Virus genome (UHGV): UHGV-0197631
Source: a virus
DNA length: 43,736 nucleotides
Strand: one strand, 5' to 3'
The notes under the pieces: generated by a model
The model's database searches: none
What the model was told of the DNA's origin: nothing
The model's input: the letters and a program-made list of their open reading frames with translations, nothing else
Made by a program: the position numbers and the translations under genes
Part shown: piece by piece, positions 1 to 43,736 of the stretch
Numbering within the stretch: position 1 is the first letter of the stretch
Layout: every line of letters starts with the position of its first letter

Positions 1-97
1 CTGAAATCCCGCGCCAGCCGTTCAATACCGGCACCGATGCGCACCGATGTCCAGCCATTCCACTCCCGGCCATTTACCCGTAGCGTGACATTGTCGT

Positions 98-1423
98 TCA
101 TTGCACTGGCACCTTCAGAGGGATCACCGGCACAAAGCCGGGATGCGTAATGGCATTACGCCGGATAATGTCCGCGTCACGCGCCGCGTTATCAAACCAG
201 GTCGCCGCCAGCACCAGCGCGGGTAAAACCTCATCCGGTGTGCGCTGAATGATCCGTGCAGACTGTTCAAGGCGCGTGTTGATATCCGCATTCAGATCTG
301 CTTTCACCCGGCGCAGCGCCAGAAACAGCGCATCACTGGTTGTACGGGACAACTCCTTATCAATTGCCGTATTCAGTGTGTCGCGAATGTCAGTCAGTTC
401 TTCCCACGTCGGCAGGTCAACCGTGTTTTTCACCGCCGGTGCATTGTTCAGTGCCGGATGCGTGACGGAAGGCCAGCCAGTGCTCTGCGCGGGTGTTGTT
501 GACTGCCCCATTGTGGCATTCTGCATCACCGCGGAAGTTGTGGGCGCAGGCAATCGTGTGACGGCATACGCCGCTTCGCTGATTGCGGTCGTACGAAGGG
601 TGCTGGCAACCACGTTACGCTGCTGCGTCGCCGTGGCGTTGGTTTTACTGTCCGTTTTCCAGACGCCGCGCGGTTGCAGATCGCTGCCGAGGCTGACACC
701 GGAAAGCGTTTTGATCATGGTGACCAGGTCGCTGGCGTTACCATAAAGGCGTTTCCCGGTACGCCACATTTTCTGCACCTGCTCAACGAAATTTTTGCCT
801 GACGATGGCGGCGGCAGAAGTACCGAGATATCCCCCTGCAACAGCCTGGCGGCATCCGATACGGCAGAATCCACCACTTTCATCGCATCAGAAACATACC
901 CAAGCATTGTGCTGACATTACCGACGACGTCGTTCTGCACAAAATCTGCCACGCCATCGATACTGAAACCACTGAAGCTGTCACTGATGCAGTCATCCAG
1001 TGCAGAACAGGATGACATCAGCGTCTGCGCCGTCGCCGCACCTGAAGTGGGGTAAGAGAGTTCTCCCGCTTCGACAAACTTCAGGTCAAAGCGGACAATA
1101 CGCCCTTCACTCTTCGATGTGCTGACCCGAACTTCCCCGTCAACACAGACTTTCAGCTCACCGTAAGTCGGATGGACAAGCGTGCCGGGACCGGGTTTAT
1201 TCAGCGCGTCAATCAGGCGATCGCGCTGGTCAAAGCAGTCATCTCCCACCACATAAGCTGTGATGGACGGGCGGAAAGTGATTTTCCCCAGGTCTTCGGT
1301 ATAGGGTTTGTCGCGGTTCGGGTATTCGTGCGTTTCCACACGACGACCGGTTCCCGCACTTTCTTCTTCAACCTTAAACGGCACACCGCGAAATGACGCG
1401 TCCTGAAGTCTGTCTTTCCACGT
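98..1423 (-). CDS. Mu-like tail protein, DNA circulation protein family
   Basis: ORF 98..1468; N-terminus (MTWKDRLQDASFRGVPFKVEE...) resembles Mu gpN-type DNA circulation proteins and lies directly downstream of the tape measure gene; start set at ATG 1423, which has a GGAG Shine-Dalgarno 7 nt upstream. Confidence 0.6.
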   Translation of the reverse strand, partial: TWKDRLQDASFRGVPFKVEEESAGTGRRVETHEYPNRDKPYTEDLGKITFRPSITAYVVGDDCFDQRDRLIDALNKPGPGTLVHPTYGELKVCVDGEVRVSTSKSEGRIVRFDLKFVEAGELSYPTSGAATAQTLMSSCSALDDCISDSFSGFSIDGVADFVQNDVVGNVSTMLGYVSDAMKVVDSAVSDAARLLQGDISVLLPPPSSGKNFVEQVQKMWRTGKRLYGNASDLVTMIKTLSGVSLGSDLQPRGVWKTDSKTNATATQQRNVVASTLRTTAISEAAYAVTRLPAPTTSAVMQNATMGQSTTPAQSTGWPSVTHPALNNAPAVKNTVDLPTWEELTDIRDTLNTAIDKELSRTTSDALFLALRRVKADLNADINTRLEQSARIIQRTPDEVLPALVLAATWFDNAARDADIIRRNAITHPGFVPVIPLKVPVQ

Positions 1424-1486
1424 CATATAAACTCCGTACATAAAAAATCCCACCGGAGTGGGACTCATTAACAGATTAATTTTTCA

Positions 1487-3322
1487 TTACCTGCCAAAGC
1501 GCGTATAGCCAACATCATGGCTGACATCAAAACCGCTGGATCGCGTTTCCATAACCCGCATACCCGGAGGCGAATTCATAAAAGAGACCTTGATCTCACC
1601 ATCAACTTTTGGCGCAGAAGCTTTGTTAATCATGAAGGGATTCGGGCCTGTGGCACCGGAGGCGTTGTTTGACTGAGCCGGATCTACCGCCGGATAAGGT
1701 GTGTATCCCCGCGCCGGTATTCCCGTCCCATAAGCATCATAAGCACCCGCGCCCCACTGCGCAGAGTTAATGGCATCGACCGTGTCACCGGAACTGTCGG
1801 TAAACCACTCAATAATTGGCTTCAGCTTGTCCCACATATCCTGAAACCACTTAACAACCGGCCCCCAGTTATTGATCACCATCCCCAGCGGCGACCAGGC
1901 AAAAACTTTCTTAAGGAGTTCCCAGCCAGCCTCAAAATAAGGACCAATGGTTTCCCAGAGTTTCTTAAAATAAGGTCCGACAACATCCCAGTTAGTGATA
2001 ATTAATCCCGCAGCCAGGGCTATCGCCGTCGCAATCATGCCAATCGGCGTCATCGACATGATCCTGCTGACAATACTGATGGCACCGCCAACGCCCATCA
2101 ATCCCAGTTTCAGAATCGCAAGACCAGCAGCAAGCCCGACGACGCCGCGAATAACCCGGGGATTTTCATCCGCAAACTTCGTGAATTTCTCCCCCAACTC
2201 CCCCAGCCATTGCGTGATATTTTTAGCGTCACCAGAAAATGCGCCGCCAATAGCCGCAAGGCCGTTAGTTGCGGTCCCTGTCATTGCCTCCCACAGGTTG
2301 GACAGCGTACCAAGCTGTGCCTGAACACGTTTATTCAGGCTGGCCTGTTTATTCATCTTCTGCTGGATCTGATCGTAGCCATCCTTTCCTTTATCGATTA
2401 GTGCATTGACCACCTGAAGGGTTTCGGCATCATCACCAAATATTGCCTTAAGTACACCAGTTCGTTTAACGTCGGTCAGTTTTCGCAGCTTTGCCAGTTG
2501 CCTGAACATGTTATCAAGACCGCCAAAACTCCCTTTGCCGTCAGTAAAATCGAGCTGTACCCCGAGTTTCTGGCGGGCCATGATTTTATTGACGTCCCTG
2601 ATTTTCTTAACGCTTAATCCGGACTGGATAACTTTTCGCAGGGCGTTACCTGCCGACTCCCCGTTCATCCCCATCTGATCCATCATGACGCTGATGGGGG
2701 CAAGGCTCTGTGCAGCCTGAAGACCGTCCTTGTTCACCATCTTCAGAACAGAGCTGGTTTTAGTGAAGAAGGACAACATGTTGGTATCGTCCACGCCCAG
2801 ATAAAACGCCTTCTGGATAGTGTCGAACAGCCCCATCATGTCTTCTGACGCCGTTCCGGTAGCATCCTGCATCTTTGCAGCAAACTCAGCAGCCGCTTCC
2901 GGTGTTTTTTTCAGTTGTACCGCAAGATAAGCTGTCGCTTTACCCACACCACTCAGAATGTTTTCTGCCGGGATCCCCTGACGCACCAGCATCTGCATCA
3001 TGTTCTGGAAATCAGCCGTTGTACCGGGTAGCTGGTTACCCAGGCCAATAGCCAGTTTATTGATGTCCTGCAAGCGCTTTCCAATCTCGCCGTTCGCATC
3101 CATCATAGCGACTTTCAGCCCGGTGGCGGCGTTTTCCTGATCGGCATAAGATTTCAGGGAAAGCGTCAGACCCGCTGCCAGTCCGCCACCAAGCGCCAGC
3201 CCACCCTGTGACGCTTCTTCCGCCTGGCGTTTAAATCCCCGGATTTTCTTTTGCATTTTCGACAGCGCGGGAGAAAGCCTGTCGACACCGGTGATCAACG
3301 CCTTAAGCTCAAATTCAGCCAT
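1487..3322 (-). CDS. phage tail tape measure protein
   Basis: 611 aa, Gly/Ala-rich with hydrophobic central segments, positioned between tail chaperone and the downstream tail gene as in contractile and non-contractile tails. Confidence 0.8.
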   Translation of the reverse strand: MAEFELKALITGVDRLSPALSKMQKKIRGFKRQAEEASQGGLALGGGLAAGLTLSLKSYADQENAATGLKVAMMDANGEIGKRLQDINKLAIGLGNQLPGTTADFQNMMQMLVRQGIPAENILSGVGKATAYLAVQLKKTPEAAAEFAAKMQDATGTASEDMMGLFDTIQKAFYLGVDDTNMLSFFTKTSSVLKMVNKDGLQAAQSLAPISVMMDQMGMNGESAGNALRKVIQSGLSVKKIRDVNKIMARQKLGVQLDFTDGKGSFGGLDNMFRQLAKLRKLTDVKRTGVLKAIFGDDAETLQVVNALIDKGKDGYDQIQQKMNKQASLNKRVQAQLGTLSNLWEAMTGTATNGLAAIGGAFSGDAKNITQWLGELGEKFTKFADENPRVIRGVVGLAAGLAILKLGLMGVGGAISIVSRIMSMTPIGMIATAIALAAGLIITNWDVVGPYFKKLWETIGPYFEAGWELLKKVFAWSPLGMVINNWGPVVKWFQDMWDKLKPIIEWFTDSSGDTVDAINSAQWGAGAYDAYGTGIPARGYTPYPAVDPAQSNNASGATGPNPFMINKASAPKVDGEIKVSFMNSPPGMRVMETRSSGFDVSHDVGYTRFGR

Positions 3323-3497
3323 GTGTGCGTTTCTCCTGCTCTATCCTGTTTGCCTGACTGACCAGTAAGGGAATTTCACTGATCGGCATATTCAGCAATT
3401 CGAAAGGATTAATGCGCCAGTAACTGGCGCAGTCAAAGAAGCGATCAGTGAGGTATTCAGCCGTCAGGCCTGGAGGAAAAAACCAGCCACAAGCCAC
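3315..3497 (-). CDS. tail assembly chaperone -1 frame extension (gpT-like part of a G-T fusion)
   Basis: 60-codon ORF in the -1 frame overlapping the chaperone 3' end by 34 nt; no ATG (GTG in ORF track); ends 8 nt inside the tape measure start. Confidence 0.5.
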   Translation of the reverse strand: MACGWFFPPGLTAEYLTDRFFDCASYWRINPFELLNMPISEIPLLVSQANRIEQEKRTHG

Positions 3498-3733
3498 GCC
3501 GCTGCATTCAGGTCTGCCGGAGACATCTGGTCGACAGAGCTTTGCGGCACTTTCGCCAGCCGCACAATGTATTTCGATACCACATGCGCCAGAAGTCTGA
3601 CGGACTCATCCTGATTCATCTGGTAGGGATACCCCAGCTCGCGGACATCTTTCCCGGTGGGCTCATCAAACTCCAGTACGGAGAGTGTCTCGCCATGAGC
3701 GGTAATCGGTTTCTTTAACTCAAGCTCTTTCAT
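3464..3733 (-). CDS. tail assembly chaperone (gpG-like, frame 0)
   Basis: 89 aa ORF between tail tube and tape measure; ends ...AGFFLQA with a slippery run near its 3' end. Confidence 0.6.
   Translation of the reverse strand: MKELELKKPITAHGETLSVLEFDEPTGKDVRELGYPYQMNQDESVRLLAHVVSKYIVRLAKVPQSSVDQMSPADLNAAAWLVAGFFLQA
3476..3482 (-). other. candidate -1 programmed frameshift slippery heptamer T TTT TTC
   Basis: Minus-strand sequence GCT GGT TTT TTC CTC: heptamer T_TTT_TTC in frame 0; after -1 slip the reading continues as TTT TTT CCT CCA, which is exactly the 3315..3497 ORF. Confidence 0.5.
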
Positions 3734-4089
3734 TACTGGTAATCCCCTTCTTCACCGTGGAACTCAAGATCAACCGTCCCTTCTTCGGCATTATGGTTTG
3801 CTTCGCCGTGCAGCCAGGCAGACGACAGTACATAGACCTGACCGTTCGCCAGCTCGGCTGTGATGGTCATCTCATCAGACGAGGTGATTTTGCTCACCGG
3901 AAAATTCTTCGGCACCTTGAAGGTCCCTTTAACATAAGGCGCACGGTGAGTTTCCTTGCGGTCCACTGAACCGTCCAGGCCGATGATGTCATCATTGACC
4001 GTCCTGTTCATGGGCACCTCAATGCCGCCGGTCAGCGATAGCTGCTGACCGTCAATTTTGAAATAACAGGTTCCCCCGATACGGGCCAT
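3733..4089 (-). CDS. contractile tail tube protein
   Basis: 118 aa, immediately downstream of sheath gene with start/stop overlap; size and position typical of Mu/P2-type tube. Confidence 0.65.
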   Translation of the reverse strand: MARIGGTCYFKIDGQQLSLTGGIEVPMNRTVNDDIIGLDGSVDRKETHRAPYVKGTFKVPKNFPVSKITSSDEMTITAELANGQVYVLSSAWLHGEANHNAEEGTVDLEFHGEEGDYQ

Positions 4090-5585
4090 TATGCGGACTC
4101 CTCTGAATACTGAAGACGGAACTGGTTAACCACGGCAAAGACACGCAACTGGTTAACATAGTCAGGCGGGAACAGCGTGTTCAGGCGGTTCGGATCGCTG
4201 GCATCACGCTCCACAACCAGGTACTGCTTAAAAAGTTCGTAGTTTTCCACGATCCCCGCACGCTCAAGCTGACGGTAGGTTGCCAGCAGTTCCCCTTTGA
4301 TCACCGCCGGGGTGACAATCGCCTGACCGGGACCAAAGCGGGTACCGTCGCTGGCAAGCTTGTGACGCCCGTACTTACTGGTAATGACGGATTTCAGTTT
4401 GCGCAGTACATACGCACTGGTATGCAGCGTCTCGCTGTCGAGGTAGCTGTTATCCGCAACCCCGTAAGCGTTTTTCCTGTACGTGGTGACATCACGCTGA
4501 ATGCGCAGTACCCCGCTTTCGACATACGCCGTTGCCACGCCATGAGACAGCAGGGTCTGTTGTTCGGTCATCGTGAACCGTTTCCCCTTCGGCGCAGGCA
4601 GCATACCCACCAGCTCACCGGTCTGCGTGGGACGTGCCGGATCGTTGCGGATAAACACCGCTGCGCGGGCGGTACGGCTTGCCGCCAGCTCGTCGGCAGG
4701 CGTCTGGGTCTCTTTTTCGTACCCCGCCAGGGTAATGTGCTGCTGGTTAAACTGGTCACCTGCGGTCACCAGTTCTGACAGCGTGCCGATCTTTGCCGTA
4801 TACACATGACCATACAGCTGACGCGCATAGCTCCAGCGACCGCTGGTATCGTTCATCTCGGTCACCAGCGTGTTAACGGAGGCCGTGTCGTTGAACGGCA
4901 GGCCGATATAATCAAACGGCTCATCCGCCATTGCAGCCACCGCGCCGGTGAGAACCGGAGCACCCGTTCCGGCGGTACCCGTCGCCACGGCAATCTGTAC
5001 GCCCGCTGGCAGCACTTCGCCCCCACCAAAGCCGTAGTAATTGAGGCTGACAGGAATTTCATTCCCGCAAAGCCCCTTATGGCGAGCGGTCAATGTAACC
5101 ACACCAGCCGAAGATGAGGCCGTAAACGGCAGGGCCGGAACGGCATTGATGGCATCTTTGATACTGCTGGCAATCGTCGCGACGTTATCGCCGTTGGTCA
5201 GCGGTGCCTGCACGCGGGTACGTCCCACATAAACATTCACCGTGCCGGTTTCGGTTGCTGCCCCGGTCACCGTCAGCGTAACTGTTGCCGCCGCGCCTGT
5301 GGATTCAGGAACGGCAATCACATACAGCTCGCCAAACGGGTCAGTCTGGCGATAAGCCTCGACCATACGCGCCAGCTGACTTCCCGCACCACAAATCTGG
5401 CGTGCATAGTCTGCCGACGGCATCAGTACCAGACTGTTGGCAACAATCTCTGCACCGTTATTGGCATGACCAATCAGCAGCGATGCTCCGCTGTCCTGTG
5501 CAGTATTCGCCGCCTGGTTATCCATTTCCGCATAAAACAACGGAACCAGCGTATTCGACGGAATGGTGTTAAAGCTTATCGTCAT
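4089..5585 (-). CDS. contractile tail sheath protein
   Basis: 498 aa; position and size; Gly/Thr/Ala-rich composition typical of myovirus sheath proteins. Confidence 0.75.
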   Translation of the reverse strand: MTISFNTIPSNTLVPLFYAEMDNQAANTAQDSGASLLIGHANNGAEIVANSLVLMPSADYARQICGAGSQLARMVEAYRQTDPFGELYVIAVPESTGAAATVTLTVTGAATETGTVNVYVGRTRVQAPLTNGDNVATIASSIKDAINAVPALPFTASSSAGVVTLTARHKGLCGNEIPVSLNYYGFGGGEVLPAGVQIAVATGTAGTGAPVLTGAVAAMADEPFDYIGLPFNDTASVNTLVTEMNDTSGRWSYARQLYGHVYTAKIGTLSELVTAGDQFNQQHITLAGYEKETQTPADELAASRTARAAVFIRNDPARPTQTGELVGMLPAPKGKRFTMTEQQTLLSHGVATAYVESGVLRIQRDVTTYRKNAYGVADNSYLDSETLHTSAYVLRKLKSVITSKYGRHKLASDGTRFGPGQAIVTPAVIKGELLATYRQLERAGIVENYELFKQYLVVERDASDPNRLNTLFPPDYVNQLRVFAVVNQFRLQYSEESA

Positions 5586-5747
5586 CGGTATTCACCTTTT
5601 TATTCACGCGCCGGATATCACCCGCTGCTTCACGGCGCAGCCAGTAGTTGTTCTCGTCAACATTTCGCCCTTCGGCGGGCAAAAGGTCGCCGCGGGCAGG
5701 GTCAGGAACTGACCGCCCTTTAACAGGTTTCACAAACATGAAGATTC

Positions 5748-6308
5748 TCAGGTAGGAAGGGTTATTTCGGTGTGATGTTCGATATCGCCGTCAGGCCCGT
5801 TACCGGGATCGAGATAATCAACATCAATCGCCAGCGTTCGCAGTTCATCCAGACTGTTCAGGTCATCCTGCTGGCGGGTATCGTCTTCGGTCAGCTCGCT
5901 GATGACCGAAAAATCGAACTGATAAATCAGCTCATGACGATTCAGATCCAGCAGCGTGCCGCCGTCATAGGTAATCGGGTTACCGCACGCCTCCGGGTTC
6001 CAGCCCAGCAGAGCCTTAAAGAGCATCTGCCGGACATCGTCCACCACATCATACGAGGCAAACTGACCGCGCTCATCACGCCCGTTACTCAGTATGACAA
6101 CCACGGAGAAACCCTCTTTCAGCTCCTGCCAGTAGTCGGTCTGGCTTTTGTTTTCTCCCGGAGAATCATCACCCGGTACCACATACGCCGCCGGGAGTCT
6201 CAGCTTTCCGACCTCCGGCAGATTTTTGAACGGCTCCGCGCCTGCCACCCGGTTTTCAAAATACGGACAGCGGGCACGCAGTGCAGCAATAACGGGCGTC
6301 AGTTTCAT
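5748..6308 (-). CDS. phage tail/neck completion protein (Mu gp37-like), function uncertain
   Basis: 186 aa ORF between head-tail joining genes and sheath; assignment by position only. Confidence 0.4.
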   Translation of the reverse strand: MKLTPVIAALRARCPYFENRVAGAEPFKNLPEVGKLRLPAAYVVPGDDSPGENKSQTDYWQELKEGFSVVVILSNGRDERGQFASYDVVDDVRQMLFKALLGWNPEACGNPITYDGGTLLDLNRHELIYQFDFSVISELTEDDTRQQDDLNSLDELRTLAIDVDYLDPGNGPDGDIEHHTEITLPT

Positions 6309-6811
6309 CTGTGTCGTCGCTCCGGCTTCAGTGATTTACGCAATTCCCGCGCCAGAAAATAGCGTGTCCAGCTGCGGTTCTTTTCAAGAGTTTCCACCAT
6401 GAAGTTATTACGTGGAGCCAGTCGCCAGCCGCTGCCACCGGATGCACCACGATGATGGCCGCGACGACGCTTTGCCCCTCGCCTCACGCCATAGAACAAA
6501 AAAGCCGGATAAAAATCACCGGTGATACGGCGGTTTCCCTCTCCATTACGCTGGTTAGGGGCTATACGTGCCATAAAACCAGGGCGATGTTTACTGGCTC
6601 TGGGTACCATGTAACCAATTGAACGAGCCAGGCGTCCGGTCTGATAACCGGGGTTTTCACCCGGTGCCGACCGCGCACGGCGCATCACCAGCCGACGGGC
6701 ATCACGCATATGACGCTGACCAATCGTGACAAACGCCCGCCGGACACGGGCGCGGTTAAAGCGCATCTCCGCGGGCTGCTGAAAATCAACGTGCAAAAAG
6801 GAAGTCGTCAT
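6305..6811 (-). CDS. virion morphogenesis protein (HK97 gp10-like), basic
   Basis: 168 aa, very Arg-rich; 4-nt overlap with the downstream gene; position between head-tail adaptor and tail completion. Confidence 0.4.
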   Translation of the reverse strand: MTTSFLHVDFQQPAEMRFNRARVRRAFVTIGQRHMRDARRLVMRRARSAPGENPGYQTGRLARSIGYMVPRASKHRPGFMARIAPNQRNGEGNRRITGDFYPAFLFYGVRRGAKRRRGHHRGASGGSGWRLAPRNNFMVETLEKNRSWTRYFLARELRKSLKPERRHR

Positions 6812-7196
6812 TGTTGCCTCCGTGACTCTGCCTACATTCGCCCAGCTCCGTACACTCCAGCAGCAGAAAGCGCCGCGCCCCGTTCAGATCGCGCTGACGT
6901 TTCACCCGGTACACACTGTCACCGCAGACCACCTCATAATCAGCGGTGATCCCCCGGCGGTAACGAATGGTGATGTAATGGGTGATGGCGTCCCCGGTCT
7001 GCGCGGTTTCCTGCCAGGTGGTGGCACTGGTCTGGATAACCTTCGCCCATGTCCGGAACGTAACCGGGTATTGAGGCTCCACGCCAAAGTTATCCGCGGG
7101 CATATCCACCCGCTGGCGGATCAGGACGCGTTTATTCAGTTCACCGGGGTCCGGCAGAATGTAGGTTGCGCTGGTCTGCGCCTGACGAATTTTCAT
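6786..7196 (-). CDS. head-tail adaptor / head closure protein
   Basis: 136 aa; position in head-tail joining block downstream of gp6-like connector. Confidence 0.45.
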   Translation of the reverse strand: MKIRQAQTSATYILPDPGELNKRVLIRQRVDMPADNFGVEPQYPVTFRTWAKVIQTSATTWQETAQTGDAITHYITIRYRRGITADYEVVCGDSVYRVKRQRDLNGARRFLLLECTELGECRQSHGGNNDDFLFAR

Positions 7197-7516
7197 TGCG
7201 GGAAATACCTGTACGGGCCGACAAGCCAGTTAAAGCTCATTGGCAACTCCATTTTCTCAACGTCTGTAACCGACGAGCGATTTTCGTAAAAATGGCTGAT
7301 AAGCATCAGCATCCCCAGACGAATATCATCCGGCAGGTGCAGCCCGTCCGGATCGCTGTCCGGAATGGTTTCATCCGGAGCATAGAGCTTCCGGTTCAGA
7401 TACGTTTCCGTCCGCTTTTGCGCCGCACAGGCCAGCAGTTGCAGATGGCGGTCATCAGCATCGAAATCCTCATCCAGCCGGAGTTGGGCTTTAATCTCTT
7501 CCATTGTCAGAAGCAT
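7193..7516 (-). CDS. head-tail connector protein (gp6-like)
   Basis: 107 aa acidic protein immediately after the capsid block; 4-nt overlap with the next gene. Confidence 0.45.
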   Translation of the reverse strand: MLLTMEEIKAQLRLDEDFDADDRHLQLLACAAQKRTETYLNRKLYAPDETIPDSDPDGLHLPDDIRLGMLMLISHFYENRSSVTDVEKMELPMSFNWLVGPYRYFPQ

Positions 7517-7518
7517 AC

Positions 7519-7719
7519 TCAGCCCTCTTTACTGGTCGTGGCTTTTTTCTCTTTTGTCGCTTTACTGCTTTTTGCACTGGTTCCGCGCTCTGCTAACCCG
7601 GCCTGAAGTGCAATCTCCTGCACCCGGGCAGGAAGCGCCCCGTCGTCATACTCACCGGCCCGAATGACCTCAACACGCATACCGTCCGGTGACCATTTCA
7701 GATCTTGTTTCAGGATCAT
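7519..7719 (-). CDS. small hypothetical protein (Lys/Ser/Thr-rich C-terminus)
   Basis: 66 aa ORF wedged between major capsid and connector genes. Confidence 0.35.
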   Translation of the reverse strand: MILKQDLKWSPDGMRVEVIRAGEYDDGALPARVQEIALQAGLAERGTSAKSSKATKEKKATTSKEG

Positions 7720-7768
7720 GATTCTTCACCCGTCAGAACAGGGGGCGCGGTTCCGCGCCCCTGAGTGA

Positions 7769-8974
7769 TTACGCCGCTGCAATCTTCAGCAGTTTGATGG
7801 CCTGCGAATCGACCAGCATGCCGCCGGTGCGCTTGGTGGTATAAAAACCGACAAACGGTTTATTGGTGTACGGATCGCGAAGAATGCGGGTACCGATACG
7901 GTCAACGATGGTGTAACCCCGTTTGAAGTTACCAAATGCAATGGCTTTCGCATCCGCGGCAATATCCGGCATCTGCTCGTTTTCAGCGATACCGTAACCC
8001 GCCAGAGAGGATGGCTGCCCCAGTTCCAGCCCAGGACGCCACAGATAGTTACCCTCGGTGTCTTTCAGCAGACGGATGGCAAACAGGCTGTTGTTGTTCA
8101 TCATGAACTTCGCGCCAGTGCGGTGTGCCTTACGCAGCGTGTAAATCAGTTTGATAATGGCGTCTGCGGTCACCGCGGTCGCTTCGCCGGATACAATATG
8201 CTGAAGTTTGCCGAACGCCCGGACCTTGTCGGTTTCATCAGTGGATTCATACGCCAGGAACCCTTTCGGCTTCTTGGTGCCATCGCCTGAGGTAAAGGCA
8301 ATTTCTTCCTGTTCGGCAAATTCGGTTGCCAGCTCGCTGTTGATCCAGGCCTCCACGTTGAAGAAGGCATCGTCCAGCATTTTCTGGGTAGCCTGCGGGT
8401 TGCCGTAAATTTCCCCCATGAGAGGTTCAATCAGCTCCAGTCTGGAGGTGGCAGTCTGGGATCGCGTATCCGTTTCCCCCACCCATCCGGAAGCCGTACC
8501 GCCCAGATTCACCAGTTTTTTGTAGTCGGAACCGCCAACGGTGATCACCGTGGCTTCCTGACGCATCACCACTTCATCTTTCAGCAGGTTAAGAATGTTG
8601 CGATCCAGTTCTTCCGGCACGGCGTAGCCACCGTCTTCATCGGTACCCACCTGCAATGCCTTACGCTCCAGATCGCGCAGACCGTCTTCACGGCCTTTAC
8701 GCAGGAAGCCCACAAACGCCTCTTTATGCTCGGTGGCCAGTTTATTTTGCGCACCACCTGCCGGACGTTTCAGCTCAAGCAGCTCTTTTTCAAGGTCGCT
8801 TTTGAGATTTTCCAGCTCGCTGAGTTTCCCGTTCAGGGTTTCCACCTGCCCGGCAAGCTTGCCTTTTTCCTGCTCAATCGCATCCACGCGCTTGTCGTTC
8901 TTTGCTTTGAAGTCGTCAAACTTCTGCTGCAGCTCCTGCGCGACCTGTTCGACATCTTTAATATCAACCGCCAT
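7769..8974 (-). CDS. major capsid protein, HK97 family, with N-terminal coiled-coil delta domain
   Basis: 401 aa; N-terminal ~100 aa coiled-coil (scaffold-like delta domain) followed by the capsid fold region; directly downstream of prohead protease. Confidence 0.85.
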   Translation of the reverse strand: MAVDIKDVEQVAQELQQKFDDFKAKNDKRVDAIEQEKGKLAGQVETLNGKLSELENLKSDLEKELLELKRPAGGAQNKLATEHKEAFVGFLRKGREDGLRDLERKALQVGTDEDGGYAVPEELDRNILNLLKDEVVMRQEATVITVGGSDYKKLVNLGGTASGWVGETDTRSQTATSRLELIEPLMGEIYGNPQATQKMLDDAFFNVEAWINSELATEFAEQEEIAFTSGDGTKKPKGFLAYESTDETDKVRAFGKLQHIVSGEATAVTADAIIKLIYTLRKAHRTGAKFMMNNNSLFAIRLLKDTEGNYLWRPGLELGQPSSLAGYGIAENEQMPDIAADAKAIAFGNFKRGYTIVDRIGTRILRDPYTNKPFVGFYTTKRTGGMLVDSQAIKLLKIAAA

Positions 8975-8988
8975 CGTATTTCTCCTGA

Positions 8989-9675
8989 TTAGAAGTTCAG
9001 ATTTTTCAGTGCATTCAGTGCAGAGCCCACATCCTCAGCGTCGCGCAGGGACAGTGCGCCATAGCCCCCGGCCATGAATGCTTTGGCCTGGGTACGGGAG
9101 AGTCCGACATCACGCAGGACTCTTTCGATTTTTTTCTGTTCGGGGATTTCCCCGCGGGCCAGTGCGTTCTTGACGTCGCTGATCCGCGCCTCGTCGTTAG
9201 ACGGGAACGTCACCAGGCTGACTTCCCAGAGGTCGATTTCTTTCAGCAGAAAGGCTTCTTTGCTCCGGTCGTATTCCCAGTCTTTCAGGACGTACCCAAT
9301 AGAAAGGCCGGTTAACGAACCGGCCTTCATGTGTGCATGTGCGCGTTTTGCGAGGGGATCATCATCAATAAGCAACCGTCCCCTGACGTAAAGCCCGACA
9401 TCGTCTTCCTTCATTTCGGTGTAAACACCGATGGGTTCATCCATGCGGTGCTGCCAGAGCAGCGCAGGTAACGCTTTTCTGTCACTCCACGCCCGCAGGG
9501 AAGCAGCAAATGCCCCGGACATCACCACATCATCGTGGCTGTCCTTTACACCAAAGACGGAGCCATACCCTTCAAACTCACCGGAGTCACTGACAGATTT
9601 CAGACTCAGCGGTACATCAAGACGTTGTTTCGTCTGCATTGGCGTTATCCTTCTGCTTACCGGCTTTACTGCCAT
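8989..9675 (-). CDS. prohead maturation protease, HK97 gp4 family
   Basis: 228 aa; position between portal and capsid; sequence character of S78 prohead proteases. Confidence 0.8.
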   Translation of the reverse strand: MAVKPVSRRITPMQTKQRLDVPLSLKSVSDSGEFEGYGSVFGVKDSHDDVVMSGAFAASLRAWSDRKALPALLWQHRMDEPIGVYTEMKEDDVGLYVRGRLLIDDDPLAKRAHAHMKAGSLTGLSIGYVLKDWEYDRSKEAFLLKEIDLWEVSLVTFPSNDEARISDVKNALARGEIPEQKKIERVLRDVGLSRTQAKAFMAGGYGALSLRDAEDVGSALNALKNLNF

Positions 9676-10858
9676 CGGAGGGTTTCGTGGTCATGTTCAT
9701 CGGTGTGAGATAGACATCACCACCGGGTCGTGGATTCATATCTTCCAGGTCGCGGCAGTCATTGGGAGAGTAAATTCCCCAGTTGATCCCGGTGGCGTAG
9801 GCTTCAAAACGGGACTTCATATCCCCGCGCAGTAACGCCCCGGCGTTAAATTTGGCGTAATAAACGCCCTGCTTACTTTTTCGTACCAGTCCGGTGTTGA
9901 TCCGCTGTTCGATGCGGGTCAGATACGGCACCAGTGAATAGTTGATAAATCCCAGCCCCAGCTCTTCGATATTGTTGAAGGTGGCGCGATCGGTGTTCTG
10001 CACCATGTGCAACGGCACCCGGAACAGACGACAGATTTCTTCAAGCTGAAACTTGCGGGTTTCCAGGAACTGGCTGTCCTCGGCGTTCAGCGCCATCGAC
10101 TTCCAGTCCAGCCCCATCTCAAGGATCATCGGGCGGTGAGCATTGCCAAGCCCGGTGTGACGCTCCTCAAAATCTTTCTTCAGGCGCTCATAAGCCTGAT
10201 CTGACAGCGTCTGCTCTGTACGCAACACACCCGACGTCACCGCGCCATTGCTGAACAGTCTGGCCCCGTGCTCTTCGGTCGCTGCCGCCAGCGATATTGC
10301 CTCGCGGGCATAGGCGATGGGATTCAGCCCCACCAGTCCGTCCAGCGTCAGCGTGCGCACATGCCAGATATCCTCCTGGCTCAGTACATCCGCGGAGCCA
10401 TCCGGGAATGTGACCTGATAGACCGGTTCCCAGCTACTGTTAAGCTTCGGTACCACACAGCCGGGATCGACGGGCAGCAGTTCAGCCACTTCGCCAAATG
10501 CTTTCACTTTGTAGGCGTAAAAGTTTCCCCTCAGGCACAGACAGGTGACCACCAGCTCCCAGAACTCCTGCGGCGTCATATAGCCATTGGGATGCGTGGA
10601 GATCAGCTTATGCAGACGTTCGCCGGTGGCTCTCTGTTTAAGGCTGCCGTTCAGGTGATACAGATTGCAGGGCAACATCCCGACCGACTCCGCCAGCACC
10701 CTGACACAGGAAAAAACCGCCGTCAGTCGCATGGCCCGCTGGCTGCTGATCTGCTTTCCGGTATAGGTGTCGTAGGACAACCCGATAGCATCCGCCAGCT
10801 CTGCTGGCGTGGTCACCGGTGCGTCACTTTTTCGTTGAAATAATCCCGAAAAGAACAC
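9617..10858 (-). CDS. portal protein, HK97 family
   Basis: 413 aa; downstream of large terminase, overlaps the protease gene start. Confidence 0.8.
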   Translation of the reverse strand: MFFSGLFQRKSDAPVTTPAELADAIGLSYDTYTGKQISSQRAMRLTAVFSCVRVLAESVGMLPCNLYHLNGSLKQRATGERLHKLISTHPNGYMTPQEFWELVVTCLCLRGNFYAYKVKAFGEVAELLPVDPGCVVPKLNSSWEPVYQVTFPDGSADVLSQEDIWHVRTLTLDGLVGLNPIAYAREAISLAAATEEHGARLFSNGAVTSGVLRTEQTLSDQAYERLKKDFEERHTGLGNAHRPMILEMGLDWKSMALNAEDSQFLETRKFQLEEICRLFRVPLHMVQNTDRATFNNIEELGLGFINYSLVPYLTRIEQRINTGLVRKSKQGVYYAKFNAGALLRGDMKSRFEAYATGINWGIYSPNDCRDLEDMNPRPGGDVYLTPMNMTTKPSDGSKAGKQKDNANADETTS

Positions 10859-11040
10859 TATTTACCTCCGCCGACAGACGACTGTGTACGGTCGAGATAT
10901 CGCGCCACCAGCCACGACCAGAACAGGCACAACGCCCCGGCAACAACAAACCCCGCCGGGGGATAAATCAGCCAGGCACCATACGCCAGCAAAAGCGCCC
11001 CCAGCACGCCCACCAGAGGCGCGAGAATCAGCATGATCAT
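10858..11040 (-). CDS. small two-helix membrane protein
   Basis: 60 aa, two hydrophobic segments ([23 protein letters not shown]; [15 protein letters not shown]); sits between terminase and portal. Confidence 0.35.
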
Positions 11041-11051
11041 AATTACCTCAG

Positions 11052-12785
11052 TTAAAGCGAGCGGATCCCATAGGACTCAATGTGGTCAGACAGCGTGTCT
11101 TCTTTCTCGTACAGCATGGCTCTGCCAACCGCCATAATCAGCGCAACTGCACCATCGATTTTGTTTTCCGCCTGCTCTTTGACGGGCTTCACCACATCAT
11201 CGTTACCTGGCATGTTTTTGCCGACCACATTGCCGATACACCAGGTCATGATGGGATTGCCGTCATGATGAAAGCGTCCCGATTCAATCGCTGCTTCCAG
11301 CTCTTTCATCGGATCGGACATATTGGCGAAGTTCTGGACGATAGTGACGGGATTCAGATCTTCATCAGCAAGGTCATGTGACAGCCCGGTCGCCCCGAAG
11401 GGGTCGATGGGTGACTCACTGACCGGGCTGATTTTGTTCGCCGCTTTGGCCTCCTCGAGGATGTAGCGATAATCCACCTCTGCACCATCGGTAACGGTCA
11501 GGACGCCCATTTCCACCCATTTCTGAAAGCGTTCGGCTGTCCGTCTATCTTCATTTTTCTCGACGCTGTACACCGTGTCATACGGTACCCAGAAGCGCGG
11601 GGCCACACTGTAGTAATGCGTTTTACCGTCAATCTCGCGGGTATAAAGTCGCGCCATGCTGTTCATATCCAGCTTACGCGCCAGGTCAAAGGCCAGAATG
11701 CACGGCTGCCCCTCGAACTGCTCAAGGGTCAGTGATTTATCCTCGCAGCTCTGCCAGCTCACCAGGTTGAAATACGCCGAACGCGCCGACACCCAGATAT
11801 TGAGGTGTTTTGTTTTAAAGACGTTTGCCAGACGGGCGTTATTTTTCGCACGCTGCTGCTGACTTAACAAAAATTCGCGATAAACCGACACGCCAATATT
11901 TGGATTGGCTTTTTCCAGCACCTGCGGGTCGGTCCAGTCGTCACCTTCATCAACGGTATAGATGATCCCGAACAGTTCATCGTTAGGCACCGAGCCGTTG
12001 AGCATCTCGATGACTTCCCGCCGCTTGTCGTAGCACGGCCCCTCAATGTTGTACCCGGCGGTGGTGATGGCCCACATCAGTGGCTGACGTCGCGCCCCCA
12101 TCCCGGTAAGCATTGTGGTATAAAGCGCATCGGTGGCATGCTCGTGATATTCATCCACCACCGCACAGTGGGGTGATGAGCCATCACCGGGGTTGCCGAT
12201 CAGCGGTTCAAACCGCGCGCCATCCTCCGGACGGTTCATGTTTGAGGCGTTAACCTCAATCCCGAACGCTTCCGTCAGCATGGGTGTGCGTTTACACATC
12301 AGTCGCGCCGGGCGAAAGACTTCCCACGCCTGTTTCTCTGTCGTGGCACCGGAATACACTTCCGCGCCAAACTCGTTATCACAGGCAAAACAATACAGGG
12401 CAACACCGGCAGAGATTGCTGATTTGCCGTTCTTACGGGGGATTTCGGTGTACACCTCCCGGAAGCGGCGCAACCGGGTGCCTTTATTGACCCAGCCAAA
12501 CGCACAGCAGATCACAAATAGCTGCCACGGCTCCAGCGTGATGGGCATCCGTTTGAATGCCCACTCCCCCTTGGTGTGCGGCAACAGCTGAATAAATTTC
12601 GCGGCCCGTTCAGCCAGGTCCTTGTCGAAGCGGTAACGAAACGACTTACTTTTTTCCGCCATCAGGTCATCAAGATGGCGCTGGCAGGCCTGAATCACAA
12701 ACTGGCAGGCCACAATCTTTCCGCGCACGACATTCCGGGCATACTGATTGGCAGCATTTACGTTGGGGTAAGATTTCCGGCTCAT
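11052..12785 (-). CDS. terminase large subunit
   Basis: 577 aa; ATPase N-terminal region and nuclease C-terminal region character; precedes portal. Confidence 0.85.
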
Positions 12786-12798
12786 GATTCGATGATTT

Positions 12799-13293
12799 TC
12801 AGATTGTCAGAAACGGGTTAGTGGCTTTCTTCTTCCCCGCCAGGCCAATCAGACGCTGGCGGCTGCTGGGGTCGAGTCCGAGCATTGCCCCCGTACTGCT
12901 CATCTCGGACTCCTGTTCTTTTTTGGCGGTCAGCTCCGGATTTTTGACCCTGCCGCCCATTGCACCGGTGATGGTGTTGCCCTGTCTGGCAATATTTTTC
13001 ACGGCACGTCGCCAGAACTCGTAGGCCACGCACCACCGCTCAAGCACCGCGAGGTCAGTCACGCACAACAGGCCCTGACCGCAGAGTTCTTTGGTTGTCA
13101 GTTGCCACATGATCGTGGCGAGAGGGAGATTTTCTTCTGCGAACCACTCCGGTGGCTCAACACCTTTGATGGGCGTAAAAACAGGTTCATCTTTATTCAG
13201 GGCTCGCTTGCCGGGGTTTCCGGCCAGCGCCTTGCGCGCCGTTGGCTTGGGGCGACGCCCGGAACGCCCCGCCGTTCCAGCCATATGCGGCAC
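12799..13293 (-). CDS. terminase small subunit
   Basis: 164 aa, basic N-terminus, directly upstream of terminase large subunit. Confidence 0.75.
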
Positions 13294-13409
13294 TCCTGGT
13301 TAAATTTCATTTTTCGCGGGTATAAAAAAACGATGGGGCGGGCAGTCCGGAAGACGTCAGGTCACAGAGATTTGACCCGCCCCTCCCCTCAGACAGTTGA
13401 GAATTATTA
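13294..13409. other. putative cos / packaging recognition region
   Basis: Intergenic region between HNH endonuclease and terminase small subunit, the conserved cos location in HK97-like phages; contains GC-rich inverted repeat GGGGCGGG...CCCGCCCC. Confidence 0.35.
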
Positions 13410-13760
13410 TCACTTAAGTCGTTCACGGGCCGTCTTCGCCTTATGACACGGCCAGCACAGACTCTGCAGATTACAGTCGGCATCAGTGCCGCCATGCGCT
13501 TTAGGGATGATGTGGTCAACGGTTTTCGCTTCACGCACCACACCGGCACGCAGACATAACTGACATAAACCTTTGTCACGTTTCAGCACACGCGCGCGGA
13601 TAACGTCCCACTTCGAACCGTAGCCGCGCTGATGACGGGATTGTCCTGGCTTGTATTGCTTCCAGCCTTCGCTTTTGTGGCTTTCGCAATAGCCTGACGG
13701 GTCAGTGGTTGTAGAGCTGCAGCCGCGAATACGGCAGGCCTTTGGGATTCGTGGTGGCAT
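13410..13760 (-). CDS. HNH endonuclease (terminase-associated)
   Basis: 116 aa with Cys pairs and H-x-x-H elements (CxxC...DHIIPKAHGGTD...CWPCH); located just upstream of terminase as in HK97-like phages. Confidence 0.8.
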   Translation of the reverse strand: MPPRIPKACRIRGCSSTTTDPSGYCESHKSEGWKQYKPGQSRHQRGYGSKWDVIRARVLKRDKGLCQLCLRAGVVREAKTVDHIIPKAHGGTDADCNLQSLCWPCHKAKTARERLK

Positions 13761-13785
13761 TTATCAATCTCCACTCAATTCCTTT

Positions 13786-14310
13786 CTACTTCGTCATCAT
13801 TTTACTAAGTTCCTGAGGAGTCAATTCCCATGTAATAAACCGAGAAGACTCCAAAACATCATCTTCTCCGAGCAAGTATTTACGTATATTATTCATGAAG
13901 ACCCTATAATCTGGGGCATCATTCTTGTGCGACAGAATTTTAGACAATTCCGTTGCTAGATCAGCTGGTAACCATAAAAAAGCCTCATTTGTTAATTGTC
14001 TTAATCTTTTTCTGTCATATGGATTTGTCATCCATTCAGACATAAGCTCGGCAATTAATGCCGACTTCATTCTTATCTCATGTTGCCTTTTTTGCTTATC
14101 CAGAATAACAGTGTTTGCTGTTTTTATTGTTTCAAGCATAACATCGTATTCATGCTTGACTGCATTCTGCACAGTGCTTTGTAGCCAAGTTCTCCCAATA
14201 AAAAACATTAAAGGGAGTATTACAACCCAAGCGATTACATTTGCTATCCAACCAGCGTCCATATCTATCCTCATGAAAATAAAAATAATTAACACACAAG
14301 CTGTTAGCAT
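13786..14310 (-). CDS. AT-rich moron: membrane-anchored protein of unknown function
   Basis: 174 aa; N-terminal hydrophobic helices; markedly lower GC than flanking phage genes; between lysis cassette and HNH. Confidence 0.5.
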   Translation of the reverse strand: MLTACVLIIFIFMRIDMDAGWIANVIAWVVILPLMFFIGRTWLQSTVQNAVKHEYDVMLETIKTANTVILDKQKRQHEIRMKSALIAELMSEWMTNPYDRKRLRQLTNEAFLWLPADLATELSKILSHKNDAPDYRVFMNNIRKYLLGEDDVLESSRFITWELTPQELSKMMTK

Positions 14311-14321
14311 ATAACATTATT

Positions 14322-14579
14322 TCAATGATTACTTCTTTTGCTTTCTATTTTGCGGATTGCAACTTTATCTTGATTACATTGATTTAATGCTGATAACAAA
14401 TTCACATTCAAATCAAGACTTGCACCATACGTCAGTGGGTCGGGTATAAACGGTACAGGAGTATCAGAAGTCAAGCTGACTGGTAGTGGTGTATTCGGAA
14501 TGCTCACGTAAACTGTTCGCGTACTTCCGCAACCTGTCAGCAGCGGCAGCAGGTACAGGACGGGCAGCACAATCATCAT
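14322..14579 (-). CDS. o-spanin Rz1 (outer-membrane lipoprotein), out of frame within and beyond Rz
   Basis: Begins MMIVLPVLYLLPLLTGC (lipobox LTGC), proline-rich mature part; start at ATG 14579 inside the Rz gene in a different frame, extends past the Rz stop. Confidence 0.65.
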   Translation of the reverse strand: MMIVLPVLYLLPLLTGCGSTRTVYVSIPNTPLPVSLTSDTPVPFIPDPLTYGASLDLNVNLLSALNQCNQDKVAIRKIESKRSNH

Positions 14580-14856
14580 CCGCAACAGCCACTTTGATAT
14601 CTTCCTGGGTTCTCTGTGACTCCAGTGCGATCTGCTGTTTTGCATGCTGGTTAGCCTCCAGAACAGTATTGACGATTTGCATTGATTGCAGGACGTTATT
14701 GGTAATGGCAGTTGCTGATTCAGCATTTCGTACAGCCTCATCAGCACGTTTCTTTTCGTGCTGATATTTGCTGTAGTAGTGGTTAGCAGACCAGATGAAA
14801 GAACCGATGACAATAAAGAAGAATGCAGCGATAACCAGCTTATAGCTCAACTTCAT
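14464..14856 (-). CDS. i-spanin Rz
   Basis: 130 aa, N-terminal TM helix followed by coiled-coil; immediately downstream of endolysin. Confidence 0.75.
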   Translation of the reverse strand: MKLSYKLVIAAFFFIVIGSFIWSANHYYSKYQHEKKRADEAVRNAESATAITNNVLQSMQIVNTVLEANQHAKQQIALESQRTQEDIKVAVADDDCAARPVPAAAADRLRKYANSLREHSEYTTTSQLDF

Positions 14857-15316
14857 TTACCACCCCACCAGCATCTTTAAACATGGAAATCAGGTCACCG
14901 ATTTTATGTTCATACTGACCGTAACCTGCACCAGGTAACGACGCCCAGATATTGCTGCAACGGTCGATTGCCTGACGAATATCGCCACGGTCAATCATCG
15001 GTAAAGCGCCACGCTCTTTAATCTGCTGCAGCGCCACAGCGTCCTGACTTTCTGGCGAAAAATCTTTCAGGCCAAGCTGCTTGCGGTAGGCATCCCACCA
15101 GCGTGAAAGAAGCTGATACCGGCCTGCGGCTGTTGATTTAAGCTTCGGGTTTAGCGTGACAAGTTTGCGAGGGTGATCGGAGTAATCAGTGAAGAGTTCG
15201 CCACCGACAATAACGTCATAACCGTGGTTACGTGTCGGTTGTCGCCCGTTATCCGTTCCTTCTGACCAGGCCACCATATCCAGGAAAGCTTTACGCTGGG
15301 GATTTAGTTCCTGCAT
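14840..15316 (-). CDS. R: endolysin, lambda R-type lytic transglycosylase
   Basis: 158 aa; near-identical over most of its length to my recollection of lambda R (NQRKAFLDM.AWSEGTDNGRQ.TRNHGYDVIVGGELFTDYSDHPRKLVTLNPKLKST.AGRYQLLSRWWDAYRKQLGLKDFSP). Confidence 0.9.
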   Translation of the reverse strand: MQELNPQRKAFLDMVAWSEGTDNGRQPTRNHGYDVIVGGELFTDYSDHPRKLVTLNPKLKSTAAGRYQLLSRWWDAYRKQLGLKDFSPESQDAVALQQIKERGALPMIDRGDIRQAIDRCSNIWASLPGAGYGQYEHKIGDLISMFKDAGGVVNEVEL

Positions 15317-15319
15317 AAA

Positions 15320-15670
15320 TTACTCCTTCGAGCTACCAAATTTGTTACCGATTACTCGCATTGCAGCCCCACGAATAGCATCGACACCGATCAACCCAAC
15401 GCCACCACCAATGGCAACAGAAAGCGATTTAGGCCATCCGACATACTCAAGAGCGGATGCAAAAGTCAGCGTCAGAGCGCCGCAGAGCAAAATCTCGAGC
15501 GTTTTTCGCTTCCAGCCACCACCACCGCCAAAATAGGCAATGCGCAAGCCAGCCATAACGATCGACATAATTACTGCGCCCAGCGGTGTGTCTCCACGCC
15601 ACCAGCTCTGTAACAATTCAAGTAAGTCAGACCAGGAATGAGGATCGTTATGCATTTTCATAATTCCCAC
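15320..15670 (-). CDS. holin (possible dual-start holin/antiholin)
   Basis: 116 aa with hydrophobic helices; N-terminus MGIMKM offers alternative Met starts; directly upstream of endolysin. Confidence 0.65.
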   Translation of the reverse strand: MGIMKMHNDPHSWSDLLELLQSWWRGDTPLGAVIMSIVMAGLRIAYFGGGGGWKRKTLEILLCGALTLTFASALEYVGWPKSLSVAIGGGVGLIGVDAIRGAAMRVIGNKFGSSKE

Positions 15671-15750
15671 CTCCGGTTATCGGAAGTGCAACGAGTGAAG
15701 GGAAAGAAGCTGGTTATAGCGCTGAGTCGCAAAAGATGCGTAGTGCACAA

Positions 15751-15780
15751 AAAAGGCCGCCCACAGGCAGCCTCTTTTTA
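15751..15780. terminator. stem-loop followed by T-run (intrinsic terminator-like)
   Basis: GGCCGCC cacag GCAGCC stem (one mismatch) flanked by A-run and T-run; between the Cys-rich ORF and holin. Confidence 0.35.
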
Positions 15781-15792
15781 TAATTCATTGAG

Positions 15793-16035
15793 TTAACAAC
15801 ATTTAAATGCTGGTGGTATAGAAGGTTTTTCACCAGAACGGCAAGCCGGACACCATGACTGAACGATATGCCTGCCGTCTCCCATATCCCTATAACCAAA
15901 GTCTATTGTTTTATAAAAAACGTGCACTCCGGCATCAGCAGAACATTTTGGGCAAGATTTATATTCAACGCCATCTTGTTCAACTTCTCGTGAATAACTT
16001 AATGACTGCTCACAAACAGAACAACGCTCCACCAT
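15793..16035 (-). CDS. small Cys-rich (zinc-ribbon-like) protein in the Q-holin moron slot
   Basis: 80 aa with CxxC, CPKC, CPAC pairs; located downstream of the tR'-like terminator where lambdoid phages carry morons. Confidence 0.4.
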   Translation of the reverse strand: MVERCSVCEQSLSYSREVEQDGVEYKSCPKCSADAGVHVFYKTIDFGYRDMGDGRHIVQSWCPACRSGEKPSIPPAFKCC

Positions 16036-16190
16036 ATATGCTCTCCTGTTTTTGATAGAGATTTATGGGTAGCAATTCCATTCAAAAGAAACATTGAAGG
16101 GTGTCACTTTTTCAAAATGAGCGTAGCTGGCTGCCAGTTTTTTGTACAACACACTTTAAGGAAGGAGAGCCTTAAAAACACAATTGACAT

Positions 16191-16220
16191 CAATAAAAAA
16201 CCGCTCGGTGGCGGTTTCTT
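16191..16220 (-). terminator. tR'-like intrinsic terminator of the late leader transcript
   Basis: Minus-strand AAACCGC caccga GCGGTTT stem followed by TTTTTTATTG; lies ~100 nt downstream of the Q gene end. Confidence 0.5.
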
Positions 16221-16323
16221 GAAGATTATCAACGGTAGACACACAAAGCCCATCGTTAGGGAAATCCTAACCATATTTTTTGAAAAATGCAAGCATCATG
16301 TCGCTATCTTCGGCGAAAATTAC

Positions 16324-17076
16324 TTATCTCGTCACCTTTCTCAATTGTGCTTCAGCGTAAGATTCCTCCTGCCAGCACTTTGTAACCAGTTTATCAATGA
16401 CATTTGCATATCCTTTGTACCACTGATAATCAGTCAGGTCCGGTACCAGCTTCTGGACATGATTCCGCGCCAGTGTGGTTGGTAAACGGCTAAACCGGTT
16501 TCCATTGCAACGCCCACAAATCTTATAAACAGGCGTGCCATGAAGCCGGGTTCTTTTTTCATCCAGAACAATACCTTTACCCTTACACCCTCTGCACGCT
16601 GTGCTGACTTCTCCCTTACCATGACAATGCTGACATAGTTCCTTCACCCACTCTTCCTTGATAACAGATTCCCCGCTTCTGGAGTGTTTCACCACTTCGC
16701 GCAATACATTATGAAATCCAGTACCAGCACAATGCTCACAGCGAGCCTTACTTGCCGCAGACCTGGAATAATCAGCAAAGGCAAAATTCACAAGGTAAGG
16801 GATGATCTGTAACCGGGTTTCTTCACTCAATTTGTTCAATGTCGGGTTATCCAGTGCCATCGCGTAATTGAGCAGACCTTCAATCGCAAACTGAGGATCC
16901 TGAACACCAACTTTTGCCAGAAATAAGGCAAACCCAAGCGGTGCTTTCGACTGCACCATCCCCTGCGCAGCCATCACATCCGTAATTGTTAAACCACCAG
17001 AGCCTGTCGCCGGTGCGTCATCGCTCAGTTTTGGAGATTTCGGGGAGTAATATTTCGGTAAGGCTTCAAGGTTCAT
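16324..17076 (-). CDS. late-gene antitermination protein Q (Qin QuuQ-like, Cys-rich zinc-binding type)
   Basis: 250 aa from MNLEALPKYYSPKSPKLSDD; multiple CxxC/HCHGKG motifs; GGAGA Shine-Dalgarno 7 nt upstream of ATG 17076; position before lysis genes. Confidence 0.75.
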   Translation of the reverse strand: MNLEALPKYYSPKSPKLSDDAPATGSGGLTITDVMAAQGMVQSKAPLGFALFLAKVGVQDPQFAIEGLLNYAMALDNPTLNKLSEETRLQIIPYLVNFAFADYSRSAASKARCEHCAGTGFHNVLREVVKHSRSGESVIKEEWVKELCQHCHGKGEVSTACRGCKGKGIVLDEKRTRLHGTPVYKICGRCNGNRFSRLPTTLARNHVQKLVPDLTDYQWYKGYANVIDKLVTKCWQEESYAEAQLRKVTR

Positions 17077-17089
17077 GCTCGTTCTCCAC

Positions 17090-18085
17090 TTACGCCAGCA
17101 CGCCAATTGCCAGCGCACGATCGATAAAACGAAATATCAGCTCCAGCTGGGAGCCATACTTCTCTTCAAATGCCACGGTATCCGCATGCAGCTCGTCGTG
17201 ATGCTTTCTGCACAAAGGCAACACAAAGAGGTCATGCGCTTTTGTACCCATTCCCCCCTGACCGTGGCCTATCAGGTGGTGGGGATCATCAGCTGGCTTT
17301 CCACAACATGCACACGGCTGTGTCTTAACCCAGCGCGTGTACTTTTCATTAACCCAGCGGCGACGTTTTGGGCGTAACATAAAAGACTCCGGCGACTCCG
17401 GATCCACTTTCAGCGCCAGCACCTTTTTCGCTTTATCCTGGATAATGCTGGTGGCAGGAACCGAAGGAACAAGGTCACTCTCCCGGGTGACAGACGGCAC
17501 AACAGGCTTCGGTAATCTCAGTGCCTTACGGGCTGCACTTTCCGGTAAGGCATCCGCCAGGTCATTACGAACCAGCCACCAGCACAGTTCCGGCATTGTC
17601 ACAACGTGACTGTCATCAAAACCGAGATCACGGCGCACAACAGATAACACCCAGCGGGCACAGTTATCCGTTGCCATTGATTCCAGCCCTTCCGTGAACT
17701 GATCGCGCAACTGGTTATCGCAGTGCCAGCACAGACGGATTGCGCCCGGAGCGTGCCGCATTGTGGTCATGTTCTCGCTGTGCCAGTCGGAATGAGGCCA
17801 CTGGCAGCCTTTTTCACGAAGTAACCAGCTTTCAAGACATTCCACGCCACCAGCACGACGGATCACTGCCTCATTGCGGAACACGGCCCGAACGGCAGGA
17901 TCATCCGCCAGCGGTTGTGATGCCGCCGGAACGGCACCACTGGCGAAAGATGAATAACGTTCCGGCTCAGGCTCCAGCAGGACACGCCCCTGCATAAACA
18001 GGGGCATCAGCTCTGAACCTGGCCTGAACAATACGATCCCCATACGCGGGGCAATTTCAGGGGTCAGTAGTGCTCTCACGGTCAC
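17090..18085 (-). CDS. DUF968-like prophage protein with C-terminal Cys/His nuclease-like motif
   Basis: 331 aa; C-terminus CACCGKPADDPHHLIGHGQGGMGTKAHD...LCRKHHDELH; adjacent to Q as in Qin-type prophages. Confidence 0.55.
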   Translation of the reverse strand: MTVRALLTPEIAPRMGIVLFRPGSELMPLFMQGRVLLEPEPERYSSFASGAVPAASQPLADDPAVRAVFRNEAVIRRAGGVECLESWLLREKGCQWPHSDWHSENMTTMRHAPGAIRLCWHCDNQLRDQFTEGLESMATDNCARWVLSVVRRDLGFDDSHVVTMPELCWWLVRNDLADALPESAARKALRLPKPVVPSVTRESDLVPSVPATSIIQDKAKKVLALKVDPESPESFMLRPKRRRWVNEKYTRWVKTQPCACCGKPADDPHHLIGHGQGGMGTKAHDLFVLPLCRKHHDELHADTVAFEEKYGSQLELIFRFIDRALAIGVLA

Positions 18086-18086
18086 C

Positions 18087-18929
18087 TCAATGAACGGTAT
18101 CGAGCAGCTTTAACAGCTCAGGGAATCGGGATTCGAAGAAATGCGGCTGCGTCTCGCGCGGATTTGCGGGACTGGTGATGTTCTTGCCGAACATGCAGCC
18201 TTTCGCTGTCAGCGACCAGAATTTTTTGATGTTGTTAATCGCAGTGCGGCTGTATCGTTCACGTTGTTCAACGATCCCCAGCTTCGCCATCTGGTGATAT
18301 GCCTGATTAGCTGTCAGGCGGATACCATACTGCTTCAGCAGTGCACTCAGTGACAGCGTGGGGCGGCTTGAGCCATCAGGCGCGTCAGCAGGAGCATCAA
18401 TGGCATAGCGCGGTGCCAGATTCGGTAAGCCAACAGCCTCCTGGAGTTTCTGACAGGCACCAAGCACTGATGAGTTAGACAGGTTTAACTCCCTGCGCAT
18501 AAAGTCCAGCAGAATCACACCAGCCTGCATCTTGTCAGCAGCCTGTCCGGATAATTTTTCCGGTGCGCTGGTTACCATGTCGAAAGTACGGATCACTTTC
18601 AGATGGAATGACGGGCTGATCCACATTGCATAGGCATACACCAGTTCCTTGCAGACATAAGTTCCCCGTTCATTTCCCCCATGAATCACACTCACCGGGT
18701 CAACACCCAAATTCTGGGTGTTGGTCAATTCATGAACAAGTTCAACAGTTTGTTGGCTGGAAAGAAACTTTCCTGGCTCCTTGGTTCTGGCATTTGCACC
18801 AGATGCTACTGCTGCGCGATGCAGATCGTTCAGGCTGTAACGTCCATAAGCATCACGACGAACTTCAATACCATCAATGACCATCAGATTATTCATACTT
18901 CGTTTCTCCTCTTGATCAGGCGGCTGCAC
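18087..18929 (-). CDS. KilA-N domain protein
   Basis: 280 aa; N-terminal VIDGIEVRRDAYGRYSLNDLHRA... typical of KilA-N DNA-binding domain. Confidence 0.6.
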   Translation of the reverse strand: MQPPDQEEKRSMNNLMVIDGIEVRRDAYGRYSLNDLHRAAVASGANARTKEPGKFLSSQQTVELVHELTNTQNLGVDPVSVIHGGNERGTYVCKELVYAYAMWISPSFHLKVIRTFDMVTSAPEKLSGQAADKMQAGVILLDFMRRELNLSNSSVLGACQKLQEAVGLPNLAPRYAIDAPADAPDGSSRPTLSLSALLKQYGIRLTANQAYHQMAKLGIVEQRERYSRTAINNIKKFWSLTAKGCMFGKNITSPANPRETQPHFFESRFPELLKLLDTVH

Positions 18930-19305
18930 CCGCCGTTTTCTCGTACTTACTGATAGTGATCTCGACCTTCCCTTCCGGGATAACCGGTCCCCACTCCACC
19001 AGCATTCTTTTCACCTGACTGTCGTCTTCCCACACCCCCGCGTGGGTCAGGGCGTCAAACAGCGCCTTGTTATAGTTGTCCAGATCGCGGATCCTGTTAT
19101 CCGGAGGAAACAACACGATCTCCACTGAAGCAGGTGCCGACGTTGGTTTCGGCAGACGACGTAACTGTTCAACTATTGCTGCGCACGCCGCGCTCTGAAA
19201 TTTTCGCCCCGCCGCGCTTATCAGGCTCTTACCTGCAAACGCCCCTTTGTTGGGGTGTCGCCAGTACGTGTTCACGCTGGGCGGGAAAGGCAGGATCAGC
19301 TTCAT
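18916..19305 (-). CDS. rusA: crossover junction endodeoxyribonuclease RusA (Holliday junction resolvase)
   Basis: 129 aa; LPFPPSVNTYWRH... and acidic catalytic residues (DLDNYNKALFDAL) characteristic of RusA. Confidence 0.75.
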   Translation of the reverse strand: MKLILPFPPSVNTYWRHPNKGAFAGKSLISAAGRKFQSAACAAIVEQLRRLPKPTSAPASVEIVLFPPDNRIRDLDNYNKALFDALTHAGVWEDDSQVKRMLVEWGPVIPEGKVEITISKYEKTAGAAA

Positions 19306-19598
19306 ACTTTCAGGCCCCTCTTATGTAACCAGTGGGTTGCACGCAGCCTGGCGTTTTCCTCACCGGCAAGCAGTGAGCGGATAATCCCGACCGCCTCGCT
19401 GTCGTCGTCCTTCACCGCGGTATGAAGCGTGATGCCCCGGGCCACGCCACGCTTTATCGTGATGACGCCTTTTTTCTCCAGTGCGCGAAGATGCTCCACC
19501 GCTGCATTCACTGAACGGTATCCCAGCATGGTTGCCACCTCCTGATTGGTTGGCGGGAAGCCACGTTCTTTCTGATAAGAAATCAGCATATCCAGCAC
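19302..19598 (-). CDS. LexA-N-like winged-helix DNA-binding protein
   Basis: 98 aa; GFPPTNQEVATMLGYRSVNAAVEHLRALEKKGVI resembles the LexA DNA-binding domain; no peptidase domain. Confidence 0.45.
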   Translation of the reverse strand: MLDMLISYQKERGFPPTNQEVATMLGYRSVNAAVEHLRALEKKGVITIKRGVARGITLHTAVKDDDSEAVGIIRSLLAGEENARLRATHWLHKRGLKV

Positions 19599-19624
19599 CT
19601 ACTGCTGGCATTGAGTTAACGTCG

Positions 19625-20278
19625 TCATGCCGCCATCTCCCTGACCAGTTTTTCCGCCTGCTGGCGAACCTGCGCCAGAAAGGCCTCACCACATGCCTCA
19701 AGTTCATCGCGCCCGATATAGCTGATTGCCGATCCCTTCCAGGTCTTATCGAAAACAGCAATAGCACCAGCGAAGAAAGCGCCTGTCGGCACCTGCTTCT
19801 CATCCTTCGGGATAAACCAGACAGGCAGTTCAAAACCAATACGCCCGCGAATAAAAGCAATATGGTCTGCATCTTCCGGCCACCACACTTCGCTGGTGGC
19901 AGCTTTGATCAGGAAAACATAACGCCCGCCCTTATCACGCATGGCACTGGCATGTTTCATGATGTAACGCATGCCGGTGATGTATTGCCCCTCATGCTGA
20001 CTGGCGCGGCTGTATGGGGGATTACCAAAGGCAGCACCTTTAAGCTCCGCAAGACGTTCTGACCAGTCATGCGCCAGCGCGTTGTCTTCCGCCGTGTAAT
20101 ACGCAGCACATTTGGTGTTATCACCGTCAGTGAACAGATCCAGAACAAACGGGCCAAACAGGGTGTTAATTCCCCAGAAAATGTTGTCCGGCGTGCGCCA
20201 CTGATCGCCCACTTCCTTCAGTTCATGGGCTGGTTTGTTCCGCAGTTCCACCAGCGCCTGGCAATATTTATTACTCAT
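19625..20278 (-). CDS. phage N6-adenine DNA methyltransferase (Dam-like, orphan)
   Basis: Contains NPPY-type motif (FGNPPY); start set at MSNKYCQ (ATG 20278), which overlaps the upstream stop as TAATG; no cognate nuclease adjacent. Confidence 0.7.
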   Translation of the reverse strand: MSNKYCQALVELRNKPAHELKEVGDQWRTPDNIFWGINTLFGPFVLDLFTDGDNTKCAAYYTAEDNALAHDWSERLAELKGAAFGNPPYSRASQHEGQYITGMRYIMKHASAMRDKGGRYVFLIKAATSEVWWPEDADHIAFIRGRIGFELPVWFIPKDEKQVPTGAFFAGAIAVFDKTWKGSAISYIGRDELEACGEAFLAQVRQQAEKLVREMAA

Positions 20279-20772
20279 TAAGCCCCCACGTAATTCCCTG
20301 ACAGATACCACTCTTCACCCGATGCAGCGCGCTTGCTGCTTTTCCGTAAGCACCGCTCACGACGCACCAGAAAATTGTTTCGTTCTGGCTGGGAGTGGCT
20401 TTCACGGAATGCCGCCATCCACACGGTTGCAGCACGACGGTATAAGCCCCTGGACTCCAGTTCTTCCGCCTGGCGGGTCAGGCACAAAATCACCCGGGGA
20501 TCGTTAGTGCCGACATAGAAATTGCGCACAGGTCTGGATTCACGAACTGGTTGCGGTTCCGGCTCCTGCGGTATCTCAGTCAGCCGCGGGAAATGTCTGC
20601 GTGTATCCCCTTCACAACGGTGAGCCACACGCCCACTCTGACGTAACTTGCTTGCTGACTGCTGAACGCGCTGCCGCGAGTAACCAGCAAAAGCATCCGC
20701 AATGTCTCCGGAAGTACACCCCGGATTGGCTTCAATGAATTTCTGAACGTCATTTAACAGACTCATGATCAC
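20278..20772 (-). CDS. hypothetical protein with N-terminal winged-helix-like region
   Basis: 164 aa; basic C-terminal half; translationally coupled to both neighbours. Confidence 0.35.
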   Translation of the reverse strand: MIMSLLNDVQKFIEANPGCTSGDIADAFAGYSRQRVQQSASKLRQSGRVAHRCEGDTRRHFPRLTEIPQEPEPQPVRESRPVRNFYVGTNDPRVILCLTRQAEELESRGLYRRAATVWMAAFRESHSQPERNNFLVRRERCLRKSSKRAASGEEWYLSGNYVGA

Positions 20773-21710
20773 CCCCTGAATCCTGCCGGGATCTGGCTGT
20801 AGTCCACGTTGTCGTAACTGGCTTTGAAGTACGGGTCTTCACGTTTTTCTGTGTGCGTGCTGACGGACGGCGATAAGCGCAGGGAAAGCTCATCCCATTT
20901 TTCCCGCAACTTCGACGGGCTGAGCACGTTACGGCACCAGAACGGATCGCGGCTGACGCGGCTGTACATCTCGCAGATTTGTTTGTGAGTACGACCATCC
21001 TGCACACACATCAGGCGAATTTCGTTTGCCCAGGCTGTCCAGTTAGGTTCTTTGGGACGAACCACCTCGCCGTCACATTCGGCGGCCTGCTCGTACAGGG
21101 CGATGATTTTTTTCCAGAGCCACTGTGCGCAGGTCAAATCATCCTGCGTTCCCCACTGGCGCTTTTTAGAGCTGAATACAACCGCATCAGGATGACGAGT
21201 TAAAAAATCCTGTTCATCCTTCTTCATGTCCGGTTGCGAAGCGTCCGGACGAGAAGTTTTTTTATCTGACGGATCATGTTTTGATTTTACTGACGGATCC
21301 CCGCCAGATTCTGACGGGTGAAAACCCGCTTTTTTGCCAGATTTCGACGCATCAAATTTTGACGGGTCAGATTTTGATGCGTCAGATTTTGACGGGTCAG
21401 AATCTGACAGTTGAGAAAATGCCGCTGCCTGAAGCTTCGCAACGTTAAGCTGATAAACATTCGACGCATTGCGGTTACCCTGGCGACGCGCCTTACGCGT
21501 TAACCAGCCTTCTGCTTCCAGCCGTGCGATAGCCGTTCTGACGGTACTCATCCCCGCGCCAATCTGGCGGGCAATGGTTTCAATTGATGGCCAGCACACA
21601 CCTTCGTCATTACTGAAATCAGCCAGGCGGGCCATAATTGCCACGCTGGATAACTTCATGCCTGACGCAGCGCAACCATCCCATACATAGCCGGTTAATT
21701 TAGTGCTCAT
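20769..21710 (-). CDS. replication initiation protein (HTH N-terminal domain, iteron-containing)
   Basis: 313 aa; N-terminal HTH (SSVAIMARLADFSNDEGVCWPSIETIARQIGAGMSTVRTAIARLEAEGW); repetitive SDPSKSDASKSDPSK peptide encoded by DNA iterons; lambda O-like position after cro/cII. Confidence 0.6.
   Translation of the reverse strand: MSTKLTGYVWDGCAASGMKLSSVAIMARLADFSNDEGVCWPSIETIARQIGAGMSTVRTAIARLEAEGWLTRKARRQGNRNASNVYQLNVAKLQAAAFSQLSDSDPSKSDASKSDPSKFDASKSGKKAGFHPSESGGDPSVKSKHDPSDKKTSRPDASQPDMKKDEQDFLTRHPDAVVFSSKKRQWGTQDDLTCAQWLWKKIIALYEQAAECDGEVVRPKEPNWTAWANEIRLMCVQDGRTHKQICEMYSRVSRDPFWCRNVLSPSKLREKWDELSLRLSPSVSTHTEKREDPYFKASYDNVDYSQIPAGFRG
21255..21415. repeat. iterons (direct repeats of ~18 bp, GATTTTGACGGGTCAGA-like): candidate origin of replication
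   Basis: At least 5 tandem degenerate copies (tcaaattttgacgggtcag / attttgatgcgtcag / attttgacgggtcag / atctgacggatc...) inside the replication protein gene. Confidence 0.55.
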
Positions 21711-22058
21711 GACCGACCTCTATTTCCCTGAATTTACGACGAAACTGTTCGAGCGGGCTGAAGCACTCATGCTCATAGCCTTCGCGGAGGTAGATAACCC
21801 GTTGTGTTTCCGGCTCCCAACGAATGACTCTGACGGGTACTCCGTAGTGATCTTTGAACCAGCGGTTAACTTGTCGCAAAGGACTGTCTCCTTCTGCCGG
21901 TTGAAATCACCCACAGCCCACTCAGCAAAGCTGTGGGTTACAATTTCCCTGTCACCTGGTACATTAACTGCATAGCAATACTCCACCTTCGCTTTTCCAC
22001 CCGGTACAGGAAGCGCAATCAGTTGCGAGCGACGGTAGTGTGTTGTTAAACTGTTCAT
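21700..22058 (-). pseudogene. frameshifted small gene upstream of the replication gene
   Basis: N-terminal part in one frame ([10 protein letters not shown]...AEWAVGDF); protein-like continuation in another frame (...[56 protein letters not shown]) that ends overlapping the replication gene ATG; the original frame decays into Ser-rich low complexity. Confidence 0.4.
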
Positions 22059-22684
22059 GCGTTAGTTTCTCCACAGTCACGACACGCCACGGCGCCCGGA
22101 GCTGCACACTCGCGGGCGTCATTACTTTCTGAAATGCAAAAGATTTTGTAGACCAGTGCTGCATGCTCCTGCAGCTTCGAAATTGAGAGATACAGCTCGT
22201 CGTTAATTGCTGTCTGCTCGTGTGGCTCCACTACCCCATCTTCGATTGCCGAACGAATCTGCTTTGAGTAACTCCCGATCTGTTCGATGACTTCCAGCAG
22301 GCGCTGGTTTATATCGGCGTTCTCTACTTCCTCAATTTCAGGAAGCGATACGAACACCCCACCAGCAGACTGTGCGACAGCATCCGCAATGTAGTGAGTG
22401 CCAGCTGCGCGCTGTAAAACCATTGCCCATCCCAGCGGGAAAATCTGATCGCCATCGGCACGAAGGCGGTTAAATAATGCGTTCTCTGTTACATCCAGCC
22501 AGTCAGCAGCTTCAGCGTAACCACCCGGCAACGCCGCGATAGTTTTTCTGACAGCTTTCACGTACCACTCAGGCTGTTTTTCTACTTTCCAGTGATGCTT
22601 ACCCACGGTTAACTCCTCGTTTCTGTGGTTACGTTTACGCAACTGAACCGCTAACTTTTGAATAGCACTCTGGTAATCCATCAT
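22055..22684 (-). CDS. phage regulatory protein (CII/YdaT-like position), identity uncertain
   Basis: Long ORF downstream of cro; start tentatively at MMDYQ (ATG 22684); position corresponds to cII/ydaT of lambdoid and Rac-type prophages. Confidence 0.35.
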
Positions 22685-22898
22685 TTGGATTTGGATAAAT
22701 ATCAGGACGCAGCTCATGGGGGGTTACGGACCAGTTCCCCAGCTCACAAAGTTGTAAAACTCGTTCCGACGGGACTTGATTGTTAATTACCCAATTAGCG
22801 ACAGATTGAGTAGATTTAAAACCAAAGCGACGAGCTACTTCAGATAAAGACTTTCCCGCAGCCTTTACTGCTTTCTCGGTGTAGTTTTGAGATGACAT
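22635..22898 (-). CDS. cro: Cro-like HTH repressor
   Basis: 87 aa HTH protein divergent from the cI gene across an operator-containing intergenic region. Confidence 0.65.
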   Translation of the reverse strand: MSSQNYTEKAVKAAGKSLSEVARRFGFKSTQSVANWVINNQVPSERVLQLCELGNWSVTPHELRPDIYPNPNDGLPECYSKVSGSVA

Positions 22899-22930
22899 AT
22901 CTTTCTCCTCTGAAATCCAGAGGGGATAAT

Positions 22931-22968
22931 GCTACTTAAAGTAGCAAATTGCAACTACTTAAAATAGA
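22931..22968. promoter_or_regulatory. OR-like operator region (17-bp palindrome TGCTACTTAAAGTAGCA plus degenerate copy)
   Basis: Perfect 17-bp palindrome at 22930-22946 and related CTACTTAAAATAG 20 bp downstream, between divergent cro and cI. Confidence 0.5.
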
Positions 22969-22969
22969 A

Positions 22970-23710
22970 ATGACGAGCGTATGTGATGTGAGTAATCTTC
23001 TACCTATGGTAGAAGAACAGAAGTATCCAGATTTCGCCAAGAGACTAAACGAGTTAATGACAAACAAGGGAATTTCTGTCACCCAACTCAAAAGTCTTGT
23101 TGGCGTTACATATGAAATGGCGCGGCGATACACAATCGGCGCAGCGAAGCCTCGTGCCTCTGTCATGAATAAACTTGCGTTGGCTCTGGGGGTATCGGCT
23201 TCATATTTAGAATATGGTGTTGGCGAGAGAGAAGGATGTAAGGAAATGGCAAGCATCCCCAATCCAACAAAACCCGACGTATACAGGATAGAAGTTTTAG
23301 ATCTTAGCGTTAGCGCAGGACCTGGAACCTATATGCTTTCAGACTATGTTGATGTGCTCTACGCCATTGAGTTCACAACAGAACATGCCCGTTCTCTTTT
23401 CGGTAACCGTTCTCAGGATGATATTAAGGTTATGACTGTAAATGGCGATAGTATGTCCCCTACTCTCGTTTCCGGAGATCGACTGTTTGTCGACATTTCT
23501 GTTCGTCACTTCCAGACTGATGGAATTTACTCTTTCGTTTACGGTAAGACTTTTCATGTTAAACGTCTTCAAATGCAAGGTGACAAGCTAGCCGTTCTTT
23601 CGGATAACCCTGCCTATGAGAAATGGTACATCGATGAAAAATCGCAGGATCAGCTTTATGTAATGGGCAAGGCGTTGATTCATGAGTCAATAAAATACAA
23701 TCGGTTATAG
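22970..23710 (+). CDS. cI: CI-type repressor (HTH_XRE + S24 LexA-like peptidase domain)
   Basis: N-terminal HTH, C-terminal Ser/Lys dyad context (NGDSMSPT ... HVKRL); ORF opens at TTG 22949, ATG candidates at 22970 and 23006. Confidence 0.75.
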   Translation: MTSVCDVSNLLPMVEEQKYPDFAKRLNELMTNKGISVTQLKSLVGVTYEMARRYTIGAAKPRASVMNKLALALGVSASYLEYGVGEREGCKEMASIPNPTKPDVYRIEVLDLSVSAGPGTYMLSDYVDVLYAIEFTTEHARSLFGNRSQDDIKVMTVNGDSMSPTLVSGDRLFVDISVRHFQTDGIYSFVYGKTFHVKRLQMQGDKLAVLSDNPAYEKWYIDEKSQDQLYVMGKALIHESIKYNRL

Positions 23711-23725
23711 TTCTAAGGGCATATA

Positions 23726-24073
23726 ATGGCTAGTGAGCAGGGATTCGAAAAGATTAACATGGATATGTTGGTCTCTTATTTCTCAGAAAAGAATATATAT
23801 CTAAAATGTACACTATGTGGACACGACAGATTGACTGTGCCTCAAGTCAGCGCGAATGTGGGCATGCCATGTACTATGAAACTTGGTAGTTATGTGAATG
23901 TTTTTACTGAAAAAAGCATTTATTCTGATACTGCTAACCAGTATTACTTTTCACTAATATGCAACAATTGTGGAAATGAAATTCATATAAATGCGTTTTC
24001 AGTTTTGAACTGGGTAAATGAAAAGTTCCCAGCAAAAACGGAAGATGAAAAAAATGCCGACGCCGCAAAATAA
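23726..24073 (+). CDS. hypothetical zinc-ribbon-like protein in the rexA-equivalent slot
   Basis: 115 aa; two CxxC pairs (CTLCGH ... CNNCGNE); AT-rich; 16 nt downstream of cI on the same strand. Confidence 0.45.
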   Translation: MASEQGFEKINMDMLVSYFSEKNIYLKCTLCGHDRLTVPQVSANVGMPCTMKLGSYVNVFTEKSIYSDTANQYYFSLICNNCGNEIHINAFSVLNWVNEKFPAKTEDEKNADAAK

Positions 24074-24425
24074 TGTAGTACCATTTAATAGTGAACTTCC
24101 CACAATTAGAAGACACGGTGGAGATGGCGGAGGTGATGACATGCTTGAAGCCCGAGTCGCTAAGTTAGAAGCGAATGTTGAGGATATAAAAACAAATCTC
24201 GCAGAGATGAGAGCTGACATTCGTGATTTGCGAAACGCTCTCTCCGACACCCGACGCGATGTCGCTGTTATCCTTCAAAAACAAATAGATATAGATGAAA
24301 AGTTGTCAAAAAAACCTAGCCTAAGTGAAGTCAACAGCGCTATTTCATCAGCCGTAAATAAACAGATCGCATGGACTGTTGCAACAGGCTTGGCGATTTT
24401 AGGTCTCGCCAAATTTATGTTTTGA
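24045..24425 (+). CDS. hypothetical coiled-coil protein with C-terminal transmembrane anchor (rexB-equivalent slot)
   Basis: Start at MKKMPTPQ overlapping the upstream stop; central heptad-like region (LEARVAKLEANVEDIKTNLAEMRADIRDLRNAL); C-terminal IAWTVATGLAILGLAKFMF. Confidence 0.45.
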   Translation: MKKMPTPQNNVVPFNSELPTIRRHGGDGGGDDMLEARVAKLEANVEDIKTNLAEMRADIRDLRNALSDTRRDVAVILQKQIDIDEKLSKKPSLSEVNSAISSAVNKQIAWTVATGLAILGLAKFMF

Positions 24426-24756
24426 TAAGTTTTTGACTATGACCTGCCCTAGTTTTCTTACTATCGAGGCTAAATCACACAATCCATTGAGTAGTAAATT
24501 CCCTACCGTTTTACACTTAGCCTCCAAAAACTCAACAATACTCTCATGATTGACTTCTCCCCACTTGATGATTAACTAGATCACATACTGATCTCAGCCA
24601 CAATGAAACAATCCATCACGTTCTACAACTCAGCTAACTTCACAATATAATTTTTTGATCATAGCCCCCAAAATATTTTACCTGTAAATTCAATGAATTA
24701 ATTTCAAAATGCGTTTTCATGCCCTTAACTTCTACTTTTTGTAGTTGATTTTTGCA

Positions 24757-24773
24757 ACTTTAAGTAGCAATAT
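24757..24773. promoter_or_regulatory. OL-like operator copy
   Basis: TGCAACTTTAAGTAGCA matches the OR palindrome TGCTACTTAAAGTAGCA at 15 of 17 positions (right half-site identical), ~1.8 kb from OR. Confidence 0.4.
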
Positions 24774-24896
24774 CATTTTACCGACAACGAACAGGCAGGA
24801 CGCCCACGAAGTAGCCGCTTGGGGCATATGAAGTCCAGGATGACTCGTTGAGTCATGTTGTGCCACTAGGCACTCATGTTAAAGCAGGTGTATGAA

Positions 24897-25172
24897 ATGA
24901 AAGTCCAGATTTTAAACAATAACTGTGAAGTCGTTTGGTCATACGACATAGCCGCCCCTGTAGATCAGAGCGGCGATAGCTGGACCAATGGGAAACATCA
25001 GATTATGGCTGGAGTTGTGTTCTCTTTACGCCGTGCTTTGGAACAGGCTGAAGTATTTCCATCAGACCCTGAATGGAAATGGCCTTTTTCTATTTGTCCA
25101 AATTCGGAGAGCACATTTCAGAAAATTGGTCAGAAAGTCGCACTCGAAGAGCATCAGCCAACTGTTTCCTGA
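24897..25172 (+). CDS. hypothetical protein (first ORF downstream of OL-like operator)
   Basis: Start MKVQILNN with AGGTG upstream; overlaps convergent ORF 25090..25335, so one of the two may be spurious. Confidence 0.3.
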   Translation: MKVQILNNNCEVVWSYDIAAPVDQSGDSWTNGKHQIMAGVVFSLRRALEQAEVFPSDPEWKWPFSICPNSESTFQKIGQKVALEEHQPTVS

Positions 25173-25335
25173 TTTTTTCAGGTAACTCGTCGGCATCGCA
25201 GAAACAACAACGCTCGATCATGTTGAAAGCCGATTCGTAGAACTGTTTCTGCTGAGTGTCGCTGAGACAGGAAAAGAGCGACGTTACGATGATTTTATTA
25301 ATTGCATTATCAAGTTCTTTTTCATCAAAAGTCAT
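25090..25335 (-). CDS. hypothetical acidic protein
   Basis: 81 aa; AGGAAA Shine-Dalgarno 8 nt upstream of ATG 25335. Confidence 0.35.
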   Translation of the reverse strand: MTFDEKELDNAINKIIVTSLFSCLSDTQQKQFYESAFNMIERCCFCDADELPEKIRKQLADALRVRLSDQFSEMCSPNLDK

Positions 25336-25591
25336 TTGATTTTCCTTTTATGTATACGGGCTTAAAAGGATACCACCGAGCCTGAAGTGGTGAAAAGACA
25401 GGCACATAACAGCTAAGTATTTTCAACCAAAGAGAATCCTTAGCGTTGTGGTGAATGCGGCTCAGCGCACGCGGGTTAAGGTTGAGGCTGACAGTCGACC
25501 TTCTGTGGATACCCACCCGCCTGGTGTGCAACCTTCGCCAGGCACCGGGAGGCACCCGGCACCACAACTTTATGCTGTGTGTAGTCTTGGC

Positions 25592-25635
25592 GGTACCAGC
25601 TTGTACCCTTGCTTCCGGCTGGTACCGTCCTTTTT
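25592..25635 (+). terminator. intrinsic terminator-like hairpin in PL-side operon
   Basis: GGTACCAGC ...17 nt... GCTGGTACC perfect 9-bp stem followed by GTCCTTTTT. Confidence 0.45.
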
Positions 25636-25723
25636 ACAAAACAGAGAAGAGCATCACCGGACGACGGGCTCATAACCCAATCCATCCGGGCGGCAGTCAC
25701 CGCAGGTGTTCTTCTCTGTTTTG
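25636..25723. repeat. perfect 15-bp inverted repeat enclosing 58 nt (ACAAAACAGAGAAGA ... TCTTCTCTGTTTTGT)
   Basis: Read directly from sequence; lies in a GC-rich non-coding block 25340-25754. Confidence 0.6.
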
Positions 25724-25772
25724 TGGAGAAACTAACCGACCTTGCAGGGTCGATATGATGAGGAGCAGCAAA

Positions 25773-26135
25773 ATGGCTAGCGAACGCAGTACTGATGTGC
25801 AGGCATTTATCGGGGAGCTGGACGGCGGCGTATTTGAAACCAAAATCGGCGCAGTTCTCAGTGAAGTCGCTTCCGGTGTGATGAACACGAAAACCAAAGG
25901 TAAGGTCTCACTCAACCTGGAAATCGAACCGTTTGATGAGAACCGAGTGAAAATCAAACACAAACTCTCATATGTTCGCCCGACTAACCGCGGGAAAATT
26001 TCCGAAGAAGACACCACCGAAACGCCGATGTATGTCAATCGCGGTGGTCGCCTGACTATTCTGCAGGAAGACCAGGGACAGTTACTGACTCTTGCCGGTG
26101 AACCTGACGGAAAACTCCGCGCAGCAGGTCGTTAA
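25773..26135 (+). CDS. hypothetical prophage protein (YfdP-like position)
   Basis: 120 aa from MASERS with AGGAG Shine-Dalgarno 8 nt upstream; the longer upstream extension of the ORF is not protein-like. Confidence 0.55.
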   Translation: MASERSTDVQAFIGELDGGVFETKIGAVLSEVASGVMNTKTKGKVSLNLEIEPFDENRVKIKHKLSYVRPTNRGKISEEDTTETPMYVNRGGRLTILQEDQGQLLTLAGEPDGKLRAAGR

Positions 26136-26200
26136 TATCGTTTTTAATTAACTGATTATTTATCTCATCACTGAATATCTTTATATAGTGAGGACTTATT

Positions 26201-27025
26201 ATGTCTCAGAACTTAGACGCAACCGCAATTAATCAAATCCATGCCCTTATTTCTGCTCAGGGTGTTAATGAAATTATCAGTAAGATTGGTGCCGATGCTG
26301 TGGCATTGCCTGAGAATTTCCGCATTCATGATCTGGAAAAATTTAATTTAAATCGCTTCCGTTTCCGTGGTGCGCTTTCCACTGCCAGCATCGATGACTT
26401 TACCCGTTATTCTAAAGATCTTGCAGATGAAGGCACCCGCTGCTTTATCGATGCTGATAATATGCGTGCCGTCAGTGTGCTTAACCTGGGAACTATTGAT
26501 GAACCAGGTCACGCAGATAACACCGCCACACTCAAACTGAAAAAGACAGCACCGTTCTCTGCTCTGTTGTCTGTTAACGGCGAGCGTAACTCCCAGAAGT
26601 CACTGGCAGAATGGATTGAAGACTGGGCCGACTATCTTGTGGGCTTTGATGCTAATGGTGACGCTATTCAGGCAACAAAAGCGGCTGCGGCTGTCCGTAA
26701 AATCACGATTGAAGCAAACCAGACCGCTGATTTTGAAGATAATGACTTCAGCGGCAAACGCTCCCTGATGGAGTCTGTCGAAGCGAAGACCAAAGACATT
26801 ATGCCAGTGGCATTTGAATTTAAATGCGTTCCGTTTGAAGGTCTGAAAGAACGTCCGTTTAAATTACGCCTCAGTATTATCACTGGCGATCGTCCTGTAC
26901 TGGTTCTACGCATTATTCAGCTGGAGGCGGTGCAGGAAGAAATGGCTAACGAATTTCGTGATCTGCTTGTTGAGAAATTCAAGGACAGCAAAGTAGAAAC
27001 CTTTATTGGTACTTTCACCGCCTGA
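26201..27025 (+). CDS. DUF2303-like prophage protein (YfdQ-like, from memory)
   Basis: 274 aa; length and N-terminus [21 protein letters not shown] match my recollection of CPS-53 YfdQ. Confidence 0.6.
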
Positions 27026-27037
27026 TTTCATTACTGC

Positions 27038-27059
27038 AAATGCCCCTGCGGGGGCATTT
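27038..27059 (+). terminator. hairpin AAATGCCCC tgcg GGGGCATTT
   Basis: Perfect 9-bp stem, 4-nt loop, 12 nt after the stop of the preceding gene. Confidence 0.45.
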
Positions 27060-27152
27060 ATGGAAACGTAATTTACTCAATAATCGCCGGATGGTGAGGG
27101 ATTCTTTTTACCAGAATTCAGCGCGGTGCAGCGCATATACGTGGAGAACAAA

Positions 27153-27689
27153 ATGTCATTTATTAAAACTTTTTCCGGGAAGCATTTTTATTATGACAGG
27201 ATAAATAAAGACGACATCGATATTAACGATATCGCGGTTTCCCTTTCAAATATCTGTCGCTTTGCCGGTCATCTTTCGCACTTCTACAGCGTCGCCCAAC
27301 ATGCGGTTCTTTGCAGCCAGCTGGTGCCGCAGGAATTTGCTTTTGAAGCGTTAATGCATGATGCAACAGAAGCGTATTGCCAGGACATTCCCGCACCACT
27401 GAAACGCCTTCTTCCTGACTATAAACAAATGGAAGAAAAAATAGACGCCGTAATCCGTGAGAAATACGGGTTACCCCCAGTTATGAGTACGCCCGTGAAA
27501 TATGCCGATCTCATCATGCTGGCAACCGAACGCCGCGATCTCGGGCTTGATGATGGCTCTTTCTGGCCTGTACTGGAAGGTATCCCGGCAACAGAGATGT
27601 TCAACGTGATTCCACTGGCTCCAGGCCATGCCTACGGGATGTTTATGGAACGCTTTAACGAATTATCGGAGTTACGCAAATGCGCATGA
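27153..27689 (+). CDS. HD-domain phosphohydrolase (YfdR-like 5'-deoxynucleotidase family)
   Basis: H...HD motif (RFAGHL ... LMHDATEAY) and further D residues; start at MSFIKTF. Confidence 0.6.
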   Translation: MSFIKTFSGKHFYYDRINKDDIDINDIAVSLSNICRFAGHLSHFYSVAQHAVLCSQLVPQEFAFEALMHDATEAYCQDIPAPLKRLLPDYKQMEEKIDAVIREKYGLPPVMSTPVKYADLIMLATERRDLGLDDGSFWPVLEGIPATEMFNVIPLAPGHAYGMFMERFNELSELRKCA

Positions 27690-28042
27690 ATGTTTTCGAA
27701 ATGGAAGGGTTTCTTCGTGGGAGATGTGTACCGCGAGATCTGAAAGTGAATGAAACGGATGCTGAATACCTAGTGCGTAAATTCGATGCGCTTGAAGCTA
27801 AATGTGCAGCACAGGAAAACAAAGTAATACCAGTGTCAACTGAACTGCCACCAGCAAATGAAAGTGTTTTGTTATTCGATGCTAACGGAGAAGGCTGGCT
27901 AATTGGCTGGCGTTCTCTCTGGTACACCTGGGGACAAAAAGAAACCGGAGAATGGCAGTGGACATTTCAGGTCGGGGACCTTGAAAACGTCAATATCACT
28001 CACTGGGCAGTAATGCCAAAAGCACCGGAGGCTGGAGCATAA
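27680..28042 (+). CDS. hypothetical prophage protein (YfdS/DUF551-like position)
   Basis: 120 aa, Trp-rich C-terminus; overlaps neighbours by 10 and 1 nt. Confidence 0.45.
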   Translation: MRMNVFEMEGFLRGRCVPRDLKVNETDAEYLVRKFDALEAKCAAQENKVIPVSTELPPANESVLLFDANGEGWLIGWRSLWYTWGQKETGEWQWTFQVGDLENVNITHWAVMPKAPEAGA

Positions 28043-28347
28043 TGACCACTTTTACCGACAAAGAACTGATTAAAGAAATTAAAGAGCGTATCAGCAGCCT
28101 TGACGTGCGAGACGATATTGAGCGCCGTGCTTATGAAATCGCACTCCTATCTCTGGAAGTAGAACCAGATGAACGCGAAGCTTATGAATTATTCATGGAA
28201 AAGCGTTTTGGTGACTTAGTAGATCGTCGGAGAGCAAAAAACGGCGATAACGAATACATGGCATGGAATATGACTCTCGGTTGGATCGTCTGGCAGCAAC
28301 GAGCTGGTATCCATTTCTCAAAAATCTCACAGCAAGAGGTGAAATAA
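28042..28347 (+). CDS. hypothetical prophage protein (YfdT-like position)
   Basis: 101 aa; translationally coupled. Confidence 0.45.
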   Translation: MTTFTDKELIKEIKERISSLDVRDDIERRAYEIALLSLEVEPDEREAYELFMEKRFGDLVDRRRAKNGDNEYMAWNMTLGWIVWQQRAGIHFSKISQQEVK

Positions 28348-28697
28348 TGGAGCCATACAGCCTCACACTCGATGAGGCCTGTCATTTTCTCAAGATATCC
28401 AGACCGACTGCCATTAACTGGATACGCACAGGGCGTCTTCAGGCAACACGCAAAGATCCCACTAAGAATAAATCTCCTTACCTCACAACACGACAAGCCT
28501 GCATTGCGGCTCTTCAGTCTCCGCTGCATACTGTCCAGGTGAGCGCGGGTGATGGCATAACAGAGGAAAGAAAATGTCACTCTTCCGCAGAGGTGAAATA
28601 TGGTACGCCAGTTTCACATTGCCGAACGGTAAAAGATTTAAACAGTCTCTTGGAACAAAGGACAAAAGGCAGGCGACAGAACTCCATGACAAGCTAA
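28347..28697 (+). CDS. xis: excisionase-like HTH protein (Xis)
   Basis: [33 protein letters not shown] is an HTH_17/AlpA-Xis type motif; AGAGGTG Shine-Dalgarno upstream; ORF overlaps the int start, so the true C-terminus is uncertain. Confidence 0.5.
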
Positions 28698-29737
28698 AGG
28701 CTGAAGCATGGCGGGTCAGCAAACTTGGTGAAATACCTGATATAACGTTCGAGGAAGCGTGTGTCAGGTGGCTTGAAGAGAAAGCACATAAAAAATCACT
28801 GGACGATGACAAAAGCCGGATCGGATTCTGGCTTCAACATTTCGCAGGAATGCAACTAAGAGACATTACTGAATCAAAAATTTATTCAGCAATGCAGAAA
28901 ATGACGAACCGGCGTCATGAGGAAAACTGGAAACTCAGGGCAGAAGCATGCAGAAAAAAAGGGAAACCTGTTCCAGAATACACGCCAAAACCAGCGTCCG
29001 TTGCAACGAAGGCTACGCATCTTTCATTTATAAAGGCCCTACTAAGAGCCGCAGAGCGTGAATGGAAAATGCTGGATAAGGCACCAATTATTAAAGTGCC
29101 TCAACCAAAGAATAAACGGATCCGCTGGCTGGAGCCCCATGAAGCACAAAGGCTGATTGATGAATGTCCGGAGCCATTAAAGTCTGTTGTTGAATTTGCA
29201 CTGGCAACAGGCTTAAGACGCTCGAACATCATCAACCTTGAATGGCAACAAATAGATATGCAGCGCCGGGTGGCATGGATAAACCCGGAAGAGAGTAAAT
29301 CAAACCGCGCAATTGGCGTTGCGCTGAATGATACTGCATGTCGCGTATTGAAAAAACAAATCGGGAATCATCACCGTTGGGTATTTGTGTACAAGGAAAG
29401 CTGTACCAAACCAGACGGAACGAAAGCGCCAACAGTAAGGAAGATGCGGTATGACGCAAACACAGCCTGGAAAGCGGCGCTGAGACGGGCTGGTATTGAT
29501 GATTTCAGATTTCACGACTTGAGACACACCTGGGCAAGTTGGCTGGTTCAAGCCGGAGTCCCGTTGTCAGTGTTACAGGAAATGGGAGGCTGGGAGTCTA
29601 TCGAAATGGTTCGTCGATATGCTCACCTTGCACCTAATCACCTTACCGAACACGCACGGCAAATAGACTCGATCCTGAACCCATCGGTCCCAAATTTGTC
29701 CCAGTCAAAAAATAAGGAAGGTACAAATGATGTGTAA
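28574..29737 (+). CDS. int: tyrosine integrase (lambda-type)
   Basis: 387 aa; catalytic-region motifs ([10 protein letters not shown] ... RRYAHL); ends 14 nt before the tRNA-Thr-derived att core. Confidence 0.85.
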
Positions 29738-29751
29738 CTTATTGATTTAAA

Positions 29752-29800
29752 TGGTGCCGATAATAGGAGTCGAACCTACGACCTTCGCATTACGAATGCG
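29752..29800 (-). other. att core: 49-nt 3' portion of tRNA-Thr(CGU) (thrW-type), not a complete tRNA gene
   Basis: Reverse complement reads CGCATTCGTAATGCGAAGGTCGTAGGTTCGACTCCTATTATCGGCACCA (anticodon loop with CGT, T-arm, acceptor 3' end, CCA); D-arm and 5' acceptor half are absent. Confidence 0.7.
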
Positions 29801-29984
29801 ACGTTAATATACTTTCAACTGTTTGAATAGTCACTCTAAAACTCATTTTTATCATTATAAAACATACTATTACCATAAATCACCTATTGATTAAAATTGA
29901 CAGGTGTTGATGTTTATTCCCGCAATTTACTTACACCAGCCGTTACATTACTGTAAGACAGAAATCCTCAACTGGAACCAGACT

Positions 29985-31283
29985 ATGGCGCTTTCAAGAC
30001 AAAAACTCACCTTCGAAAGACTTCGCAGATTTACTTTACCGGAAGGAAAAAAACAAACCTTCCTTTGGGATGCGGATGTTACAACTCTGGCATGCCGAGC
30101 AACTAGCGGAGCAAAAGCCTTCGTATTCCAAAGCGTTTATGCGGGAAAAACCCTTCGCATGACCATTGGCAACATTAATGACTGGAGGATTGATGAAGCA
30201 AGGAGCGAGGCAAGACGGTTACAAACATTGATCGATACCGGGATAGATCCGCGAATTGCTAAGGCTGTAAAAATCGCAGAAGCAGCATCTCAGCAGGCAG
30301 AATCACGTAAAACAAAAGTGACTTTCTCCGTCGCCTGGGAAGACTATCTTCAGGAATTGCGAAACGGTATCAGTGCAAAAACCAAGCGTCCATATTCTAC
30401 TCGATACATTGCAGATCACATCAACTTGTCCAGCCGTGGAGGGGAAAGTAAAAAAAGAGGTCAGGGCCCAACCTCAGCTGGACCATTAGCTTGTTTGCTC
30501 GACCTACCGCTATCAGATCTAACACCGGACTATATTGCTGCATGGCTGAGTACAGAAAGACAAAATAGACCGACTGTCACTGCCCATGCTTATCGCCTGC
30601 TGCGTGCTTTCATCAAATGGAGTAATTATCAGAAAAAATATCAGGGAATTATTTCTGGCGATCTTGCACAAGATTACAACGTAAAAAAAATGGTGCCAGT
30701 GTCTGCGAGCAAAGCCGATGATTGCTTGCAAAAAGAACAACTCAAAAGCTGGTTTAGATCCGTGCGTGGCCTTAGTAGCCCTGTTGCGTCAGCGTATCTT
30801 CAGGTGCTTTTACTTACCGGTGCGCGGCGTGAAGAAATTGCGTCACTTCGCTGGTCAGACGTCGATTTCAAATGGGCAAGCATGCGAATTAAAGACAAAA
30901 TCGAAGGAGAACGCATCATCCCTCTCACACCTTATGTTTCTAGCCTATTAAACGCGCTGTCCGCAGCCCCAAATGCTGAGGTAAGTAAGGAGAATTGGGT
31001 TTTCAGAAGTCATAGCAAAAGCGGCAAAATTATTGAACCTCGTTCAGCACACAATCGGGCTTTAGCGCAGGCTGAATTACCGCACATTAGTGTACATGGG
31101 CTACGCCGTAGTTTTGGTACGCTTGCCGAGTGGGTTGAAGTGCCAACTGGTATTGTTGCGCAGATTATGGGCCATAAGCCTAGTGCTCTTGCTGAGAAAC
31201 ACTATCGCCGCCGTCCACTGGATCTGCTGAGAAAATGGCATGAGAAAATTGAGACCTGGATCTTAGAACAGGCTGATATTTGA
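29985..31283 (+). CDS. tyrosine integrase (P4/CP4-57-type)
   Basis: Start at MALSRQKLTFERL; N-terminal arm-binding-like region, C-terminal catalytic region (HGLRRSFGT ... HY); second integrase abutting the same att core. Confidence 0.8.
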   Translation: MALSRQKLTFERLRRFTLPEGKKQTFLWDADVTTLACRATSGAKAFVFQSVYAGKTLRMTIGNINDWRIDEARSEARRLQTLIDTGIDPRIAKAVKIAEAASQQAESRKTKVTFSVAWEDYLQELRNGISAKTKRPYSTRYIADHINLSSRGGESKKRGQGPTSAGPLACLLDLPLSDLTPDYIAAWLSTERQNRPTVTAHAYRLLRAFIKWSNYQKKYQGIISGDLAQDYNVKKMVPVSASKADDCLQKEQLKSWFRSVRGLSSPVASAYLQVLLLTGARREEIASLRWSDVDFKWASMRIKDKIEGERIIPLTPYVSSLLNALSAAPNAEVSKENWVFRSHSKSGKIIEPRSAHNRALAQAELPHISVHGLRRSFGTLAEWVEVPTGIVAQIMGHKPSALAEKHYRRRPLDLLRKWHEKIETWILEQADI

Positions 31284-31418
31284 AAATAAATCGATGTTGA
31301 TTAGTGTTGATTTTATTATAAATCAATTAGTTATAAACAAATCGCTTAGTTGACATCACTAAGCTTTATGGTGACAATTCTTCCACTTTAATACATTAAC
31401 TCAAAGAGGATACATGGA

Positions 31419-31862
31419 ATGAATAATCCAGCTTTTGACATACCAGAGCGGGAGATGCTTATCATCATAGATTCAAATGCTGAATCAACATGTCCAGAAG
31501 TTAATTGGGCCGAATGCGAGGCACAGGTTAACGCTCTGTTTAAAAATGCCTATAGTGAAACTAAATGCTTCATTGCTCGTGCTAAGGTAAGATTCTCGCA
31601 GCACATGAGAAGTATTAGCCGTACAGTTTTGCAATGCTTCTCATCCCCACGTCTTCAATCCAAAAACCGTGCTTCAAGATCTCGCCGTAGCCATAGCTCT
31701 TCACGGAGCAGCGGCCGCTCAGCCAAATCTAGTGATAGTGACAGTTCCCCCTCGGACCCCTTACCTCTTCATAACCTATCTCTAAGTCTTCATTTAAATC
31801 TCTCTTCGCTTTTTTCACTTTTTAGCATGGCTCATACCTCTATCGACGAGGTGATCAAATGA
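31419..31862 (+). CDS. hypothetical protein with Ser/Arg-rich low-complexity C-terminus (possibly degraded)
   Basis: 147 aa; C-terminal half is SRSRRSHSSSRSSGRSAKSSDSDSS..., atypical for a folded protein. Confidence 0.25.
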   Translation: MNNPAFDIPEREMLIIIDSNAESTCPEVNWAECEAQVNALFKNAYSETKCFIARAKVRFSQHMRSISRTVLQCFSSPRLQSKNRASRSRRSHSSSRSSGRSAKSSDSDSSPSDPLPLHNLSLSLHLNLSSLFSLFSMAHTSIDEVIK

Positions 31863-32098
31863 GCGGCATCCTATTATCTCAGTTACCTAAAGATATTCCT
31901 GCATCTTCCCTGATTTACGTAAAGGAAGTCGCCAGCCTTCTCGGACTACAGCCTCAGACGATCAGGAAGTGGATTTGCCATGATTCATTGCCTGAAGGGC
32001 TACCAACACCAAAAAAGCTAAACAGAAAAAACTGCTGGCTAAGAACCGATATTGAATCCTTTATTGCAACAAAGTTTTCAAATAACAGTAAATTCTGA
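31859..32098 (+). CDS. alpA: AlpA-family transcriptional regulator / excisionase-like
   Basis: 79 aa with HTH_17-like motif (YVKEVASLLGLQPQTIRKWI); position after integrase as in CP4-57. Confidence 0.65.
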   Translation: MSGILLSQLPKDIPASSLIYVKEVASLLGLQPQTIRKWICHDSLPEGLPTPKKLNRKNCWLRTDIESFIATKFSNNSKF

Positions 32099-32106
32099 GG
32101 CAAAAG

Positions 32107-33498
32107 ATGGAAAAACTTCCTTACCCAATTGATGCCTTTCCAATAATCATGAGAAATGCTGCCTATGAAGAGCATAATATCACTAAAGCTCCCATGGCAA
32201 TGATAGGGTCTGCAATGTTGAGCGCAGTATCCTTGGCTTGCCAAAGCAAAGTTGATGTAGAAAGGCCTGGAGGACTTAAAGGTCCAACATCTCTTTTTTT
32301 TGTTACAATCGCAGAATCAGGCGAACGAAAAAGTGCAATTGACAAAAATGTATTTTCTGCGATACATGAATGCGAAAAAATGTTCGCACAGCAACACGCC
32401 GAAGAAATGAATTGGTATTCCGGTGCCGTTGAGATCTATGAAGCAGAAAAGAAAGCTCTATTTTCCAAATTAAAAATGCAGATAAAAAAAGGTCTTGATA
32501 CCTCTCAAACCAAAGATGATATCGATGAATTAAATTCAAAAAAGCCTGTCCTTCCCCGTTCACGAAAATTAATCATGAGTGACACCACTCCAGCGGCATT
32601 AAAAGATCATTTATCTGGGGAAGGTCGATCGGTCGGCATTCTCTCAGATGAAGGTGGTGTGGTGTTTGGTGGTTCGGCACTGAATAATCCTTCGCTCATC
32701 AATACAATATGGAGTGGCGGGGATGTACATATTGACAGGAAAAACAGGGCACCAGTGACTATATCTGATGCAAGACTCACATTATCAATTATGGTTCAGC
32801 AAAATTTATTGAATACATTTCAAAGAAGCAATAATAAAATTGCAAAGGATTCAGGATTTAATGCCAGATGCCTATTCAGCCATCCTGTATCAACTCAAGG
32901 GTATCGGCAGATATATAATCCAGTAATATCCAGGGAACATATGCCAATTTTTAACGGACGCATTAAGGAACTCATTTTATCTGGTTTACATAATGACAGA
33001 GTGCTGTTGCAATTTTCACCAGCCGCAGCCAGCGCATGGATCGACTGGTATAATTTCATTGAAACTCAAATGGCCTCAACAGGAGAACTATTTAATATCA
33101 GAGATTGTGCATCAAAAATTGCCGAGAACACAGCAAGAATCGCAGCATTAATGCACTTCTTCAGAGGTGATGAGGGCGATATAACCCTCATAGCTATGGA
33201 TGCGGCCGAAAAAATCAGCACATGGTATCTCGAAGAATATCAACATTTTTTCACAAGTAGCAATAATAGCAACGACGAAAATGAACTATTCGACTGGATT
33301 ATACATTATTGCCGTTACCATGGTCTGGCACGTTTGAAGAAAAACATCATTCTTCAATATGGACCAGTTCGACTCAGGAGTAAAAAGACTATAGAACCAT
33401 TGCTGAATAACCTTGCGTATACTCAGAAAATTCTTTTTGAAACTAGGGGAAGAACCACTTACTTAATCCCAGTAAAATTAGGATCACGGCATTTATAA
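32107..33498 (+). CDS. DUF3987-like protein (YfjI-like, P4-type island replication-associated)
   Basis: 463 aa; synteny int-alpA-DUF3987 matches CP4-57-type islands. Confidence 0.55.
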   Translation: MEKLPYPIDAFPIIMRNAAYEEHNITKAPMAMIGSAMLSAVSLACQSKVDVERPGGLKGPTSLFFVTIAESGERKSAIDKNVFSAIHECEKMFAQQHAEEMNWYSGAVEIYEAEKKALFSKLKMQIKKGLDTSQTKDDIDELNSKKPVLPRSRKLIMSDTTPAALKDHLSGEGRSVGILSDEGGVVFGGSALNNPSLINTIWSGGDVHIDRKNRAPVTISDARLTLSIMVQQNLLNTFQRSNNKIAKDSGFNARCLFSHPVSTQGYRQIYNPVISREHMPIFNGRIKELILSGLHNDRVLLQFSPAAASAWIDWYNFIETQMASTGELFNIRDCASKIAENTARIAALMHFFRGDEGDITLIAMDAAEKISTWYLEEYQHFFTSSNNSNDENELFDWIIHYCRYHGLARLKKNIILQYGPVRLRSKKTIEPLLNNLAYTQKILFETRGRTTYLIPVKLGSRHL

Positions 33499-33690
33499 GT
33501 TAAATAGAATGAATCTAACTGCAGAGTTATTTTTACGTAAAAAACAAACTCTCAGTGAAATAAATGACACAAAATCAAGTTGGATAGGTATTATTACACC
33601 TGACCTTATTATTTATATCTATTCATCTTGTTATATATACATTATACAACATCAACTGAATTAATCCTTATAGATAGATGGGTATATACT

Positions 33691-34308
33691 ATGAAACAAT
33701 ATCAAGGATCACATGGTCTTCATGTGGCAGCCTGGCGTGATAGCATAATTGATGTTCTTGACAATGCTTCAAATGAATTTAGTCGCATTATGGCTGTGCG
33801 AGTAGACCTTCACCATCCAAGGATATTGGATAACGGAGACACTGTTTGCTGCTTCCCTAATCTCAAGTCAGGTGAAATTTCGAGGTTTATTAACTCCCTA
33901 AAAGCGATGCTTGCTGCTCATGAATATCGACGAGCACAGAATGGAACCCGAATCTACCCAAACACTTTACGCGATATGTGGGCTAAGGAGTACTCTCAAT
34001 CAGGAAAATGCCATTATCATGCCTGTCTTGTATTTAATAAAGATGCATATTACCACCTTGGTAGCTATGATGATGATTGCCTGAGGGGCATGATTATAAA
34101 CGCCTGGTACAGCGCATTAGGGTTACAGCCTGAGGATTGTCCTGGGCTGGTTCATTTCCCTGAAAACGGGAAATATATTCTAGACAAAAATAAACCAGGT
34201 TTTATTTTTGATTATCATGCCCTACTAAAGCGGCTCGAATATCTTACCAAGGTTGACTCGAAGGTTTTTGGGGAAGGTGATAGGAATTTTGGGTGCAGTC
34301 GGGGTTAA
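33691..34308 (+). CDS. inovirus Gp2-family protein (YfjJ-like)
   Basis: Start at MKQYQGSHG; synteny after DUF3987 gene. Confidence 0.5.
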   Translation: MKQYQGSHGLHVAAWRDSIIDVLDNASNEFSRIMAVRVDLHHPRILDNGDTVCCFPNLKSGEISRFINSLKAMLAAHEYRRAQNGTRIYPNTLRDMWAKEYSQSGKCHYHACLVFNKDAYYHLGSYDDDCLRGMIINAWYSALGLQPEDCPGLVHFPENGKYILDKNKPGFIFDYHALLKRLEYLTKVDSKVFGEGDRNFGCSRG

Positions 34309-34361
34309 TCATTTAACTAGGCCTTGTTATACATATTAGCAAGGCCTAAAGCTCAACTAAC

Positions 34362-35336
34362 CTACAGAAGACGAATTAACTCTTCCCGTGAAATCCTGCG
34401 ACGATGTACCTCATCATGGCAAACATTACAGAGAGTAATTAAGTTATCCAGTGTATTTTCTCCGCCATCAGCATGATGTTCAATATGATGTAACTCGAGG
34501 AATGTTCTGGGGTCATTTGCGATTTTACGGGCATGAGACCAGTGGCAGTGCCTGCATGCATGATGGTCACGCTCAAGTACAGCGACACGTACAGGATCGG
34601 GGATCTTTCGGTCATGCACTTCAGCCTGTCGATCTTCCTCGAGTAAATAAGCTCCGACTTCTAGCTCCGGTCTACCGGAATTTTTGGTGGCGATTGGCCA
34701 GCCATCTTCTGTACGTAGCTCACGTGTTCGTCGCGCCCACTCCTTGCTATCGTTTGCAAGGTATCGTAGTTCTTCGCCAGTCACGGGACGGCCAACGTTC
34801 TTACGCAGATAAGACAGAATTTTATCTTTCGTGGAGATTTTGCTTCGTCTGAGGACATTAGCTTCATTCCACCGCAGAGCTGCTTCCCTGTCCTGTTCTG
34901 CTGTCATCAGCGCATAAACGTCGGTTTTAAGAACGTTAATCGCACTGGCATGGAGCTCTTCCAGTGTAACCTCTCCTTGTTCGATCATTTCCTTCAACGT
35001 AGTGCCGCTTAATACGGACCAACCAAACTGCACACGCAGCTCTCTGATCCTTCTGGCATATTCACTGATACCCGCAACAACCATCAGTTCGTCACCATGG
35101 ATGATGACGCCGGGATATTTGAGTAAATAAGCCAGAATTCGGTCACGGGCTGAATTGCAATTCTCATCATTCATCAAAGAACTGCCTAAATCCCGCAGCA
35201 AATGATTGGCGGGGATTAATGCCAAAACCTGTTCCCGTAGGGAATCATCCTTGAGCTTAAACTCAAAGTCGGTAATCAACGCCAGAAGCTGTTTACGCAG
35301 CGTTTCCGGTACGCTCTTCTTCGATCTTCTCGCCAT
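34362..35336 (-). CDS. HNH endonuclease with tandem N-terminal repeat domains (putative restriction endonuclease)
   Basis: C-terminal HNH motif (HHACRHCHWSH...ELHHIEHHADGGENTLDNLITLCNVCHDEVH); two similar internal segments (EYARRIRELRVQFGWSV / EWARRTRELRTEDGWPI); overlaps the methyltransferase gene by 44 nt. Confidence 0.65.
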   Translation of the reverse strand: MARRSKKSVPETLRKQLLALITDFEFKLKDDSLREQVLALIPANHLLRDLGSSLMNDENCNSARDRILAYLLKYPGVIIHGDELMVVAGISEYARRIRELRVQFGWSVLSGTTLKEMIEQGEVTLEELHASAINVLKTDVYALMTAEQDREAALRWNEANVLRRSKISTKDKILSYLRKNVGRPVTGEELRYLANDSKEWARRTRELRTEDGWPIATKNSGRPELEVGAYLLEEDRQAEVHDRKIPDPVRVAVLERDHHACRHCHWSHARKIANDPRTFLELHHIEHHADGGENTLDNLITLCNVCHDEVHRRRISREELIRLL

Positions 35337-36423
35337 TTTGAATTAGGTATTCCATTAAATTGAGAACGTAGGTCGCAATCTTCTGCGCAAAAACTGGTGG
35401 TACTGCATTGCCAATTTGCCTTGCGATTTCGGTTTTTGAACCCACAAAAACAAATTCATCCGGGAAACTCATCAGGCGCGCGGCTTCACGATGCGTAATT
35501 GGACGATGTTGCTCTGGATGTAGATAACGCCCCTTCTCAGGCTTAAAGAACTCCGTGCGGATCGTGACAGAAGGCCTCTCCCACCACAAACGGCCAAACA
35601 AATCCGTTCCACCCGAGGTTTTTTTAATCCAGCAGGCAGGGGTAATGTCAGGTCTATTCTTTTGCAAATCAAACCGGTTTCCCCCTACCGGAACAGCTCG
35701 GTAGCGTTCCTGCGAAAGCGCAGTTGGATTTCGACCAAAGTGGAGATCTAATGGGGGTGGAAGATCACGCACCTCAGTCCCAACCGGCTCAGGCAAATCA
35801 CCTATAAAATCTCTGACTGTCAGCCAGGCTGGTAGATCCGCCCCCTTATCAGGATTCTGGTGCGACTGTACAGGTGGGAACGTTGGGATGCTATTCAGCA
35901 GGAATCGCTCTTTTTTAATTCCAATTGCAATAGCACGTTTGCGCGTCTGCGGAGCCCCGTAGTCGGCTGTGTTAAGGACAGAAGGATTCAGAAGCAGAAA
36001 ACCCATGCTTTCAGCACGAGCACAAATGTCCTGAAATTCATCACTGGACAAGAGGCCCGGAACATTTTCCATCACAAATACAGAAGCAGAAGACCTCTCA
36101 ATGATATCCATATACGGCTCCCAGAGCGCCCGTCGATGGTCCCTTTCTCGGTTCTTGTTGAGCAGGCTGAATCCCTGGCATGGCGGGCCGCCGATAACAA
36201 TATCAGCCTCAGGAATGCTGTTTTCAGCAATCCACTCTTCGATGTTCGCTACAATGCCATGCTCGCCAAAGTTGGCATTGTATGTACTGATAGCCGCCTT
36301 GTCATTGTCCAGAGCTAGGACGCTTTCAAAATGAGCGCCATTTTCCCCCTTCATGAAGCCGCAGGATAAACCGCCAGCGCCACAAAACAGATCAATGACT
36401 TTTAATTTATTGATTTTACTCAT
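35293..36423 (-). CDS. DNA (cytosine-5)-methyltransferase
   Basis: Motif I FCGAGG, motif IV PPCQGFS, ENV motif; 376 aa. Confidence 0.85.
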   Translation of the reverse strand: MSKINKLKVIDLFCGAGGLSCGFMKGENGAHFESVLALDNDKAAISTYNANFGEHGIVANIEEWIAENSIPEADIVIGGPPCQGFSLLNKNRERDHRRALWEPYMDIIERSSASVFVMENVPGLLSSDEFQDICARAESMGFLLLNPSVLNTADYGAPQTRKRAIAIGIKKERFLLNSIPTFPPVQSHQNPDKGADLPAWLTVRDFIGDLPEPVGTEVRDLPPPLDLHFGRNPTALSQERYRAVPVGGNRFDLQKNRPDITPACWIKKTSGGTDLFGRLWWERPSVTIRTEFFKPEKGRYLHPEQHRPITHREAARLMSFPDEFVFVGSKTEIARQIGNAVPPVFAQKIATYVLNLMEYLIQNGEKIEEERTGNAA

Positions 36424-36734
36424 TAAAATATAATCCTAGTTCCTACATACATATTCATGGTTAAGTATATCATAATGCGAAACTGTATGTATCCACAGTA
36501 ACAAGGTGATACGTTGTGAAAAATGCTTGGAAGTATATTGCTAGCATCATATCCCTTAATATCGATGAAAAGCAGTTTAATTATTGCTCGTAGCGGACTT
36601 TTCGACGCTTCGGGCCGTCCGCTCAGTGCCATTAGCAGACATTTTTGATATGTGGTTCCTACTAACCTGATTGTCTTAAAGAGTTTATAATTGTGCTGGA
36701 AAAGAAATTCTGATCATTATGTAGGAGAAACGTT

Positions 36735-37571
36735 GTGGCTAACGAAAATACCGAGTACGAGAAACTTACCCAAGAGATCTACCAGGCCATATGCAATGCT
36801 GAGGGAGTTAAGAATTTATCAGTTCAGCATAATGTAAAAGTCCCAGGAAAATCTGGCTGTAACCACCAGATAGATGTTTACTGGGAATTTGAAATAATGG
36901 GTGTAACACACCGCGTGGCCATCGAATGTAAAAACTATTCAAGCGAAGTTTCTGTTGGGAAAGTACGCGACTTTTTCGGTGTACTACATGATATCAGTAA
37001 TGTGAATGGTATTTTCGTGACCAAAGTTGGTTACCAAAGTGGAGCTGTAAAATTTGCCAATCACTACGGTATCAATCTGAAAGAAATACGATTCCCAACA
37101 GCAACAGACTGGAAAGGAAGAGTAAAAGATATTGTCATAACAATCACTGCGTTCTTTGCTAATATCAAAGAGCGAAACATTCATTTTGATTTTGAGTGGA
37201 TCCGTGAAAACACAAATGTGAAAGAAGGAGATCGCCTAGTACTTTCAGGCATGGCTGATGAGATAAAAATAGTTGATGCGAATGGAGAACTAATCACAAC
37301 CCTATACGACATTGAAAATGAACTCCCGCGAGATGTTGAGATAATTGATAAAACCTTTGAAAAAAAATTCAATGAGGCATTCATTACTACTCCATCTGGC
37401 GATAAATTTAAAATTTACGGGATCAGCTATTTGTACGATGTTGTTTCTGAATCTGAAACATCGATTAGCGAAGGCGATTTGATTGCTCGTGCAATACTCA
37501 AAGATGTCGGTTCGGGAGCAATAAAATTCTTTGACCAAAGCGGGAATATTCGTGATGTTCGGGATGTGTAA
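36735..37571 (+). CDS. Mrr-like PD-(D/E)xK nuclease domain protein with uncharacterised C-terminal domain
   Basis: GTG start with AGGAGA Shine-Dalgarno; N-terminal QIDVYWEF...VAIECKNY (D...ExK) with Mrr-type context; ~150 aa C-terminal region of no recognisable family; AT-rich. Confidence 0.5.
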   Translation: MANENTEYEKLTQEIYQAICNAEGVKNLSVQHNVKVPGKSGCNHQIDVYWEFEIMGVTHRVAIECKNYSSEVSVGKVRDFFGVLHDISNVNGIFVTKVGYQSGAVKFANHYGINLKEIRFPTATDWKGRVKDIVITITAFFANIKERNIHFDFEWIRENTNVKEGDRLVLSGMADEIKIVDANGELITTLYDIENELPRDVEIIDKTFEKKFNEAFITTPSGDKFKIYGISYLYDVVSESETSISEGDLIARAILKDVGSGAIKFFDQSGNIRDVRDV

Positions 37572-37839
37572 CTAAATATATCAAGTGAAGTTATTCGTAA
37601 TGTGAACAGCCATGACTTTCGTGGCTATTTTCATTGCAGGTAAAAAACTTACTTCAGCTTCTCGCGCAAAGCTGTTCTTGATGTCTCCGAGACTGTCCGC
37701 CCCCTGCCAAAAGCTGACATTGCCAACATCGAAGGACATTGCTCTATGAGGCGCAGGTCAAACGCATTACAGGATCTTAGTGAGCAGGTTTCGGCATTCA
37801 AAAAATAAAGGCAAGGTGGAAACCACCATGCCTATTAAA

Positions 37840-38868
37840 CTAAGCGTTATCTATGTATTTCAATGCATAGCTTTCGAAGCTGTTTATTTTATTAAAATAA
37901 TCAGGAATAAATGCATGGACAAATGTATCAAGGTCAGTATTAATCGTGTTTGTATTGATTAATTCAATCATGTGTTCAGGTTCGCTGTCCAAAAAGAGAA
38001 TTGCAAGTATGAGACCGAACTTTGGTGCTATTTCTCTAAATATCAAATAAGTAAGTTCACCGTAAGGCTTCACGCTTTCATTCAAAATGCCAGAGATATA
38101 CTCCCTGCCATTCATGCCGCGTTTATTATAGGAATCTATAATTTCGTAAAAATCGCTGCCATCGATATCAACTTCAGGGTCAAAATCATTGAGTGATACA
38201 TCGTTGTTTAGACAATATCTTACTGTTGAAATACACAAGTAAAGAAAAAGAAGGGTTCCCAGACTACCTTGGCGTTTTACTGGATTTCCGGACTCTGATA
38301 GGTATCGATATTGGCAATAGTACGCAATGGTTTCACACAAACTAATATGACGTATCAAGAGACTATCATCATTACAAGCGCGTGATATACTAAAATCAGC
38401 GGCATGACCGAGTTCATGCACAAAGAGGTCTGTAGATGTCACTCCAAATGGATCATCTTGAGTAAAAATGAAATGTTCATCATCTCTGTTGGAAATACAA
38501 AAACCCTCAGAACTTTTTCTGATTTGATTCTCAATATGAAGCCACTCAACCTTGTTCAGATTAACTTTTAGGCAATTCTCAACAAAATCGCGCGCTACAT
38601 TAAATTCACGCTCTGAAATAGGATTGCCTAATGAAGATGGGTCAGTGGAACTCAAACGCTTCAGAAATTCAGAAGAAAAATATAAAGGCGAAACCAGATC
38701 AACAAGAGCCGTGACTGAATTCAGGAGTTTATTGTGCACATCCCCTACAATTTCTTCGCCAGTCCTGTGTAATGCCTCATCAAATTCCTGGAAAGAGTTT
38801 CCATTTTTAGTAGCAATCACGCATTGCGTTTCAAGTTCATAGTATTTTTTTCGCAGTATTGAATGCAT
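37840..38868 (-). CDS. HExxH motif protein (putative metallopeptidase-like), unknown function
   Basis: Single HExxH (VHELGHAAD) in 342 aa; AT-rich; convergent with the Mrr-like gene. Confidence 0.4.
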   Translation of the reverse strand: MHSILRKKYYELETQCVIATKNGNSFQEFDEALHRTGEEIVGDVHNKLLNSVTALVDLVSPLYFSSEFLKRLSSTDPSSLGNPISEREFNVARDFVENCLKVNLNKVEWLHIENQIRKSSEGFCISNRDDEHFIFTQDDPFGVTSTDLFVHELGHAADFSISRACNDDSLLIRHISLCETIAYYCQYRYLSESGNPVKRQGSLGTLLFLYLCISTVRYCLNNDVSLNDFDPEVDIDGSDFYEIIDSYNKRGMNGREYISGILNESVKPYGELTYLIFREIAPKFGLILAILFLDSEPEHMIELINTNTINTDLDTFVHAFIPDYFNKINSFESYALKYIDNA

Positions 38869-39387
38869 AATTCTCACCAAATATAAATTAAGTATATTAT
38901 TTAAGAACGATATCCTTCTTTTGCAGAATCACTATATCATCTTCTTTCTTACTTTGGCAGGTTTAACAATCCGTCTGTAATGTCTAGCATTCTAAATGCG
39001 TTCTATGCCTTTAATGTACCCCTGCTGTCGATGTTATATCACCTTGCTTTTCGGTGTACCGGTAGCGTGATAAGATGCGTATTGAATCATTGACACTGAT
39101 TGATGTAGAACTAGACATCAACTCAACATAAGTTAAATTTTCCCGTCAGAAACGGCCTGCTCGACATTTATTAAAAAAGGCAATATTTGTCCTTTATCAA
39201 CTCAGTTGTTAGCAAAAGTCCGAACCTCCGCTCATCGCTCGAAGCGGTCTGTTGATGTTTACTGTGAAACAGGCAGATTCGTGCAAGTAGCGGACAATGT
39301 AAGAAAAAATAACGGGTCGGACTAACCTTGCGAAGGCTTTCTAAGTCTGTCTGCAAACATCTCTTCAAAAGGCTGAGGCCCTTATTG

Positions 39388-39678
39388 GGTAATGACTCCA
39401 ACTTACTGATAGTGTTTTATGTTCAGATAATGCCCGATGACCTTGTAATGCAGCTCCACCGATTTTGAGAACGACAGTGACTTCCGTCCCAGCCTTGCCA
39501 GATGTTGTCTCAGATTCAGGTTATGTCGCTCAATGCGCTGAGTGTAACGCTTGCTGATAACGTGCAGCTTTCCCTTCAGGCGTGATTCATACAGCGGCCA
39601 GCCATCCGTCATCCATACCACGACCTCAAAGGCCGACAGCAGGCCCAGAAGACGCTCCAGCGTGGCCAACGTGCGTTA
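39388..39678 (-). mobile_element. IS1 remnant (terminal inverted repeat plus 3' end of insB)
   Basis: Begins with IS1 terminal repeat GGTAATGACTCCAACTTA...; encodes the InsB C-terminus ([66 protein letters not shown]); similarity stops near 39678. Confidence 0.8.
39403..39669 (-). pseudogene. insB: insB C-terminal fragment of IS1
   Basis: 88-codon ORF matching the InsB C-terminus from memory; N-terminal part of the transposase absent. Confidence 0.75.
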
Positions 39679-39773
39679 CCTAACAATAAACCTGTTTAAA
39701 TATCCAGATAAAAACATTCAATCTGGGTCAAATGAGTGATACAGTTTCACCCATAAGACCCAATGGAGGCAAT

Positions 39774-41207
39774 ATGTCTGAATTTGAATTACTGGCGCAG
39801 GATCTGCTTGAGAAAGCAGAAGCGGAAGAACAACTGCGACAGGAAAATGATAAAAAGCTGCTCGGGCAGGTGCTGGAAATCTATGACCAGAAGTACGTGG
39901 CTGAACTGCTTAGAAAAGTTGGTAAAAATGAGTGGAGTCGCGAGACTCTTAATCGCTGGATTAATGGTAAGTGCTCACCTAAGACGCTGACGTTAGCCGA
40001 AGAGGAACTTCTACGAAAAATGCTTCCGGAAGCGCCTGCACATCACCCTGACTATGCCTTCCGGTTTATTGACCTGTTTGCTGGGATTGGAGGTATACGG
40101 AAGGGCTTCGAAACCATCGGTGGCCAGTGCGTTTTTACCAGTGAATGGAATAAAGAGGCTGTGCGCACATATAAAGCTAACTGGTTTAACGATGCTCAGG
40201 AACACACTTTCAATCTCGATATTCGGGAAGTCACGCTCAGTGATAAACCTGAAGTACCTGAAAACGATGCCTATGCTTACATTAATGAGCATGTGCCGGA
40301 TCATGATGTACTTCTAGCAGGTTTCCCCTGTCAACCGTTCAGCCTTGCGGGCGTAAGCAAGAAAAACTCGCTCGGGCGCGCGCATGGTTTCGAATGTGAG
40401 GCTCAGGGAACGCTTTTCTTCGATGTGGCGCGTATTATACGCGCAAAAAAACCTGCCATCTTTGTTCTTGAAAACGTTAAAAACCTGAAGAGCCATGACA
40501 AGGGTAAAACCTTTAAAGTCATCATGGATACCCTCGACGAACTGGGCTATGAAGTTGCGGATGCAGCTGAGATGGGCAAAAACGATCCTAAAGTTATCGA
40601 CGGAAAGCACTTTTTACCTCAGCACCGAGAACGTATCGTTTTGGTCGGTTTCCGTCGTGATCTGAACATTCACCAGGGCTTTACCCTGCGCGATATTAGT
40701 CGTTTTTATCCGGAACAGCGTCCGTCATTTGGCGAACTGCTGGAACCCGTGGTTGACAGCAAATATATACTGACGCCGAAACTCTGGGAGTATCTCTATA
40801 ACTACGCCAAAAAGCACGCAGCTAAGGGTAACGGATTCGGTTTTGGCCTCGTTAATCCTGAAAATAAAGAAAGCATTGCCCGTACGCTTTCTGCTCGCTA
40901 TCACAAAGACGGGTCTGAAATTCTGATAGACCGTGGCTGGGATATGGCCACAGGTGAAACAGACTTCGCGAACGAAGAAAATCAGGCGCATCGGCCCCGC
41001 AGGCTGACTCCACGAGAGTGCGCGCGCCTTATGGGTTTTGAAAAAGTAGATGGCAGGCCTTTTCGCATTCCTGTGTCAGACACTCAGTCGTACAGGCAGT
41101 TCGGTAACTCCGTAGTGGTGCCCGTGTTTGAAGCCGTAGCCAAACTGCTTGAACCTTATATCCTGAAAGCGGTTAATGCCGATTCGTGCAAGGTTGAACG
41201 AATCTGA
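39774..41207 (+). CDS. ecoRIIM: EcoRII-type DNA (cytosine-5)-methyltransferase (Dcm-like, CCWGG specificity inferred)
   Basis: From [12 protein letters not shown] with GGAGG Shine-Dalgarno; motifs FAGIGG, PCQPFS, ENV; collinear with E. coli Dcm and with M.EcoRII as I recall it. Confidence 0.85.
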
Positions 41208-41212
41208 TCGCT

Positions 41213-41236
41213 CCTCCCGGTATTTATGCCGGGAGA
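41213..41236. terminator. bidirectional hairpin between convergent ecoRIIM and ecoRIIR
   Basis: TCCCGG tatttatg CCGGGA stem-loop in the 33-nt gap between the two stops. Confidence 0.45.
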
Positions 41237-41240
41237 TAAT

Positions 41241-42449
41241 CTATGGAATATCTGCGTAAAGCCCTGTCAGCTCAGCAATAAACGCACCTAGCGTCATTAG
41301 CTCAGCTCTCACCGCCTCCGGGTATTTTTTGTGCAGCGATGATGGCACGACCAATCTGACACCCGACTCCCGCATCTCCCGATATTGAGCCAGAGAAACT
41401 CCCTCTTGGAGTGTAAACAGATGCACCTGATGAATTTTATCGGCCTCATTCAGTATCTGACGCCAGCGATCCTTACAGGTAGTCTTGACTGCCAGCATGC
41501 GCAGATTTTCTACGGGAAACTCAGTATCGTGGTAAGCCCCTGCGGAAGGGAAAAGGAAATCGGGTTTTTTATTACCTTCTGTGATGGCCTGCGTCGCAAA
41601 GTGTCGCAGGCCGTGCTCAATGAATAGATGCTCCAGGTGCAGTTCCAGCGACTTCCCGGCTCTGGATTTACGGCGATTGCTGACAGAATTGGCCAGCGCA
41701 ATAAATTCATCCACAGAGCCAAATCCTTTCCGGATGATATCCAGAACATGCAGTTCCTCAACCAATAGAAATATGTCGTACTCCACGCGCCGGCGGTCAA
41801 GAAGTTGCTCATCCGGATCAAGGGAATTTTTCACATAATGGCTGGCTGCATACTGAATAATTTCACTTCCCGACGGAAAGCGCAGGTGCCAGTCTTCAGG
41901 TAGAATATATTTATGATTTACTGGCGCTTGCTGTAGAGATAGTCCGCCTAGAATCTGTCCTGCGGGGCCGGATATAAGCGCTCCGGGTATAACTTCACCA
42001 ATAGCGGTCTCAATGACGTCCTCTTCATCAGTGCTGGCGCATACCCAAATATTTACTTCCTTACAGTCCCCCCCTTGCTCATCAAGCTTGAAAGCCAGGA
42101 GCGTCAGAGCCCCTGTATTTTCAGGATTCTGAAGTGGGCTGCCTCTACCCCAGCGGGTAATCCTTTTTTCATTCCGGGTTTTACCAAAATGACGGCTGTT
42201 ATAATAAATTGCCCGGGCTTCGCTGTCAGGGCAATCATGCGATGACACATGTGCGGTGAGAAAAACCGAAGGGTTCAGTTCACGGGTATGGTTGATAGAC
42301 GGAAAGAGTTTTTCAACGATACCTGAAGGGATATAAAGCCCTACCTGGTGACCACCTGTTGCGCCGGTATCGTTGGCGGAAAGGCGTTTGATGTAGACGA
42401 AGTAATTCTCACATGCGATCTCAAGTAGCCAGTTGTGGAAAACCGACAT
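41241..42449 (-). CDS. ecoRIIR: EcoRII-type restriction endonuclease
   Basis: 402 aa from MSVFHNWLLEIACENYFVYIKRLSANDTGATGGHQVGLYIP, matching my recollection of R.EcoRII; GGGG Shine-Dalgarno 6 nt upstream of ATG 42449; convergent with the methyltransferase as in the EcoRII system. Confidence 0.85.
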   Translation of the reverse strand: MSVFHNWLLEIACENYFVYIKRLSANDTGATGGHQVGLYIPSGIVEKLFPSINHTRELNPSVFLTAHVSSHDCPDSEARAIYYNSRHFGKTRNEKRITRWGRGSPLQNPENTGALTLLAFKLDEQGGDCKEVNIWVCASTDEEDVIETAIGEVIPGALISGPAGQILGGLSLQQAPVNHKYILPEDWHLRFPSGSEIIQYAASHYVKNSLDPDEQLLDRRRVEYDIFLLVEELHVLDIIRKGFGSVDEFIALANSVSNRRKSRAGKSLELHLEHLFIEHGLRHFATQAITEGNKKPDFLFPSAGAYHDTEFPVENLRMLAVKTTCKDRWRQILNEADKIHQVHLFTLQEGVSLAQYREMRESGVRLVVPSSLHKKYPEAVRAELMTLGAFIAELTGLYADIP

Positions 42450-42607
42450 AAGCATCCCCTGTTACCCTGAAACTCTACTCACCATTTTTTCATGATTATA
42501 TACAAACAGCCAGAAAGGCTGTTACAGACGATTTGATCTGCAACCTATTGGTTAAATTAATGTATCAAAAACGATGGTTTTTGTGACAGTCTTGAAAAGT
42601 CCTGACT

Positions 42608-42632
42608 TGTCATTTTCAGAAGACGACTGCAC
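42608..42632. repeat. Tn402/Tn5053-family 25-bp terminal inverted repeat (IRt-like)
   Basis: TGTCATTTTCAGAAGACGACTGCAC, close to the remembered IRt of Tn402/class 1 integrons; coincides with an abrupt rise in GC content. Confidence 0.55.
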
Positions 42633-42750
42633 CAATTGACGGGGCGTAACGCCAGGTGTGCAGTCGGCTCCTGACCACGCAATATCAGAAGTCATCTGCA
42701 CCAATCTCGACTATGCTCAATACTCGTGTGCACCAAAGCGAGGTGTGAGC

Positions 42751-43233
42751 ATGGCGTCAGACACATTACCAATTGCCGAGCAGGGCGTGGCCACCCTGCC
42801 CGATGCGGCATGGGCACAGGCCCGGCACCGGACCGAAATCATCGGGCCGCTGGCAGCGCTTGAAGTGGTTGGGCATGAAGCCGCCGATGCCGCTGCTCAA
42901 GCGCTGGGCCTATCCAGGCGGCAGGTGTATGTCCTGATCCGGCGTGCCCGGCAAGGTGCTGGGTTTGTGACGGACCTGGTTCCCGGCCAGTCCGGCGGCG
43001 GAAAAGGCAAGGGACGCTTGCCGGAATCAGTTGAGCGCATCATCCGCGAGTTGCTGCAAAAGCGCTTCCTGACCAAGCAGAAGCGTAGCCTGGCGGCGTT
43101 CCACCGCGAGGTCGCGCAGGCTTGCAAAGCGCAAAAGCTACGGGTGCCGGCGCGCAACACTTTGGCCCTGCGGATCGCCGGCCTCGACCCGCTCAAGGCC
43201 ACTCGCCGCCGGGAAGGGGTCGGTTCCGGCTGA
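42751..43233 (+). pseudogene. tniA: tniA (Tn402/Tn5053-family transposase), truncated after ~160 codons
   Basis: N-terminus IAEQGVATLPDAAWAQARHRTEIIGPLAA...GLSRRQVYVLIRRARQGAGFVTDLVPGQSGGGKGKGRLPE matches TniA from memory; reading frame ends at the inserted Tn3-family inverted repeat. Confidence 0.65.
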
Positions 43234-43253
43234 GGGCGAAATGACACCCTAAG
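43216..43253. repeat. 38-bp terminal inverted repeat of a Tn3-family transposon
   Basis: GGGGTCGGTTCCGGCTGAGGGCGAAATGACACCCTAAG: starts GGGG, ends TAAG, and contains the tnpA stop codon, as in Tn3/Tn21-family ends. Confidence 0.55.
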
Positions 43254-43736
43254 CTTTCGGTTCCTTGGGCCAAAGATATTCGCCAGTCAGTAGAATGTGC
43301 GCCCAGCCCAATGGGGATATGTGGGGAAGAAATTCAGGGGGAACATCCAACCCTTCGTTCCGCCGCTCCGTGACGGCATGACCAAGATGGACGGTATTCC
43401 AGTAAATGATCACCGCAGTCAATAAATTGAGCCCAGCGATTCGGTAGTGCTGCCCCTCTGTCGTGCGATCGCGAATTTCCCCCTGCCTCCCGATACGGAG
43501 CGCATTTTTGAGCGCATGGTGGGCCTCTCCCTTGTTAAGACCGATCTGAGCACGCCGCTGCATGTCCGTATCCAGGATCCACTCAATAATGAAAAGGGTC
43601 CGTTCAATACGACCAACTTCACGAAGCGCAACTGCAAGGTTGTTTTGTCGTGGGTAAGAAGCGAGCTTGCGCAGGAGTTGGCTGGGCCTGATTTTGCCAG
43701 CGGTCATCGTCGCGGCACAACGGAAAATATCAGGCC
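43249..43736 (-). CDS. tnpA: Tn3-family transposase TnpA, C-terminal part (gene continues beyond window end)
   Basis: C-terminal region (LLTAVIIYWNTVHLGHAVTERR...HISPLGWAHILLTGEYLW) typical of Tn3-family TnpA; stop lies inside the 38-bp repeat. Confidence 0.65.
   Translation of the reverse strand, partial: PDIFRCAATMTAGKIRPSQLLRKLASYPRQNNLAVALREVGRIERTLFIIEWILDTDMQRRAQIGLNKGEAHHALKNALRIGRQGEIRDRTTEGQHYRIAGLNLLTAVIIYWNTVHLGHAVTERRNEGLDVPPEFLPHISPLGWAHILLTGEYLWPKEPKA

Follow-up and report, generated by a model that had tools for sequence, protein, structure and literature searches.

What do the 437 nucleotides encode (25336–25772) that separate a minus-strand ymfI-like gene (25335–25090) from a yfdP-like gene in virus genome UHGV-0197631 (43,736 nucleotides; this whole stretch is termed the window)? 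The first-pass annotation had described a GC-rich, structured element without a credible ORF inside the PL-side operon, and had suggested a cis-acting antitermination or processing element, an sRNA, or a protein-binding or recombination site.

Genomic setting and coding potential

The gap is located approximately 0.6–1 kb 3' of the putative cI-controlled PL of an SfV/e14-like prophage. The gene order, cI (22949–23710), OL/PL, the element and yfdP through xis-int, is the same in SfV, ST64B, e14, and phiES15. The assignment to a PL-side operon was borne out by cI-operator-like palindromes and a PR-like promoter upstream, and by yfdP/Q/R, xis, and int downstream on the plus strand. The region carrying the palindromes is the probable OL/PL of the prophage; its operator sequence is also present in the cro/cI intergenic region (22925–22946), and its promoter is built like the PR-side TTGCAA-17-CATTAT adjoining cro. 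Assignment of this promoter is by analogy, from inspection of the sequence; the consensus scan did not report it. Pfam gave no match for orf33, the first gene of PL, and no N-like protein was evident. No plus-strand promoter-like site that could serve the element itself was found by consensus scan between 24652 and 26500, and manual candidates were weak; in a stable lysogen, an sRNA without its own promoter may not be expressed. The GC content was 0.555–0.58 across 25400–25699 compared to 0.39–0.45 in the flanks, in agreement with the GC-rich character noted earlier.

Annotation pipelines do call ORFs in the gap. K-12 carries a 103-aa YmfH annotated over the homologous region of e14, PGAP reports a "frameshifted" pseudogene in a 99% identical genome, and PHROG 3651 matches a minus-strand ORF. 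These calls would fit a decayed or fast-evolving coding gene of the ymfH family, with GC content and hairpins being incidental. However, substitutions relative to e14 and ST64B were evenly distributed over the codon positions (13/12/11 and 25/26/25, respectively), homologues were separated by 1-nt indels, and the YmfH frame was broken twice in the window by frameshifts. The long open ORFs differed between homologues, the ORFs in the gap belonged to no Pfam family, and conservation tracked base pairing, not reading frame. A coding gene was thus ruled out by codon-position counts, indels, frame tracking, and lack of Pfam matches, and we consider it very improbable that the gap is a remnant of ymfH. 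The region is non-coding, and the decayed protein-coding gene that had been named as the counter-explanation was not found in the homologues.

Conserved RNA modules of the gap

The plus-strand RNA 25336–25773 folds at −184.7 kcal/mol compared to −138.4 ± 5.5 kcal/mol for dinucleotide shuffles (z = −8.4; 0 of 100 shuffles as good), while the minus strand had a z of −3.8. Five modules are conserved in the gap (Table 1), and all hairpins named in the first-pass annotation were recovered in place.

Table 1. Coordinates of the features in and around the gap.
Feature	Position	Strand	Description
Probable OL/PL	24732–24773	+	Operator-like palindromes CTACTTTTTGTAG; TGCAACTTTAAGTAGCA overlapping promoter TTGATT-17 nt-CAATAT
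PR-like promoter within OL/PL	24745–24773	+	TTGATT-17-CAATAT
Module 0, pseudoknot-like	25372–25403	ambiguous	ACCAC-cga-GCCUG-aa-GUGGU-gaaaaga-CAGGC
Module 0, helix A	25372–25376/25387–25391
Module 0, helix B	25380–25384/25399–25403
STnc100/PasD-type domain	25444–25569	+	Five helices, 126 nt; Rfam RF02076 match, own model, covariation
P1	25445–25453/25560–25568		Closing helix; UGGUGAAU junction
P2	25457–25472		Bulged-A hairpin
P3a	25478–25502
P3b	25505–25516
P4	25519–25543
P5	25545–25559		CCGGG-AGGCA-CCCGG
RNase E consensus match	25567–25571	+	AC|UUU, between P1 and seed; sequence reading
Seed	25573–25588	+	UGCUGUGUGUAGUCUU; 16 nt single-stranded, identical to RprA nt 62–77
Rho-independent terminator	25589–25635	+	12–13 bp stem GGCGGUACCAGC/GCUGGUACCGUC, 17-nt loop, U5
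Module 3	25636–25724	+	89-nt hairpin directly after U-run
Module 3, outer stem	25636–25655/25705–25724		20 bp
Module 3, inner arm	25658–25690
Module 3, side hairpin	25691–25703		Variable
GGAGAAA and module 4	25725–25752	+	Conserved GGAGAAA 25725–25731; hairpin CGACC-uugcag-GGUCG 25737–25752
yfdP-like gene with Shine-Dalgarno	25760–26135	+	GAGGAG 25760–25765, start 25773; ORF list, PHROG 204

Module 0 was found in 42 distinct versions in related loci, in which helix B changes from GCCUG/CAGGC to GCCCGG/CCGGGC or GGCC/GGCC. It is located directly 5' of the seed in some relatives, and in the window it is also found approximately 40 nt upstream of the ymfI-like start on the minus strand.

The domain that follows matched the Rfam STnc100 model (RF02076) over model positions 1–206 of 206 with 42.4 bits, which is below the gathering score of 47 (E = 1.1e-7 locally and 5.4e-6 for the whole window), and our own structure model, R1, gave 90.4 bits on the domain. 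ST64B, 118970_sal3, and phiES15 were found to have the same STnc100 match in the same position downstream of a cI-like repressor, homologues scoring 35–41 bits. Long-range helices were missed by RNAalifold on the raw MAFFT alignment; the structure was supplied by hand and examined with shuffle and slide controls. In an unfitted alignment of 31–32 distinct sequences, canonical STnc100 copies included, the covariation of the domain was 0.333 compared to 0.148 in shuffles (0 of 500), and pairs changed on both sides made up 7 of 9 in P1, 3 of 5 in P2, and 2 of 5 in P5 (3 of 5 for P5 on the model-fitted alignment). Most of the 88 distinct sequences downstream of the scaffold core motif consisted of a variable unpaired stretch and then a terminator, which agrees with the view that PasD and STnc100 have a common fold and unlike seeds (bioRxiv 10.64898/2026.05.13.724894). 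The same domain precedes other seed-terminator units elsewhere, for example 75 nt after stx2B, and is even found downstream of an RprA-type sRNA. One group of relatives (class C) lacks the domain and keeps seed and terminator.

The consensus for RNase E cleavage is RN|WUU, and 5' processing may occur at the AC|UUU located between P1 and the seed. This site was taken as a candidate because RprA is processed by RNase E to its last 47 nt (PMC9262595; PMC6202311).

The terminator-like hairpin reported before is present, with perfect arms at 25591–25600/25618–25627 in a repeat search, and the helix extends to 25589–25600/25618–25629 when G-U pairs are included (U5 at 25631–25635). Among 56 distinct sequences 3' of the seed, most had a hairpin and then a U-run, with approximately 12 different stem sequences. 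Since the U-run is only 5 nt and the loop is large, the efficiency of termination and the affinity for Hfq are uncertain. The base of the terminator, GGCGG...CCGYC-CUUUUU, resembles DicF; the Rfam DicF model (RF00039) gave a weak match to 25576–25630 of 19.4 bits (E = 0.17; gathering score 48), while one relative has 15 + 14 nt in common with the DicF terminator.

A structured domain in an early-left operon, just upstream of an intrinsic terminator and with no evident N-like protein nearby, could also represent a put- or nut-like element that modifies RNA polymerase, whether unaided or together with Nus factors or a phage protein, allowing the enzyme to read through 25589–25635 and later terminators into xis and int. 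A boxA-like UGCUCUUU/UGCUCUCUU is indeed located 2–3 nt before P1 in some relatives. However, this core was found in only 14 of 148 distinct contexts, and a boxA (CGCUCUUA/UGCUCUUU) a few nt upstream of the hairpin is absent from the window, which has AUCCUUAGCG. The domain is present in a single copy in the 43.7-kb window, with none on the PR side. With filters off, the best R1 score in 25500–30100 of HK022 was 5.4 bits (E ~0.8), this search covering the early region where putL and putR are described to lie. The class C relatives and the copies after stx2B and downstream of the RprA-type sRNA also argue against an antitermination role. A put-like element was rejected on the empty HK022 early region and the single copy, and a nut/boxA element on the rarity of the boxA-like sequence in the family and its absence here. 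The domain shares with HK022 put and lambda nut that it is a structured RNA in lambdoid early transcripts upstream of terminators, but it differs in having no structural match, no PR-side copy and no boxA, and in being dispensable in relatives; cis-acting antitermination is rather unlikely.

The perfect 15-bp inverted repeat enclosing 58 nt (25636–25650/25709–25723) was confirmed and extends to the 20-bp outer stem of module 3. Thirty-nine distinct versions of this module were found, each of which, where the flank was included, immediately follows the sRNA terminator. Its cells were paired in 95% of cases compared to 43–49% with a slid partner, five pairs of the outer stem were changed on both sides, and the presence of G-U pairs (for instance, U-G in 16 of 18) identifies it as plus-strand RNA. 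A perfect repeat near the xis/int end of a prophage might be expected of a DNA site, with the inverted repeats serving as an operator for a protein or in recombination. Yet changes in one arm are matched by changes in the other, which preserves pairing but not sequence. Several of the pairs are G-U in the majority of sequences, leaving the RNA helix intact and the DNA repeat imperfect, the cI operators differ in sequence, and the element is present in phages with different downstream genes. The proposed protein-binding or recombination site is therefore disfavoured, and we assign it a very low probability.

The tip of the inner arm, CGGGCUCAUAACCC (25665–25678), is equal to the anticodon stem-loop of the E. 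coli initiator tRNA-fMet, the sequence of which was verified. ARAGORN identified no tRNA gene in the window, so the tip is not part of a tRNA gene. The relationship to STnc100, the seed identity to RprA and the tRNA-fMet-like tip are features beyond those of the first-pass annotation.

The short hairpin of module 4 ends 20 nt before the start of the yfdP-like gene, which is the first gene after the element and is annotated as yfdP in RefSeq relatives. Its loop is conserved (UGCAG/GGCAG), while all five pairs were changed on both sides among 18 sequences, and the gene that starts after it varies (yfdP/sb37, xisE, and others). A processing element is a plausible reading of the 20-bp stem, and modules 3 and 4 together probably form a leader that is used for processing, through an RNase III-type stem, and/or for the control of translation. 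Altogether, a structured RNA is strongly supported by three stretches with compensatory changes, including G-U pairs that are possible on the plus strand only.

The RprA-type seed, its distribution, and the strand of the RNA

Within the RprA family, conservation is highest in the counterpart of the seed (Rfam consensus AUUGCUGUGUGUAGUCUUU; RprA sequence from PMC5606850 and PMC7311995). Of the 19 bases of this 3' domain, 16 contiguous ones are identical in the window, and 18–22 are found in relatives. The seed was invariant in 87 distinct 130-nt segments around it, obtained from 124 matches, while scaffolds and terminator stems vary around it. In a k-mer comparison of a small reference set of 15 sRNAs against 2.3 Mb of loci, only RprA had matches of at least 17 nt (up to 22 nt in relatives), the other 14 sRNAs giving chance-level matches. 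The Rfam RprA model (RF00034; gathering score 70) had no match at E ≤ 10 in 25100–26000; the phiES15 homologue scored 41 bits on it. The region of RprA that pairs with rpoS (approximately nt 33–61, ...CCCCUGAGUGAAACAACGAAUU) is not present, the window having ...CACCACAACUUUAUG instead, and a few relatives keep CAACGAAUU. A literature search with incomplete coverage linked the RprA seed to neither a prophage sRNA nor e14 or ymfH.

Nucleotides 25573–25585 are perfectly complementary over 13 bp to positions −98 to −86 of the csgD leader, a validated RprA site; with the sequence of the real csgD leader, the seed of the window paired over the same 13 bp as RprA. RprA60-105 alone represses csgD, the pairing was proven by compensatory mutations in GCUG/CAGC (−90 to −87), and ydaM was affected by the same mutation (PMC3465796); the last 47 nt of RprA are an active isoform (PMC9262595). 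Against naive shuffles the csgD duplex was of moderate significance only (12 of 1000), and our argument is based on the identity to RprA at a validated site and not on energy. In cis, the sole other near-complement of the seed in the window has three mismatches and lies in an untranscribed context.

The cassette was found in 1689 of 5426 complete E. coli genomes, and among the matches listed (12 records) it was never annotated as RNA. Relatives were found in Citrobacter, Enterobacter, Scandinavium, Mixta, and Erwinia genomes. A scan of genome contigs with a 17-nt seed was dominated by chance matches in unrelated phyla. After filtering for the terminator, DicF-type GGCGG...CCGCC terminators were confined to Enterobacterales records with the lone exception of a record labelled Chryseobacterium, which is probably a contamination.

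The homologous region of e14 in K-12 ("ymfH") is induced by DNA damage with the rest of e14, the mean induction being 36-fold across 17 induced e14 genes, and rprA is down 5.4-fold after AZT in a LexA-dependent manner while e14 is induced (PMC11228462). The most abundant e14-derived small RNA of K-12 reported by Ghosal et al. is 35 nt long (PMC4398507). It was found to be the exact reverse complement of the seed and the 5' arm of the terminator, and this antisense RNA is the only small-RNA read found for the e14 copy; the library is apparently a small-RNA fraction and expected to preserve strand (PMC4398507).

These data would fit a functional RNA on the minus strand, directed towards the ymfI-like gene, in which CAAGACUACACACAGCA copies the csgD target site and acts as a sponge for host RprA, like the phage anti-sRNAs AgvB and AsxR. 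Module 0 and the minus-strand gene travel together, and one module 0 variant can pair on the minus strand only. On the other hand, the constant companion of the seed is a plus-strand hairpin with U-run, ST64B and phiES15 have the seed and no minus-strand gene upstream, and the consensus scan gave no minus-strand promoter in 25336–25800. The flanking G-U pairs would become A-C mismatches on the minus strand, and the 35-nt read could stem from processing of a sense/antisense duplex. A minus-strand function is quite unlikely. AgvB and AsxR are similar to the cassette as prophage RNAs that interfere with the core sRNA network by sequence mimicry, but what they imitate is the target mRNA, which makes them sponges of the sRNA, whereas here the plus strand mimics the sRNA itself; an action of their kind fits the minus-strand explanation only.

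Proposed function and relation to known systems

The standard anatomy of an Hfq-type sRNA is an unpaired stretch and a Rho-independent terminator. Of the explanations offered at the outset an sRNA fits best, because the conserved unpaired stretch, which equals the RprA seed, is joined here to a covarying terminator of this type. It is likely that the plus-strand cassette encodes a modular prophage Hfq-type sRNA that is derived from the PL transcript, mimics processed RprA, and is followed by a structured leader. The cassette would consist of the 126-nt five-helix domain, the unpaired stretch with UGCUGUGUGUAGUCUU, and the DicF-like terminator. A fraction of the transcripts started at PL during infection or SOS induction would end at 25589–25635, and the product would be an RNA of approximately 215 nt or, after cleavage at AC|UUU as for RprA and DicF, one of approximately 65 nt, equivalent to processed RprA. 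The sRNA would bind Hfq through its U-tail and pair with the targets of RprA, chiefly site Ib in the leader of csgD, and dgcM/ydaM, so that curli and biofilm matrix would be shut down, while the rpoS-activating region of RprA would be lacking. Read-through would yield the leader with its 20-bp stem, tRNA-fMet-like tip, GGAGAAA, and UGCAG-loop hairpin in front of whatever gene comes next.

A sequence present in approximately one third of complete E. coli genomes, including e14 of K-12, and annotated as hypothetical "YmfH" or as nothing, behaves as a conserved structured RNA. Provided that the seed acts in the same way as that of RprA, a copy of the targeting module of a host regulator is carried by prophages and switches off csgD, the master regulator of curli and biofilm, and phage induction and the SOS response are linked to control of the biofilm matrix. 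The cassette is also an example of modular sRNA evolution in which scaffold, seed and terminator are exchanged separately, bearing on the origin of core sRNAs such as RprA, and the initiator-tRNA-like leader hairpin is an additional unexplained conserved RNA.

A wider idea, which we put forward tentatively and hold to be doubtful, is that the early-left operons of lambdoid prophages of Enterobacterales carry a mobile "plug-in" sRNA platform in which 5' domains and seeds are swappable and the DicF-type terminator is shared, the RprA 3' domain being one of the seeds that are widespread. If so, the repressing arm of Rcs/RprA (csgD, dgcM, and hence curli and biofilm matrix) would be taken over upon infection or prophage induction without activation of RpoS, the conserved 3' half of RprA and the cassettes would share ancestry in either direction, and the tRNA-fMet-tipped leader hairpin would add another functional RNA that is as yet undescribed. 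This hairpin might act as a translation-initiation device, or it might be a decoy for tRNA-fMet-recognising factors or nucleases.

The cassette has several known counterparts. With STnc100 and PasD it shares the closing helix, the UGGUGAAU junction, the bulged-A hairpin, the AGGCA-loop hairpin CCGGG/CCCGG, CACCA, an unpaired stretch and terminator after the 5' domain, and a location in prophages of enterobacteria. It differs in being placed in the early-left operon after cI and not in the late/Q/stx region, in its seed and terminator, and in a score below the Rfam threshold.

DicF, from the dicB operon of the Qin prophage, is likewise an sRNA inside an operon downstream of a cI-type repressor, with an internal terminator that has to be read through for expression of the downstream genes and a similar base (GGCGG...CCGCC-CUUUUU). 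DicF is known to be produced by termination together with RNase III/E processing, and its seed sequences pair with ftsZ, xylR, and pykA. By inspection its seed, UUUCUGGUGACGU, is unlike that of the window, which also has a large structured 5' domain and reaches only the 19.4 bits given above on the DicF model. StxS, from the PR'-tR' transcript of Stx phages, is another phage-transcript-derived, RNase E-processed sRNA that reuses a host sRNA pairing specificity, namely that of RprA/DsrA/ArcZ for the rpoS site. In contrast to the cassette, StxS is located in the late operon, has another sequence, and copies rpoS activation and not the domain repressing csgD and dgcM.

Unlike RprA, whose gene belongs to the core genome and has its own Rcs/Cpx-controlled promoter, the cassette lies within a prophage operon, with no sign of Rcs or Cpx control. 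It has no 5' hairpin and no rpoS-pairing stretch (ACAACUUUAUG versus ACAACGAAUUG), and its terminator is unrelated. The two have in common the 16 identical bases including the GCUG of anti-site Ib, which is proven to pair with csgD and ydaM, and, with the processed 47-nt RprA, an unpaired seed directly 5' of the terminator.

Setting and coding status of the gap

The window is a lambdoid prophage of the SfV type; the 438 nt used as query were 98.4% identical to Shigella phage SfV. The first-pass annotation had placed a GC-rich, ORF-poor structured element in the PL-side operon, and the gene order, from cI over operator palindromes, a PL-like promoter and orf33 to the gap and on to yfdP and xis-int, agrees with this. 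Approximately 0.6 kb separates the inferred PL start from the beginning of the element downstream.

The PR and PL sides (22925-22970 and 24732-24773) have near-identical operator-like palindromes, TGCTACTTAAAGTAGCA and TGCAACTTTAAGTAGCA, and a near-identical promoter architecture. A consensus promoter scan picks TCTACA-18-TATAAT (24622-24651), upstream of the operators, instead of the PL-like promoter. The two small ORFs between cI and PL (23726-24425, + strand) overlap and are placed like rexAB in lambda. They match PHROGs 4293 and 3556, have weak hemolysin-like matches and are missing at that position in SfV; they may be an exclusion module expressed in the lysogen. Convergent ORFs at 24876-25172 (+) and 25090-25335 (-) share 83 nt at their 3' ends and are homologues of e14 ymfJ and ymfI (PHROG families 3195 and 3311, respectively). 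Just past the integrase gene, a partial tRNA (29763-29820, minus strand; Rfam model positions 9-63, 33.2 bits), in which ARAGORN found no complete tRNA, probably represents what is left of a tRNA gene at the attachment site.

The GC content of the gap reaches 0.56-0.58 compared to 0.39-0.45 in the flanks, and the three hairpins described initially were found in place. As RNA, the plus strand folds 8.4 SD better than dinucleotide shuffles, the minus strand only 3.8. Annotation pipelines do place ORFs in the gap: K-12 e14 carries 'protein YmfH' over the homologous stretch, and a 99% identical genome has a 'frameshifted' pseudogene at the gap. Substitutions were even over the three codon positions (13/12/11 relative to e14, 25/26/25 relative to ST64B), single-base indels separate the homologues, and the YmfH frame can be traced in the window only via two frameshifts. 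The gap is therefore not a decayed gene, a coding gene of the ymfH family was rejected on the same grounds, and the description as ORF-poor stands.

Scaffold, seed and terminator

Modules were defined by comparison with SfV, e14, ST64B, 118970_sal3, phiES15, phiNP and approximately 240 viral contigs.

Features of the early-left region and modules of the gap
Feature	Coordinates	Strand	Description
cro-like gene	22635-22898	-	
cI	22949-23710		S24 peptidase and HTH domains; after cro-like gene
Two small ORFs			between cI and operator-bearing non-coding stretch
Non-coding stretch			cI-operator-like palindromes, common to cro/cI region
Promoter TTGATT-17-CAATAT	24745-24773		same build as PR-side promoter
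orf33			3' of inferred PL promoter, 5' of gap
Gap	25336-25772	+	437 nt
Module 0	25372-25403	ambiguous	pseudoknot-like, two interleaved helices
Scaffold	25444-25569		five-helix domain; Rfam STnc100 model
Seed UGCUGUGUGUAGUCUU	25573-25588		unpaired in predicted fold
Terminator	25589-25635		12-13 bp stem and U5
Module 3	25636-25724		89-nt hairpin directly 3' of U-run
GGAGAAA and module 4	25725-25752		small hairpin ending 20 nt before yfdP start codon
yfdP-, yfdQ- (DUF2303), yfdR-like genes, xis, int		+	3' of gap, in this order

The second helix of module 0 varies in concert (GCCUG/CAGGC, GCCCGG/CCGGGC, GGCC/GGCC). In addition, module 0 precedes the start of the minus-strand ymfI-like ORF, which is antisense to the PL transcript, by about 40 nt.

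The STnc100 model spans the scaffold end to end (42.4 bits, E 1e-7), just missing the gathering score of 47, and the same match was found in the ST64B, sal3 and phiES15 homologues. For covariation, a hand-drawn structure was scored on 31 sequences, canonical STnc100 copies included, that are at most about 90% alike and were aligned with MAFFT without model fitting. The score was 0.333, compared to 0.148 for column shuffles (0 of 500 reached it) and 0.04-0.16 for slid partners. Two-sided pair changes affected 7/9 pairs of the closing helix, 3/5 of the bulged-A hairpin and 2/5 of the AGGCA-loop hairpin, whose stem reads CCGGG/CCCGG, CCUGG/CCAGG or GGUGG/CCACC. The model-fitted alignment concurs, with 3/5 for the AGGCA-loop hairpin. 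Several relatives carry tRNA T-arm-like hairpins, CUGGUUCGAUUCCAG and GUCCGUUCAAUUCGGAC, between module 0 and the scaffold (phage 118970_sal3, L003, at approximately 1590-1670; related loci L011, L087 and L093, upstream of the scaffold); these are lacking in the window and may be tRNA-like processing signals.

Base-pairing sRNAs of the Hfq type are usually recognised by an invariant unpaired stretch beside a covarying terminator. The seed and terminator have this anatomy, and a base-pairing sRNA is predicted from it. At least 120 loci were found in a seed scan of viral contigs, and 124 seed hits gave 87 distinct 130-nt segments. The seed does not vary among these, in contrast to the upstream sequence, which falls into at least six classes, one without any STnc100-type domain. 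Most of the 56 distinct 3' flanks of the seed fold into a hairpin with a U-run behind it, and about a dozen stem sequences are represented. The dispensability of the scaffold in relatives speaks against a cis-acting antitermination element of the put/nut type (antitermination was one of the options listed initially), and so do the single copy in the window, the lack of a structure-model match in the HK022 early region, and boxA, which is rare in the family and absent from the window; this reading is disfavoured.

The seed of the predicted sRNA and nt 62-77 of RprA, a host sRNA, are identical (RprA sequences from PMC5606850 and PMC7311995); this stretch falls within the most conserved block of the Rfam RprA consensus, AUUGCUGUGUGUAGUCUUU. 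The phiES15 homologue matches the block in full, with an RprA model score of 41 bits. When 15 sRNAs were compared with 2.3 Mb of loci, matches of at least 17 nt came only from RprA (at most 22 nt), the remaining sRNAs being at chance level. RprA60-105, starting AUUGCUG and termed 'the highly conserved region', is sufficient to down-regulate csgD; pairing was proven by mutating csgD CAGC(-90..-87) and its partner bases in RprA in a compensatory manner, and the same RprA mutation relieves repression of ydaM/dgcM (PMC3465796). With the csgD leader (-98..-86), window positions 25573-25585 pair in the same way, as a perfect duplex of 13 bp. The window lacks the rpoS-pairing stretch of RprA, but a few relatives keep CAACGAAUU. 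In L095, L063 and L339 (viral/genome contigs) the RprA match, ACGAAUUGCUGUGUGUAGUCUU, has a length of 21-22 nt, runs into the rpoS-pairing stretch and is followed by a short GCCCGGG/CCCGGGC terminator; relatives of this type may also act on rpoS.

The scaffold core motif is followed by 88 distinct sequences, mostly another unpaired stretch and then a terminator, in agreement with a recent proposal of a common fold but different seeds for PasD and STnc100 (bioRxiv 10.64898/2026.05.13.724894). Cassettes can be tandem, as some loci have the scaffold 3' of an RprA-type unit. At locus L015 (5807-6013), as in L017, L029, L046 and others, an STnc100-type scaffold starts about 20 nt past the terminator of the RprA-type sRNA, and phages of this class are predicted to carry tandem sRNA cassettes.

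Leader hairpins

For modules 3 and 4, 18 sequences at most 93% alike were compared. Paired cells amounted to 95%, compared to 43-49% with a slid partner, and covariation was 0.254 versus 0.105 for shuffles (0/500). Two-sided changes were found in five outer-stem pairs of module 3 and in 5/5 pairs of module 4. Because G-U pairs are used (e.g., U-G in 16/18 sequences), both modules are plus-strand RNA helices rather than DNA palindromes, and a DNA-level site for protein binding or recombination was rejected, as the two-sided changes keep an RNA helix. The structured RNA suggested initially is upheld by the plus-strand fold (z -8.4) and by covariation in the scaffold and leader hairpins.

Initiator tRNA-fMet of E. 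coli has an anticodon stem-loop with the sequence of the module 3 tip, CGGGCUCAUAACCC (25665-25678): a stem of three G-C pairs and CUCAUAA as the loop. The tRNA-fMet sequence was confirmed at 100% identity (median 4 copies per genome); the tip is nearly invariant over 39 hairpin versions, and ARAGORN found no tRNA gene there. Several downstream genes have AUGAG, the complement of CUCAU in the loop, at or close to their start codon or Shine-Dalgarno sequence.

Expression, distribution and relation to known sRNAs

Structures, strand, covariation, non-coding status, modularity, seed identity, target-site complementarity, synteny and distribution are supported directly. In the mechanism we propose, transcription from PL would reach the cassette and stop in part at 25631-25635. 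Cleavage at the RNase E-like ACUUU (25567-25571, between AC and UUU) or elsewhere would yield an RNA resembling processed RprA, which Hfq would bind and which would repress csgD and dgcM. Read-through transcripts would bear the module 3/4 leader before whichever gene comes next (yfdP/sb37, xisE or others), and the 20-bp stem of module 3 could plausibly be cut by RNase III.

Induction of the e14 genes by DNA damage extends to 'ymfH' and depends on LexA cleavage (mean 36-fold, 17 induced genes; PMC11228462); this supports transcription of the homologous region on induction. With AZT, rprA falls 5.4-fold, also dependent on LexA cleavage, while e14 is induced (PMC11228462); this could reflect cross-talk between e14 and RprA, or mis-assignment of reads over the shared 16 nt. 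The fall in rprA would also suit a minus-strand sponge against RprA, as would the most abundant small RNA reported from K-12 e14 (35 nt; Ghosal 2015, PMC4398507), the exact reverse complement of the seed and 5' terminator arm, which makes it the antisense of the proposed sRNA and a complement of RprA. We consider a sponge less probable than the plus-strand sRNA, since the universally conserved companion of the seed is the plus-strand terminator and some family members lack the minus-strand gene upstream. The 35-nt RNA lies at 2702-2736 of the e14 locus (L006), corresponding to window 25572-25606, minus strand; the window promoter scan found no promoter for it.

Of 5426 complete E. coli genomes, 1689 contained the 81-nt seed-plus-terminator segment; among the 12 records listed, the annotation over it was 'hypothetical protein', 'YmfH' or nothing, and in none an ncRNA feature. 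Clear relatives occur in phages of Salmonella, Klebsiella, Cronobacter and Citrobacter, and likewise in genomes of Citrobacter, Enterobacter, Scandinavium, Superficieibacter, Mixta and Erwinia. A contig labelled Chryseobacterium sp. 18061 (L288) carries a typical enterobacterial prophage cassette near-identical to that of Scandinavium hiltneri (L274) and is probably contamination or mislabelled. Our literature search, incomplete for older papers, found no link of the RprA seed with a prophage sRNA, e14 or ymfH, and a 2025 review of phage-derived sRNAs does not mention RprA, e14, STnc100 or csgD. The element may have been described before, especially by Faubladier and Bouche (1994) on dicF-like prophage sequences.

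DicF is reportedly made from the dicB operon by termination and RNase III/E processing, and this origin is the model for the proposed release of the cassette. The terminator base, GGCGG...CCGCC-CUUUUU, is like that of DicF, and one relative has 15 + 14 nt in common with the DicF terminator. The element is also like DicF in genomic logic; its DicF score is far under the gathering score (19.4 versus 48). The element is predicted to work like an sRNA of the STnc100/PasD type, below the STnc100 threshold, and shares the seed of RprA with no RprA model match in the window. Because it stays below the curated thresholds of all three Rfam families, it is best classed as a composite of the three and not a member of any one. 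StxS, derived from a phage transcript, reuses the rpoS site of RprA, DsrA and ArcZ and is thus a precedent for a phage-transcript sRNA borrowing a host sRNA site, the site in StxS being that for rpoS.

Follow-up and report, generated by a model that had tools for sequence, protein, structure and literature searches.

The window analysed here, a stretch of 43,736 nucleotides given as the whole of viral genome UHGV-0197631, contains parts of two mobile elements that meet at a short piece of a tRNA gene (Table 1). The left-hand element is an SfV-like lambdoid prophage, represented by its integrase-proximal part, and the right-hand element is an island of the IntF/CP4-6 type that carries several restriction systems. 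The tRNA-derived sequence lies between the 3' end of the phage integrase gene and the 5' end of the island integrase gene, and its structure is central to the interpretation developed below.

Table 1. Features of the window, listed from left to right (coordinates in the window; strand as annotated)
Feature	Position	Strand	Basis
SfV-like lambdoid prophage with Mu-like contractile tail, int-proximal part	1..29751		96.6-98.6% nucleotide identity to SfV, SfI, SfII and the E. coli relative vB_EcoM-689R6 (window 1-25000)
Phage excisionase (HTH_17), overlapping the int start	28263..28697	+	Pfam HTH_17; position as SfV xis
Phage integrase, SfV/P22 family tyrosine recombinase, 387 aa	28574..29737	+	98% to SfV Int; Pfam Phage_integrase 1-171/172
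thrW tRNA-Thr(CGU) 3' fragment, read as shared hybrid att core	29752..29800	-	49/49 to K-12 thrW; unique in the window; no full tRNA
46-base attP core of SfV/SfI/SfII/SfX/P22 type, sole stretch common to phage-type and island-type sequence	29752..29797	-	end of SfV homology; island-only genomes; published core (PMC3636060)
Island int-proximal att arm and probable int promoter region	29801..29909	+	alignment of 8 IntF-type loci
Island integrase, IntF/CP4-6 type, 457 aa (start most likely)	29910..31283	+	91% to K-12 IntF; Arm-DNA-bind_3 and Phage_integrase
AlpA-like small HTH protein	31859..32098	+	Pfam HTH_17 below gathering score (24.3 vs 27 bits); position as ykgV in CP4-6
YfjI/DUF3987 backbone gene	32107-33498	+	Pfam
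YagK/YfjJ, inovirus Gp2-like backbone gene	33628-34308	+	Pfam
Defence cargo block	34362..42455		Pfam, PADLOC, IS1-like similarity
HNH nuclease	34362-35336	-	Pfam, PADLOC
5mC methylase, partner of the HNH nuclease	35293-36423	-	Pfam, PADLOC
Mrr-like nuclease (Mrr_cat)	36735-37571	+	Pfam match only
346-aa ORF between the Mrr-like gene and the EcoRII module	37840-38880	-	no match in Pfam, NCBIfam, PADLOC
IS1 scrap	about 39388-39683		IS1-like similarity
EcoRII methylase	39732-41207	+	Pfam, PADLOC
EcoRII endonuclease	41241-42455	-	Pfam, PADLOC
Tn3-family transposase C-terminal fragment, inside the island	43249..43707	-	Pfam DDE_Tnp_Tn3

In the prophage, regulation and head genes of lambdoid type accompany a contractile tail that is Mu-like, as in the SfV gene map. 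Position 1 of the window falls inside the baseplate/DNA-circulation genes, and the tail-fibre end and the far att site lie beyond the window. The far att site was sought in loci that contain the first 80 nt of the window, 120 metagenome and 120 viral ones; only in four contigs of related prophages does a junction of flank, 46-nt core and P' arm lie 7.0-11.5 kb to the left of the window start, and many relatives carry other integration modules, for example that of vB_EcoM-689R6 at icd. The O-antigen modification genes (gtrABC) expected at this far end of an SfV/P22-type prophage would fall an estimated 7-11.5 kb outside the window. Within the window, the ORF at 98-1468(-) has no identical protein on record by exact-protein look-up. 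The ORF at 25455-26135(+), which encodes 226 aa in the early region, stands in place of yfdP of related prophages and has neither a Pfam match nor an identical protein on record.

The integration module of the prophage is of the SfV/P22 thrW-targeting type: an integrase of that family has xis immediately upstream, and 14 bp past the int stop codon lies the 46-base core ATTCGTAATGCGAAGGTCGTAGGTTCGACTCCTATTATCGGCACCA, the reverse complement of 29752-29797. The product of the xis-like ORF also gave a weak, sub-threshold match to an NCBIfam excisionase domain (25.3 bits vs a cut-off of 28.8). An earlier, sequence-only reading of this DNA had placed the end of a lambda-type integrase gene at 29737, and this is where the ORF for the SfV/P22-family Int of the lambdoid prophage ends. 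This exact Int protein occurs in 28,578 blocks of assemblies. At 10/10 of the loci listed for it, int ends 14 bp from the core, and the core runs into a complete thrW followed by proA-proB-phoE; across 800 bp and through the core, the phage arm DNA of the window shows 98.9-99.75% identity to 10 loci with a complete thrW, and this identity ends at 29800. Heavily deleted remnants of SfV-like prophages also occur at this site, one retaining about 10.4 kb between two thrW cores (L205 1110-11612) and another about 14 kb from a tail gene to the int-thrW junction (L140).

To the right of the tRNA-derived sequence, the island opens with an attachment-site arm that is conserved in IntF-type islands of Escherichia, Enterobacter, Citrobacter and Kluyvera and includes blocks such as TTGAT..AAATTGA..GTTGATGTTTAT; the alignment of arm and core took in loci from K-12, E. 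coli ECONIH4, ECGI0523, Enterobacter, Citrobacter and Kluyvera. A promoter and terminator scan of the seam returned weak consensus matches only (sigma-70-like). The sequence-only reading had the right-hand integrase begin at 29985, a position that we revise: the ATG at 29910 is most likely the start, because 214 blocks of assemblies contain exactly the resulting 457-aa product, whose alignment with K-12 IntF begins at residue 1. As in K-12 CP4-6, and unlike in P4, the integrase occupies the tRNA-distal end of the island and reads inward, so that the tRNA fragment and the integrase gene are divergent here.

The label "P4-type" that the same reading had given to this integrase holds in part. The domain architecture (Arm-DNA-bind_3 followed by Phage_integrase) and the position of the core some 110 bp upstream of int are as in P4, but kinship is not, the two integrases being 24% identical over 129 aa (pairwise E = 3e-4). 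Additionally, tblastn against 50,697 phage records, a collection that includes P4, returned no relatives of the island Int at E <= 1e-5. Membership of the island in the P4 family proper was rejected on the basis of this low identity and of the absence of P4 from the tblastn matches. Searches of the island ORFs within the window with Pfam, PADLOC and NCBIfam yielded neither the P4 helper-exploitation genes (sid, psu, delta) nor an alpha primase, the domains recognized being confined to DUF3987, YagK, R-M and Mrr. The features found are instead those of the IntF/CP4-6 type, namely an IntF-like integrase preceded by the 49-nt thrW fragment and the conserved arm, and past int a backbone composed of an AlpA-like HTH gene, yfjI (DUF3987) and yagK/yfjJ, as recognized by Pfam and by comparison with the CP4-6 annotation. 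The AlpA-like protein is likely to be a recombination directionality factor or regulator of the island. Just ahead of it, the ORF at 31419-31862(+) encodes a 147-aa protein with a serine-rich C-terminal half and without a match in Pfam, NCBIfam or PADLOC.

Past the backbone, the island carries a cluster of defence systems, in line with the sequence-only reading, which had called it a defence island. Two type II restriction-modification modules (an HNH endonuclease with a 5mC methyltransferase, and the EcoRII endonuclease with its methyltransferase) match PADLOC models, and they are accompanied by an Mrr-like nuclease recognized through Mrr_cat by Pfam only. The EcoRII module (39388-42611) is 99.7-99.9% identical to copies on many multiresistance plasmids, in which it adjoins class 1 integrons, IS6100, IS26-like elements and Tn5403, and in the window it is bracketed by the IS1 scrap and the Tn3-family transposase fragment. 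This sequence relationship suggests that the module has been exchanged between plasmids and the chromosomal island.

The island continues past the window end. One other assembly (L015, GCA_015353715.1) is 100% identical to window 31241-43736 and extends a further 8.7 kb beyond position 43736, with no thrW in this added stretch. The extension (L015 1-8720) carries an ArsR-YgiW-RcnA-RcnR-NcrA...HupE nickel/cobalt resistance cluster, and the same cluster, at 99.8% identity, is present in the thrW array of E. coli CAVP773 (L058 28781-36572) as well as on many plasmids. Because it is the opposite way round in the CAVP773 array, the cluster appears to be shuffled cargo and offers no guide to where the island ends. 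A search for homologues of a nickel-cluster protein, followed by look-ups of two contigs, met other CP4-like islands and did not reach a thrW beyond this one.

Elsewhere the same island is found in a variety of settings. Among the loci listed, eight in seven other assemblies (L004-L011) each start with the same core followed by 'acgttaatatac', and window 29752-41283 is 99.96-100% identical to seven of them (L004-L006 and L008-L011), the match to L007 extending only to 36494. Taken as a whole, the island part of the window (29752-43736), which is the core and the 14 kb after it, has 100% identity to one of these assemblies (GCA_015353715.1; L006, L015), and six others carry it at 99.96-100% beside different neighbours. 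The left neighbours vary from locus to locus and include chromosome, other islands with a 407-aa P4-like integrase and Gabija-like cargo, and other lambdoid prophages. At one locus (L005 8456-11374), the same 49-nt fragment separates the 457-aa integrase from the 407-aa P4-like integrase, which lies opposite on the minus strand and is accompanied by OLD/UvrD (Gabija-like) cargo; at another (L004), the left-hand integrase of the 407-aa type is truncated to 205 aa. The genomes that bear the island have flanks that are not E. coli-like, neither the island nor the exact junction occurs in any of 5,426 complete E. coli genomes, and the nearest integrase from a species representative is that of an Enterobacter sp. 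(96%). Taken at face value, these sequence identities make the element look like a currently mobile restriction island that crosses host backgrounds. A 7.6-kb contig (JAYRGX010000052.1, L032) of a metagenome-assembled genome labelled Bacteroides sp. also carries the end of this enterobacterial island, with 99% integrase identity and the same core and arm; this contig is probably mis-binned.

The sequence that separates the two elements, positions 29752-29800, reads TGGTGCCGATAATAGGAGTCGAACCTACGACCTTCGCATTACGAATGCG on the plus strand. Its reverse complement is identical at 49/49 positions to nt 28-76 of the 76-nt thrW gene of E. coli K-12, which encodes tRNA-Thr(CGU) (locus L003 3357-3432), placing the tRNA sense on the minus strand. 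The fragment starts at the second base of the anticodon stem and takes in the loop with the CGU anticodon, the variable loop, the T arm and the acceptor 3' strand as far as the CCA end. Identity to thrW breaks off exactly after 49 nt, at a position occupied by A in the window and by C in thrW. ARAGORN identified 0 complete tRNA genes in the whole 43.7-kb window. Rfam gave a partial tRNA match at 29763-29820(-), covering model positions 9-63 with 33.2 bits vs a gathering score of 29; in this match the island arm fortuitously mimics a D arm, and the acceptor 5' strand is absent. The 49-mer has a single copy in the window even with up to 3 mismatches permitted (matches in shuffles, 0/100). A blastn-short search with the whole thrW gene as query detected no second piece longer than 11 nt in the window, and a second, shorter thrW fragment was ruled out on this basis. 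The sequence-only reading had reported an exact 49-nt 3' portion of a thrW-type tRNA at this position and had taken the 3' part alone for an att core copy; the comparison with K-12 thrW verifies the first statement and the restriction of the match to nt 28-76, with no gene called by ARAGORN, agrees with the second, while re-inspection by ARAGORN, Rfam and blastn-short brought no complete tRNA gene to light in the window. These comparisons support the view that the fragment is an att core copy flanked by the arms of two different integrating elements, and they exclude a tRNA gene. There is a practical lesson for annotation in that a tDNA fragment at an island end can exceed the Rfam gathering score for tRNA.

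The point at which one element gives way to the other can be delimited from both sides. Homology to the SfV virion DNA ends at 29797, beyond which the SfV attP reads TATaagaatccg, and island-type sequence begins at 29752, the position from which island-only genomes match. With phage-type sequence reaching 29797 and island-type sequence starting at 29752, the exchange falls inside the 46-base overlap, which is the published attP core of SfI, SfII, SfV, SfX and P22 (PMC3636060). By this architecture the seam is a hybrid attachment site, strand exchange having taken place within the 46 shared bases, and the 49-nt fragment serves both prophage and island as the int-proximal att, which for the island is the tRNA-distal one. 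The copy is 49 nt long because bases 47-49 derive from the island side. The P' arm of the phage (TATAAGAATCCG...) is absent at this seam. A relative in which the same island adjoins another lambdoid prophage (L008, core at 9843-9891, phage Int 66% identical) has three core substitutions, all of them on the phage side, among the 27 nt closest to the CCA end; the pattern is consistent with a variant core brought in by the phage. From this one relative, exchange probably occurred on the anticodon side of the core, which fits the anticodon-centred class of crossovers.

On the organization of the sequence, we consider it very probable that integration at the thrW tRNA-Thr(CGU) hot spot has produced a tandem array, of which the 49-nt fragment forms the middle repeat. 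Two of the features by which Islander recognizes such arrays are present: a tDNA 3' fragment that matches the end of the target tRNA gene in full (49/49), and a separate integrase for each member, the core being flanked by two unrelated tyrosine recombinases. A third, in which every member is bounded by a fragment of its own and an intact tDNA of like orientation stands at one end, is visible in complete analogues (NZ_CP062811.1, NZ_CP026399.1), whereas the window contains the middle core copy only. For example, the closed genome of E. coli Res13-Sevr-PER07-33 has, in order, a yagP' flank, a 46-nt core followed by TAT and the phage P' arm, an SfV-like prophage, a 49-nt core, intF...CP4-6...ykfI, a complete thrW and proA, and the closed genome of E. 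coli ECONIH4 has a phage int, a core, an int pseudogene, a 44-kb island, thrW and proA. In total, a junction of SfV-type int, core and IntF-type int is present in 7 closed E. coli chromosomes. Permuted arrays also exist, in which the phage is proximal to thrW and the island distal (L199, L205), and the core serves integrases of at least three lineages, namely the SfV/P22 type, the IntF type and a P4-like type of 401-407 aa that is 22% identical to the IntF type. Identification of the core and both arms, together with the complete analogues in closed E. coli genomes, supports the proposal of the sequence-only reading that the lambdoid prophage and the island sit in tandem at the same tRNA site.

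In mechanistic terms, each element that integrates at thrW carries its own copy of the tRNA 3' end, the copy of the SfV-type phage measuring 46 nt and that of the IntF-type island 49 nt. Exchange inside the shared identity would then regenerate the tRNA gene on one side and leave the displaced 3' fragment on the other, and a second element entering one of the two resulting copies would convert the copy between the elements into a hybrid site. The order observed in the window is phage P arm (xis-int), core and island int arm (int-alpA-yfjI...), and the full order expected in the window orientation, with the outer copies postulated, would be chromosomal flank, 46-nt core, prophage, 49-nt core, island, intact thrW (minus strand) and proA. 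Both orders of arrival yield the same product; it is somewhat more likely that the island was resident and that the phage landed in its distal core copy.

Other origins of this arrangement have to be weighed against a tandem array. An assembly artefact could in principle have joined, through the shared 49-nt repeat, a phage-thrW junction and a core-island junction that belong to different organisms. The exact 90-nt junction recurs in one IMG/VR contig only, itself metagenome-derived, which matches window 23146-34424, seam included, at 100% identity and remains within the extent of the window; moreover, the phage Int is typical of E. coli/Shigella and the island, as described above, of carriers with non-E. 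coli flanks. Nevertheless, we regard such a chimera as very improbable. At 46-49 nt the repeat falls short of the final k-mers of current assemblers, so that reads must span it. A junction of the same kind is present in the 7 closed E. coli chromosomes, and in isolate genomes the island adjoins the integrases of other lambdoid prophages (L007, L008). A decayed tRNA pseudogene, that is, a thrW copy that lost its 5' part by deletion or non-specific insertion, might be considered in view of the Rfam score, which exceeds the tRNA gathering threshold as a partial tRNA. It is hardly credible, however, since the break coincides with the exact boundary of the 49-nt repeat found at every IntF-type island, K-12 CP4-6 included, the sequence past the break is the conserved island arm, and remnants of the thrW 5' half are lacking in the window.

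Equally remote is the notion that the whole window is one element, with the island as phage cargo at or beside attP. It has in its favour that a virus-prediction pipeline put 4.6 kb of the island into a viral contig, and that SfV-type phages do carry gtrABC beside attP (PMC3636060). Against this, the island is phage-free or has unrelated neighbours, and is always bounded by the core, at the 8 loci in seven other assemblies listed (L004-L011); phage homology goes no further than the 46-nt core, and the junction lacks the P' arm; the island has its own integrase and regulator; and the phage together with at least 22.7 kb of island would exceed the 37-41.5 kb genomes of SfV, SfI, SfIV and SfII. 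The tandem array is the reading that we retain for what follows.

A tandem array raises the matter of how its members might leave. On the model of the lambda, P22 and P4 tyrosine integrases and of the Islander principle (PMC4383910), we infer that both elements should still be able to excise singly, each by recombining its own arm pair, since an intact int with a small HTH partner is present in both. Excision of the phage would leave flank, core and island, and excision of the island would leave phage, core and thrW. The sequence-only reading had also envisaged that the elements are mobilised together, a claim that finds no support here: the outer junctions of the composite would bear arms of different elements, and joint excision, in which the phage P' arm would pair with the island arm, is unlikely. 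A further hypothetical possibility is that the adjacency is functional, with the island (int, AlpA-like protein, DUF3987 protein and Gp2-like replication protein) acting as a satellite-like exploiter of the SfV-like prophage, for example by being co-induced, replicated in situ or packaged. The observations that bear on this idea are the adjacency itself and the island's 100% identity in unrelated backgrounds, nothing beyond, and we view it as a long shot. If it were true, the shared hybrid att would let the phage Int/Xis affect excision of the island, and through this a three-system restriction island could be carried across genera.

The arrangement illustrates how one tRNA gene gathers mobile elements: each integration adds a usable target copy, so that phages and islands stack, and each seam comes to consist of two integrase genes around one tRNA scrap. 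It also matters for annotation, virus predictors overrunning the seam, and for the correct delimitation of prophage and island; in the present case what lies past the seam is a restriction-rich island that is identical in several host backgrounds and appears to be currently mobile. Beyond this, the locus is a textbook case and opens no new biological question.

Among known systems, the island most closely recalls K-12 CP4-6, whose location at thrW is standard K-12 annotation (PMC3032704). The two share the 49-nt thrW fragment followed by A, a homologous arm, an integrase at 91% identity that is tRNA-distal and directed inward, and a backbone with an AlpA-like HTH and a YagK/Gp2-like protein; in K-12, the intact thrW lies 34 kb from the intF-end fragment, beside proA. 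They differ in that the cargo of the window island is wholly other, with three restriction systems and, past the window, the nickel cluster, and in that the K-12 fragment abuts the chromosomal yagP' flank whereas the window fragment abuts a prophage. The arrays of Res13-Sevr-PER07-33 and ECONIH4 have the same seam as the window, with xis-int, the core and an IntF-type int in this order (nucleotide identity about 89-92% across 2.8 kb), and in them the intact thrW can be seen together with every core copy, three (or two) in number. Both come from closed isolate genomes and have other island cargo and a somewhat different phage. Satellite phage P4 resembles the island in the N-terminal arm-binding domain of its integrase, in an att core just upstream of int and in an AlpA/Vis-like small HTH gene. 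It differs in its target, leuX rather than thrW, and in the orientation of the core, which in the window is opposite to int and thereby makes int tRNA-distal; the Sid, Psu and Delta families are also unmatched on the island ORFs in Pfam scans, a comparison made through domain matches as opposed to direct protein comparison.

The process by which such a seam may form has an experimental precedent in the tandem integration of SfI and SfX at thrW in Shigella flexneri (Sun et al. 2011, PMC3306764). There, too, a second element with the same 46-base core enters the att left by the first, resulting in a shared middle att (PMC3306764); however, SfI and SfX are both phages, their integrases belong to one family and their arms are homologous, whereas the window joins a phage to a non-phage island with unrelated integrases and arms. 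More generally, 125 tandem arrays at tDNAs were recorded by Islander among 3,919 islands (Hudson, Lau & Williams 2015, PMC4383910), and thrW is one of the E. coli tDNAs that are used most (PMC7545054). The window shares with the Islander arrays an integrase for each member and a tDNA 3' fragment, as well as an identity block from the anticodon stem that fits the anticodon-centred crossover class (PMC4383910), and it differs from them in nothing of principle, containing the middle fragment only. Tandem arrays at tRNA genes, and at thrW in particular, have thus already been described, and the arrangement is a well-known and common one in enterobacteria.

Follow-up and report, generated by a model that had tools for sequence, protein, structure and literature searches.

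A stretch of 43,736 nucleotides from the virus genome UHGV-0197631 (the window) carries two minus-strand genes that probably form a Type II restriction-modification (R-M) cassette, the cargo of a genomic island that has an integrase. One gene codes for a C5-cytosine DNA methyltransferase, the other for an HNH protein with a duplicated winged-helix (wH) module, the putative restriction endonuclease. The original prediction of a Type II R-M system built on an HNH nuclease finds good support in comparisons across genomes, namely a C5 methyltransferase beside the nuclease homologue at every informative locus, co-variation of both proteins and a methylase-nuclease (M-R) fusion. The cassette appears to represent an ordinary kind of bacterial anti-phage system, in which the architecture of the nuclease is, as judged from sequence comparison, new, widespread and uncharacterised.

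Organisation of the cassette and its methyltransferase

The methyltransferase gene (35293..36423, minus strand; 376 aa) was assigned by its open reading frame, Pfam and motifs, and the nuclease gene (34362..35336, minus strand; 324 aa) by its open reading frame, Pfam and an AlphaFold2 model. The 3′ end of the former and the 5′ end of the latter overlap by 44 nt (35293..35336, minus strand), and both reading frames run exactly as originally described. A strong Shine-Dalgarno sequence was not found ahead of the ATG of the nuclease gene. From the overlap we infer translational coupling with the methylase made first. The same spacing of both genes (tblastn matches 4914-6041 and from 6001) was observed at six of the nine enterobacterial loci at those coordinates (L002, L004-L007 and L014) and also at L009. 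The intergenic region 5′ of the methyltransferase gene (36424..36734, minus strand) is the presumed operon promoter region. A strict consensus scan of this region revealed no σ70-like promoter, which is an observation against the Type II reading. Sequence similarity upstream of the methyltransferase stops at 36611 in the copy from E. coli and at 36517 in that from Pantoea eucrina. A controller-protein gene is absent from the cassette. Pfam displayed an NTPase domain in neither protein, and apart from vsr no third gene recurs, which corresponds to the independence of Type II systems from ATP or GTP and from specificity or translocase subunits.

Residues 7-351 of the methyltransferase match the Pfam family DNA_methylase (PF00145) with an E-value of 1.3e-59, and the score against TIGR00675 was 166.7 bits (cut-off 100.65). 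The three motifs by which a canonical C5-cytosine methyltransferase had been recognised were located as motif I (FCGAGG, residues 13-18, 36370-36387), motif IV (PPCQGFS, residues 80-86, 36166-36186) and motif VI (ENV, residues 119-121, 36061-36069). They are followed on the same minus strand by motif VIII (QTRKR, residues 159-163, 35935-35949), motif IX (REAARLMSFP, residues 312-321, 35461-35490) and motif X (GNAVPP, residues 338-343, 35395-35412), with the variable target-recognition region at about residues 182-300 between motifs VIII and IX. dN/dS values of 0.01-0.08 for both genes (nuclease 0.05-0.08) point to strong purifying selection. With every catalytic motif present and under such selection, the methyltransferase is predicted to be catalytically competent, and the objection that it might be inactive found no support.

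The window codes for a second, EcoRII/Dcm-like methylase, which was considered as a CCWGG duplicate of the cassette methylase and rejected; the two proteins are 26% identical, have only the catalytic motifs in common and differ by unrelated target-recognition regions. An assignment to Druantia type II from the top PADLOC match, DruM, was also dismissed, as this match reflects generic C5-methylase similarity and the other Druantia genes are absent.

Duplicated winged helices and HNH domain of the nuclease

The AlphaFold2 model of the HNH protein (mean pLDDT 87) consists of an N-terminal helical hairpin, two winged helices and the HNH domain, in this order. The hairpin is built of two long helices (residues 10-53; 35178..35309, minus strand) modelled with a pLDDT above 90, and may serve as a dimerisation element.

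Two similar segments in the N-terminal part had originally been taken as a duplicated DNA-recognition module. They correspond to residues 92-106 and 199-213 and lie within a longer internal repeat, in which residues 62-127 align with residues 168-234 (BLASTP, 42% identity over 67 aa, E 8e-13). The Smith-Waterman score of the repeats was 117 compared with a mean of 23.6 for shuffled sequences (sd 4.4, maximum 48; z = 21), and hhalign of both repeat profiles, built from 35 homologues, gave a probability of 98.8% and an E-value of 1.3e-16. All three methods agree that the internal duplication is real and far beyond chance.

The Pfam winged-helix model HTH_39 matched all 16 family members tested (best E 6.9e-7), and together with the AlphaFold2 model this predicts that each duplicated segment folds into a winged helix that serves DNA recognition. 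The third helix of winged-helix domains usually reads DNA, and in both repeats this helix carries the motif ARRxRELR…GW. Repeat 1 comprises residues 62-143 (34908..35153, minus strand) with the third helix EYARRIRELRVQFGW at 35019-35063 and a variable insertion in the wing (residues 111-139). Repeat 2 comprises residues 168-232 (34641..34835, minus strand) with the third helix EWARRTRELRTEDGW at 34698-34742. Invariant residues in the 35 homologues are R95, R96, R98, E99, L100, R101, G105 and W106 in repeat 1 and W200, R202, R203, R205-E210, G212, W213 and P214 in repeat 2. The second repeat and the HNH domain form the portion common to the window protein and its single-repeat relatives.

The C-terminal HNH motif reported for this protein was recovered by Pfam, as residues 261-313 match the HNH family above its cut-off (E 4.8e-9; 36.7 bits, cut-off 21.4). 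The ββα-metal nuclease domain (residues 247-313; 34398..34598, minus strand) harbors a Cys4 zinc site (C261, C264, C303 and C306) as well as His283/His284, Asn294/Asn298, His307 and His311. None of the 35 homologues deviates at the His and Asn positions of the HNH motif or at three of the zinc-binding cysteines, while the fourth, C306, is kept in at least 90% of them. Catalytic His, Asn and His residues combined with two CxxC pairs place the domain in the Cys4-zinc, McrA-like subgroup of HNH/His-Me finger nucleases. The conserved residues and the low dN/dS suggest that the nuclease is catalytically competent.

Linkage to C5 methyltransferases, mobility and Vsr

Nuclease homologues were surveyed at 80 genome loci from Pseudomonadota, Bacteroidota, Bacillota, Planctomycetota, Nitrospirota, Acidobacteriota and other phyla. 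A C5 methyltransferase adjoins the nuclease in all 78 loci with enough flanking sequence, in four gene arrangements; the remaining two are cut by contig ends, and one of these holds a methylase fragment. The methyltransferase is orthologous to that of the window in 73 of the 80 loci (53-99% identity). Here, the methylase gene precedes an adjacent or overlapping nuclease gene in 38 cases and is separated from it by a gap in 24, filled by a vsr gene in those examined, while eight pairs are divergent and two convergent, the last locus being that from E. coli (L001). Identities to the window pair co-vary between methyltransferase and nuclease with a Pearson coefficient of 0.95 (n = 73). At two loci (L061 and L070) a different, small C5 methyltransferase overlaps the start of the nuclease gene. 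The protein P0133 is a single chain of 714 aa, in which an orthologous methyltransferase (55% identity) is followed by the tandem-wH HNH protein (46% identity). Distant HNH relatives with a single winged helix, on an Acidithiobacillus plasmid, a Halorussus plasmid and in a Blautia phage, also adjoin C5 methyltransferases.

In the window the cassette is cargo of an island with a P4-type integrase and AlpA, YfjI and YagK-like genes, where it lies beside other restriction genes. This mobile defence island contains at least two stacked cytosine-methylase R-M systems, of which the cassette is one. The part shared with other genomes at the nucleotide level extends over 33907..36611. Positions 33907-36517 are 94.9% identical to Pantoea eucrina (L002), where the flanks are unrelated, and positions 29734-36611 are 91.5% identical to E. 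coli (L001), with the island backbone included. Judged from these alignments, the cassette moves between genomes as a 2.6-kb unit.

A homing endonuclease or a regulator had been named as an objection to the Type II reading. The HNH protein might in this case be a homing or otherwise selfish enzyme, or a DNA-binding regulator devoid of nuclease function, and merely travel with the methylase gene. The nuclease gene is situated between the YagK-like gene and its methylase in the integrase island; it lies outside any intron or intein, is not a free-standing gene between phage genes and does not adjoin phage terminase genes. Phage records displayed just one weak match to the family among 50,697. 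HNH residues and zinc cysteines are conserved in the 35 homologues, and the dN/dS of 0.05-0.08 indicates that the nuclease is maintained. Moreover, the linkage to a methyltransferase persists over four gene orders and one displacement by a non-orthologous methylase, which would not be predicted of a hitch-hiking homing enzyme. A homing enzyme or regulator is thus extremely improbable, and the objection remained unsupported.

A vsr gene is found in or beside the cassette at 43 of the 80 loci, and at least three sources contain single-chain Vsr-HNH fusions, namely a Clostridiales MAG (L030), a Pandoraea plasmid (L085) and P0118. These fusions could indicate a repair-linked role, an observation against restriction of the Type II kind. 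In the literature searched, we found no Vsr fused to a restriction nuclease. A second observation of this sort is the identity of 55-60% across phyla, which exceeds that usual for restriction enzymes. The nuclease might accordingly belong to an m5C maintenance and repair module instead of defence, in which it would, together with Vsr, nick or process the target sites of the methylase, for example when deaminated or hemimethylated, and act as a site-specific nickase for very-short-patch repair. The frequency of vsr, the fusions, the unusually high conservation and the single HNH domain per chain would fit such a role. However, Vsr is absent from the window and no vsr adjoins the cassette in the closest enterobacterial copies (L002-L010 and L014), though one is present in Sodalis (L012), which argues that the nuclease has no need of it. 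Vsr genes are known companions of m5C R-M systems, as in Dcm-Vsr and in several m5C R-M systems with vsr, which accounts for their location beside the cassette as well as for the chance of a Vsr-HNH fusion. The cassette resembles these pairings in that Vsr, the remedy for m5C deamination, so often accompanies its C5 methylase, and differs from them in the window copy, which lacks it. The location in defence islands, horizontal transfer as a unit and the architecture of P0133, that of a combined restriction-modification enzyme, also argue against a repair module, which we consider improbable.

Proposed mode of action and relation to known systems

In a Type II system the methyltransferase would methylate C5 of cytosine within a short specific site of the host DNA. 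The HNH protein would bind the same site when unmethylated via its two homologous winged-helix domains, each presenting the arginine-rich third helix (ARRxRELR) to the DNA, and the C-terminal, zinc-stabilised HNH domain would cleave. As methylation would block binding or cleavage, only incoming unmethylated DNA would be cut. The two near-identical third-helix motifs may each recognise one of two similar half-sites. Their full site would contain G/C and, given the single methyltransferase, is likely palindromic. Dimerisation through the helical hairpin might bring together two HNH domains for a double-strand break. The 44-nt overlap might make translation of the nuclease dependent on prior translation of the methylase, and with such coupling the cassette would need no controller protein to become established safely in a new host.

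In 416 kb of host sequence flanking the 80 loci, palindromes showed just their general depletion, and no recognition site emerged from this avoidance analysis. GCCGGC had the largest z (-10.5), calculated without a control set, but numerous other 6-mers have a similar observed/expected ratio (0.57 for GCCGGC). Matches of the nuclease to NaeI are below the Pfam cut-off and absent in close family members, so that this similarity is a lead and not evidence of homology. Avoidance of GCCGGC and the NaeI matches together amount to no more than a hint of GCCGGC-like sites.

Winged helices that sense non-methylated CpG exist in eukaryotes. The duplicated module could be a prokaryotic counterpart, a single-chain 'pseudo-dimer' that reads unmethylated cytosine-containing half-sites and thereby allows one polypeptide with one HNH domain to address a symmetric site; where Vsr is fused, the same reader would guide very-short-patch repair of deaminated sites. 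This extension is tentative and rather unlikely. If true, restriction would be physically coupled with repair of damage arising from the system's own methylation.

The nearest solved relative of the HNH domain is EcoKMcrA (PDB 6ghc), a Type IV enzyme dependent on m5C or 5hmC, and its methylation dependence is an observation against the Type II reading. EcoKMcrA is the best match to residues 245-323 (phmmer E 2.9e-8) and the top Foldseek match, with the same Cys4 zinc arrangement, and PADLOC mREase_IV matches the nuclease with an E-value of 5.5e-9. [quoted passage not shown] However, the similarity to McrA is limited to the HNH domain, with a whole-protein TM-score of 0.23. EcoKMcrA is a stand-alone enzyme with an N-terminal modified-cytosine reader (NEco), whereas the N-terminal 240 residues of the window protein consist of the hairpin and two winged helices and its gene invariably has a C5 methylase partner. 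Searched against the PDB sequences, a tandem-wH profile matched no solved protein, DpnI included. Members of the family live in E. coli, Salmonella enterica, Klebsiella and Yersinia, all of them Dam-positive hosts in which dependence on G6mATC would turn the enzyme against its own cell; the same would hold for an m5C-dependent enzyme encoded next to an m5C methylase. The published wH-HNH fusions, a further point against the Type II reading, are Type IV enzymes in which a single winged helix N-terminal to HNH senses 6mA in GATC; they are mostly stand-alone, lack a methyltransferase within three genes in 87% of cases and show toxicity solely in Dam-positive cells (Helbrecht et al. 2024, PMC11037411). 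In contrast, the window family has a duplicated HTH_39-type winged helix and obligate C5 methylase linkage (78 of 78 informative loci and one fusion), and is neither a stand-alone gene nor incompatible with Dam-methylated host DNA. We therefore regard a Type IV nuclease as very improbable.

For the Type II reading, Hpy99I offers a parallel, as its neighbouring methyltransferase is an m5C enzyme and its structural zinc site (CxxC…CxxC) resembles that of the window nuclease. FokI and NaeI use winged-helix or CAP-like domains for DNA recognition; they are PD-(D/E)XK nucleases, while the window protein is an HNH enzyme. The Type IIP HNH enzymes Hpy99I, PacI and KpnI, whose mechanisms have been solved or studied, share the ββα-metal core and a protecting methyltransferase encoded next door, and Hpy99I and PacI are homodimers (PMC4081073). 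Outside the HNH core these small proteins display no detectable similarity to the window nuclease with its separate N-terminal two-wH module, and none of them surfaced in the PDB sequence searches. Searches of the PDB with the whole protein and the tandem-wH profile returned the HNH core only and no solved whole-protein homologue, and NCBIfam gave generic or sub-threshold matches. A Salinigranum plasmid match was rejected as the published SruGXI, because its accession differs and it covers no more than a short piece of HNH. Neither a characterised homologue of the whole protein nor, in the literature searched, a paper on the family was found; its more than 3,000 database proteins are labelled just 'HNH endonuclease', the NCBI name of every homologue listed.

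Among the PADLOC Type II REase models PDLC03478 and PDLC03503 (about 219 aa), the former matches the nuclease weakly over the second winged helix and the HNH domain (E 4e-7). It also matches the single-wH HNH proteins of Acidithiobacillus, Priestia and Halorussus plasmids and of the Blautia phage, which has two separate HNH genes; a C5 methylase adjoins all of these except the Priestia protein. These relatives comprise about 200-290 aa with one winged helix, to which the window family adds a second copy and the N-terminal hairpin. If confirmed, the family would be a large, phylum-spanning group of Type II restriction enzymes with the uncharacterised architecture of hairpin, two winged helices and HNH. 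Characterisation of one member could give a new or usefully different cytosine-methylation-sensitive specificity, and the protein would be a tractable model of how a winged helix tells C from m5C. Compared with the Type IV enzymes, it would also demonstrate that the combination of winged helix and HNH serves either modification-blocked or modification-dependent restriction.

The methylase-nuclease gene pair

Two overlapping open reading frames constitute the cassette, both on the minus strand. The upstream gene (35293-36423) encodes a C5-cytosine methyltransferase of 376 aa and the downstream gene (34362-35336) an HNH protein of 324 aa; the 44-nt overlap was found as the original prediction had placed it. 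Residues 7-351 of the methyltransferase match the Pfam model DNA_methylase (E 1.3e-59) and its TIGR00675 score exceeds the model cut-off. Motifs I (FCGAGG, 13-18), IV (PPCQGFS, 80-86), VI (ENV, 119-121), VIII (QTRKR, 159-163), IX and X (GNAVPP, 338-343) are present, confirming the predicted canonical C5 enzyme. No solved or named relative was found for the target-recognition region, which is unrelated to that of the EcoRII/Dcm-like methylase encoded in the window.

Residues 261-313 of the HNH protein match Pfam HNH with 36.7 bits (cut-off 21.4), and two CxxC pairs are present (C261/C264 and C303/C306). The suspected duplication in the N-terminal part was borne out by three approaches and is longer than the peptides originally quoted. 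Segments 62-127 and 168-234 are 42% identical across 67 aligned positions (E 8e-13), the Smith-Waterman score of the pair lies 21 standard deviations over shuffles, and hhalign of the two repeat profiles (35 homologues) gave a probability of 98.8% (E 1.3e-16). In an AlphaFold2 model (35 homologues as input, mean pLDDT 87) a hairpin of two helices (10-53) is predicted at the N-terminal end and a beta-beta-alpha HNH domain (247-311) at the C-terminal end. Between them lie two predicted winged helices joined by a linker helix (150-164). The first comprises helices 63-73, 81-88 and 93-102 and then strands, its wing being interrupted by a variable insertion at 111-139; the helices of the second are 169-179, 187-193 and 199-209. 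HTH_39, a winged-helix model of Pfam, was matched by each of the 16 family members tested (E 6.9e-7 at best). The third helix, the one with which winged helices usually read DNA, carries a conserved ARRxRELR…GW motif in both repeats, the arginines of which are invariant in the homologue alignment.

Pairing with C5 methylases and Vsr

More than 3,000 proteins match the nuclease at E ≤ 0.001, the best 120 with 60-99% identity, and every listed one that has a name in its source is called simply 'HNH endonuclease'. Comparison of the N-terminal 240 residues with 1.84 billion representative proteins yielded just 498 related clusters, so that the tandem winged-helix module is essentially confined to this family. 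Selecting one genome per species resulted in 80 loci (nuclease identity 54-99%) from Pseudomonadota, Bacteroidota, Bacillota, Planctomycetota, Nitrospirota, Acidobacteriota and further phyla. In 73 of them an orthologue of the window methylase (53-99% identity) adjoins the nuclease gene. Besides the E. coli copy, the methylase gene is located upstream and adjacent or overlapping (38 loci), upstream with a gap (24), divergent (8) or convergent (2). At two acidobacterial loci (L061, 5064-6017; L070, 5172-5993) a smaller, non-orthologous C5 methylase of 273-317 aa overlaps the nuclease start, and the usual modification partner has apparently been displaced. Two others end at contig ends, one of them retaining a methylase fragment. 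Hence, the nuclease is accompanied by a C5 methylase at each locus that is informative. Identities of methylase and nuclease to the window pair are correlated (r = 0.95), and both genes show dN/dS values of 0.01-0.08 when compared with close relatives. A homing endonuclease or pure regulator does not fit, being at odds with the gene context and with the invariant catalytic residues.

P0133, from the representative-protein library, is by sequence a natural methylase-nuclease fusion of this family: its single chain of 714 aa comprises a methylase orthologue (5-360; 55% identity to the window protein) followed by the two winged helices plus HNH domain (395-699; 46%). The arginine motif is kept in its second winged helix but lost from the first (…EYDCLIHELRAEQGW…).

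At 43 of the 80 loci the cassette contains or adjoins a gene for Vsr, the very-short-patch repair endonuclease, and this gene fills the gap between methylase and nuclease genes in 10 out of 10 examined loci of that type. In at least three unrelated sources Vsr is fused in frame to the tandem winged-helix HNH nuclease (452-483 aa), namely a Clostridiales MAG (L030, 5503-6954), the Pandoraea oxalativorans plasmid pPO70-1 (L085, 3081-4439) and protein P0118. RefSeq labels the fusion plainly 'Vsr', and the literature searched contained no description of a fusion between a restriction nuclease and Vsr. These fusions and the high conservation of the nuclease would agree with a role of the nuclease in a repair module. 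Against this, Vsr is known to accompany m5C systems, and no vsr gene is present anywhere in the window or next to the cassette in the closest enterobacterial copies (L002-L010, L014).

Genomic setting

The window from 1 to approximately 29,700 looks like a prophage, with a CII-like regulator (22055-22717), an S24/CI-like repressor (22949-23710), a DUF2303 gene and an integrase (28574-29737). A second, P4-type integrase (29904-31283) directly follows and opens the defence island, indicating two integrative elements in tandem. AlpA-like, YfjI/DUF3987 and YagK/YfjJ-like genes come next, followed by the cassette. ARAGORN detected no tRNA genes in the window. The GC content drops from about 0.55 to 0.37-0.50 over 22-41 kb. 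Among 5,426 complete E. coli genomes a single one contains the cassette, within the same island backbone and followed by further defence genes. Nucleotide similarity to this copy stops at 36611, and that to Pantoea eucrina is limited to 33907-36517 with unrelated flanks, which indicates transfer of the cassette as a single piece of about 2.6 kb.

Divergent from the methylase gene is a gene (36735-37571, +) for a 278-aa protein with a PD-(D/E)XK Mrr_cat domain (17-115, E 4e-10), whose C-terminal half (~160 residues) matched no family. As the E. coli similarity stops at 36611, this gene is outside the shared cassette; if its product is modification-dependent, it might conflict with the two adjoining m5C methylases. 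A 346-aa reading frame (37840-38880, -) in the stretch of lowest GC content (0.37-0.38) encodes an HExxH-like motif (VHELGHAADF). Pfam and PADLOC gave no match to it and its similarity to oligoendopeptidase F is very weak (E 0.0075); a defence or toxin gene of the metallopeptidase type is a possibility. A second complete m5C restriction-modification system is found in the island, consisting of a 491-aa Dcm/M.EcoRII-like methyltransferase (39732-41207, +; PADLOC MTase_II, E 8e-235), only 26% identical to the cassette methylase, and a convergent gene (41241-42455, -) for a 404-aa protein with EcoRII-N and EcoRII-C domains (E 6e-61 and 1e-70). Judged by eye, the last two reading frames (42658-43233, +; 43249-43707, -) resemble transposon pieces, the N-terminal HTH of a TniA/Mu-like transposase and the C-terminal end of a Tn3-family transposase (…HISPLGWAHILLTGEYLWP…), which suggests that the EcoRII-like system came in with a transposon.

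Proposed mode of action and relation to known systems

The reading best supported by these sequence comparisons is the one originally proposed, a Type II restriction-modification system of an m5C methylase and an HNH nuclease. Intact enzymes, obligate co-evolving pairing, purifying selection, location in a mobile defence island and the natural fusion all argue for it. Each winged helix would use its arginine-rich third helix, near-identical in the two, to recognise one half of a site that contains cytosine; the two halves would be similar, and the site is probably palindromic since there is just one methylase. Methylation at C5, in the major groove, would prevent this recognition, and dimerisation through the N-terminal hairpin would allow two HNH domains to cut both strands. 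No strong ribosome-binding site precedes the nuclease ATG; together with the 44-nt overlap this would couple nuclease synthesis to methylase translation and thereby stand in for a controller protein. Palindrome-avoidance statistics were uninformative as to the recognition sequence.

The most serious rival is a modification-dependent Type IV enzyme like the winged helix-HNH proteins in PMC11037411. However, the distinction made there between stand-alone and methylase-associated proteins puts the present family on the methylase-associated side, and the family lives in Dam-positive enterobacteria. An McrA-like m5C-dependent nuclease would be self-toxic beside an m5C methylase, and likeness to EcoKMcrA is restricted to the HNH core.

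Distant relatives with a single winged helix and HNH domain also adjoin C5 methylases, on an Acidithiobacillus and a Halorussus plasmid. Blautia phage NatCom_27009 (L084, 726-3605) has, one after another, genes for Vsr, for two such HNH proteins (225 and 221 aa) and for a C5 methyltransferase; the HNH pair may correspond, as two unfused genes, to the duplicated reader of the window protein. Two distant relatives, P0221 (145-186) and L086 2785-3663 (66-110), showed sub-threshold matches to the NaeI Pfam model (E 2-3e-4, ~21 bits against a cut-off of 25) over model stretch 169-213, within its C-terminal DNA-binding domain; close family members had no match to this model. The PADLOC Type II REase model PDLC03478 is weakly matched by the window nuclease and its single-winged-helix relatives. 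A bolder and less likely reading would make the duplicated module a pseudo-dimer within one chain that recognises unmethylated cytosine and that, in some lineages, is coupled physically to Vsr repair. The nuclease architecture is uncharacterised among the sources searched and belongs to a large, widely transferred family, while the system itself is of an ordinary kind, the class of which defence-annotation tools already recognise.

Follow-up and report, generated by a model that had tools for sequence, protein, structure and literature searches.

Lit of prophage e14 is a single-gene abortive-infection system in which a zinc metalloprotease cleaves EF-Tu. Lysogenic conversion by fun(Z) of phage P2, together with the concept of variable loci in P2 and P4, is reportedly the subject of Nilsson et al. 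2004. Validated hotspots have been described between gpA and gpQ in P2 and between psu and int in P4 (Rousset et al. 2022, PMC9122126), and a 2026 survey considers the rapid swapping of defence genes at variable loci still to be elucidated. A different arrangement is found in HamMAB, AVAST and canu pairs, where the nuclease is an MBL-fold pro-form, its activator is a trypsin-like or caspase protease, and the two genes show conserved linkage (Tuck et al. 2026, PMC12799240). Here we compare these systems with two genes, A and B, in a window of 43,736 nucleotides, the full stretch of DNA analysed from virus genome UHGV-0197631. Their AT-rich block of 2.6 kb is shown to be made up of two cassettes, unrelated and mobile independently of each other, with one gene apiece. 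As a joint explanation, we lean with moderate confidence towards this arrangement together with a Type IV-like nuclease encoded by gene A and an anti-phage or lysogenic-conversion peptidase by gene B. The two genes and the island that carries them comprise the following features.

29904-34308, + strand: island backbone, CP4-57-like, with integrase, DUF3987/YfjI-like and YagK/YfjJ genes
29904-31283, + strand: tyrosine integrase with Arm-DNA-bind_3 (Pfam)
32107-33498, + strand: DUF3987/YfjI-like gene of the backbone
33628-34308, + strand: YagK/YfjJ gene of the backbone
34362-36423, - strand: left restriction-modification (R-M) cassette, in which a C5 methylase (35293-36423) overlaps an HNH endonuclease (34362-35336)
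36735-37571, + strand: gene A, 278 aa, N-terminal Mrr/AF1548-type PD-(D/E)xK nuclease and beta-rich C-terminal domain
37840-38868, - strand: gene B, 342 aa, predicted compact cytoplasmic gluzincin metallopeptidase
39403-43707, unstranded: later mosaic insertion of IS1, an EcoRII-like pair and a Tn3 fragment
39403-39669: IS1 transposase fragment
39732-41207: EcoRII-like methylase
41241-42455: EcoRII-like endonuclease, with Pfam EcoRII-N/EcoRII-C in identical island copies
43249-43707: Tn3 transposase fragment

Gene A starts with GTG, preceded by an AGGAG Shine-Dalgarno sequence, and gene B with ATG, which gives a protein of the same length as its database entries. We consider both to be real genes, given the >1,288 clusters of homologues of gene A and the conserved family to which gene B belongs. 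The initial annotation described two convergent low-GC open reading frames at these positions, and this is what we found: the stop codons lie 268 nt apart, and the GC content of gene A (0.387) and gene B (0.369) contrasts with 0.48-0.49 in the flanking R-M genes and with 0.53 in the prophage on the left side. The motifs it quoted are present as well (HQIDVYWEF...AIECKNY in gene A and VHELGHAAD in gene B), and the genes do sit between two R-M systems, HNH/C5-methylase on the left and EcoRII-like on the right. The left cassette matches Pfam DNA_methylase (1.3e-59) and HNH (4.8e-09) as well as PADLOC models, and its endonuclease carries winged-helix N-terminal repeats. The integrase is, in our reading, P4-type. 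The same backbone was recovered at 9/10 of the places returned for the exact gene A protein and 8/8 of those for gene B. An otherwise identical island (L103) carries IS1 and a complete Gabija system in place of the mosaic insertion; Gabija there adjoins gene B, which bears out the proposed defence-island setting.

We define a cassette operationally as a segment that runs between two motifs of the same orientation, a left-type one resembling TCCGCTCTGTGCCAAAAGCGGA and a right-type one resembling TCCGCTnnTCGCTCnnAGCGGA, and whose homology to other loci ends inside these motifs. Gene A and gene B each occupy one such cassette, and the two are stacked as follows.

36584-36639, unstranded: junction J1, left edge of the A cassette; degenerate right-type TTGCTCGTAGCGGAC, spacer of ~20 nt, left-type TCCGCTCAGTGCCATTAGCAGA (36618-36639)
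37608-37626, + strand: terminator-like hairpin and T-rich tail of gene A, 37 nt past its stop
37654-37717, unstranded: junction J2 between the cassettes; right-type TCAGCTTCTCGCGCAAAGCTGT (37654-37675), 20-nt spacer, left-type TCCGCCCCCTGCCAAAAGCTGA (37696-37717)
37815-37827, - strand: terminator-like hairpin of gene B, GGTGGTTTCCACC and then a T-rich tail, directly after its stop
38931-38960, - strand: sigma-70-like promoter candidate of gene B, CTGCCA-18-TATAGT with extended TG, a consensus match only
39227-39294, unstranded: junction J3, right edge of the B cassette; right-type TCCGCTCATCGCTCGAAGCGGT (39227-39248), spacer, weak left-type GCAGATTCGTGCAAGTAGCGGA

The edges of homology coincide with these motifs. 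At J1, homology begins at 36626 for L008, a locus with gene A only, and at 36619 for a Yersinia locus (L093) that holds both genes; the left-type motif scores 27.6 bits in a position-weight-matrix scan, with a chance expectation of 0.04 hits in the window. At J2, homology to L008 stops at 37672 and homology to L003, a locus with gene B only, starts at 37705. At J3, it stops at 39245 (L003) and 39247 (L093), and the cassette that follows is cut off by IS1. The hairpin of gene A lies inside its cassette and has a near-identical copy in L008, and the promoter candidate of gene B lies ~65 nt upstream of its ATG. The same motifs of ~22 nt occur in the independent loci L001, L002, L005, L088 and L089; across 784 kb, the right-type core was found 62 times on the same strand versus once on the opposite strand. 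At least 120 viral contigs have variable slots delimited by them, with cargo that includes PD-T7-1, PD-T7-5, PARIS/AriAB, reverse-transcriptase systems, Shedu, AbiL, AbiG, GmrSD and TIR proteins. In P2-like phages, the slots with these motifs include that of the T5-exclusion gene fun(Z) of reference phage P2.

A boundary hairpin selected for its structure was considered and rejected, with no covariation at the one variable stem position and a C·A mismatch (24/62) at the frequency expected of independent arms. Because of this lack of covariation, the arms appear to be conserved as sequence and not as a stem. A search of Rfam at the junctions returned no known RNA, and an identity with P2 terminators was discarded, as the annotated P2 terminators are different. 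The boundary motif was not found in the literature searched, which did not extend to Nilsson et al. 2004 and Odegrip et al. 2006, the likeliest sources of a description. These motifs provide a concrete sequence feature for the unexplained swapping of cargo at variable loci of phages and satellites, and they could be used to look for defence cargo that has yet to be discovered.

The Mrr-type PD-(D/E)xK call for the N terminus of gene A is well supported. Pfam Mrr_cat (PF04471) matches residues 17-115 with 40.2 bits, well above its gathering score of 21 (E 4.3e-10), the catalytic residues D47, E64 and K66 do not vary among 35 homologues, which range down to 46% identity, and the domain (~residues 1-125) has the restriction-endonuclease-like alpha/beta core fold of PD-(D/E)xK nucleases. 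The C-terminal domain (~residues 128-278) proved as hard to place as had been claimed. This family-specific stretch of ~150 aa has no Pfam, PADLOC or PHROGs family and only sub-threshold NCBIfam matches; PHROGs with the isolated domain and a profile search of the PDB returned nothing, and a profile search of 5.8 billion proteins returned only the same architecture. Foldseek hinted at a likeness to triphosphate-tunnel enzymes with a probability of just 0.06-0.08, which we disregarded. No modified-base reader (SRA, EVE/YTH/ASCH, Mrr-N winged helix, DUF3578 and the like) is recognizable in the protein. Its closest match in PADLOC-DB v2, which covers systems to 2023, is mREase_IV, a non-significant alignment of 57 residues around the catalytic motif (E 3.5e-4). 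A strong likeness to a characterized restriction enzyme would have spoken against the proposal of an undescribed system, and no close one was detected.

The full-length gene A family comprises more than 1,200 clusters across phyla and is unstudied. It has no conserved neighbour or methylase: in the set of 148 directly adjoining genes from 78 loci, each Pfam family turns up at most six times. As in Type IV enzymes, gene A has no cognate methyltransferase, and in L005, L008 and L093 it occurs without any methylase. In every island copy examined, it resides alongside the HNH-linked m5C methylase and, in most, also with an EcoRII-type methylase. Because of the missing cognate methylase and this shared residence with m5C methylases, gene A probably encodes a restriction nuclease that is Type IV-like and not directed at self. 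It would recognize some modification or form of DNA distinct from the m5C marks of the host itself, and we infer that target recognition most likely resides in the C-terminal domain. Should the nuclease depend on modification, this orphan domain would be a new reader of modified DNA and might, like the MspJI and PvuRts1I families, find use as an epigenetic tool.

The HExxH motif of gene B is a genuine active-site motif in the family alignment. Residues H151, E152 and H155, together with E179, are invariant in seven close members and reach at least 90% conservation across a set of 57, which corresponds to the gluzincin arrangement of HExxH plus a conserved glutamate third ligand on the following helix. 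The statement that the protein contains no other recognizable domain stands at the level of sequence, where gene B has no Pfam, PADLOC or PHROGs family and only sub-threshold NCBIfam matches: it reaches 15.2 bits with NCBIfam pepF against a cut-off of 490, Peptidase_M3 is found in just 2/57 family members (E 0.014), and the best PDB profile match is not significant (E 0.024). It does not stand for the structure model, in which the whole protein forms a compact gluzincin with a thermolysin/neurolysin-like catalytic fold that structure comparison relates to M32 carboxypeptidases, M3 oligoendopeptidase F, ACE and neurolysin. Only structure comparison was able to place this protein. Gene B is thus predicted to be a catalytically competent cytoplasmic mini-gluzincin of the M3/M32/M2 (neurolysin-like) fold. 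At 342 aa it falls outside M3, M32 and M2 proper, both by profile threshold and by their two-lobe length of ~500-680 aa, and no close likeness to a housekeeping peptidase, which would have weakened the proposal, emerged.

The gene B family is rare, patchy, horizontally transferred and low in GC. Homologues lie between gpS and gpV in P2-like prophages, beside SIR2 and PRTase-CE genes, and adjoining Psu/Ogr-Delta on one 3.4-kb contig only, which suggests a P4-like satellite. The neighbours are of mobile-element type, with no recurrent partner. DNA matches were absent from 5,426 complete E. coli genomes (megablast, and at blastn sensitivity) and, for gene B, from phage GenBank records; there was one distant plasmid relative. 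Because gene B stands alone in accessory positions, and because similar motif-bounded slots carry validated defence systems, it is probably a single-gene lysogenic-conversion or anti-phage factor, which would act in infected cells by cleaving some peptide or protein of the phage or of the host. If it protects against phage, it would add a protease fold not known from bacterial immunity, and it would offer a clean single-gene handle for finding trigger and substrate.

Two anti-phage alternatives had been put forward, a nuclease/protease pair and two single-gene systems, and co-occurrence across genomes separates them. In a functional module whose adjacency is selected, the peptidase might activate, mature or restrain the nuclease, or both proteins might attack the same invader. 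Nuclease-protease pairs are a recognized theme of immunity (Tuck et al., PMC12799240), the exact gene A and gene B proteins, each on more than 100 contigs from several Enterobacterales genera, are adjacent in every place returned, and the A+B block (36619-39247, 2.63 kb) recurs as one unit at 99.4% identity in a second island context, the Yersinia locus L093, which shares no other DNA with the window. These >100 co-occurrences, however, are near-identical copies and amount to one or two evolutionary events. At the level of families, a gene B hidden Markov model found nothing in 83 gene A loci (814 kb), and the reciprocal search found 0/20. Gene A occurs alone in L008, which shares only 36626-37672 with the window (96.8% nucleotide identity), and gene B alone in L003, sharing only 37705-39245 (90%), and again at 77% and 75%. 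Known pairs, moreover, join MBL nucleases to trypsin-like or caspase proteases in conserved linkage, and neither protein type matches those encoded here. The pair reading therefore fails, because the families do not co-occur, each gene is found alone elsewhere, and the convergent genes end in their own hairpins, gene B with a promoter-like site as well, and have a cassette junction between them; we consider a functional module very unlikely. A hidden third partner was also discarded: the genes that precede gene A in Serratia (386 aa) and in the metagenome-assembled genome of L008 (402 aa) are mutually unrelated and match no defence model. The least probable of the readings weighed here would make gene A the Type II endonuclease of the C5 methylase at 35293-36423. 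The two genes are divergent neighbours only 311 nt apart, and methylases do adjoin some gene A family members (~7/148 neighbours in the 78 loci). Yet this methylase already has an HNH endonuclease of its own, with which it overlaps and is co-transcribed, junction J1 (36584-36639) separates it from gene A, and gene A moves without it in L008, L093, L005 and the great majority of the 78 loci. Of the seven methylase neighbours, moreover, four are HsdM subunits (N6_Mtase + HsdM_N), and the same set of neighbours contains HsdS-type specificity domains. Endonuclease-methylase linkage, the hallmark of a Type II pair, is missing, and we rejected this pairing.

For gene B, the explanation that competes with defence is that of an oligopeptidase borne by mobile elements and riding in accessory slots for some other benefit, be it the breakdown of signalling or toxic peptides, nutrition, countering host defences or maintaining the prophage. 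The enzymes whose fold it matches (M32 carboxypeptidases, M3 oligoendopeptidase F, ACE and neurolysin) work on short peptides, its cassette has no companion sensor or immunity gene, it draws no PADLOC or PHROGs match, and the accessory slots have non-defence occupants too, among them DinI, thymidylate synthase, arginase and FMN reductase. On the other hand, gene B recurs where defence genes dominate, namely in the R-M/Gabija cargo array, in the P2 gpS-gpV slot, beside Psu and beside SIR2/PRTase-CE; its rarity, patchiness, horizontal transfer and low GC are typical of defence cargo, and it is 30-50% smaller than housekeeping members and lacks their family signatures (pepF ~15 bits versus 490). 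We regard a non-defence peptidase as possible but doubtful. The members of this fold class are normally oligopeptidases and carboxypeptidases of short peptides, an observation that tells against our joint explanation and suits a non-defence role equally well.

Two independent single-gene cassettes are what the sequence comparisons show. The evidence fits proteins that can each work without the other, and the genomic context makes an anti-phage role plausible for each gene separately; some functional synergy may exist, given the joint transfer of the block. Within PADLOC models, neither family matched anything beyond the weak catalytic-motif match of gene A. An extended version, in which gene B represents a new class of anti-phage effector, gene A a new Type IV-like family with a novel reader, and cassettes are exchanged through the motifs, seems to us unlikely. 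Paired 22-nt left and right motifs would then be the recombination sites of a previously unrecognized or long-forgotten system, by which defence genes would hop among P2-like phages, P4-like satellites and CP4-57-like islands. If true, it would bear directly on how hotspots swap their contents.

Compared with described systems, gene A differs from Type IV enzymes of the Mrr/MspJI type in its reversed domain order, with the nuclease at the N terminus, and in a second domain that is not a winged helix, SRA, EVE, YTH or other recognizable reader. Gluzincins with a neurolysin-like fold (M32 of the Taq type; M3 oligoendopeptidase F, neurolysin and Dcp; M2 ACE; all MA(E)) are housekeeping proteins of 490-680 aa, whereas gene B, at 342 aa and ~10-13% identity to them, resides on mobile elements. 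Lit and gene B are both cytoplasmic HExxH metalloproteases encoded by single genes on prophages or islands, and a Lit-type mechanism is, by analogy, the kind we propose for gene B; there is no detected sequence relationship, gene B having no Pfam-A match, and the fold of gene B is M3/M32-like. Hachiman, AVAST and canu pairs resemble this locus in that a nuclease gene adjoins a protease gene in an immune setting, but here a PD-(D/E)xK nuclease and a gluzincin lie convergently in separate cassettes with no conserved linkage.

Integron cassettes resemble those described here in several respects: single-gene arrays with promoter-proximal or promoter-containing units, sharp edges at short imperfect palindromes, occurrence singly and in varied order across hosts, and frequent defence cargo. 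In contrast to attC, the boundary motifs show by eye no R/L core (GTTRRRY), a pair of unlike motifs takes the place of the single attC in every cassette, the cargo genes point in either orientation, and the integrases of the window have only a generic Phage_integrase Pfam match. The variable loci of P2 and its relatives offer another parallel. The hotspots validated by Rousset et al. (PMC9122126) differ, as they are neither the Z/fun nor the gpS-gpV slot, and the present copy lies in a CP4-57-like island where fun(Z) lies in a phage. Like fun(Z) and other cargo of the variable loci, gene A and gene B are low-GC accessory genes in fixed slots; fun(Z) shares its left-type and right-type boundary motifs with them, and a homologue of gene B occupies the P2 gpS-gpV slot itself.

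The two genes considered here, A and B, are genuine open reading frames and convergent, as the initial annotation had described, and both carry the motifs quoted for them. A starts at a GTG placed 7 bases after AGGAG and encodes 278 aa; B starts at an ATG, and its 342 aa equal the length of the database copies. Their stop codons lie 268 nt apart. The A+B block has a GC content of 38%, against 48-49% in the flanking restriction-modification (R-M) genes and 53% in the prophage at the left, which bears out the reported drop in GC. Their reported placement between two R-M systems in an integrase-bearing island also holds:

29904-34308: CP4-57-like island backbone (integrase with Arm-DNA-bind_3, which we take to be P4-type; DUF3987/YfjI-like gene; YagK/YfjJ gene)
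34362-36423: left neighbour, C5 methylase overlapping an HNH endonuclease
36735-37571, plus strand: gene A, Mrr-type nuclease
37840-38868, minus strand: gene B, HExxH protein
39732-42455: right neighbour, EcoRII-type methylase and endonuclease

The HNH endonuclease (34362-35336), partner of the C5 methylase, shares the first 44 nt of its gene with the methylase gene, and winged-helix-like matches occur in its long N-terminal part; the top NCBIfam match of its HNH domain is the IscB HNH model, at 2.7e-11 and well under the model cut-off. Further left, the tyrosine integrase genes at 28574-29737 and 29904-31283 are spaced 166 nt apart, the former closing a prophage-like region (~1-28 kb of the window) and the latter opening the CP4-57-like island, which suggests tandem elements sharing one attachment site. 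The window contains no tRNA or tmRNA gene. At the right, a truncated IS1 transposase gene (39403-39669) and a Tn3 transposase fragment (43249-43707) bracket the EcoRII-type block, and in an otherwise identical island (L103, 1939-5527) the DNA after IS1 instead encodes a complete Gabija system, with matches to GajA (E 4.7e-232) and GajB (E 1e-261), together with a YeeP-like GTPase. This bracketing and the Gabija swap argue that the right part of the island is an IS-mediated mosaic in which the cassette after B has been cut off. With two R-M systems in the window and Gabija in the identical island copy, the cargo array holding A and B is defence-rich, as proposed.

Every homology breakpoint of the A and B cassettes, each the segment between one left-type and one right-type boundary motif, falls within an imperfect palindrome of some 22 nt. 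The left-type motif approximates TCCGCTCTGTGCCAAAAGCGGA and the right-type motif TCCGCTnnTCGCTCnnAGCGGA. Their copies, and the composite junctions consisting of a right-type motif, a ~20-nt spacer and a left-type motif, are:

36584-36639: composite junction
36618-36639: left-type motif
37654-37717: composite junction
37654-37675: right-type motif
37696-37717: left-type motif
39227-39294: composite junction
39227-39248: right-type motif

A weight-matrix scan of the 43.7-kb window returned these motif copies only, at a chance expectation of 0.04, the scan being circular since the copies are the training instances of the matrix. Nucleotide homology between the window and an A-only locus from a metagenome-assembled genome (L008) is confined to 36626-37672, and that with a B-only locus (L003) to 37705-39245. 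A terminator-like hairpin lies within the segment of each gene, and a promoter-like site accompanies B. The block consists of two autonomous cassettes.

Synergy between A and B is possible. Exact A and exact B each occur on more than 100 contigs and are adjacent at every place returned (Citrobacter, Enterobacter and Yersinia); a Yersinia island shares with the window exactly 36619-39247, at 99.4% identity, and nothing else, so that the cassettes have moved together at least once. At the family level, however, this linkage is absent: the B-family HMM had no match in 83 A-family loci (814 kb), among them the A-only locus, whose A protein is 98% identical, and the A-family HMM had none in 20 B-family loci. 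We read the joint movement as co-transfer of array neighbours and not as a sign of dependence, and consider A and B very probably independent. The nuclease/protease module that had been offered as one interpretation is not supported by these counts, each gene also occurring alone.

The immediate neighbours of A (n=148, from 78 loci within L005-L087) include no Pfam family more than six times; integrases, Type I R-M subunits, AbiH, helicases and HNH nucleases are among them, and methylases make up about 7 of the 148. One neighbour is a full-length, ACE-like Peptidase_M2 (E 1e-99), which we treat as a coincidence, if a curious one given the M2/M3/M32-like fold of B. A third gene as a fixed upstream partner of A was rejected, the 386-aa protein of a Serratia locus (L005) and the 402-aa protein of L008 being unrelated. 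Relatives of B occur alone in the gpS-gpV interval of P2-like prophages (69% identity), ahead of a YeeP-like GTPase and a DUF932 gene in a CP4-type island (90%), in a Pectobacterium integrative element (46%), on a Klebsiella plasmid flanked by IS elements (34%), next to SIR2 and PRTase-CE genes (30%), and in metagenomic contexts resembling mobile elements. Another (73%) adjoins Psu and an Ogr/Delta gene, a setting that points to a P4-like satellite, on a contig 3.4 kb long.

Loci independent of the training set confirm the motif pattern. Three P2-like loci carry a left-type motif ~120 nt past the B stop in the same relative orientation, a Pectobacterium locus has one after B, and in Serratia a left/right pair encloses a 386-aa gene and an A homologue. 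In this Serratia marcescens locus (L005, 6399-8943), the 386-aa gene, whose product has no Pfam or PADLOC match, precedes the 85%-identical A homologue inside one motif pair; the arrangement is a two-gene cassette or else reflects the decay of an internal junction. Across 763 kb of non-enterobacterial A-family loci, motif matches were at background only. By exact-pattern scan, at least 120 viral contigs contain the left-type motif; one flank is conserved and the other variable, with 73 cargo clusters (~60% identity) in 80 loci. The two motif types are strictly co-oriented: in 784 kb, 62 right-type cores share the strand of the left-type motif and one is on the opposite strand (chance 0.09 per strand). 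Of those 62, 27 directly precede a left-type motif and 27 follow one at 0.6-4 kb. In P2-like phages the left-type motif is found either at the Z/fun locus, which separates the tail-fibre genes from the sheath gene FI, or in the gpS-gpV interval. The T5-exclusion gene of reference phage P2 (L242), fun(Z), is enclosed by motifs of left type at 15336-15357 and of right type at 17433-17454. Other cargo located after the motif includes PD-T7-1, PD-T7-5, PARIS/AriAB, RT-protease, RT-TIR, Shedu SduA, AbiL, AbiG, GmrSD, TIR proteins and several PADLOC candidate families, as well as non-defence genes such as dinI.

The annotated terminators of P2 differ in sequence from the motifs and were discarded as their identity. 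There is no covariation at the single variable stem position, so it is apparently the sequence of the arms, not their pairing into a hairpin, that is conserved; a structural RNA or terminator is for this reason a poorer fit than sites recognised by a protein or used for homology. The junctions have no Rfam match. The motif pair may serve in accessory-gene exchange as a recombination site. No description of it was found in the literature searched; the work of Nilsson et al. from 2004, whose title reportedly invokes site-specific recombination in P2-like phages, may already contain one. Recombination processes at P2/P4 hotspots, according to a 2026 survey of them, 'still need to be elucidated'.

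The Mrr-type PD-(D/E)xK call for A stands: Pfam Mrr_cat covers residues 17-115 (E 4.3e-10), D47, E64 and K66 are invariant among 35 homologues, and the nuclease is catalytically intact. Clustered at 90% identity, the family forms at least 1,288 clusters, its members being spread over Proteobacteria, Bacteroidota, Firmicutes, Cyanobacteria and Acidobacteria; nearly all members are 272-283 aa long and align end to end, and their sole name in the sources is 'restriction endonuclease'. Beta structure predominates in the C-terminal domain, whose three long strands span 133-151, 203-218 and 224-245; the domain proved as unplaceable as first reported, with no relative in Pfam, PHROGs or PDB and a sub-threshold AbrB match in NCBIfam. 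A profile of this domain alone recovered from 5.8 billion proteins the same two-domain architecture and nothing else, so it is family-specific and always joined to the nuclease. With Mrr_cat, no methylase and no recognisable reader domain, A is a new, uncharacterised subfamily of a known kind. Its nuclease half (residues 4-137) is 35% identical (E 2e-13) to an unannotated or hypothetical ORF at ~62.3-66.6 kb in seven records (H2-H8) of Bacillus phage phi3T and SPbeta hybrids, in which the C-terminal domain is unmatched. On a viral contig (L178, 4997-5878, minus strand), a 293-aa cargo gene with a weak A-family HMM match (5.4e-12) directly downstream of a left-type motif is probably a further Mrr-type nuclease in the same kind of slot.

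B has no match in Pfam, PADLOC or PHROGs, and a faint pepF match around HExxH scores 15 bits against a 490-bit cut-off. Its family is very small, with 7 clusters by word-indexed search and 69 representatives among 1.84 billion proteins by exhaustive profile search. Close relatives share H151, E152, H155 and E179 without exception, these residues are at least 90% conserved across 57 members, down to 15% identity, and E179 has the spacing of a gluzincin third ligand. By motif and modelled fold, B is a compact, catalytically intact gluzincin of neurolysin-like fold, belonging to the clan and to none of families M3, M32 and M2; in length it falls 30-50% short of every characterised member of that fold. 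No signal peptide or membrane segment is apparent in the translation by eye.

In all island copies examined A is accompanied by an HNH-linked m5C methylase, and in most by an EcoRII-type methylase too. Since A is solitary, lacks a cognate methylase and is co-resident with m5C methylases, it most likely acts in a Type IV-like manner: it would restrict DNA with a mark or form other than the island's own m5C marks, with the orphan C-terminal domain as a possible reader. We hold with moderate confidence that A is a restriction or defence nuclease. During infection B would most likely work by itself, its target being a peptide or protein, and its designation as a defence gene is tentative. Neither is in PADLOC v2, which covers systems described up to 2023. 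As two single-gene defence candidates, the other interpretation initially offered, A and B are plausible; B, as a possible new type of effector, and the boundary motifs hold most of the interest. In the kind of action proposed, B is comparable to Lit of prophage e14, a protein of unrelated fold. The A+B pair itself differs from known nuclease-protease immune pairs, which join an MBL nuclease to a trypsin-like or caspase protease (PMC12799240).

Follow-up and report, generated by a model that had tools for sequence, protein, structure and literature searches.

An EcoRII restriction–modification system in a plasmid-type block beside an IS1 end within a thrW island

The methyltransferase of the EcoRII restriction–modification system (M.EcoRII) modifies CCWGG at C5 of the inner cytosine and acts, through its N-terminal domain, as a repressor of its own promoter. 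The endonuclease (R.EcoRII) cleaves unmethylated CCWGG only once a second site binds the N-terminal effector domain, lifting autoinhibition. Dcm of Escherichia coli, an orphan methyltransferase paired with the mismatch endonuclease Vsr, likewise has CCWGG as its target. The mechanism of EcoRII, a type IIE enzyme, is treated in reviews (PMC3874152, PMC12707154), and Dcm neutralises the killing that follows loss of EcoRII (PMC3874152). In the EcoRII loci of IncN plasmids (N3/R46 lineage; PDB 1NA6, 3HQF and 3HQG), the two genes are convergent with 33 bp between their stop codons, the methyltransferase gene has an IS1 remnant of approximately 290 bp upstream, and the endonuclease gene has a Tn402-type end downstream. 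The 290-bp IS1 remnant adjoining ecoRIImet has been described for IncN1 plasmids (PMC5027574).

A chromosomal copy is present in E. coli 39EVA (NZ_CP138416.1), where the block consisting of the IS1 remnant and ecoRIIM/R keeps its junction with the IncN backbone and is bracketed by IS26 copies, forming an IS26 mosaic at a core-genome site near hemW. Inverted IS1 copies form the ends of composite transposons of the Tn1681 type. Islands of the CP4-6 type, located at thrW in E. coli, contain a thrW 3′ repeat adjoining an intF-like integrase gene, followed by AlpA-like, YfjI and YfjJ genes and, in relatives, by genes for a GTPase, DUF932, RadC, CbeA and CbtA; a prophage is arranged in tandem at the same attachment site.

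In the window (the whole stretch of DNA that was analysed, 43,736 nucleotides of virus genome UHGV-0197631), the EcoRII genes have the same convergent order, spacing and neighbours as in the IncN plasmids (Table 1). The two arrangements differ in location only: the IS1 IRR here abuts thrW-island DNA, whereas in the plasmids it abuts IncN backbone (...AAAGAGAACC). The best explanation of the locus as a whole, to which we assign a probability of roughly 0.85, is that the pair is EcoRII itself, lying in a plasmid-type block that was captured into the thrW island through an IS1-ended insertion.

Table 1. Features of the window discussed in the text
Feature	Position	Strand	Description
thrW (tRNA-Thr) 3′ fragment	29753–29800	−	48 nt; attachment repeat common to prophage (left) and island (right)
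Island integrase gene	29910–31283	+	457 aa, P4/IntF-like tyrosine recombinase; PF13356 (Arm-DNA-bind_3) and PF00589
HNH nuclease gene	34362–35336	−	324 aa; PF01844; overlaps C5 methyltransferase gene
C5 DNA methyltransferase gene	35293–36423	−	376 aa; PF00145
Mrr_cat nuclease-like protein gene	36735–37571	+	PF04471; adjoins insertion
HExxH protein gene	37840–38868	−	342 aa; no family match; adjoins insertion
CCCTTATTG	39379–39387		Left copy of 9-bp IS1 target-site duplication (junction A)
IS1 3′ remnant	39388–39683	−	Intact IRR and C-terminal part of insB; ~295 bp
ecoRIIM	39774–41207	+	477 aa, C5 cytosine methyltransferase with N-terminal DNA_meth_N (repressor) domain
ecoRIIR	41241–42455	−	404 aa, type II restriction endonuclease EcoRII
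Tn402/Tn5053-family IRt	42608–42632	+	25 bp, TGTCATTTTCAGAAGACGACTGCAC; read directly from sequence; repeat family D1
tniA 5′ stub	42751–43215	+	~155 codons, cut by Tn5403 end; HTH_28 domain
Tn5403 (Tn3-family) end	43216–43736	−	Terminal IR 43216 to ~43253 (~38 bp) and C-terminal 152 codons of tnpA; runs off window

The ecoRIIM open reading frame spans 39732–41207 (+), with its real start at ATG 39774, preceded by a GGAGG ribosome-binding site. Its product contains PF00145 (E = 1e-78) and PF18284 (DNA_meth_N), scores 944 bits (cutoff 710) against NCBIfam NF007772, the subfamily that also includes Dcm, and matches the solved Dcm-like structures 3ME5 and 3LX6 with E values of 1e-200 or better. 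An alternative start of ecoRIIR at 42449, the coordinate used in the preliminary description, would give a product of 402 aa. The endonuclease contains both EcoRII domains at nearly full length, PF09217 (EcoRII-N, E = 6e-61) and PF09019 (EcoRII-C, E = 1e-70), and 402 of its 404 residues are identical to those of the solved R.EcoRII (PDB 1NA6) in a full-length alignment (E = 6e-277). The two differences are residue 88, which we take to be the engineered R88A of the 1NA6 crystal, and N110, in place of which the crystallised protein has D110. M.EcoRII and R.EcoRII each match their plasmid copies without a difference (for M.EcoRII, those in plasmid sequences L001 and L002), positions 39690–42600 are 100% identical to an E. 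coli plasmid sequence (H148), and the features of the window show near-identity over kilobases, far more than chance would give.

As the preliminary description had proposed, this pair is EcoRII itself, an already known, textbook system within an ordinary mobile-element mosaic. Neither low identity nor a Vsr-type nuclease was found: the domain search gave no Vsr family match for the gene adjoining the methyltransferase gene, and that neighbour encodes R.EcoRII, so that the partner here is a two-domain restriction endonuclease, in contrast to the Vsr of Dcm. Virtually no probability attaches to a Dcm-like methyltransferase beside an unrelated or Vsr-type nuclease, or to a diverged homologue with another specificity. 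Dcm and M.EcoRII do share one NCBIfam subfamily, and homologues exist, with approximately 200 complete E. coli chromosomes carrying an EcoRII-like pair that is 80% identical, but the DNA of the window is 99–100% identical to plasmid EcoRII loci, not 80%, and these readings are ruled out by the two endonuclease domains, the 1NA6 identity and the protein identity with the plasmid copies.

Given this sequence identity, the pair would be expected to be expressed and to have EcoRII-type activity, with CCWGG specificity, methylation of the inner cytosine and two-site cleavage. A promoter scan gave no strong sigma-70 match upstream of ecoRIIM or ecoRIIR, and promoter and terminator matches in 39300–42700 were no more numerous than in shuffled controls. 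No avoidance of CCWGG was found, the 90 sites in the window being near the mononucleotide expectation in every segment. In hosts bearing Dcm, gain or loss of EcoRII should be cost-free because CCWGG is already methylated (PMC3874152), which may account for the easy spread of EcoRII. A strain carrying the system would be expected to restrict unmethylated CCWGG DNA from dcm-negative donors, a point relevant to cloning and conjugation work on such isolates; the practical value is small, as the system is fully characterised and is flanked by debris of a kind standard in resistance plasmids.

Downstream of the endonuclease gene are the Tn402-type and Tn3-type ends that had been noted previously. 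A repeat related to the Tn402 IRt lies internally at 42669–42705. The match to plasmid L001 ends at 42608, and that to L002, which contains the whole of tniABQ, continues onward. The tniA stub can be aligned as far as 43217 with the intact tniA of L002, its open reading frame continues to a stop at 43233, and the exact 160-aa fusion product is present in 237 blocks of the collection. The Tn5403 end is 100% identical along its length to the annotated Tn5403 copy in L001, with the C terminus of tnpA (PF01526) extending from 43249 to the window end and reading towards the IR; the IR pair was defined in locus L018 (16482–16523 versus 20145–20104). Tn5403 has no 5-bp duplication, its flanks being GGGAA on one side and AGGTG on the other.

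At least 1,761 PLSDB plasmids carry at least 80% of 39300–43000, and EcoRII copies of at least 99% identity in complete E. coli genomes are mostly located on plasmids, in line with the earlier characterisation of the system as classically plasmid-borne and with the remnant described for IncN1 plasmids (PMC5027574). Two contigs with IncN backbone (L057 and L058) have the order VirB4...TrbM, IS1 remnant, EcoRII, tniA stub and Tn5403; in L058, arsR follows a tnpA truncated after 282 aa, and the same junctions occur in the island. Chromosomal EcoRII-type pairs are not rare: besides the 80%-identical homologues, there is the plasmid-type copy in 39EVA. The IS1 remnant and ecoRIIM/R of that strain are 99.5% identical to those of the window and also chromosomal; the block in the window differs from that of 39EVA in being IS1-ended and in lying inside the thrW island.

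In PLSDB, no plasmid was found with the full block, which extends from the IS1 remnant to HupE. The ncr–HupE part is 99.7% identical to another thrW island and only 93–96% identical to plasmids, and the whole segment may therefore not be plasmid-derived. The reverse direction of transfer, in which EcoRII is native to this island family and was taken from it by plasmids, is very unlikely. It would fit the wide distribution of the island with EcoRII (more than 200 blocks of the collection) and the existence of chromosomal homologues, but related islands are without the pair (E. coli R32_14_1F, and L014, where the cargo pair has different surroundings), the boundary of the block is an IS1 end accompanied by a target duplication, the block brings with it Tn402 and Tn5403 fragments typical of plasmids, and the described plasmid arrangement has the IRR abutting the IncN backbone.

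The IS1 remnant preceding the pair, previously recognised as a 3′ scar, has an IRR (GGTAATGACTCC...) that begins at 39388. It covers positions 44–131 of the 131 in PF03400, so that the 3′ part only is present, and its alignment to full IS1 copies stops at 39680–39683. At junction A, CCCTTATTG is followed by the IRR; at junction B, on the gajB side, the order is IRR and then CCCTTATTG, flanking an outward IS1 IRR in four related loci (L007, L050, L051 and L056). L007 has both junctions, with an IS1 remnant of 80 bp and a full IS1 between them. The left IS1 end and its 9 bp are inside the window, whereas the matching right end and 9 bp are present only in those four loci, and among the related loci examined the right-hand IS1 with junction B was never seen in a contig that also had junction A joined to EcoRII. 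Within the remnant, SNPs of full IS1 extend through approximately nt 117 in L050 and through approximately nt 278 in L056, and there are none in L051, a pattern that indicates independent crossovers between inverted IS1 copies.

It is extremely improbable that island and plasmid DNA were joined by faulty assembly, as a chimeric contig across IS1. IS1 repeats are multicopy, and several draft assemblies have breaks close to the region; against this, many independent assemblies share the identical junction A, including contigs of 4.55, 4.77, 4.87 and 4.90 Mb as well as ENA and JGI metagenome assemblies, and the remnant is just ~295 bp long and flanked by the target duplication.

The arrangement suggests an IS1-ended insertion, with 9 bp of its target duplicated, whose outer end is the IS1 remnant. 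The remnant would be a working transposon end rather than just a scar, which makes the previously suggested capture of a plasmid-derived segment into the island more specific in its route. In the model that we propose, the block of plasmid origin would comprise the IS1 remnant, ecoRIIM, ecoRIIR, the Tn402 IRt, the tniA stub and Tn5403, and most likely entered the thrW island as an IS1-ended composite. Its left end would be the intact IRR of the remnant; at its other end, a complete, inverted IS1 lying to the right of the window would have provided the IRR. Insertion would have duplicated the 9-bp target between the gene for the 342-aa protein and a Gabija-like gene pair (here gajA/gajB), so that the far boundary would read complete IS1 with its IRR outward, then CCCTTATTGATGCATTTATCC, then gajB. 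Later recombination between inverted IS1 sequences may have flipped the segment in some strains, and an IS1-associated deletion may have removed it in another, leaving the deletion derivative L007. This locus and the inversion isomers are the grounds on which we infer the transposition mechanism and a right-hand IS1 in the window's own genome. The window and related loci resemble the Tn1681 type in their outward IS1 ends, 9-bp target duplication, and inversion or deletion through IS1 copies, and differ from it in that one ‘IS1’ here is a ~295-bp remnant providing just its IRR.

A different history, which we consider unlikely, is that a lone complete IS1 inserted into the island first, and that a plasmid was then joined to it by homologous recombination with its 290-bp IS1 remnant, the resulting cointegrate being trimmed later by deletions, with no composite transposition. 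The mosaic IS1 remnants demonstrate that IS1 homology recombines here, and the region is heavily rearranged, as seen in the variants L018/L052, L050, L051 and L055. A simple IS1 insertion, however, gives one junction an IRL and the other an IRR, whereas here an IRR with the 9-bp repeat is present at both outer junctions, and no IncN backbone DNA is left in any island locus examined.

Insertion as an IS1-ended composite would show concretely how an addiction or defence module of plasmids can become fixed in a chromosomal island, by way of an IS remnant with one intact end and a complete partner IS. We give even odds to the broader proposal that the IS1 stump of ~295 bp, which on IncN plasmids has long passed for an inert scar, may be live as a transposon end and, with a complete inverted IS1, moved EcoRII, together with adjoining DNA of transposons and metal resistance, into a thrW defence island (containing the C5 methyltransferase/HNH, Mrr-like/HExxH and Gabija-like genes) that is now near-identical in Citrobacter chromosomes and beside an E. 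coli-type prophage, the segment flipping repeatedly through IS1 recombination. A walk rightward via the tniA-stub product reached the window-equivalent 53.2 kb only, and the one homologue found for the NcrA protein was a cluster representative 94% identical to it. Three assemblies break approximately 4.7 kb beyond ncrA, and E. coli CAVP773 has an IS5-family element at the equivalent place; the repeat at these breaks therefore need not be IS1.

As had been supposed, the host element is a chromosomal integrative island. The thrW fragment is the reverse complement of the 3′ part of thrW, as judged against the intact thrW of L038 and L039; ARAGORN found no whole tRNA in the window, and related island loci start matching the window at 29746–29752. 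The window covers one boundary of the thrW island, and the second lies beyond it. E. coli matches over the integrase stretch (H48 and H51) include a gene annotated intF, and 214 blocks of the collection contain the exact integrase protein. The same island, again with EcoRII and approximately 99.96–100% identical to the island part of the window, occurs in contigs of 4.5–4.9 Mb, and some chromosome-size contigs with the island and EcoRII have Citrobacter portucalensis-like flanks. The thrW repeat adjoining an IntF-like integrase gene, the module order and the tandem prophage are shared with islands of the CP4-6 type, from which this one differs in its cargo of C5 methyltransferase/HNH genes, Mrr-like/HExxH pair and EcoRII mosaic; among islands of complete E. 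coli genomes, the closest shares only 91.5% identity with that of the window and is without EcoRII.

The preliminary description had counted two cytosine-methylating restriction–modification systems in the island. The second C5 methyltransferase is clear, but its partner is only an HNH protein that is closest to McrA and type IV models: the best solved relative of the HNH domain is McrA (6GHC, E = 3e-8), and the best PADLOC match of the two genes (34362–36423) is a type IV methyl-directed REase model. As a restriction–modification system, this pair is putative and only partly supported. The Mrr-like/HExxH pair is absent, at the megablast level, from 5,426 complete E. coli genomes and PLSDB, and no relative of the 342-aa protein was found in GTDB species-representative genomes.

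The island integrase gene adjoins an inverted thrW fragment, an orientation puzzle that is explained by the layout in E. coli R32_14_1F and by that of CP4-6 in K-12, in which the integrase gene lies at the end far from intact thrW.

Two long convergent ORFs occupy positions 39732–42455 of the window. The first encodes a protein with C5 cytosine methyltransferase and DNA_meth_N domains, which passes the NCBIfam Dcm subfamily model with 944 bits (cutoff, 710 bits), and the product of the second matches crystallised EcoRII endonuclease (PDB 1NA6) over its full length, with 402 of 404 residues identical (E = 6e-277). The two differences lie at residue 88, which we take to be the engineered R88A of the crystal, and at residue 110 (N110 versus D110). 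Plasmids of E. coli and of K. pneumoniae (the latter IncFII/IncN) encode both proteins without a single residue changed, and a 41.9-kb E. coli plasmid (database match H148) has 100% DNA identity across 39690–42600. The pair is EcoRII, as the preliminary description had proposed; a low-identity pair or a Vsr-type partner is ruled out by the match to 1NA6 and by the EcoRII-N and EcoRII-C domains. The extent first assigned, 39774–42449, runs from the methyltransferase start to an alternative endonuclease start giving 402 amino acids. In the seven chromosomal loci compared, both reading frames are unbroken, without frameshift or stop, and just three single-residue variants occur. The system is a textbook one, and the mosaic of mobile elements that surrounds it is of a standard kind.

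Features of the window, from the prophage to the right-hand transposon ends
Feature	Position	Strand	Description
Lambdoid prophage	1–~29.7 kb		98–99% identical to E. coli prophages
Prophage integrase	28574–29737		Identical to one normally beside thrW and proA in E. coli
thrW fragment	29753–29800		Reverse complement of last 48 nt of thrW
Island genes, from thrW rightwards			IntF-like integrase, 147-aa ORF, YfjI (DUF3987), YfjJ, C5 methyltransferase/HNH, Mrr_cat protein, 342-aa HExxH protein
HNH protein			324 aa; only a C-terminal HNH domain
C5 methyltransferase	35293–36423		Solved relatives include 3G7U and M.HaeIII
IS1 right inverted repeat (IRR)	from 39388		Sequence begins GGTAATGACTCCAACTTA
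IS1 remnant	39388–~39683	−	Encodes only C-terminal part of InsB
EcoRII methyltransferase	39774–41207 (ORF from 39732)	+	477 aa; ATG at 39774 preceded by GGAGG ribosome-binding site
EcoRII endonuclease	41241–42455	−	404 aa; EcoRII-N and EcoRII-C domains
Tn402-family IRt	42608–42632		25 bp, downstream of endonuclease gene; TGTCATTTTCAGAAGACGACTGCAC
tniA	starts 42751		Cut at 43215 by Tn5403 terminal repeat
Tn5403 end	right of 43215		tnpA C-terminus continues past window end

EcoRII had been called classically plasmid-borne, in agreement with its distribution: at least 1,761 PLSDB plasmids, mostly conjugative and from Klebsiella, Escherichia, Enterobacter and Citrobacter, carry at least 80% of 39300–43000, and among 5,426 complete genomes of E. 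coli an EcoRII query finds 618 plasmid places and 270 chromosomal ones. Most of the chromosomal places hold a different pair, approximately 80% identical and present in about 200 genomes. This DNA identity spans 95% of the EcoRII length, for example at NZ_CP194903.1 3676513–3679287 (H161), and the pair is an EcoRII homologue of the chromosome, separate from the allele found on plasmids. E. coli 39EVA has a plasmid-type copy in its chromosome, 99.5% identical, within an IS26-bracketed mosaic that keeps an IncN backbone junction. Given these homologues and the 39EVA copy, chromosomal EcoRII-type pairs are no rarity, and the IncN block has been captured into the chromosome at least twice, by different routes.

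The window's prophage is of E. coli type and is not the same as the prophages beside the island in other loci. Its stretch 22631–25372 (~40% GC), which does not align to the otherwise 95–99% identical E. coli prophages of loci L040 and L041, is probably a swapped module. No whole tRNA was found in the window; within 29738–29910, one 48-nt thrW 3′ fragment is common to prophage and island, so the two are integrated in tandem. To the left of this fragment, related loci carry different prophages, an integrase element with Gabija-like genes or Citrobacter core genes, a variety that marks the thrW site as an integration hotspot. The island of E. coli R32_14_1F is 91.5% identical with the same layout, its integrase lying at the end far from thrW, and CP4-6 of K-12 is laid out in the same way; it then continues with a Gabija-like helicase/nuclease pair, a GTPase and DUF932. 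By exact-protein look-ups, the island part of the window, EcoRII included, is ~99.96–100% identical in many assemblies, among them contigs of 4.55, 4.77, 4.87 and 4.90 Mb, which, with the thrW fragment and the IntF-like integrase, bears out the chromosomal island context. Several related loci have core flanks matching Citrobacter portucalensis (96.6% DNA, 99% protein), and the cargo at 36.6–39.35 kb is absent from the complete E. coli genomes searched and from PLSDB plasmids.

The IS1 remnant, Tn402-type end and Tn3-type end said to flank the pair are all present. The remnant has exactly the arrangement given for IncN1 plasmids related to R46, in which 290 bp of IS1, with only truncated insB and the IRR, lie between ecoRIImet and orf207 (PMC5027574). 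Left of the IRR, the window and its close relatives have the 9 bp CCCTTATTG (junction A, beside the 342-aa gene), whereas in IncN-backbone contigs the same IRR abuts ...AAAGAGAACC, and in other plasmids other sequences. In the related locus L007, which has the island cargo and lacks EcoRII, the cargo is followed by CCCTTATTG, by 80 bp of the IS1 remnant and by a complete IS1 of opposite orientation; a second CCCTTATTG then leads to the Gabija-like genes gajB and gajA, GTPase and DUF932. An IS1 IRR thus forms each outer end, flanked by a direct repeat of 9 bp. Nine base pairs is the size of the IS1 target duplication. In loci L050, L051 and L056 the remnant and EcoRII are joined to the gajB side (junction B), an inverted arrangement, and the segment is thus found facing either way within the island. 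Between the remnant and the full IS1 of L007 there are ~30 differences, and full-IS1 variants are carried in the remnant through ~nt 117 in L050, through ~nt 278 in L056 and not at all in L051; such differing crossover points between the inverted IS1 sequences indicate that the inversions were independent. Next to EcoRII the remnant is a recombinant in several strains; the IS1 sequences compared lie at ~6530–6940 in L050, L051 and L056 and at 8634–9481 in L007.

The simplest history would comprise three steps, drawing on a distal IS1 and a junction B known from L007 and from L050, L051 and L056, not from loci of window-type arrangement. A unit bounded on one side by the remnant IRR and on the other by that of a complete IS1 in inverse orientation would have inserted between the 342-aa gene and gajB; IS1 recombination would later have flipped it in some strains; and in L007 a deletion between remnant nt 80 and the inner end of the complete IS1 would have removed the whole segment. 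A less likely course is that a lone IS1 inserted first and a plasmid then integrated by homology, because one junction would then carry an IRL. The earlier suggestion that a plasmid-derived segment was captured into the island is supported. What is new, to judge from these junctions, is that an IS1 stump would have acted as one end of a transposon, accompanied by a target duplication and by inversion isomers; as IS biology this is tidy yet unsurprising.

A related internal repeat accompanies the Tn402 IRt. In a related locus with a complete Tn5403, the 5-bp flanks are unequal (GGGAA versus AGGTG), which argues that this element did not simply insert into tniA; in that right-hand variant IS630-like and IS26 sequences follow, and further variants have arsRDABC or a mer operon. 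In the common variant, the DNA past the window holds Tn5403 tnpA cut after 282 aa, an IS110-family fragment, another Tn3-family repeat and arsR, then a ygiW-rcnA-rcnR-ncrA cluster and HupE. Loci L016 (17366–18332) and L018 (20146–20837) show this variation of the mosaic right of the window. An IncN-backbone contig (L058) has identical junctions all the way from the tniA stub, across the cut Tn5403, up to arsR, so at least that much of the segment existed on an IncN plasmid. The metal-resistance cluster is 99.7% identical to that in the thrW island of E. coli CAVP773 and only 93–96% identical to plasmids, so part of the segment may have a source other than plasmids. That island (L038; NZ_CM176349.1 469764–503562) carries the ygiW-rcnA-rcnR-ncrA-HupE nickel/cobalt cluster with arsR truncated and EcoRII absent; the cluster thus circulates among thrW islands as well as plasmids. 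Three draft assemblies break ~4.7 kb past ncrA, where in CAVP773 the corresponding position is taken by an IS5-family element.

R.EcoRII is autoinhibited, and its cleavage requires a second site. The stretch leading from the IS1 remnant to the methyltransferase start and the one upstream of the endonuclease gene are identical to plasmid copies, so regulation should be the same as in plasmids; a simple promoter scan of the regions upstream of both genes gave nothing distinctive. According to PMC12707154, which cites Som and Friedman 1994, M.EcoRII acts as repressor of its own gene and has a repressor domain fused to it. M.EcoRII and Dcm share the target CCWGG, and host killing after EcoRII loss is attenuated by Dcm (PMC3874152). 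No depletion of CCWGG was found in the window, which fits a host already methylating those sites, without proving so.

The island had also been credited with two cytosine-methylating restriction–modification systems. Two C5 methyltransferases are indeed present, but a second such system is not established: the best solved match of the HNH domain is E. coli McrA (6GHC; E = 3e-8), and the best PADLOC match is a type IV methyl-directed model. The HNH gene (within 34362–36423) overlaps the C5 methyltransferase gene by 44 nt, and its product may cut either as a methyl-dependent nuclease or as an HNH restriction enzyme of type II. Adjoining the EcoRII insertion, a two-gene module of low GC content (37–38%; 36735–38868) encodes a 278-aa Mrr_cat nuclease-like protein and the 342-aa protein, which has a HELGH zinc-peptidase motif and no family match; the two may be an undescribed defence pair. 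The module recurs, ~99.4% identical, in the different island context of locus L014 (10001–12134), between CbtA/CbeA genes and an invasin-like gene.

Follow-up and report, generated by a model that had tools for sequence, protein, structure and literature searches.

The region upstream of a plasmid resolvase gene is the classical target of the transposon family known as the res-hunters. Tn5403 is said to have been described by Rinkel et al. in 1994 as a cryptic unit transposon of the Tn3 family. Published accounts present it as a cryptic tnpA-tnpR unit with 38-bp inverted repeats (IRs) and no resistance genes (PMC5142620, PMC7319535, PMC5371602), which moves by replicative transposition, generates 5-bp duplications and commonly truncates, or is itself truncated by, other elements (PMC5142620, PMC7319535, PMC5371602, PMC13514068); it has also been documented as a replicative "reorganising" element (PMC5142620). 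Among the res-hunters, the element of plasmid pBS228 has been named Tn5718Δ (AM261760) and belongs to the Tn5053 family (PMC7765201). In both pBS228 (NC_008357) and plasmid pAKD4 (GQ983559), a 559-aa TniA gene is followed by tniB, tniQ, tniR and a mercury-resistance operon.

Here we describe remnants of both kinds of element at the right-hand end of the window, by which we mean the whole 43,736-nt stretch of DNA analysed (virus genome UHGV-0197631). A first-pass annotation of this DNA had proposed a Tn402-family IRt and a tniA truncated by a Tn3-family terminal repeat, and this core reading was upheld: a 25-bp IRt, 156 codons of tniA and the 38-bp repeat of Tn5403 follow one another. The region is very probably a stack of inactivated mobile-element ends resting on a fragment of IncN plasmid backbone, the whole forming a block that has spread passively. 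Its components and its style of nesting are known, and the arrangement is already present in public data, on about 100 contigs.

The composition of the DNA changes abruptly at the start of the transposon-derived part. In 200-bp windows, the GC content is 0.375-0.495 up to position 42599 and 0.545-0.685 from 42600 onward. The jump near 42600 had been said to coincide with a 25-bp IRt-like repeat, and it does: the 200-bp profile shifts at 42600, and TGTCATTTTCAGAAGACGACTGCAC, an exact copy of the 25-bp terminal inverted repeat (IRt) of Tn402/Tn5053-family transposons, lies on the plus strand at 42608-42632. The window holds no second copy, and five reference elements (L002-L006) have exactly the same IRt. 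The same 25-bp sequence occurs in the Tn402-type integron and the mer-type lineages. A pattern search of the window for the IRi variant, which has G at positions 5 and 20, returned nothing. Repeat finding and a pattern scan further delimited the t-end of the transposon (42608-42750, plus strand), which carries four copies of a repeat of about 17-20 bp, at 42616-42635 (+), 42658-42674 (inverted), 42685-42704 (+) and 42717-42736 (+). We take this layout of three direct copies and one inverted copy to be the t-end architecture of Tn402; by analogy with the biochemistry of that element, the copies are presumably putative TniA-binding sites.

Directly inside the IRt, and reading inward, lies a truncated tniA (42751-43233, plus strand), whose start at ATG 42751 reads MASDTLPIAEQGVATLPD and whose frame closes at TGA 43231-43233. 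Residues 1-156 are identical (156/156) to the 559-aa TniA of pBS228 and are followed by VGSG*, encoded by the Tn5403 repeat. The native DNA gives out at 43215-43217: at the nucleotide level, the match to intact tniA extends to 43217, the last two G's being shared with the repeat by chance. The frame begins after the IRt, as had been claimed, but it does not stop exactly at the 38-bp repeat, since it reads 15 nt into it. The DDE catalytic region is missing from the 160-aa product, in which Pfam finds HTH_28 as the sole domain. No tniB, tniQ or tniR was found in the window, and the module tniABQ-res-tniR is incomplete. The 25-bp IRt, the family-homologous tniA directly inside it and an insertion that lies, by position (about 95 bp), in or next to the res region upstream of a serine-resolvase gene are features of the Tn402/Tn5053 family; the tni stump is a remnant of a member of that family, not a functional member.

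The lineage of the stump can be specified further. Over 42608-43217, the tni ends of pBS228 and pAKD4 (L003/L004) match the stump at all 610 of 610 nucleotides, and a megablast search of PLSDB found the tni end at 100% identity in many further plasmids too. Identity is 94.4% to the mer-type element of L002 and 80.7% to a true Tn402-type class 1 integron, that of plasmid pSTW0522-51-4 (NZ_AP022435). Because identity is complete in the one case and 80.7% in the other, we assign the stump to the Tn5718 type, that is, the mercury type of the Tn5053 family, rather than to the Tn402 of class 1 integrons. The description of this DNA as a Tn402/class 1 integron-type tni module accordingly needs to be divided: the family holds, by the IRt and the 156/156 match of TniA, and the class-1-integron type does not, at 80.7% identity versus 100% to the mer type.

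The DNA to the left of the IRt is IncN backbone. Positions 39388-42607 (3.2 kb) are about 99% identical to IncN backbones, with values of 99.1-99.8% among the matches listed, which also take in DNA beyond 42607. This segment opens with an IS1 remnant (39388-39675, right end approximate, minus strand), whose terminal repeat GGTAATGACTCC starts at 39388 and whose ORF at 39403-39669 encodes a C-terminal fragment of the transposase (Pfam DDE_Tnp_IS1, E 3.5e-44). It continues with a gene for an EcoRII-type DNA cytosine-5 methyltransferase (39732-41207, plus strand; PRK10458, E 1.4e-284; Pfam DNA_methylase and DNA_meth_N) and the gene for the 404-aa EcoRII restriction endonuclease (41241-42455, minus strand; Pfam EcoRII-N, E 6.4e-61, and EcoRII-C, E 1.4e-70). 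The IncN intergenic region that follows (42456-42607) is truncated before the resP-type resolvase gene, as alignment with the uninterrupted plasmid L001 reveals.

The same alignment locates the insertion. The target of the res-hunter is TGACT (42603-42607), the last 5 bp before the IRt; in the uninterrupted IncN-type plasmid, GTCCTGACT leads into TCTCCCG and then, about 95 bp on, into a Resolvase/HTH_7 gene. Since the sequence without the insertion continues into that gene, the res-hunter landed just upstream of the IncN serine-resolvase gene, and this position, together with the behaviour of the family, suggests an insertion in res. The complete Tn402-type class 1 integron of pSTW0522-51-4 occupies the same base pair in the same orientation, with TGACT on both sides. 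The two tni ends are only 80.7% identical, for which reason the simplest reading would be two independent insertions at a preferred position. Two other candidates for the same event were rejected. The widespread IncN class 1 integron (e.g. L005) lies about 100 bp further left and has an AACAG duplication, while L002, an IncFII/IncN plasmid with a mer res-hunter beside EcoRII, has a tni end of 94.4% identity and a different backbone at the junction.

These comparisons bear on the possibility that the stump comes from a Tn402-type class 1 integron, with intI1 and cassettes waiting beyond the edge, which we consider very unlikely. Many IncN plasmids do carry a class 1 integron beside EcoRII, one of them at the identical target, and the 25-bp IRt is identical in both lineages. 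Against this stand the match of 80.7% to the Tn402-type tni end versus 100% to the mer-type Tn5718Δ and pAKD4, and the displaced position and AACAG duplication of the common IncN integron. Moreover, the check for intI1 and resistance cassettes that the first-pass annotation had recommended came out negative: the window holds no intI1, IRi or cassette, nor the combination of intI1/attI1 with IRi and a Tn402-type tni by which class 1 integrons are recognised, and in no related locus does intI1 appear to the right. Among the BLAST matches, intI1 is annotated solely in other records. Being of mercury-transposon type, the tni stump is not evidence for a class 1 integron.

From 43216 the sequence is that of the second element. 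The 38-bp terminal inverted repeat of its tnpA end, GGGGTCGGTTCCGGCTGAGGGCGAAATGACACCCTAAG (43216-43253, plus strand), has the form GGGG...TAAG, is the sole GGGG-N-TAAG motif of its type in the window and matches, at 38/38 positions, both ends of the complete 3,664-bp copies of Tn5403 in L001 and L010. The 3' end of tnpA, comprising 161 C-terminal codons and the stop (43249-43736, minus strand), runs off the window; the minus strand is stop-free over 43252-43734, and the stop codon TAG (43249-43251) lies inside the repeat. The translated fragment matches NCBIfam NF033527 (Tn3 family transposase) over profile positions 800-954 of 954 (E 4.7e-65), with a score of 220 bits, short of the cut-off of 500 for full-length proteins for the sole reason that the window holds 161 of the 965 residues, and it matches Pfam DDE_Tnp_Tn3 (E 3e-55). 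The earlier observation of a 38-bp repeat whose inside encodes the C-terminus of an outward-reading Tn3-family TnpA is thus confirmed by the position of the repeat, the stop codon within it and the two profile matches.

The Tn3-family element is identifiable as Tn5403. The part of it that lies in the window is identical to the complete copy in L001 (521/521 nt). In PLSDB, 43210-43736 has matches in 2,663 records, of which 2,493 reach an identity of 99% or higher, and a coverage of at least 80% is found in 2,263; among the matches listed, the annotation is "Tn3-like element Tn5403 family transposase". The complete copies (L001 and L010) measure 3,664 bp, have perfect 38-bp repeats and carry just two genes, tnpA (965 aa) and one for a resolvase (about 201 aa). 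A comparison with the ends of Tn21, Tn1696 and Tn5393 had been suggested previously; the 38-bp repeat matches Tn5403 instead. Judged by sequence, chance matches are excluded for both parts, because the tni part is identical at 610/610 positions to two reference plasmids and the Tn5403 part at 521/521 to a complete copy. No element in the window is able to transpose on its own: the res-hunter has one end and no transposase, and of Tn5403 the window contains one end within 521 bp.

We looked for the exact junction between tniA and Tn5403 elsewhere. Megablast of PLSDB and searches of complete RefSeq E. coli genomes, GTDB representative genomes, JGI metagenome contigs and IMG/VR found no copy, nor did IMG/VR contain the junction between backbone and IRt. 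These empty nucleotide searches at first suggested a unique arrangement, a notion that was overturned by an exact-protein look-up, in which the 160-aa fusion product was found in 237 blocks of an assembly collection and on 104 contigs. NCBI names this product "MULTISPECIES: hypothetical protein" and records it from Enterobacteriaceae, including Enterobacter cloacae. A literature search found no paper describing the junction. The junction is genuine and widespread, and it is unannotated.

The breadth of these matches also decides the question of whether the junctions are assembly chimeras across repeated elements. The window does end in a multicopy element, and repeats (IS1 and Tn5403) delimit the block. 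Yet the exact fusion protein occurs on 104 contigs from NCBI genomes (a closed 4.9-Mb chromosome among them) and from ENA, JGI and Logan assemblies, and the backbone meets the IRt at a genuine transposition target that is used in a closed plasmid too, so that a chimeric origin can be dismissed with near certainty.

Ten related loci (L007-L016) out of the 104 contigs were inspected. Over 10,986 bp, the closest of them, the JGI metagenome contig L013, has no mismatch to the window, and L011 has 3. The module shared among the loci starts at the outer end of IS1, with identity from 39387/39388, or from 39395 in L012. To the left of this point, at least four contexts were seen: IncN transfer genes (L015, L016), an OLD/UvrD gene pair (L008, L009, L014), an EAL gene (L012) and the context of the window itself, a Mrr-like gene with a 342-aa ORF (L007, L010, L011, L013). 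L010, which shares the left context of the window, is a closed chromosome of 4.9 Mb; the IncN-derived block has thus undergone chromosomal capture, with a P4-type integrase island and an SfV-like prophage as its neighbours. A tRNA scan for attachment sites of prophage and island found no tRNA genes.

The relatives also extend beyond the right-hand edge of the window. In seven of them (L007, L008, L011-L014 and L016), Tn5403 breaks off at bp 884, where it is cut by a second 38-bp repeat of Tn3 type, GGGGTCAGTTTGGAGATCGGAAATTTTTGTACTATAAG, which is followed 589 bp later by a Tn1000-like repeat and then by arsR; in L013 and L011, the two nearest to the window, the 884-bp remnant of Tn5403 is succeeded by GGGGTCAGTTTGGAG and arsR. 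After arsR come arsDABC in L008, L013 and L014, and Pfam NicO and Trns_repr_metal genes, an rcnA/rcnR-like nickel/cobalt efflux set, in L007, L011 and L012. In L009 the cut lies at bp 214 of Tn5403 and is made by a Tn21-like repeat, which brings in a mer operon and a resolvase and transposase pair; a TetR-type regulator and an MFS efflux gene in the same locus are probably tetR/tet(A). In the remaining two loci, L010 and L015, a complete Tn5403 follows the same junction. No tniB, tniQ or tniR was called to the right of the junction in any of the ten loci, over up to 10 kb where the contig allowed.

The prediction that resistance gene cargo would lie beyond the edge can therefore be credited in part. 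Metal resistance, along with a tet(A)-like gene, does occur there in relatives; it is not cargo of an integron or of Tn5403, having been brought in by further Tn3-type ends nested inside Tn5403. Resistance cargo beyond this window's own edge is plausible, indirectly, by way of these relatives.

How Tn5403 came to be joined to tniA is constrained by the sequence at the breakpoint and by the far side of the element in relatives. Native tniA reads CGGGAAGG|TCAGG and the repeat opens with GGGG, which leaves 2 bp of ambiguity in the breakpoint. If the repeat starts at the canonical GGGG (43216), a simple insertion predicts that GGGAA is duplicated on the far side, giving a reciprocal junction of the form ...CCCC-GGGAA-GGTCAGGATG..., in which the other end of Tn5403 is followed by tniA from codon 156 onward. 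This reciprocal junction was found neither in PLSDB, with a synthetic 405-nt query, nor in the GTDB representatives, with an exact pattern. In one PLSDB match (H142), a Tn5403 end lies near a Tn402-type tniA, the two not being contiguous. Five-bp duplications flanking the Tn3-family element had been proposed as a check. In the window, the far ends of both elements lie outside; in the relative L010, the complete Tn5403 has GGGAA as its left flank and AGGTG as its right flank, and hence no 5-bp duplication. The far flank in L010 is not tniA: it reads AGGTGGTGG, and IS fragments, one of them a remnant of IS26, come next. With neither the reciprocal junction nor matching flanks seen, a simple cut-free insertion is undocumented.

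One account of these flanks, quite possible although we rate it somewhat short of an even chance, is that the junction is the endpoint of a deletion or inversion: a Tn5403 already resident on the same replicon would have hit tniA by intramolecular replicative transposition, and the rest of tniA, tniBQR and mer would have been deleted or moved in a single step. The mismatched flanks of Tn5403 in L010 (GGGAA versus AGGTG), the absence of the reciprocal junction from PLSDB and the GTDB representatives, the absence of any called tniB, tniQ or tniR from the 10 related loci over the up to 10 kb fetched, and the reputation of Tn5403 as a replicative "reorganising" element all speak for it. On the other hand, L010 shows, rightward of Tn5403, later rearrangements mediated by IS26 and IS elements, through which the far side might just as well have been lost after a simple insertion, and the loci inspected are 10 of the 104 contigs. 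This account is a variant of the step in which Tn5403 joined tniA and does not alter the identity of either part; a simple insertion whose far side was lost later and a direct, deletion-forming intramolecular transposition would both be compatible with the data.

A third possibility is that the complete nested structure continues beyond the window, with a whole Tn5403, the remainder of tniA, tniB, tniQ, tniR, mer, IRi and the IncN resolvase gene. Such is the default expectation for insertion of a Tn3-family element, and a whole Tn5403 does follow the same junction in L010 and L015. We nevertheless judge it improbable, given that L013 and L011, with 0 and 3 mismatches to the window, have Tn5403 cut at bp 884 and followed by arsR, and that L010 has no remainder of tniA after its Tn5403.

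We return to the reading of the region as a passively spread stack of dead element ends, under which three steps very probably took place. First, a res-hunter of the Tn5053-family mercury type inserted into TGACT upstream of the IncN resolvase gene, with its IRt facing the EcoRII restriction gene. Next, an end of Tn5403 was joined to tniA at codon 156, with loss of the DDE domain and death of the res-hunter. Finally, the block made up of the IS1 remnant, the EcoRII restriction-modification genes, the partial res region, the IRt, tniAΔ and Tn5403 spread as a passenger to several contexts on plasmids and chromosomes, among them the island beside the SfV-like prophage in this window. The order of these events is one that we infer, the identities, boundaries, orientations, shared target and recurrence having been observed directly.

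The block, IS1Δ-EcoRII R-M-res'-IRt-tniAΔ156-Tn5403, might alternatively be seen as a coherent hitch-hiking module, kept by the addictive EcoRII pair and encoding an HTH-only TniA of 160 aa that would bind the t-end repeats and interfere with incoming res-hunters and integrons. By this account the module would have left IncN plasmids for chromosomes and for no fewer than three further contexts, always breaking exactly at the outer end of IS1. We offer it as speculation and consider it unlikely.

Beyond correct annotation, the locus has little significance, and the process behind it is a familiar one, with res-hunters inserting upstream of resolvase genes and Tn5403 truncating its targets. Only two points are mildly notable: different res-hunters, two in number, share an insertion position, and a chromosome has captured an IncN restriction-modification block beside a prophage. 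For annotation, the "hypothetical" protein on about 100 public contigs can be named as a TniA stump fused to the end of Tn5403, and the IncN-derived EcoRII block marks a transfer from plasmid to chromosome next to a prophage. The occurrence of arsenic, nickel/cobalt and mercury resistance, and of a tet(A)-like efflux gene, after this block in close relatives is relevant to "viral" contigs with apparent plasmid or resistance DNA.

Set beside the known systems, the res-hunter stump is closest to Tn5718Δ, with which it shares the IRt, the repeat-bearing t-end and tniA codons 1-156 (610/610 nt) in the same orientation of IRt and tniA; both insertions adjoin a resolvase gene, that of pBS228 lying in the parA/par region. 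Unlike Tn5718Δ, it survives as 610 bp, without tniA codons 157-559, tniB, tniQ, res-tniR, mer or the other terminal repeat, as judged over the window and the stretches retrieved rightward of the junction in all related loci. The Tn5403 part resembles the described transposon in its 38-bp repeat, in the identical 521 bp of the tnpA 3' end, in the stop codon within the repeat and in its truncation of another element; it differs in that one end is present in the window and that the copy in the closest relatives is cut at bp 884 (bp 214 in L009). The integron of pSTW0522-51-4 has in common with the stump the IncN backbone, the target base pair, an IRt directed towards EcoRII and TGACT as duplicated target, whereas its tni end is 80.7% identical and it is complete (tniABQ, tniR, cassettes and intI1) and uninterrupted by Tn5403. 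Lastly, the segment 39388-42607, IS1 remnant included, is about 99% identical to the IS1Δ-ecoRIIM-ecoRIIR-resP segment of IncN plasmids (for example the NZ_CP107723 plasmid and NZ_CP030335); here, in contrast, it is detached from the IncN replication and transfer genes and adjoins the P4-type integrase island and the SfV-like prophage.

The greater part of the window is taken up by an SfV-like myovirus prophage (1-29800), which is closed by xis and int, the latter at 28574-29737. Comparison of window 1-25000 gave 96.9% identity over 86% coverage with Escherichia phage vB_EcoM-689R6, and identities of ~97-99% with SfV, SfII and SfI. Directly past the prophage integrase a second island begins (29904-38880), which looks like a defence island. 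It encodes a P4-type integrase (29904-31283), a DUF3987 and a YagK/YfjJ protein, an HNH endonuclease paired with a C5-methyltransferase (34362-36423) and an Mrr-like nuclease (36735-37571), and it also contains a 346-aa ORF without a Pfam match (37840-38880). The segment 29734-36611 was 91.5% identical to one E. coli chromosome (H100). No tRNA genes were detected in a scan of the whole window.

Beyond this island, the left limit of the module common to all of the relatives is the outer terminal repeat of the IS1 remnant (39388-39675). The coincidence is within 1 bp in most loci; in the related locus L012, the limit falls 7 bp inside the repeat. In different contigs, this IS1 outer end is adjoined by four different sequences: the IncN transfer region, an OLD/UvrD pair, an EAL gene and the second island of the window. 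Such a variety of neighbours implies repeated rearrangements mediated by the IS1 end, or recombination. Within the module, mechanical ORF calling gives the EcoRII methyltransferase (39732-41207) a length of 491 aa, and the same gene is annotated in plasmid records as 477 aa (1,434 bp), so the true start is probably 14 codons downstream, at about 39774.

Past the right edge of the window, the closest relatives reveal further nesting. A different 38-bp Tn3-type repeat cuts Tn5403 at bp 884, and 589 bp beyond this cut, immediately ahead of arsR, lies a Tn1000-like repeat (11348-11974 for the pair in L013, the locus identical to the window over 10,986 bp; also L007, L008, L011, L012, L014 and L016). 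These two repeats add a third and a fourth nesting layer. In L008, L013 and L014, arsR is followed by arsDABC. In L009, a Tn21-like repeat, GGGGTCGTCTCAGAATTCGGAAAATAAAGCACGCTAAG, cuts Tn5403 at bp 214 (10679 onward); past it are merRTPCADE, paired resolvase and transposase genes, and an MFS efflux gene accompanied by one for a TetR-type regulator, these last two probably being tetR/tet(A).

In the chromosomal locus L010, two inverted Tn3-type repeats, 256 bp apart (18273-18528) and related to the repeat at L013 11348, were also observed; this pair resembles a miniature Tn3-derived element.

The IncN plasmid pSTW0522-51-4 harbors a complete Tn402-type class 1 integron (blaOXA-2, qacG2, aadA11) at TGACT in the IncN backbone (L006 9209; L017 6440-6450), exactly the same target as that of the Tn5718-type stump of the window. 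The use of one TGACT by two res-hunters suggests that the region upstream of the IncN resolvase gene is a hot spot for insertions of such elements.
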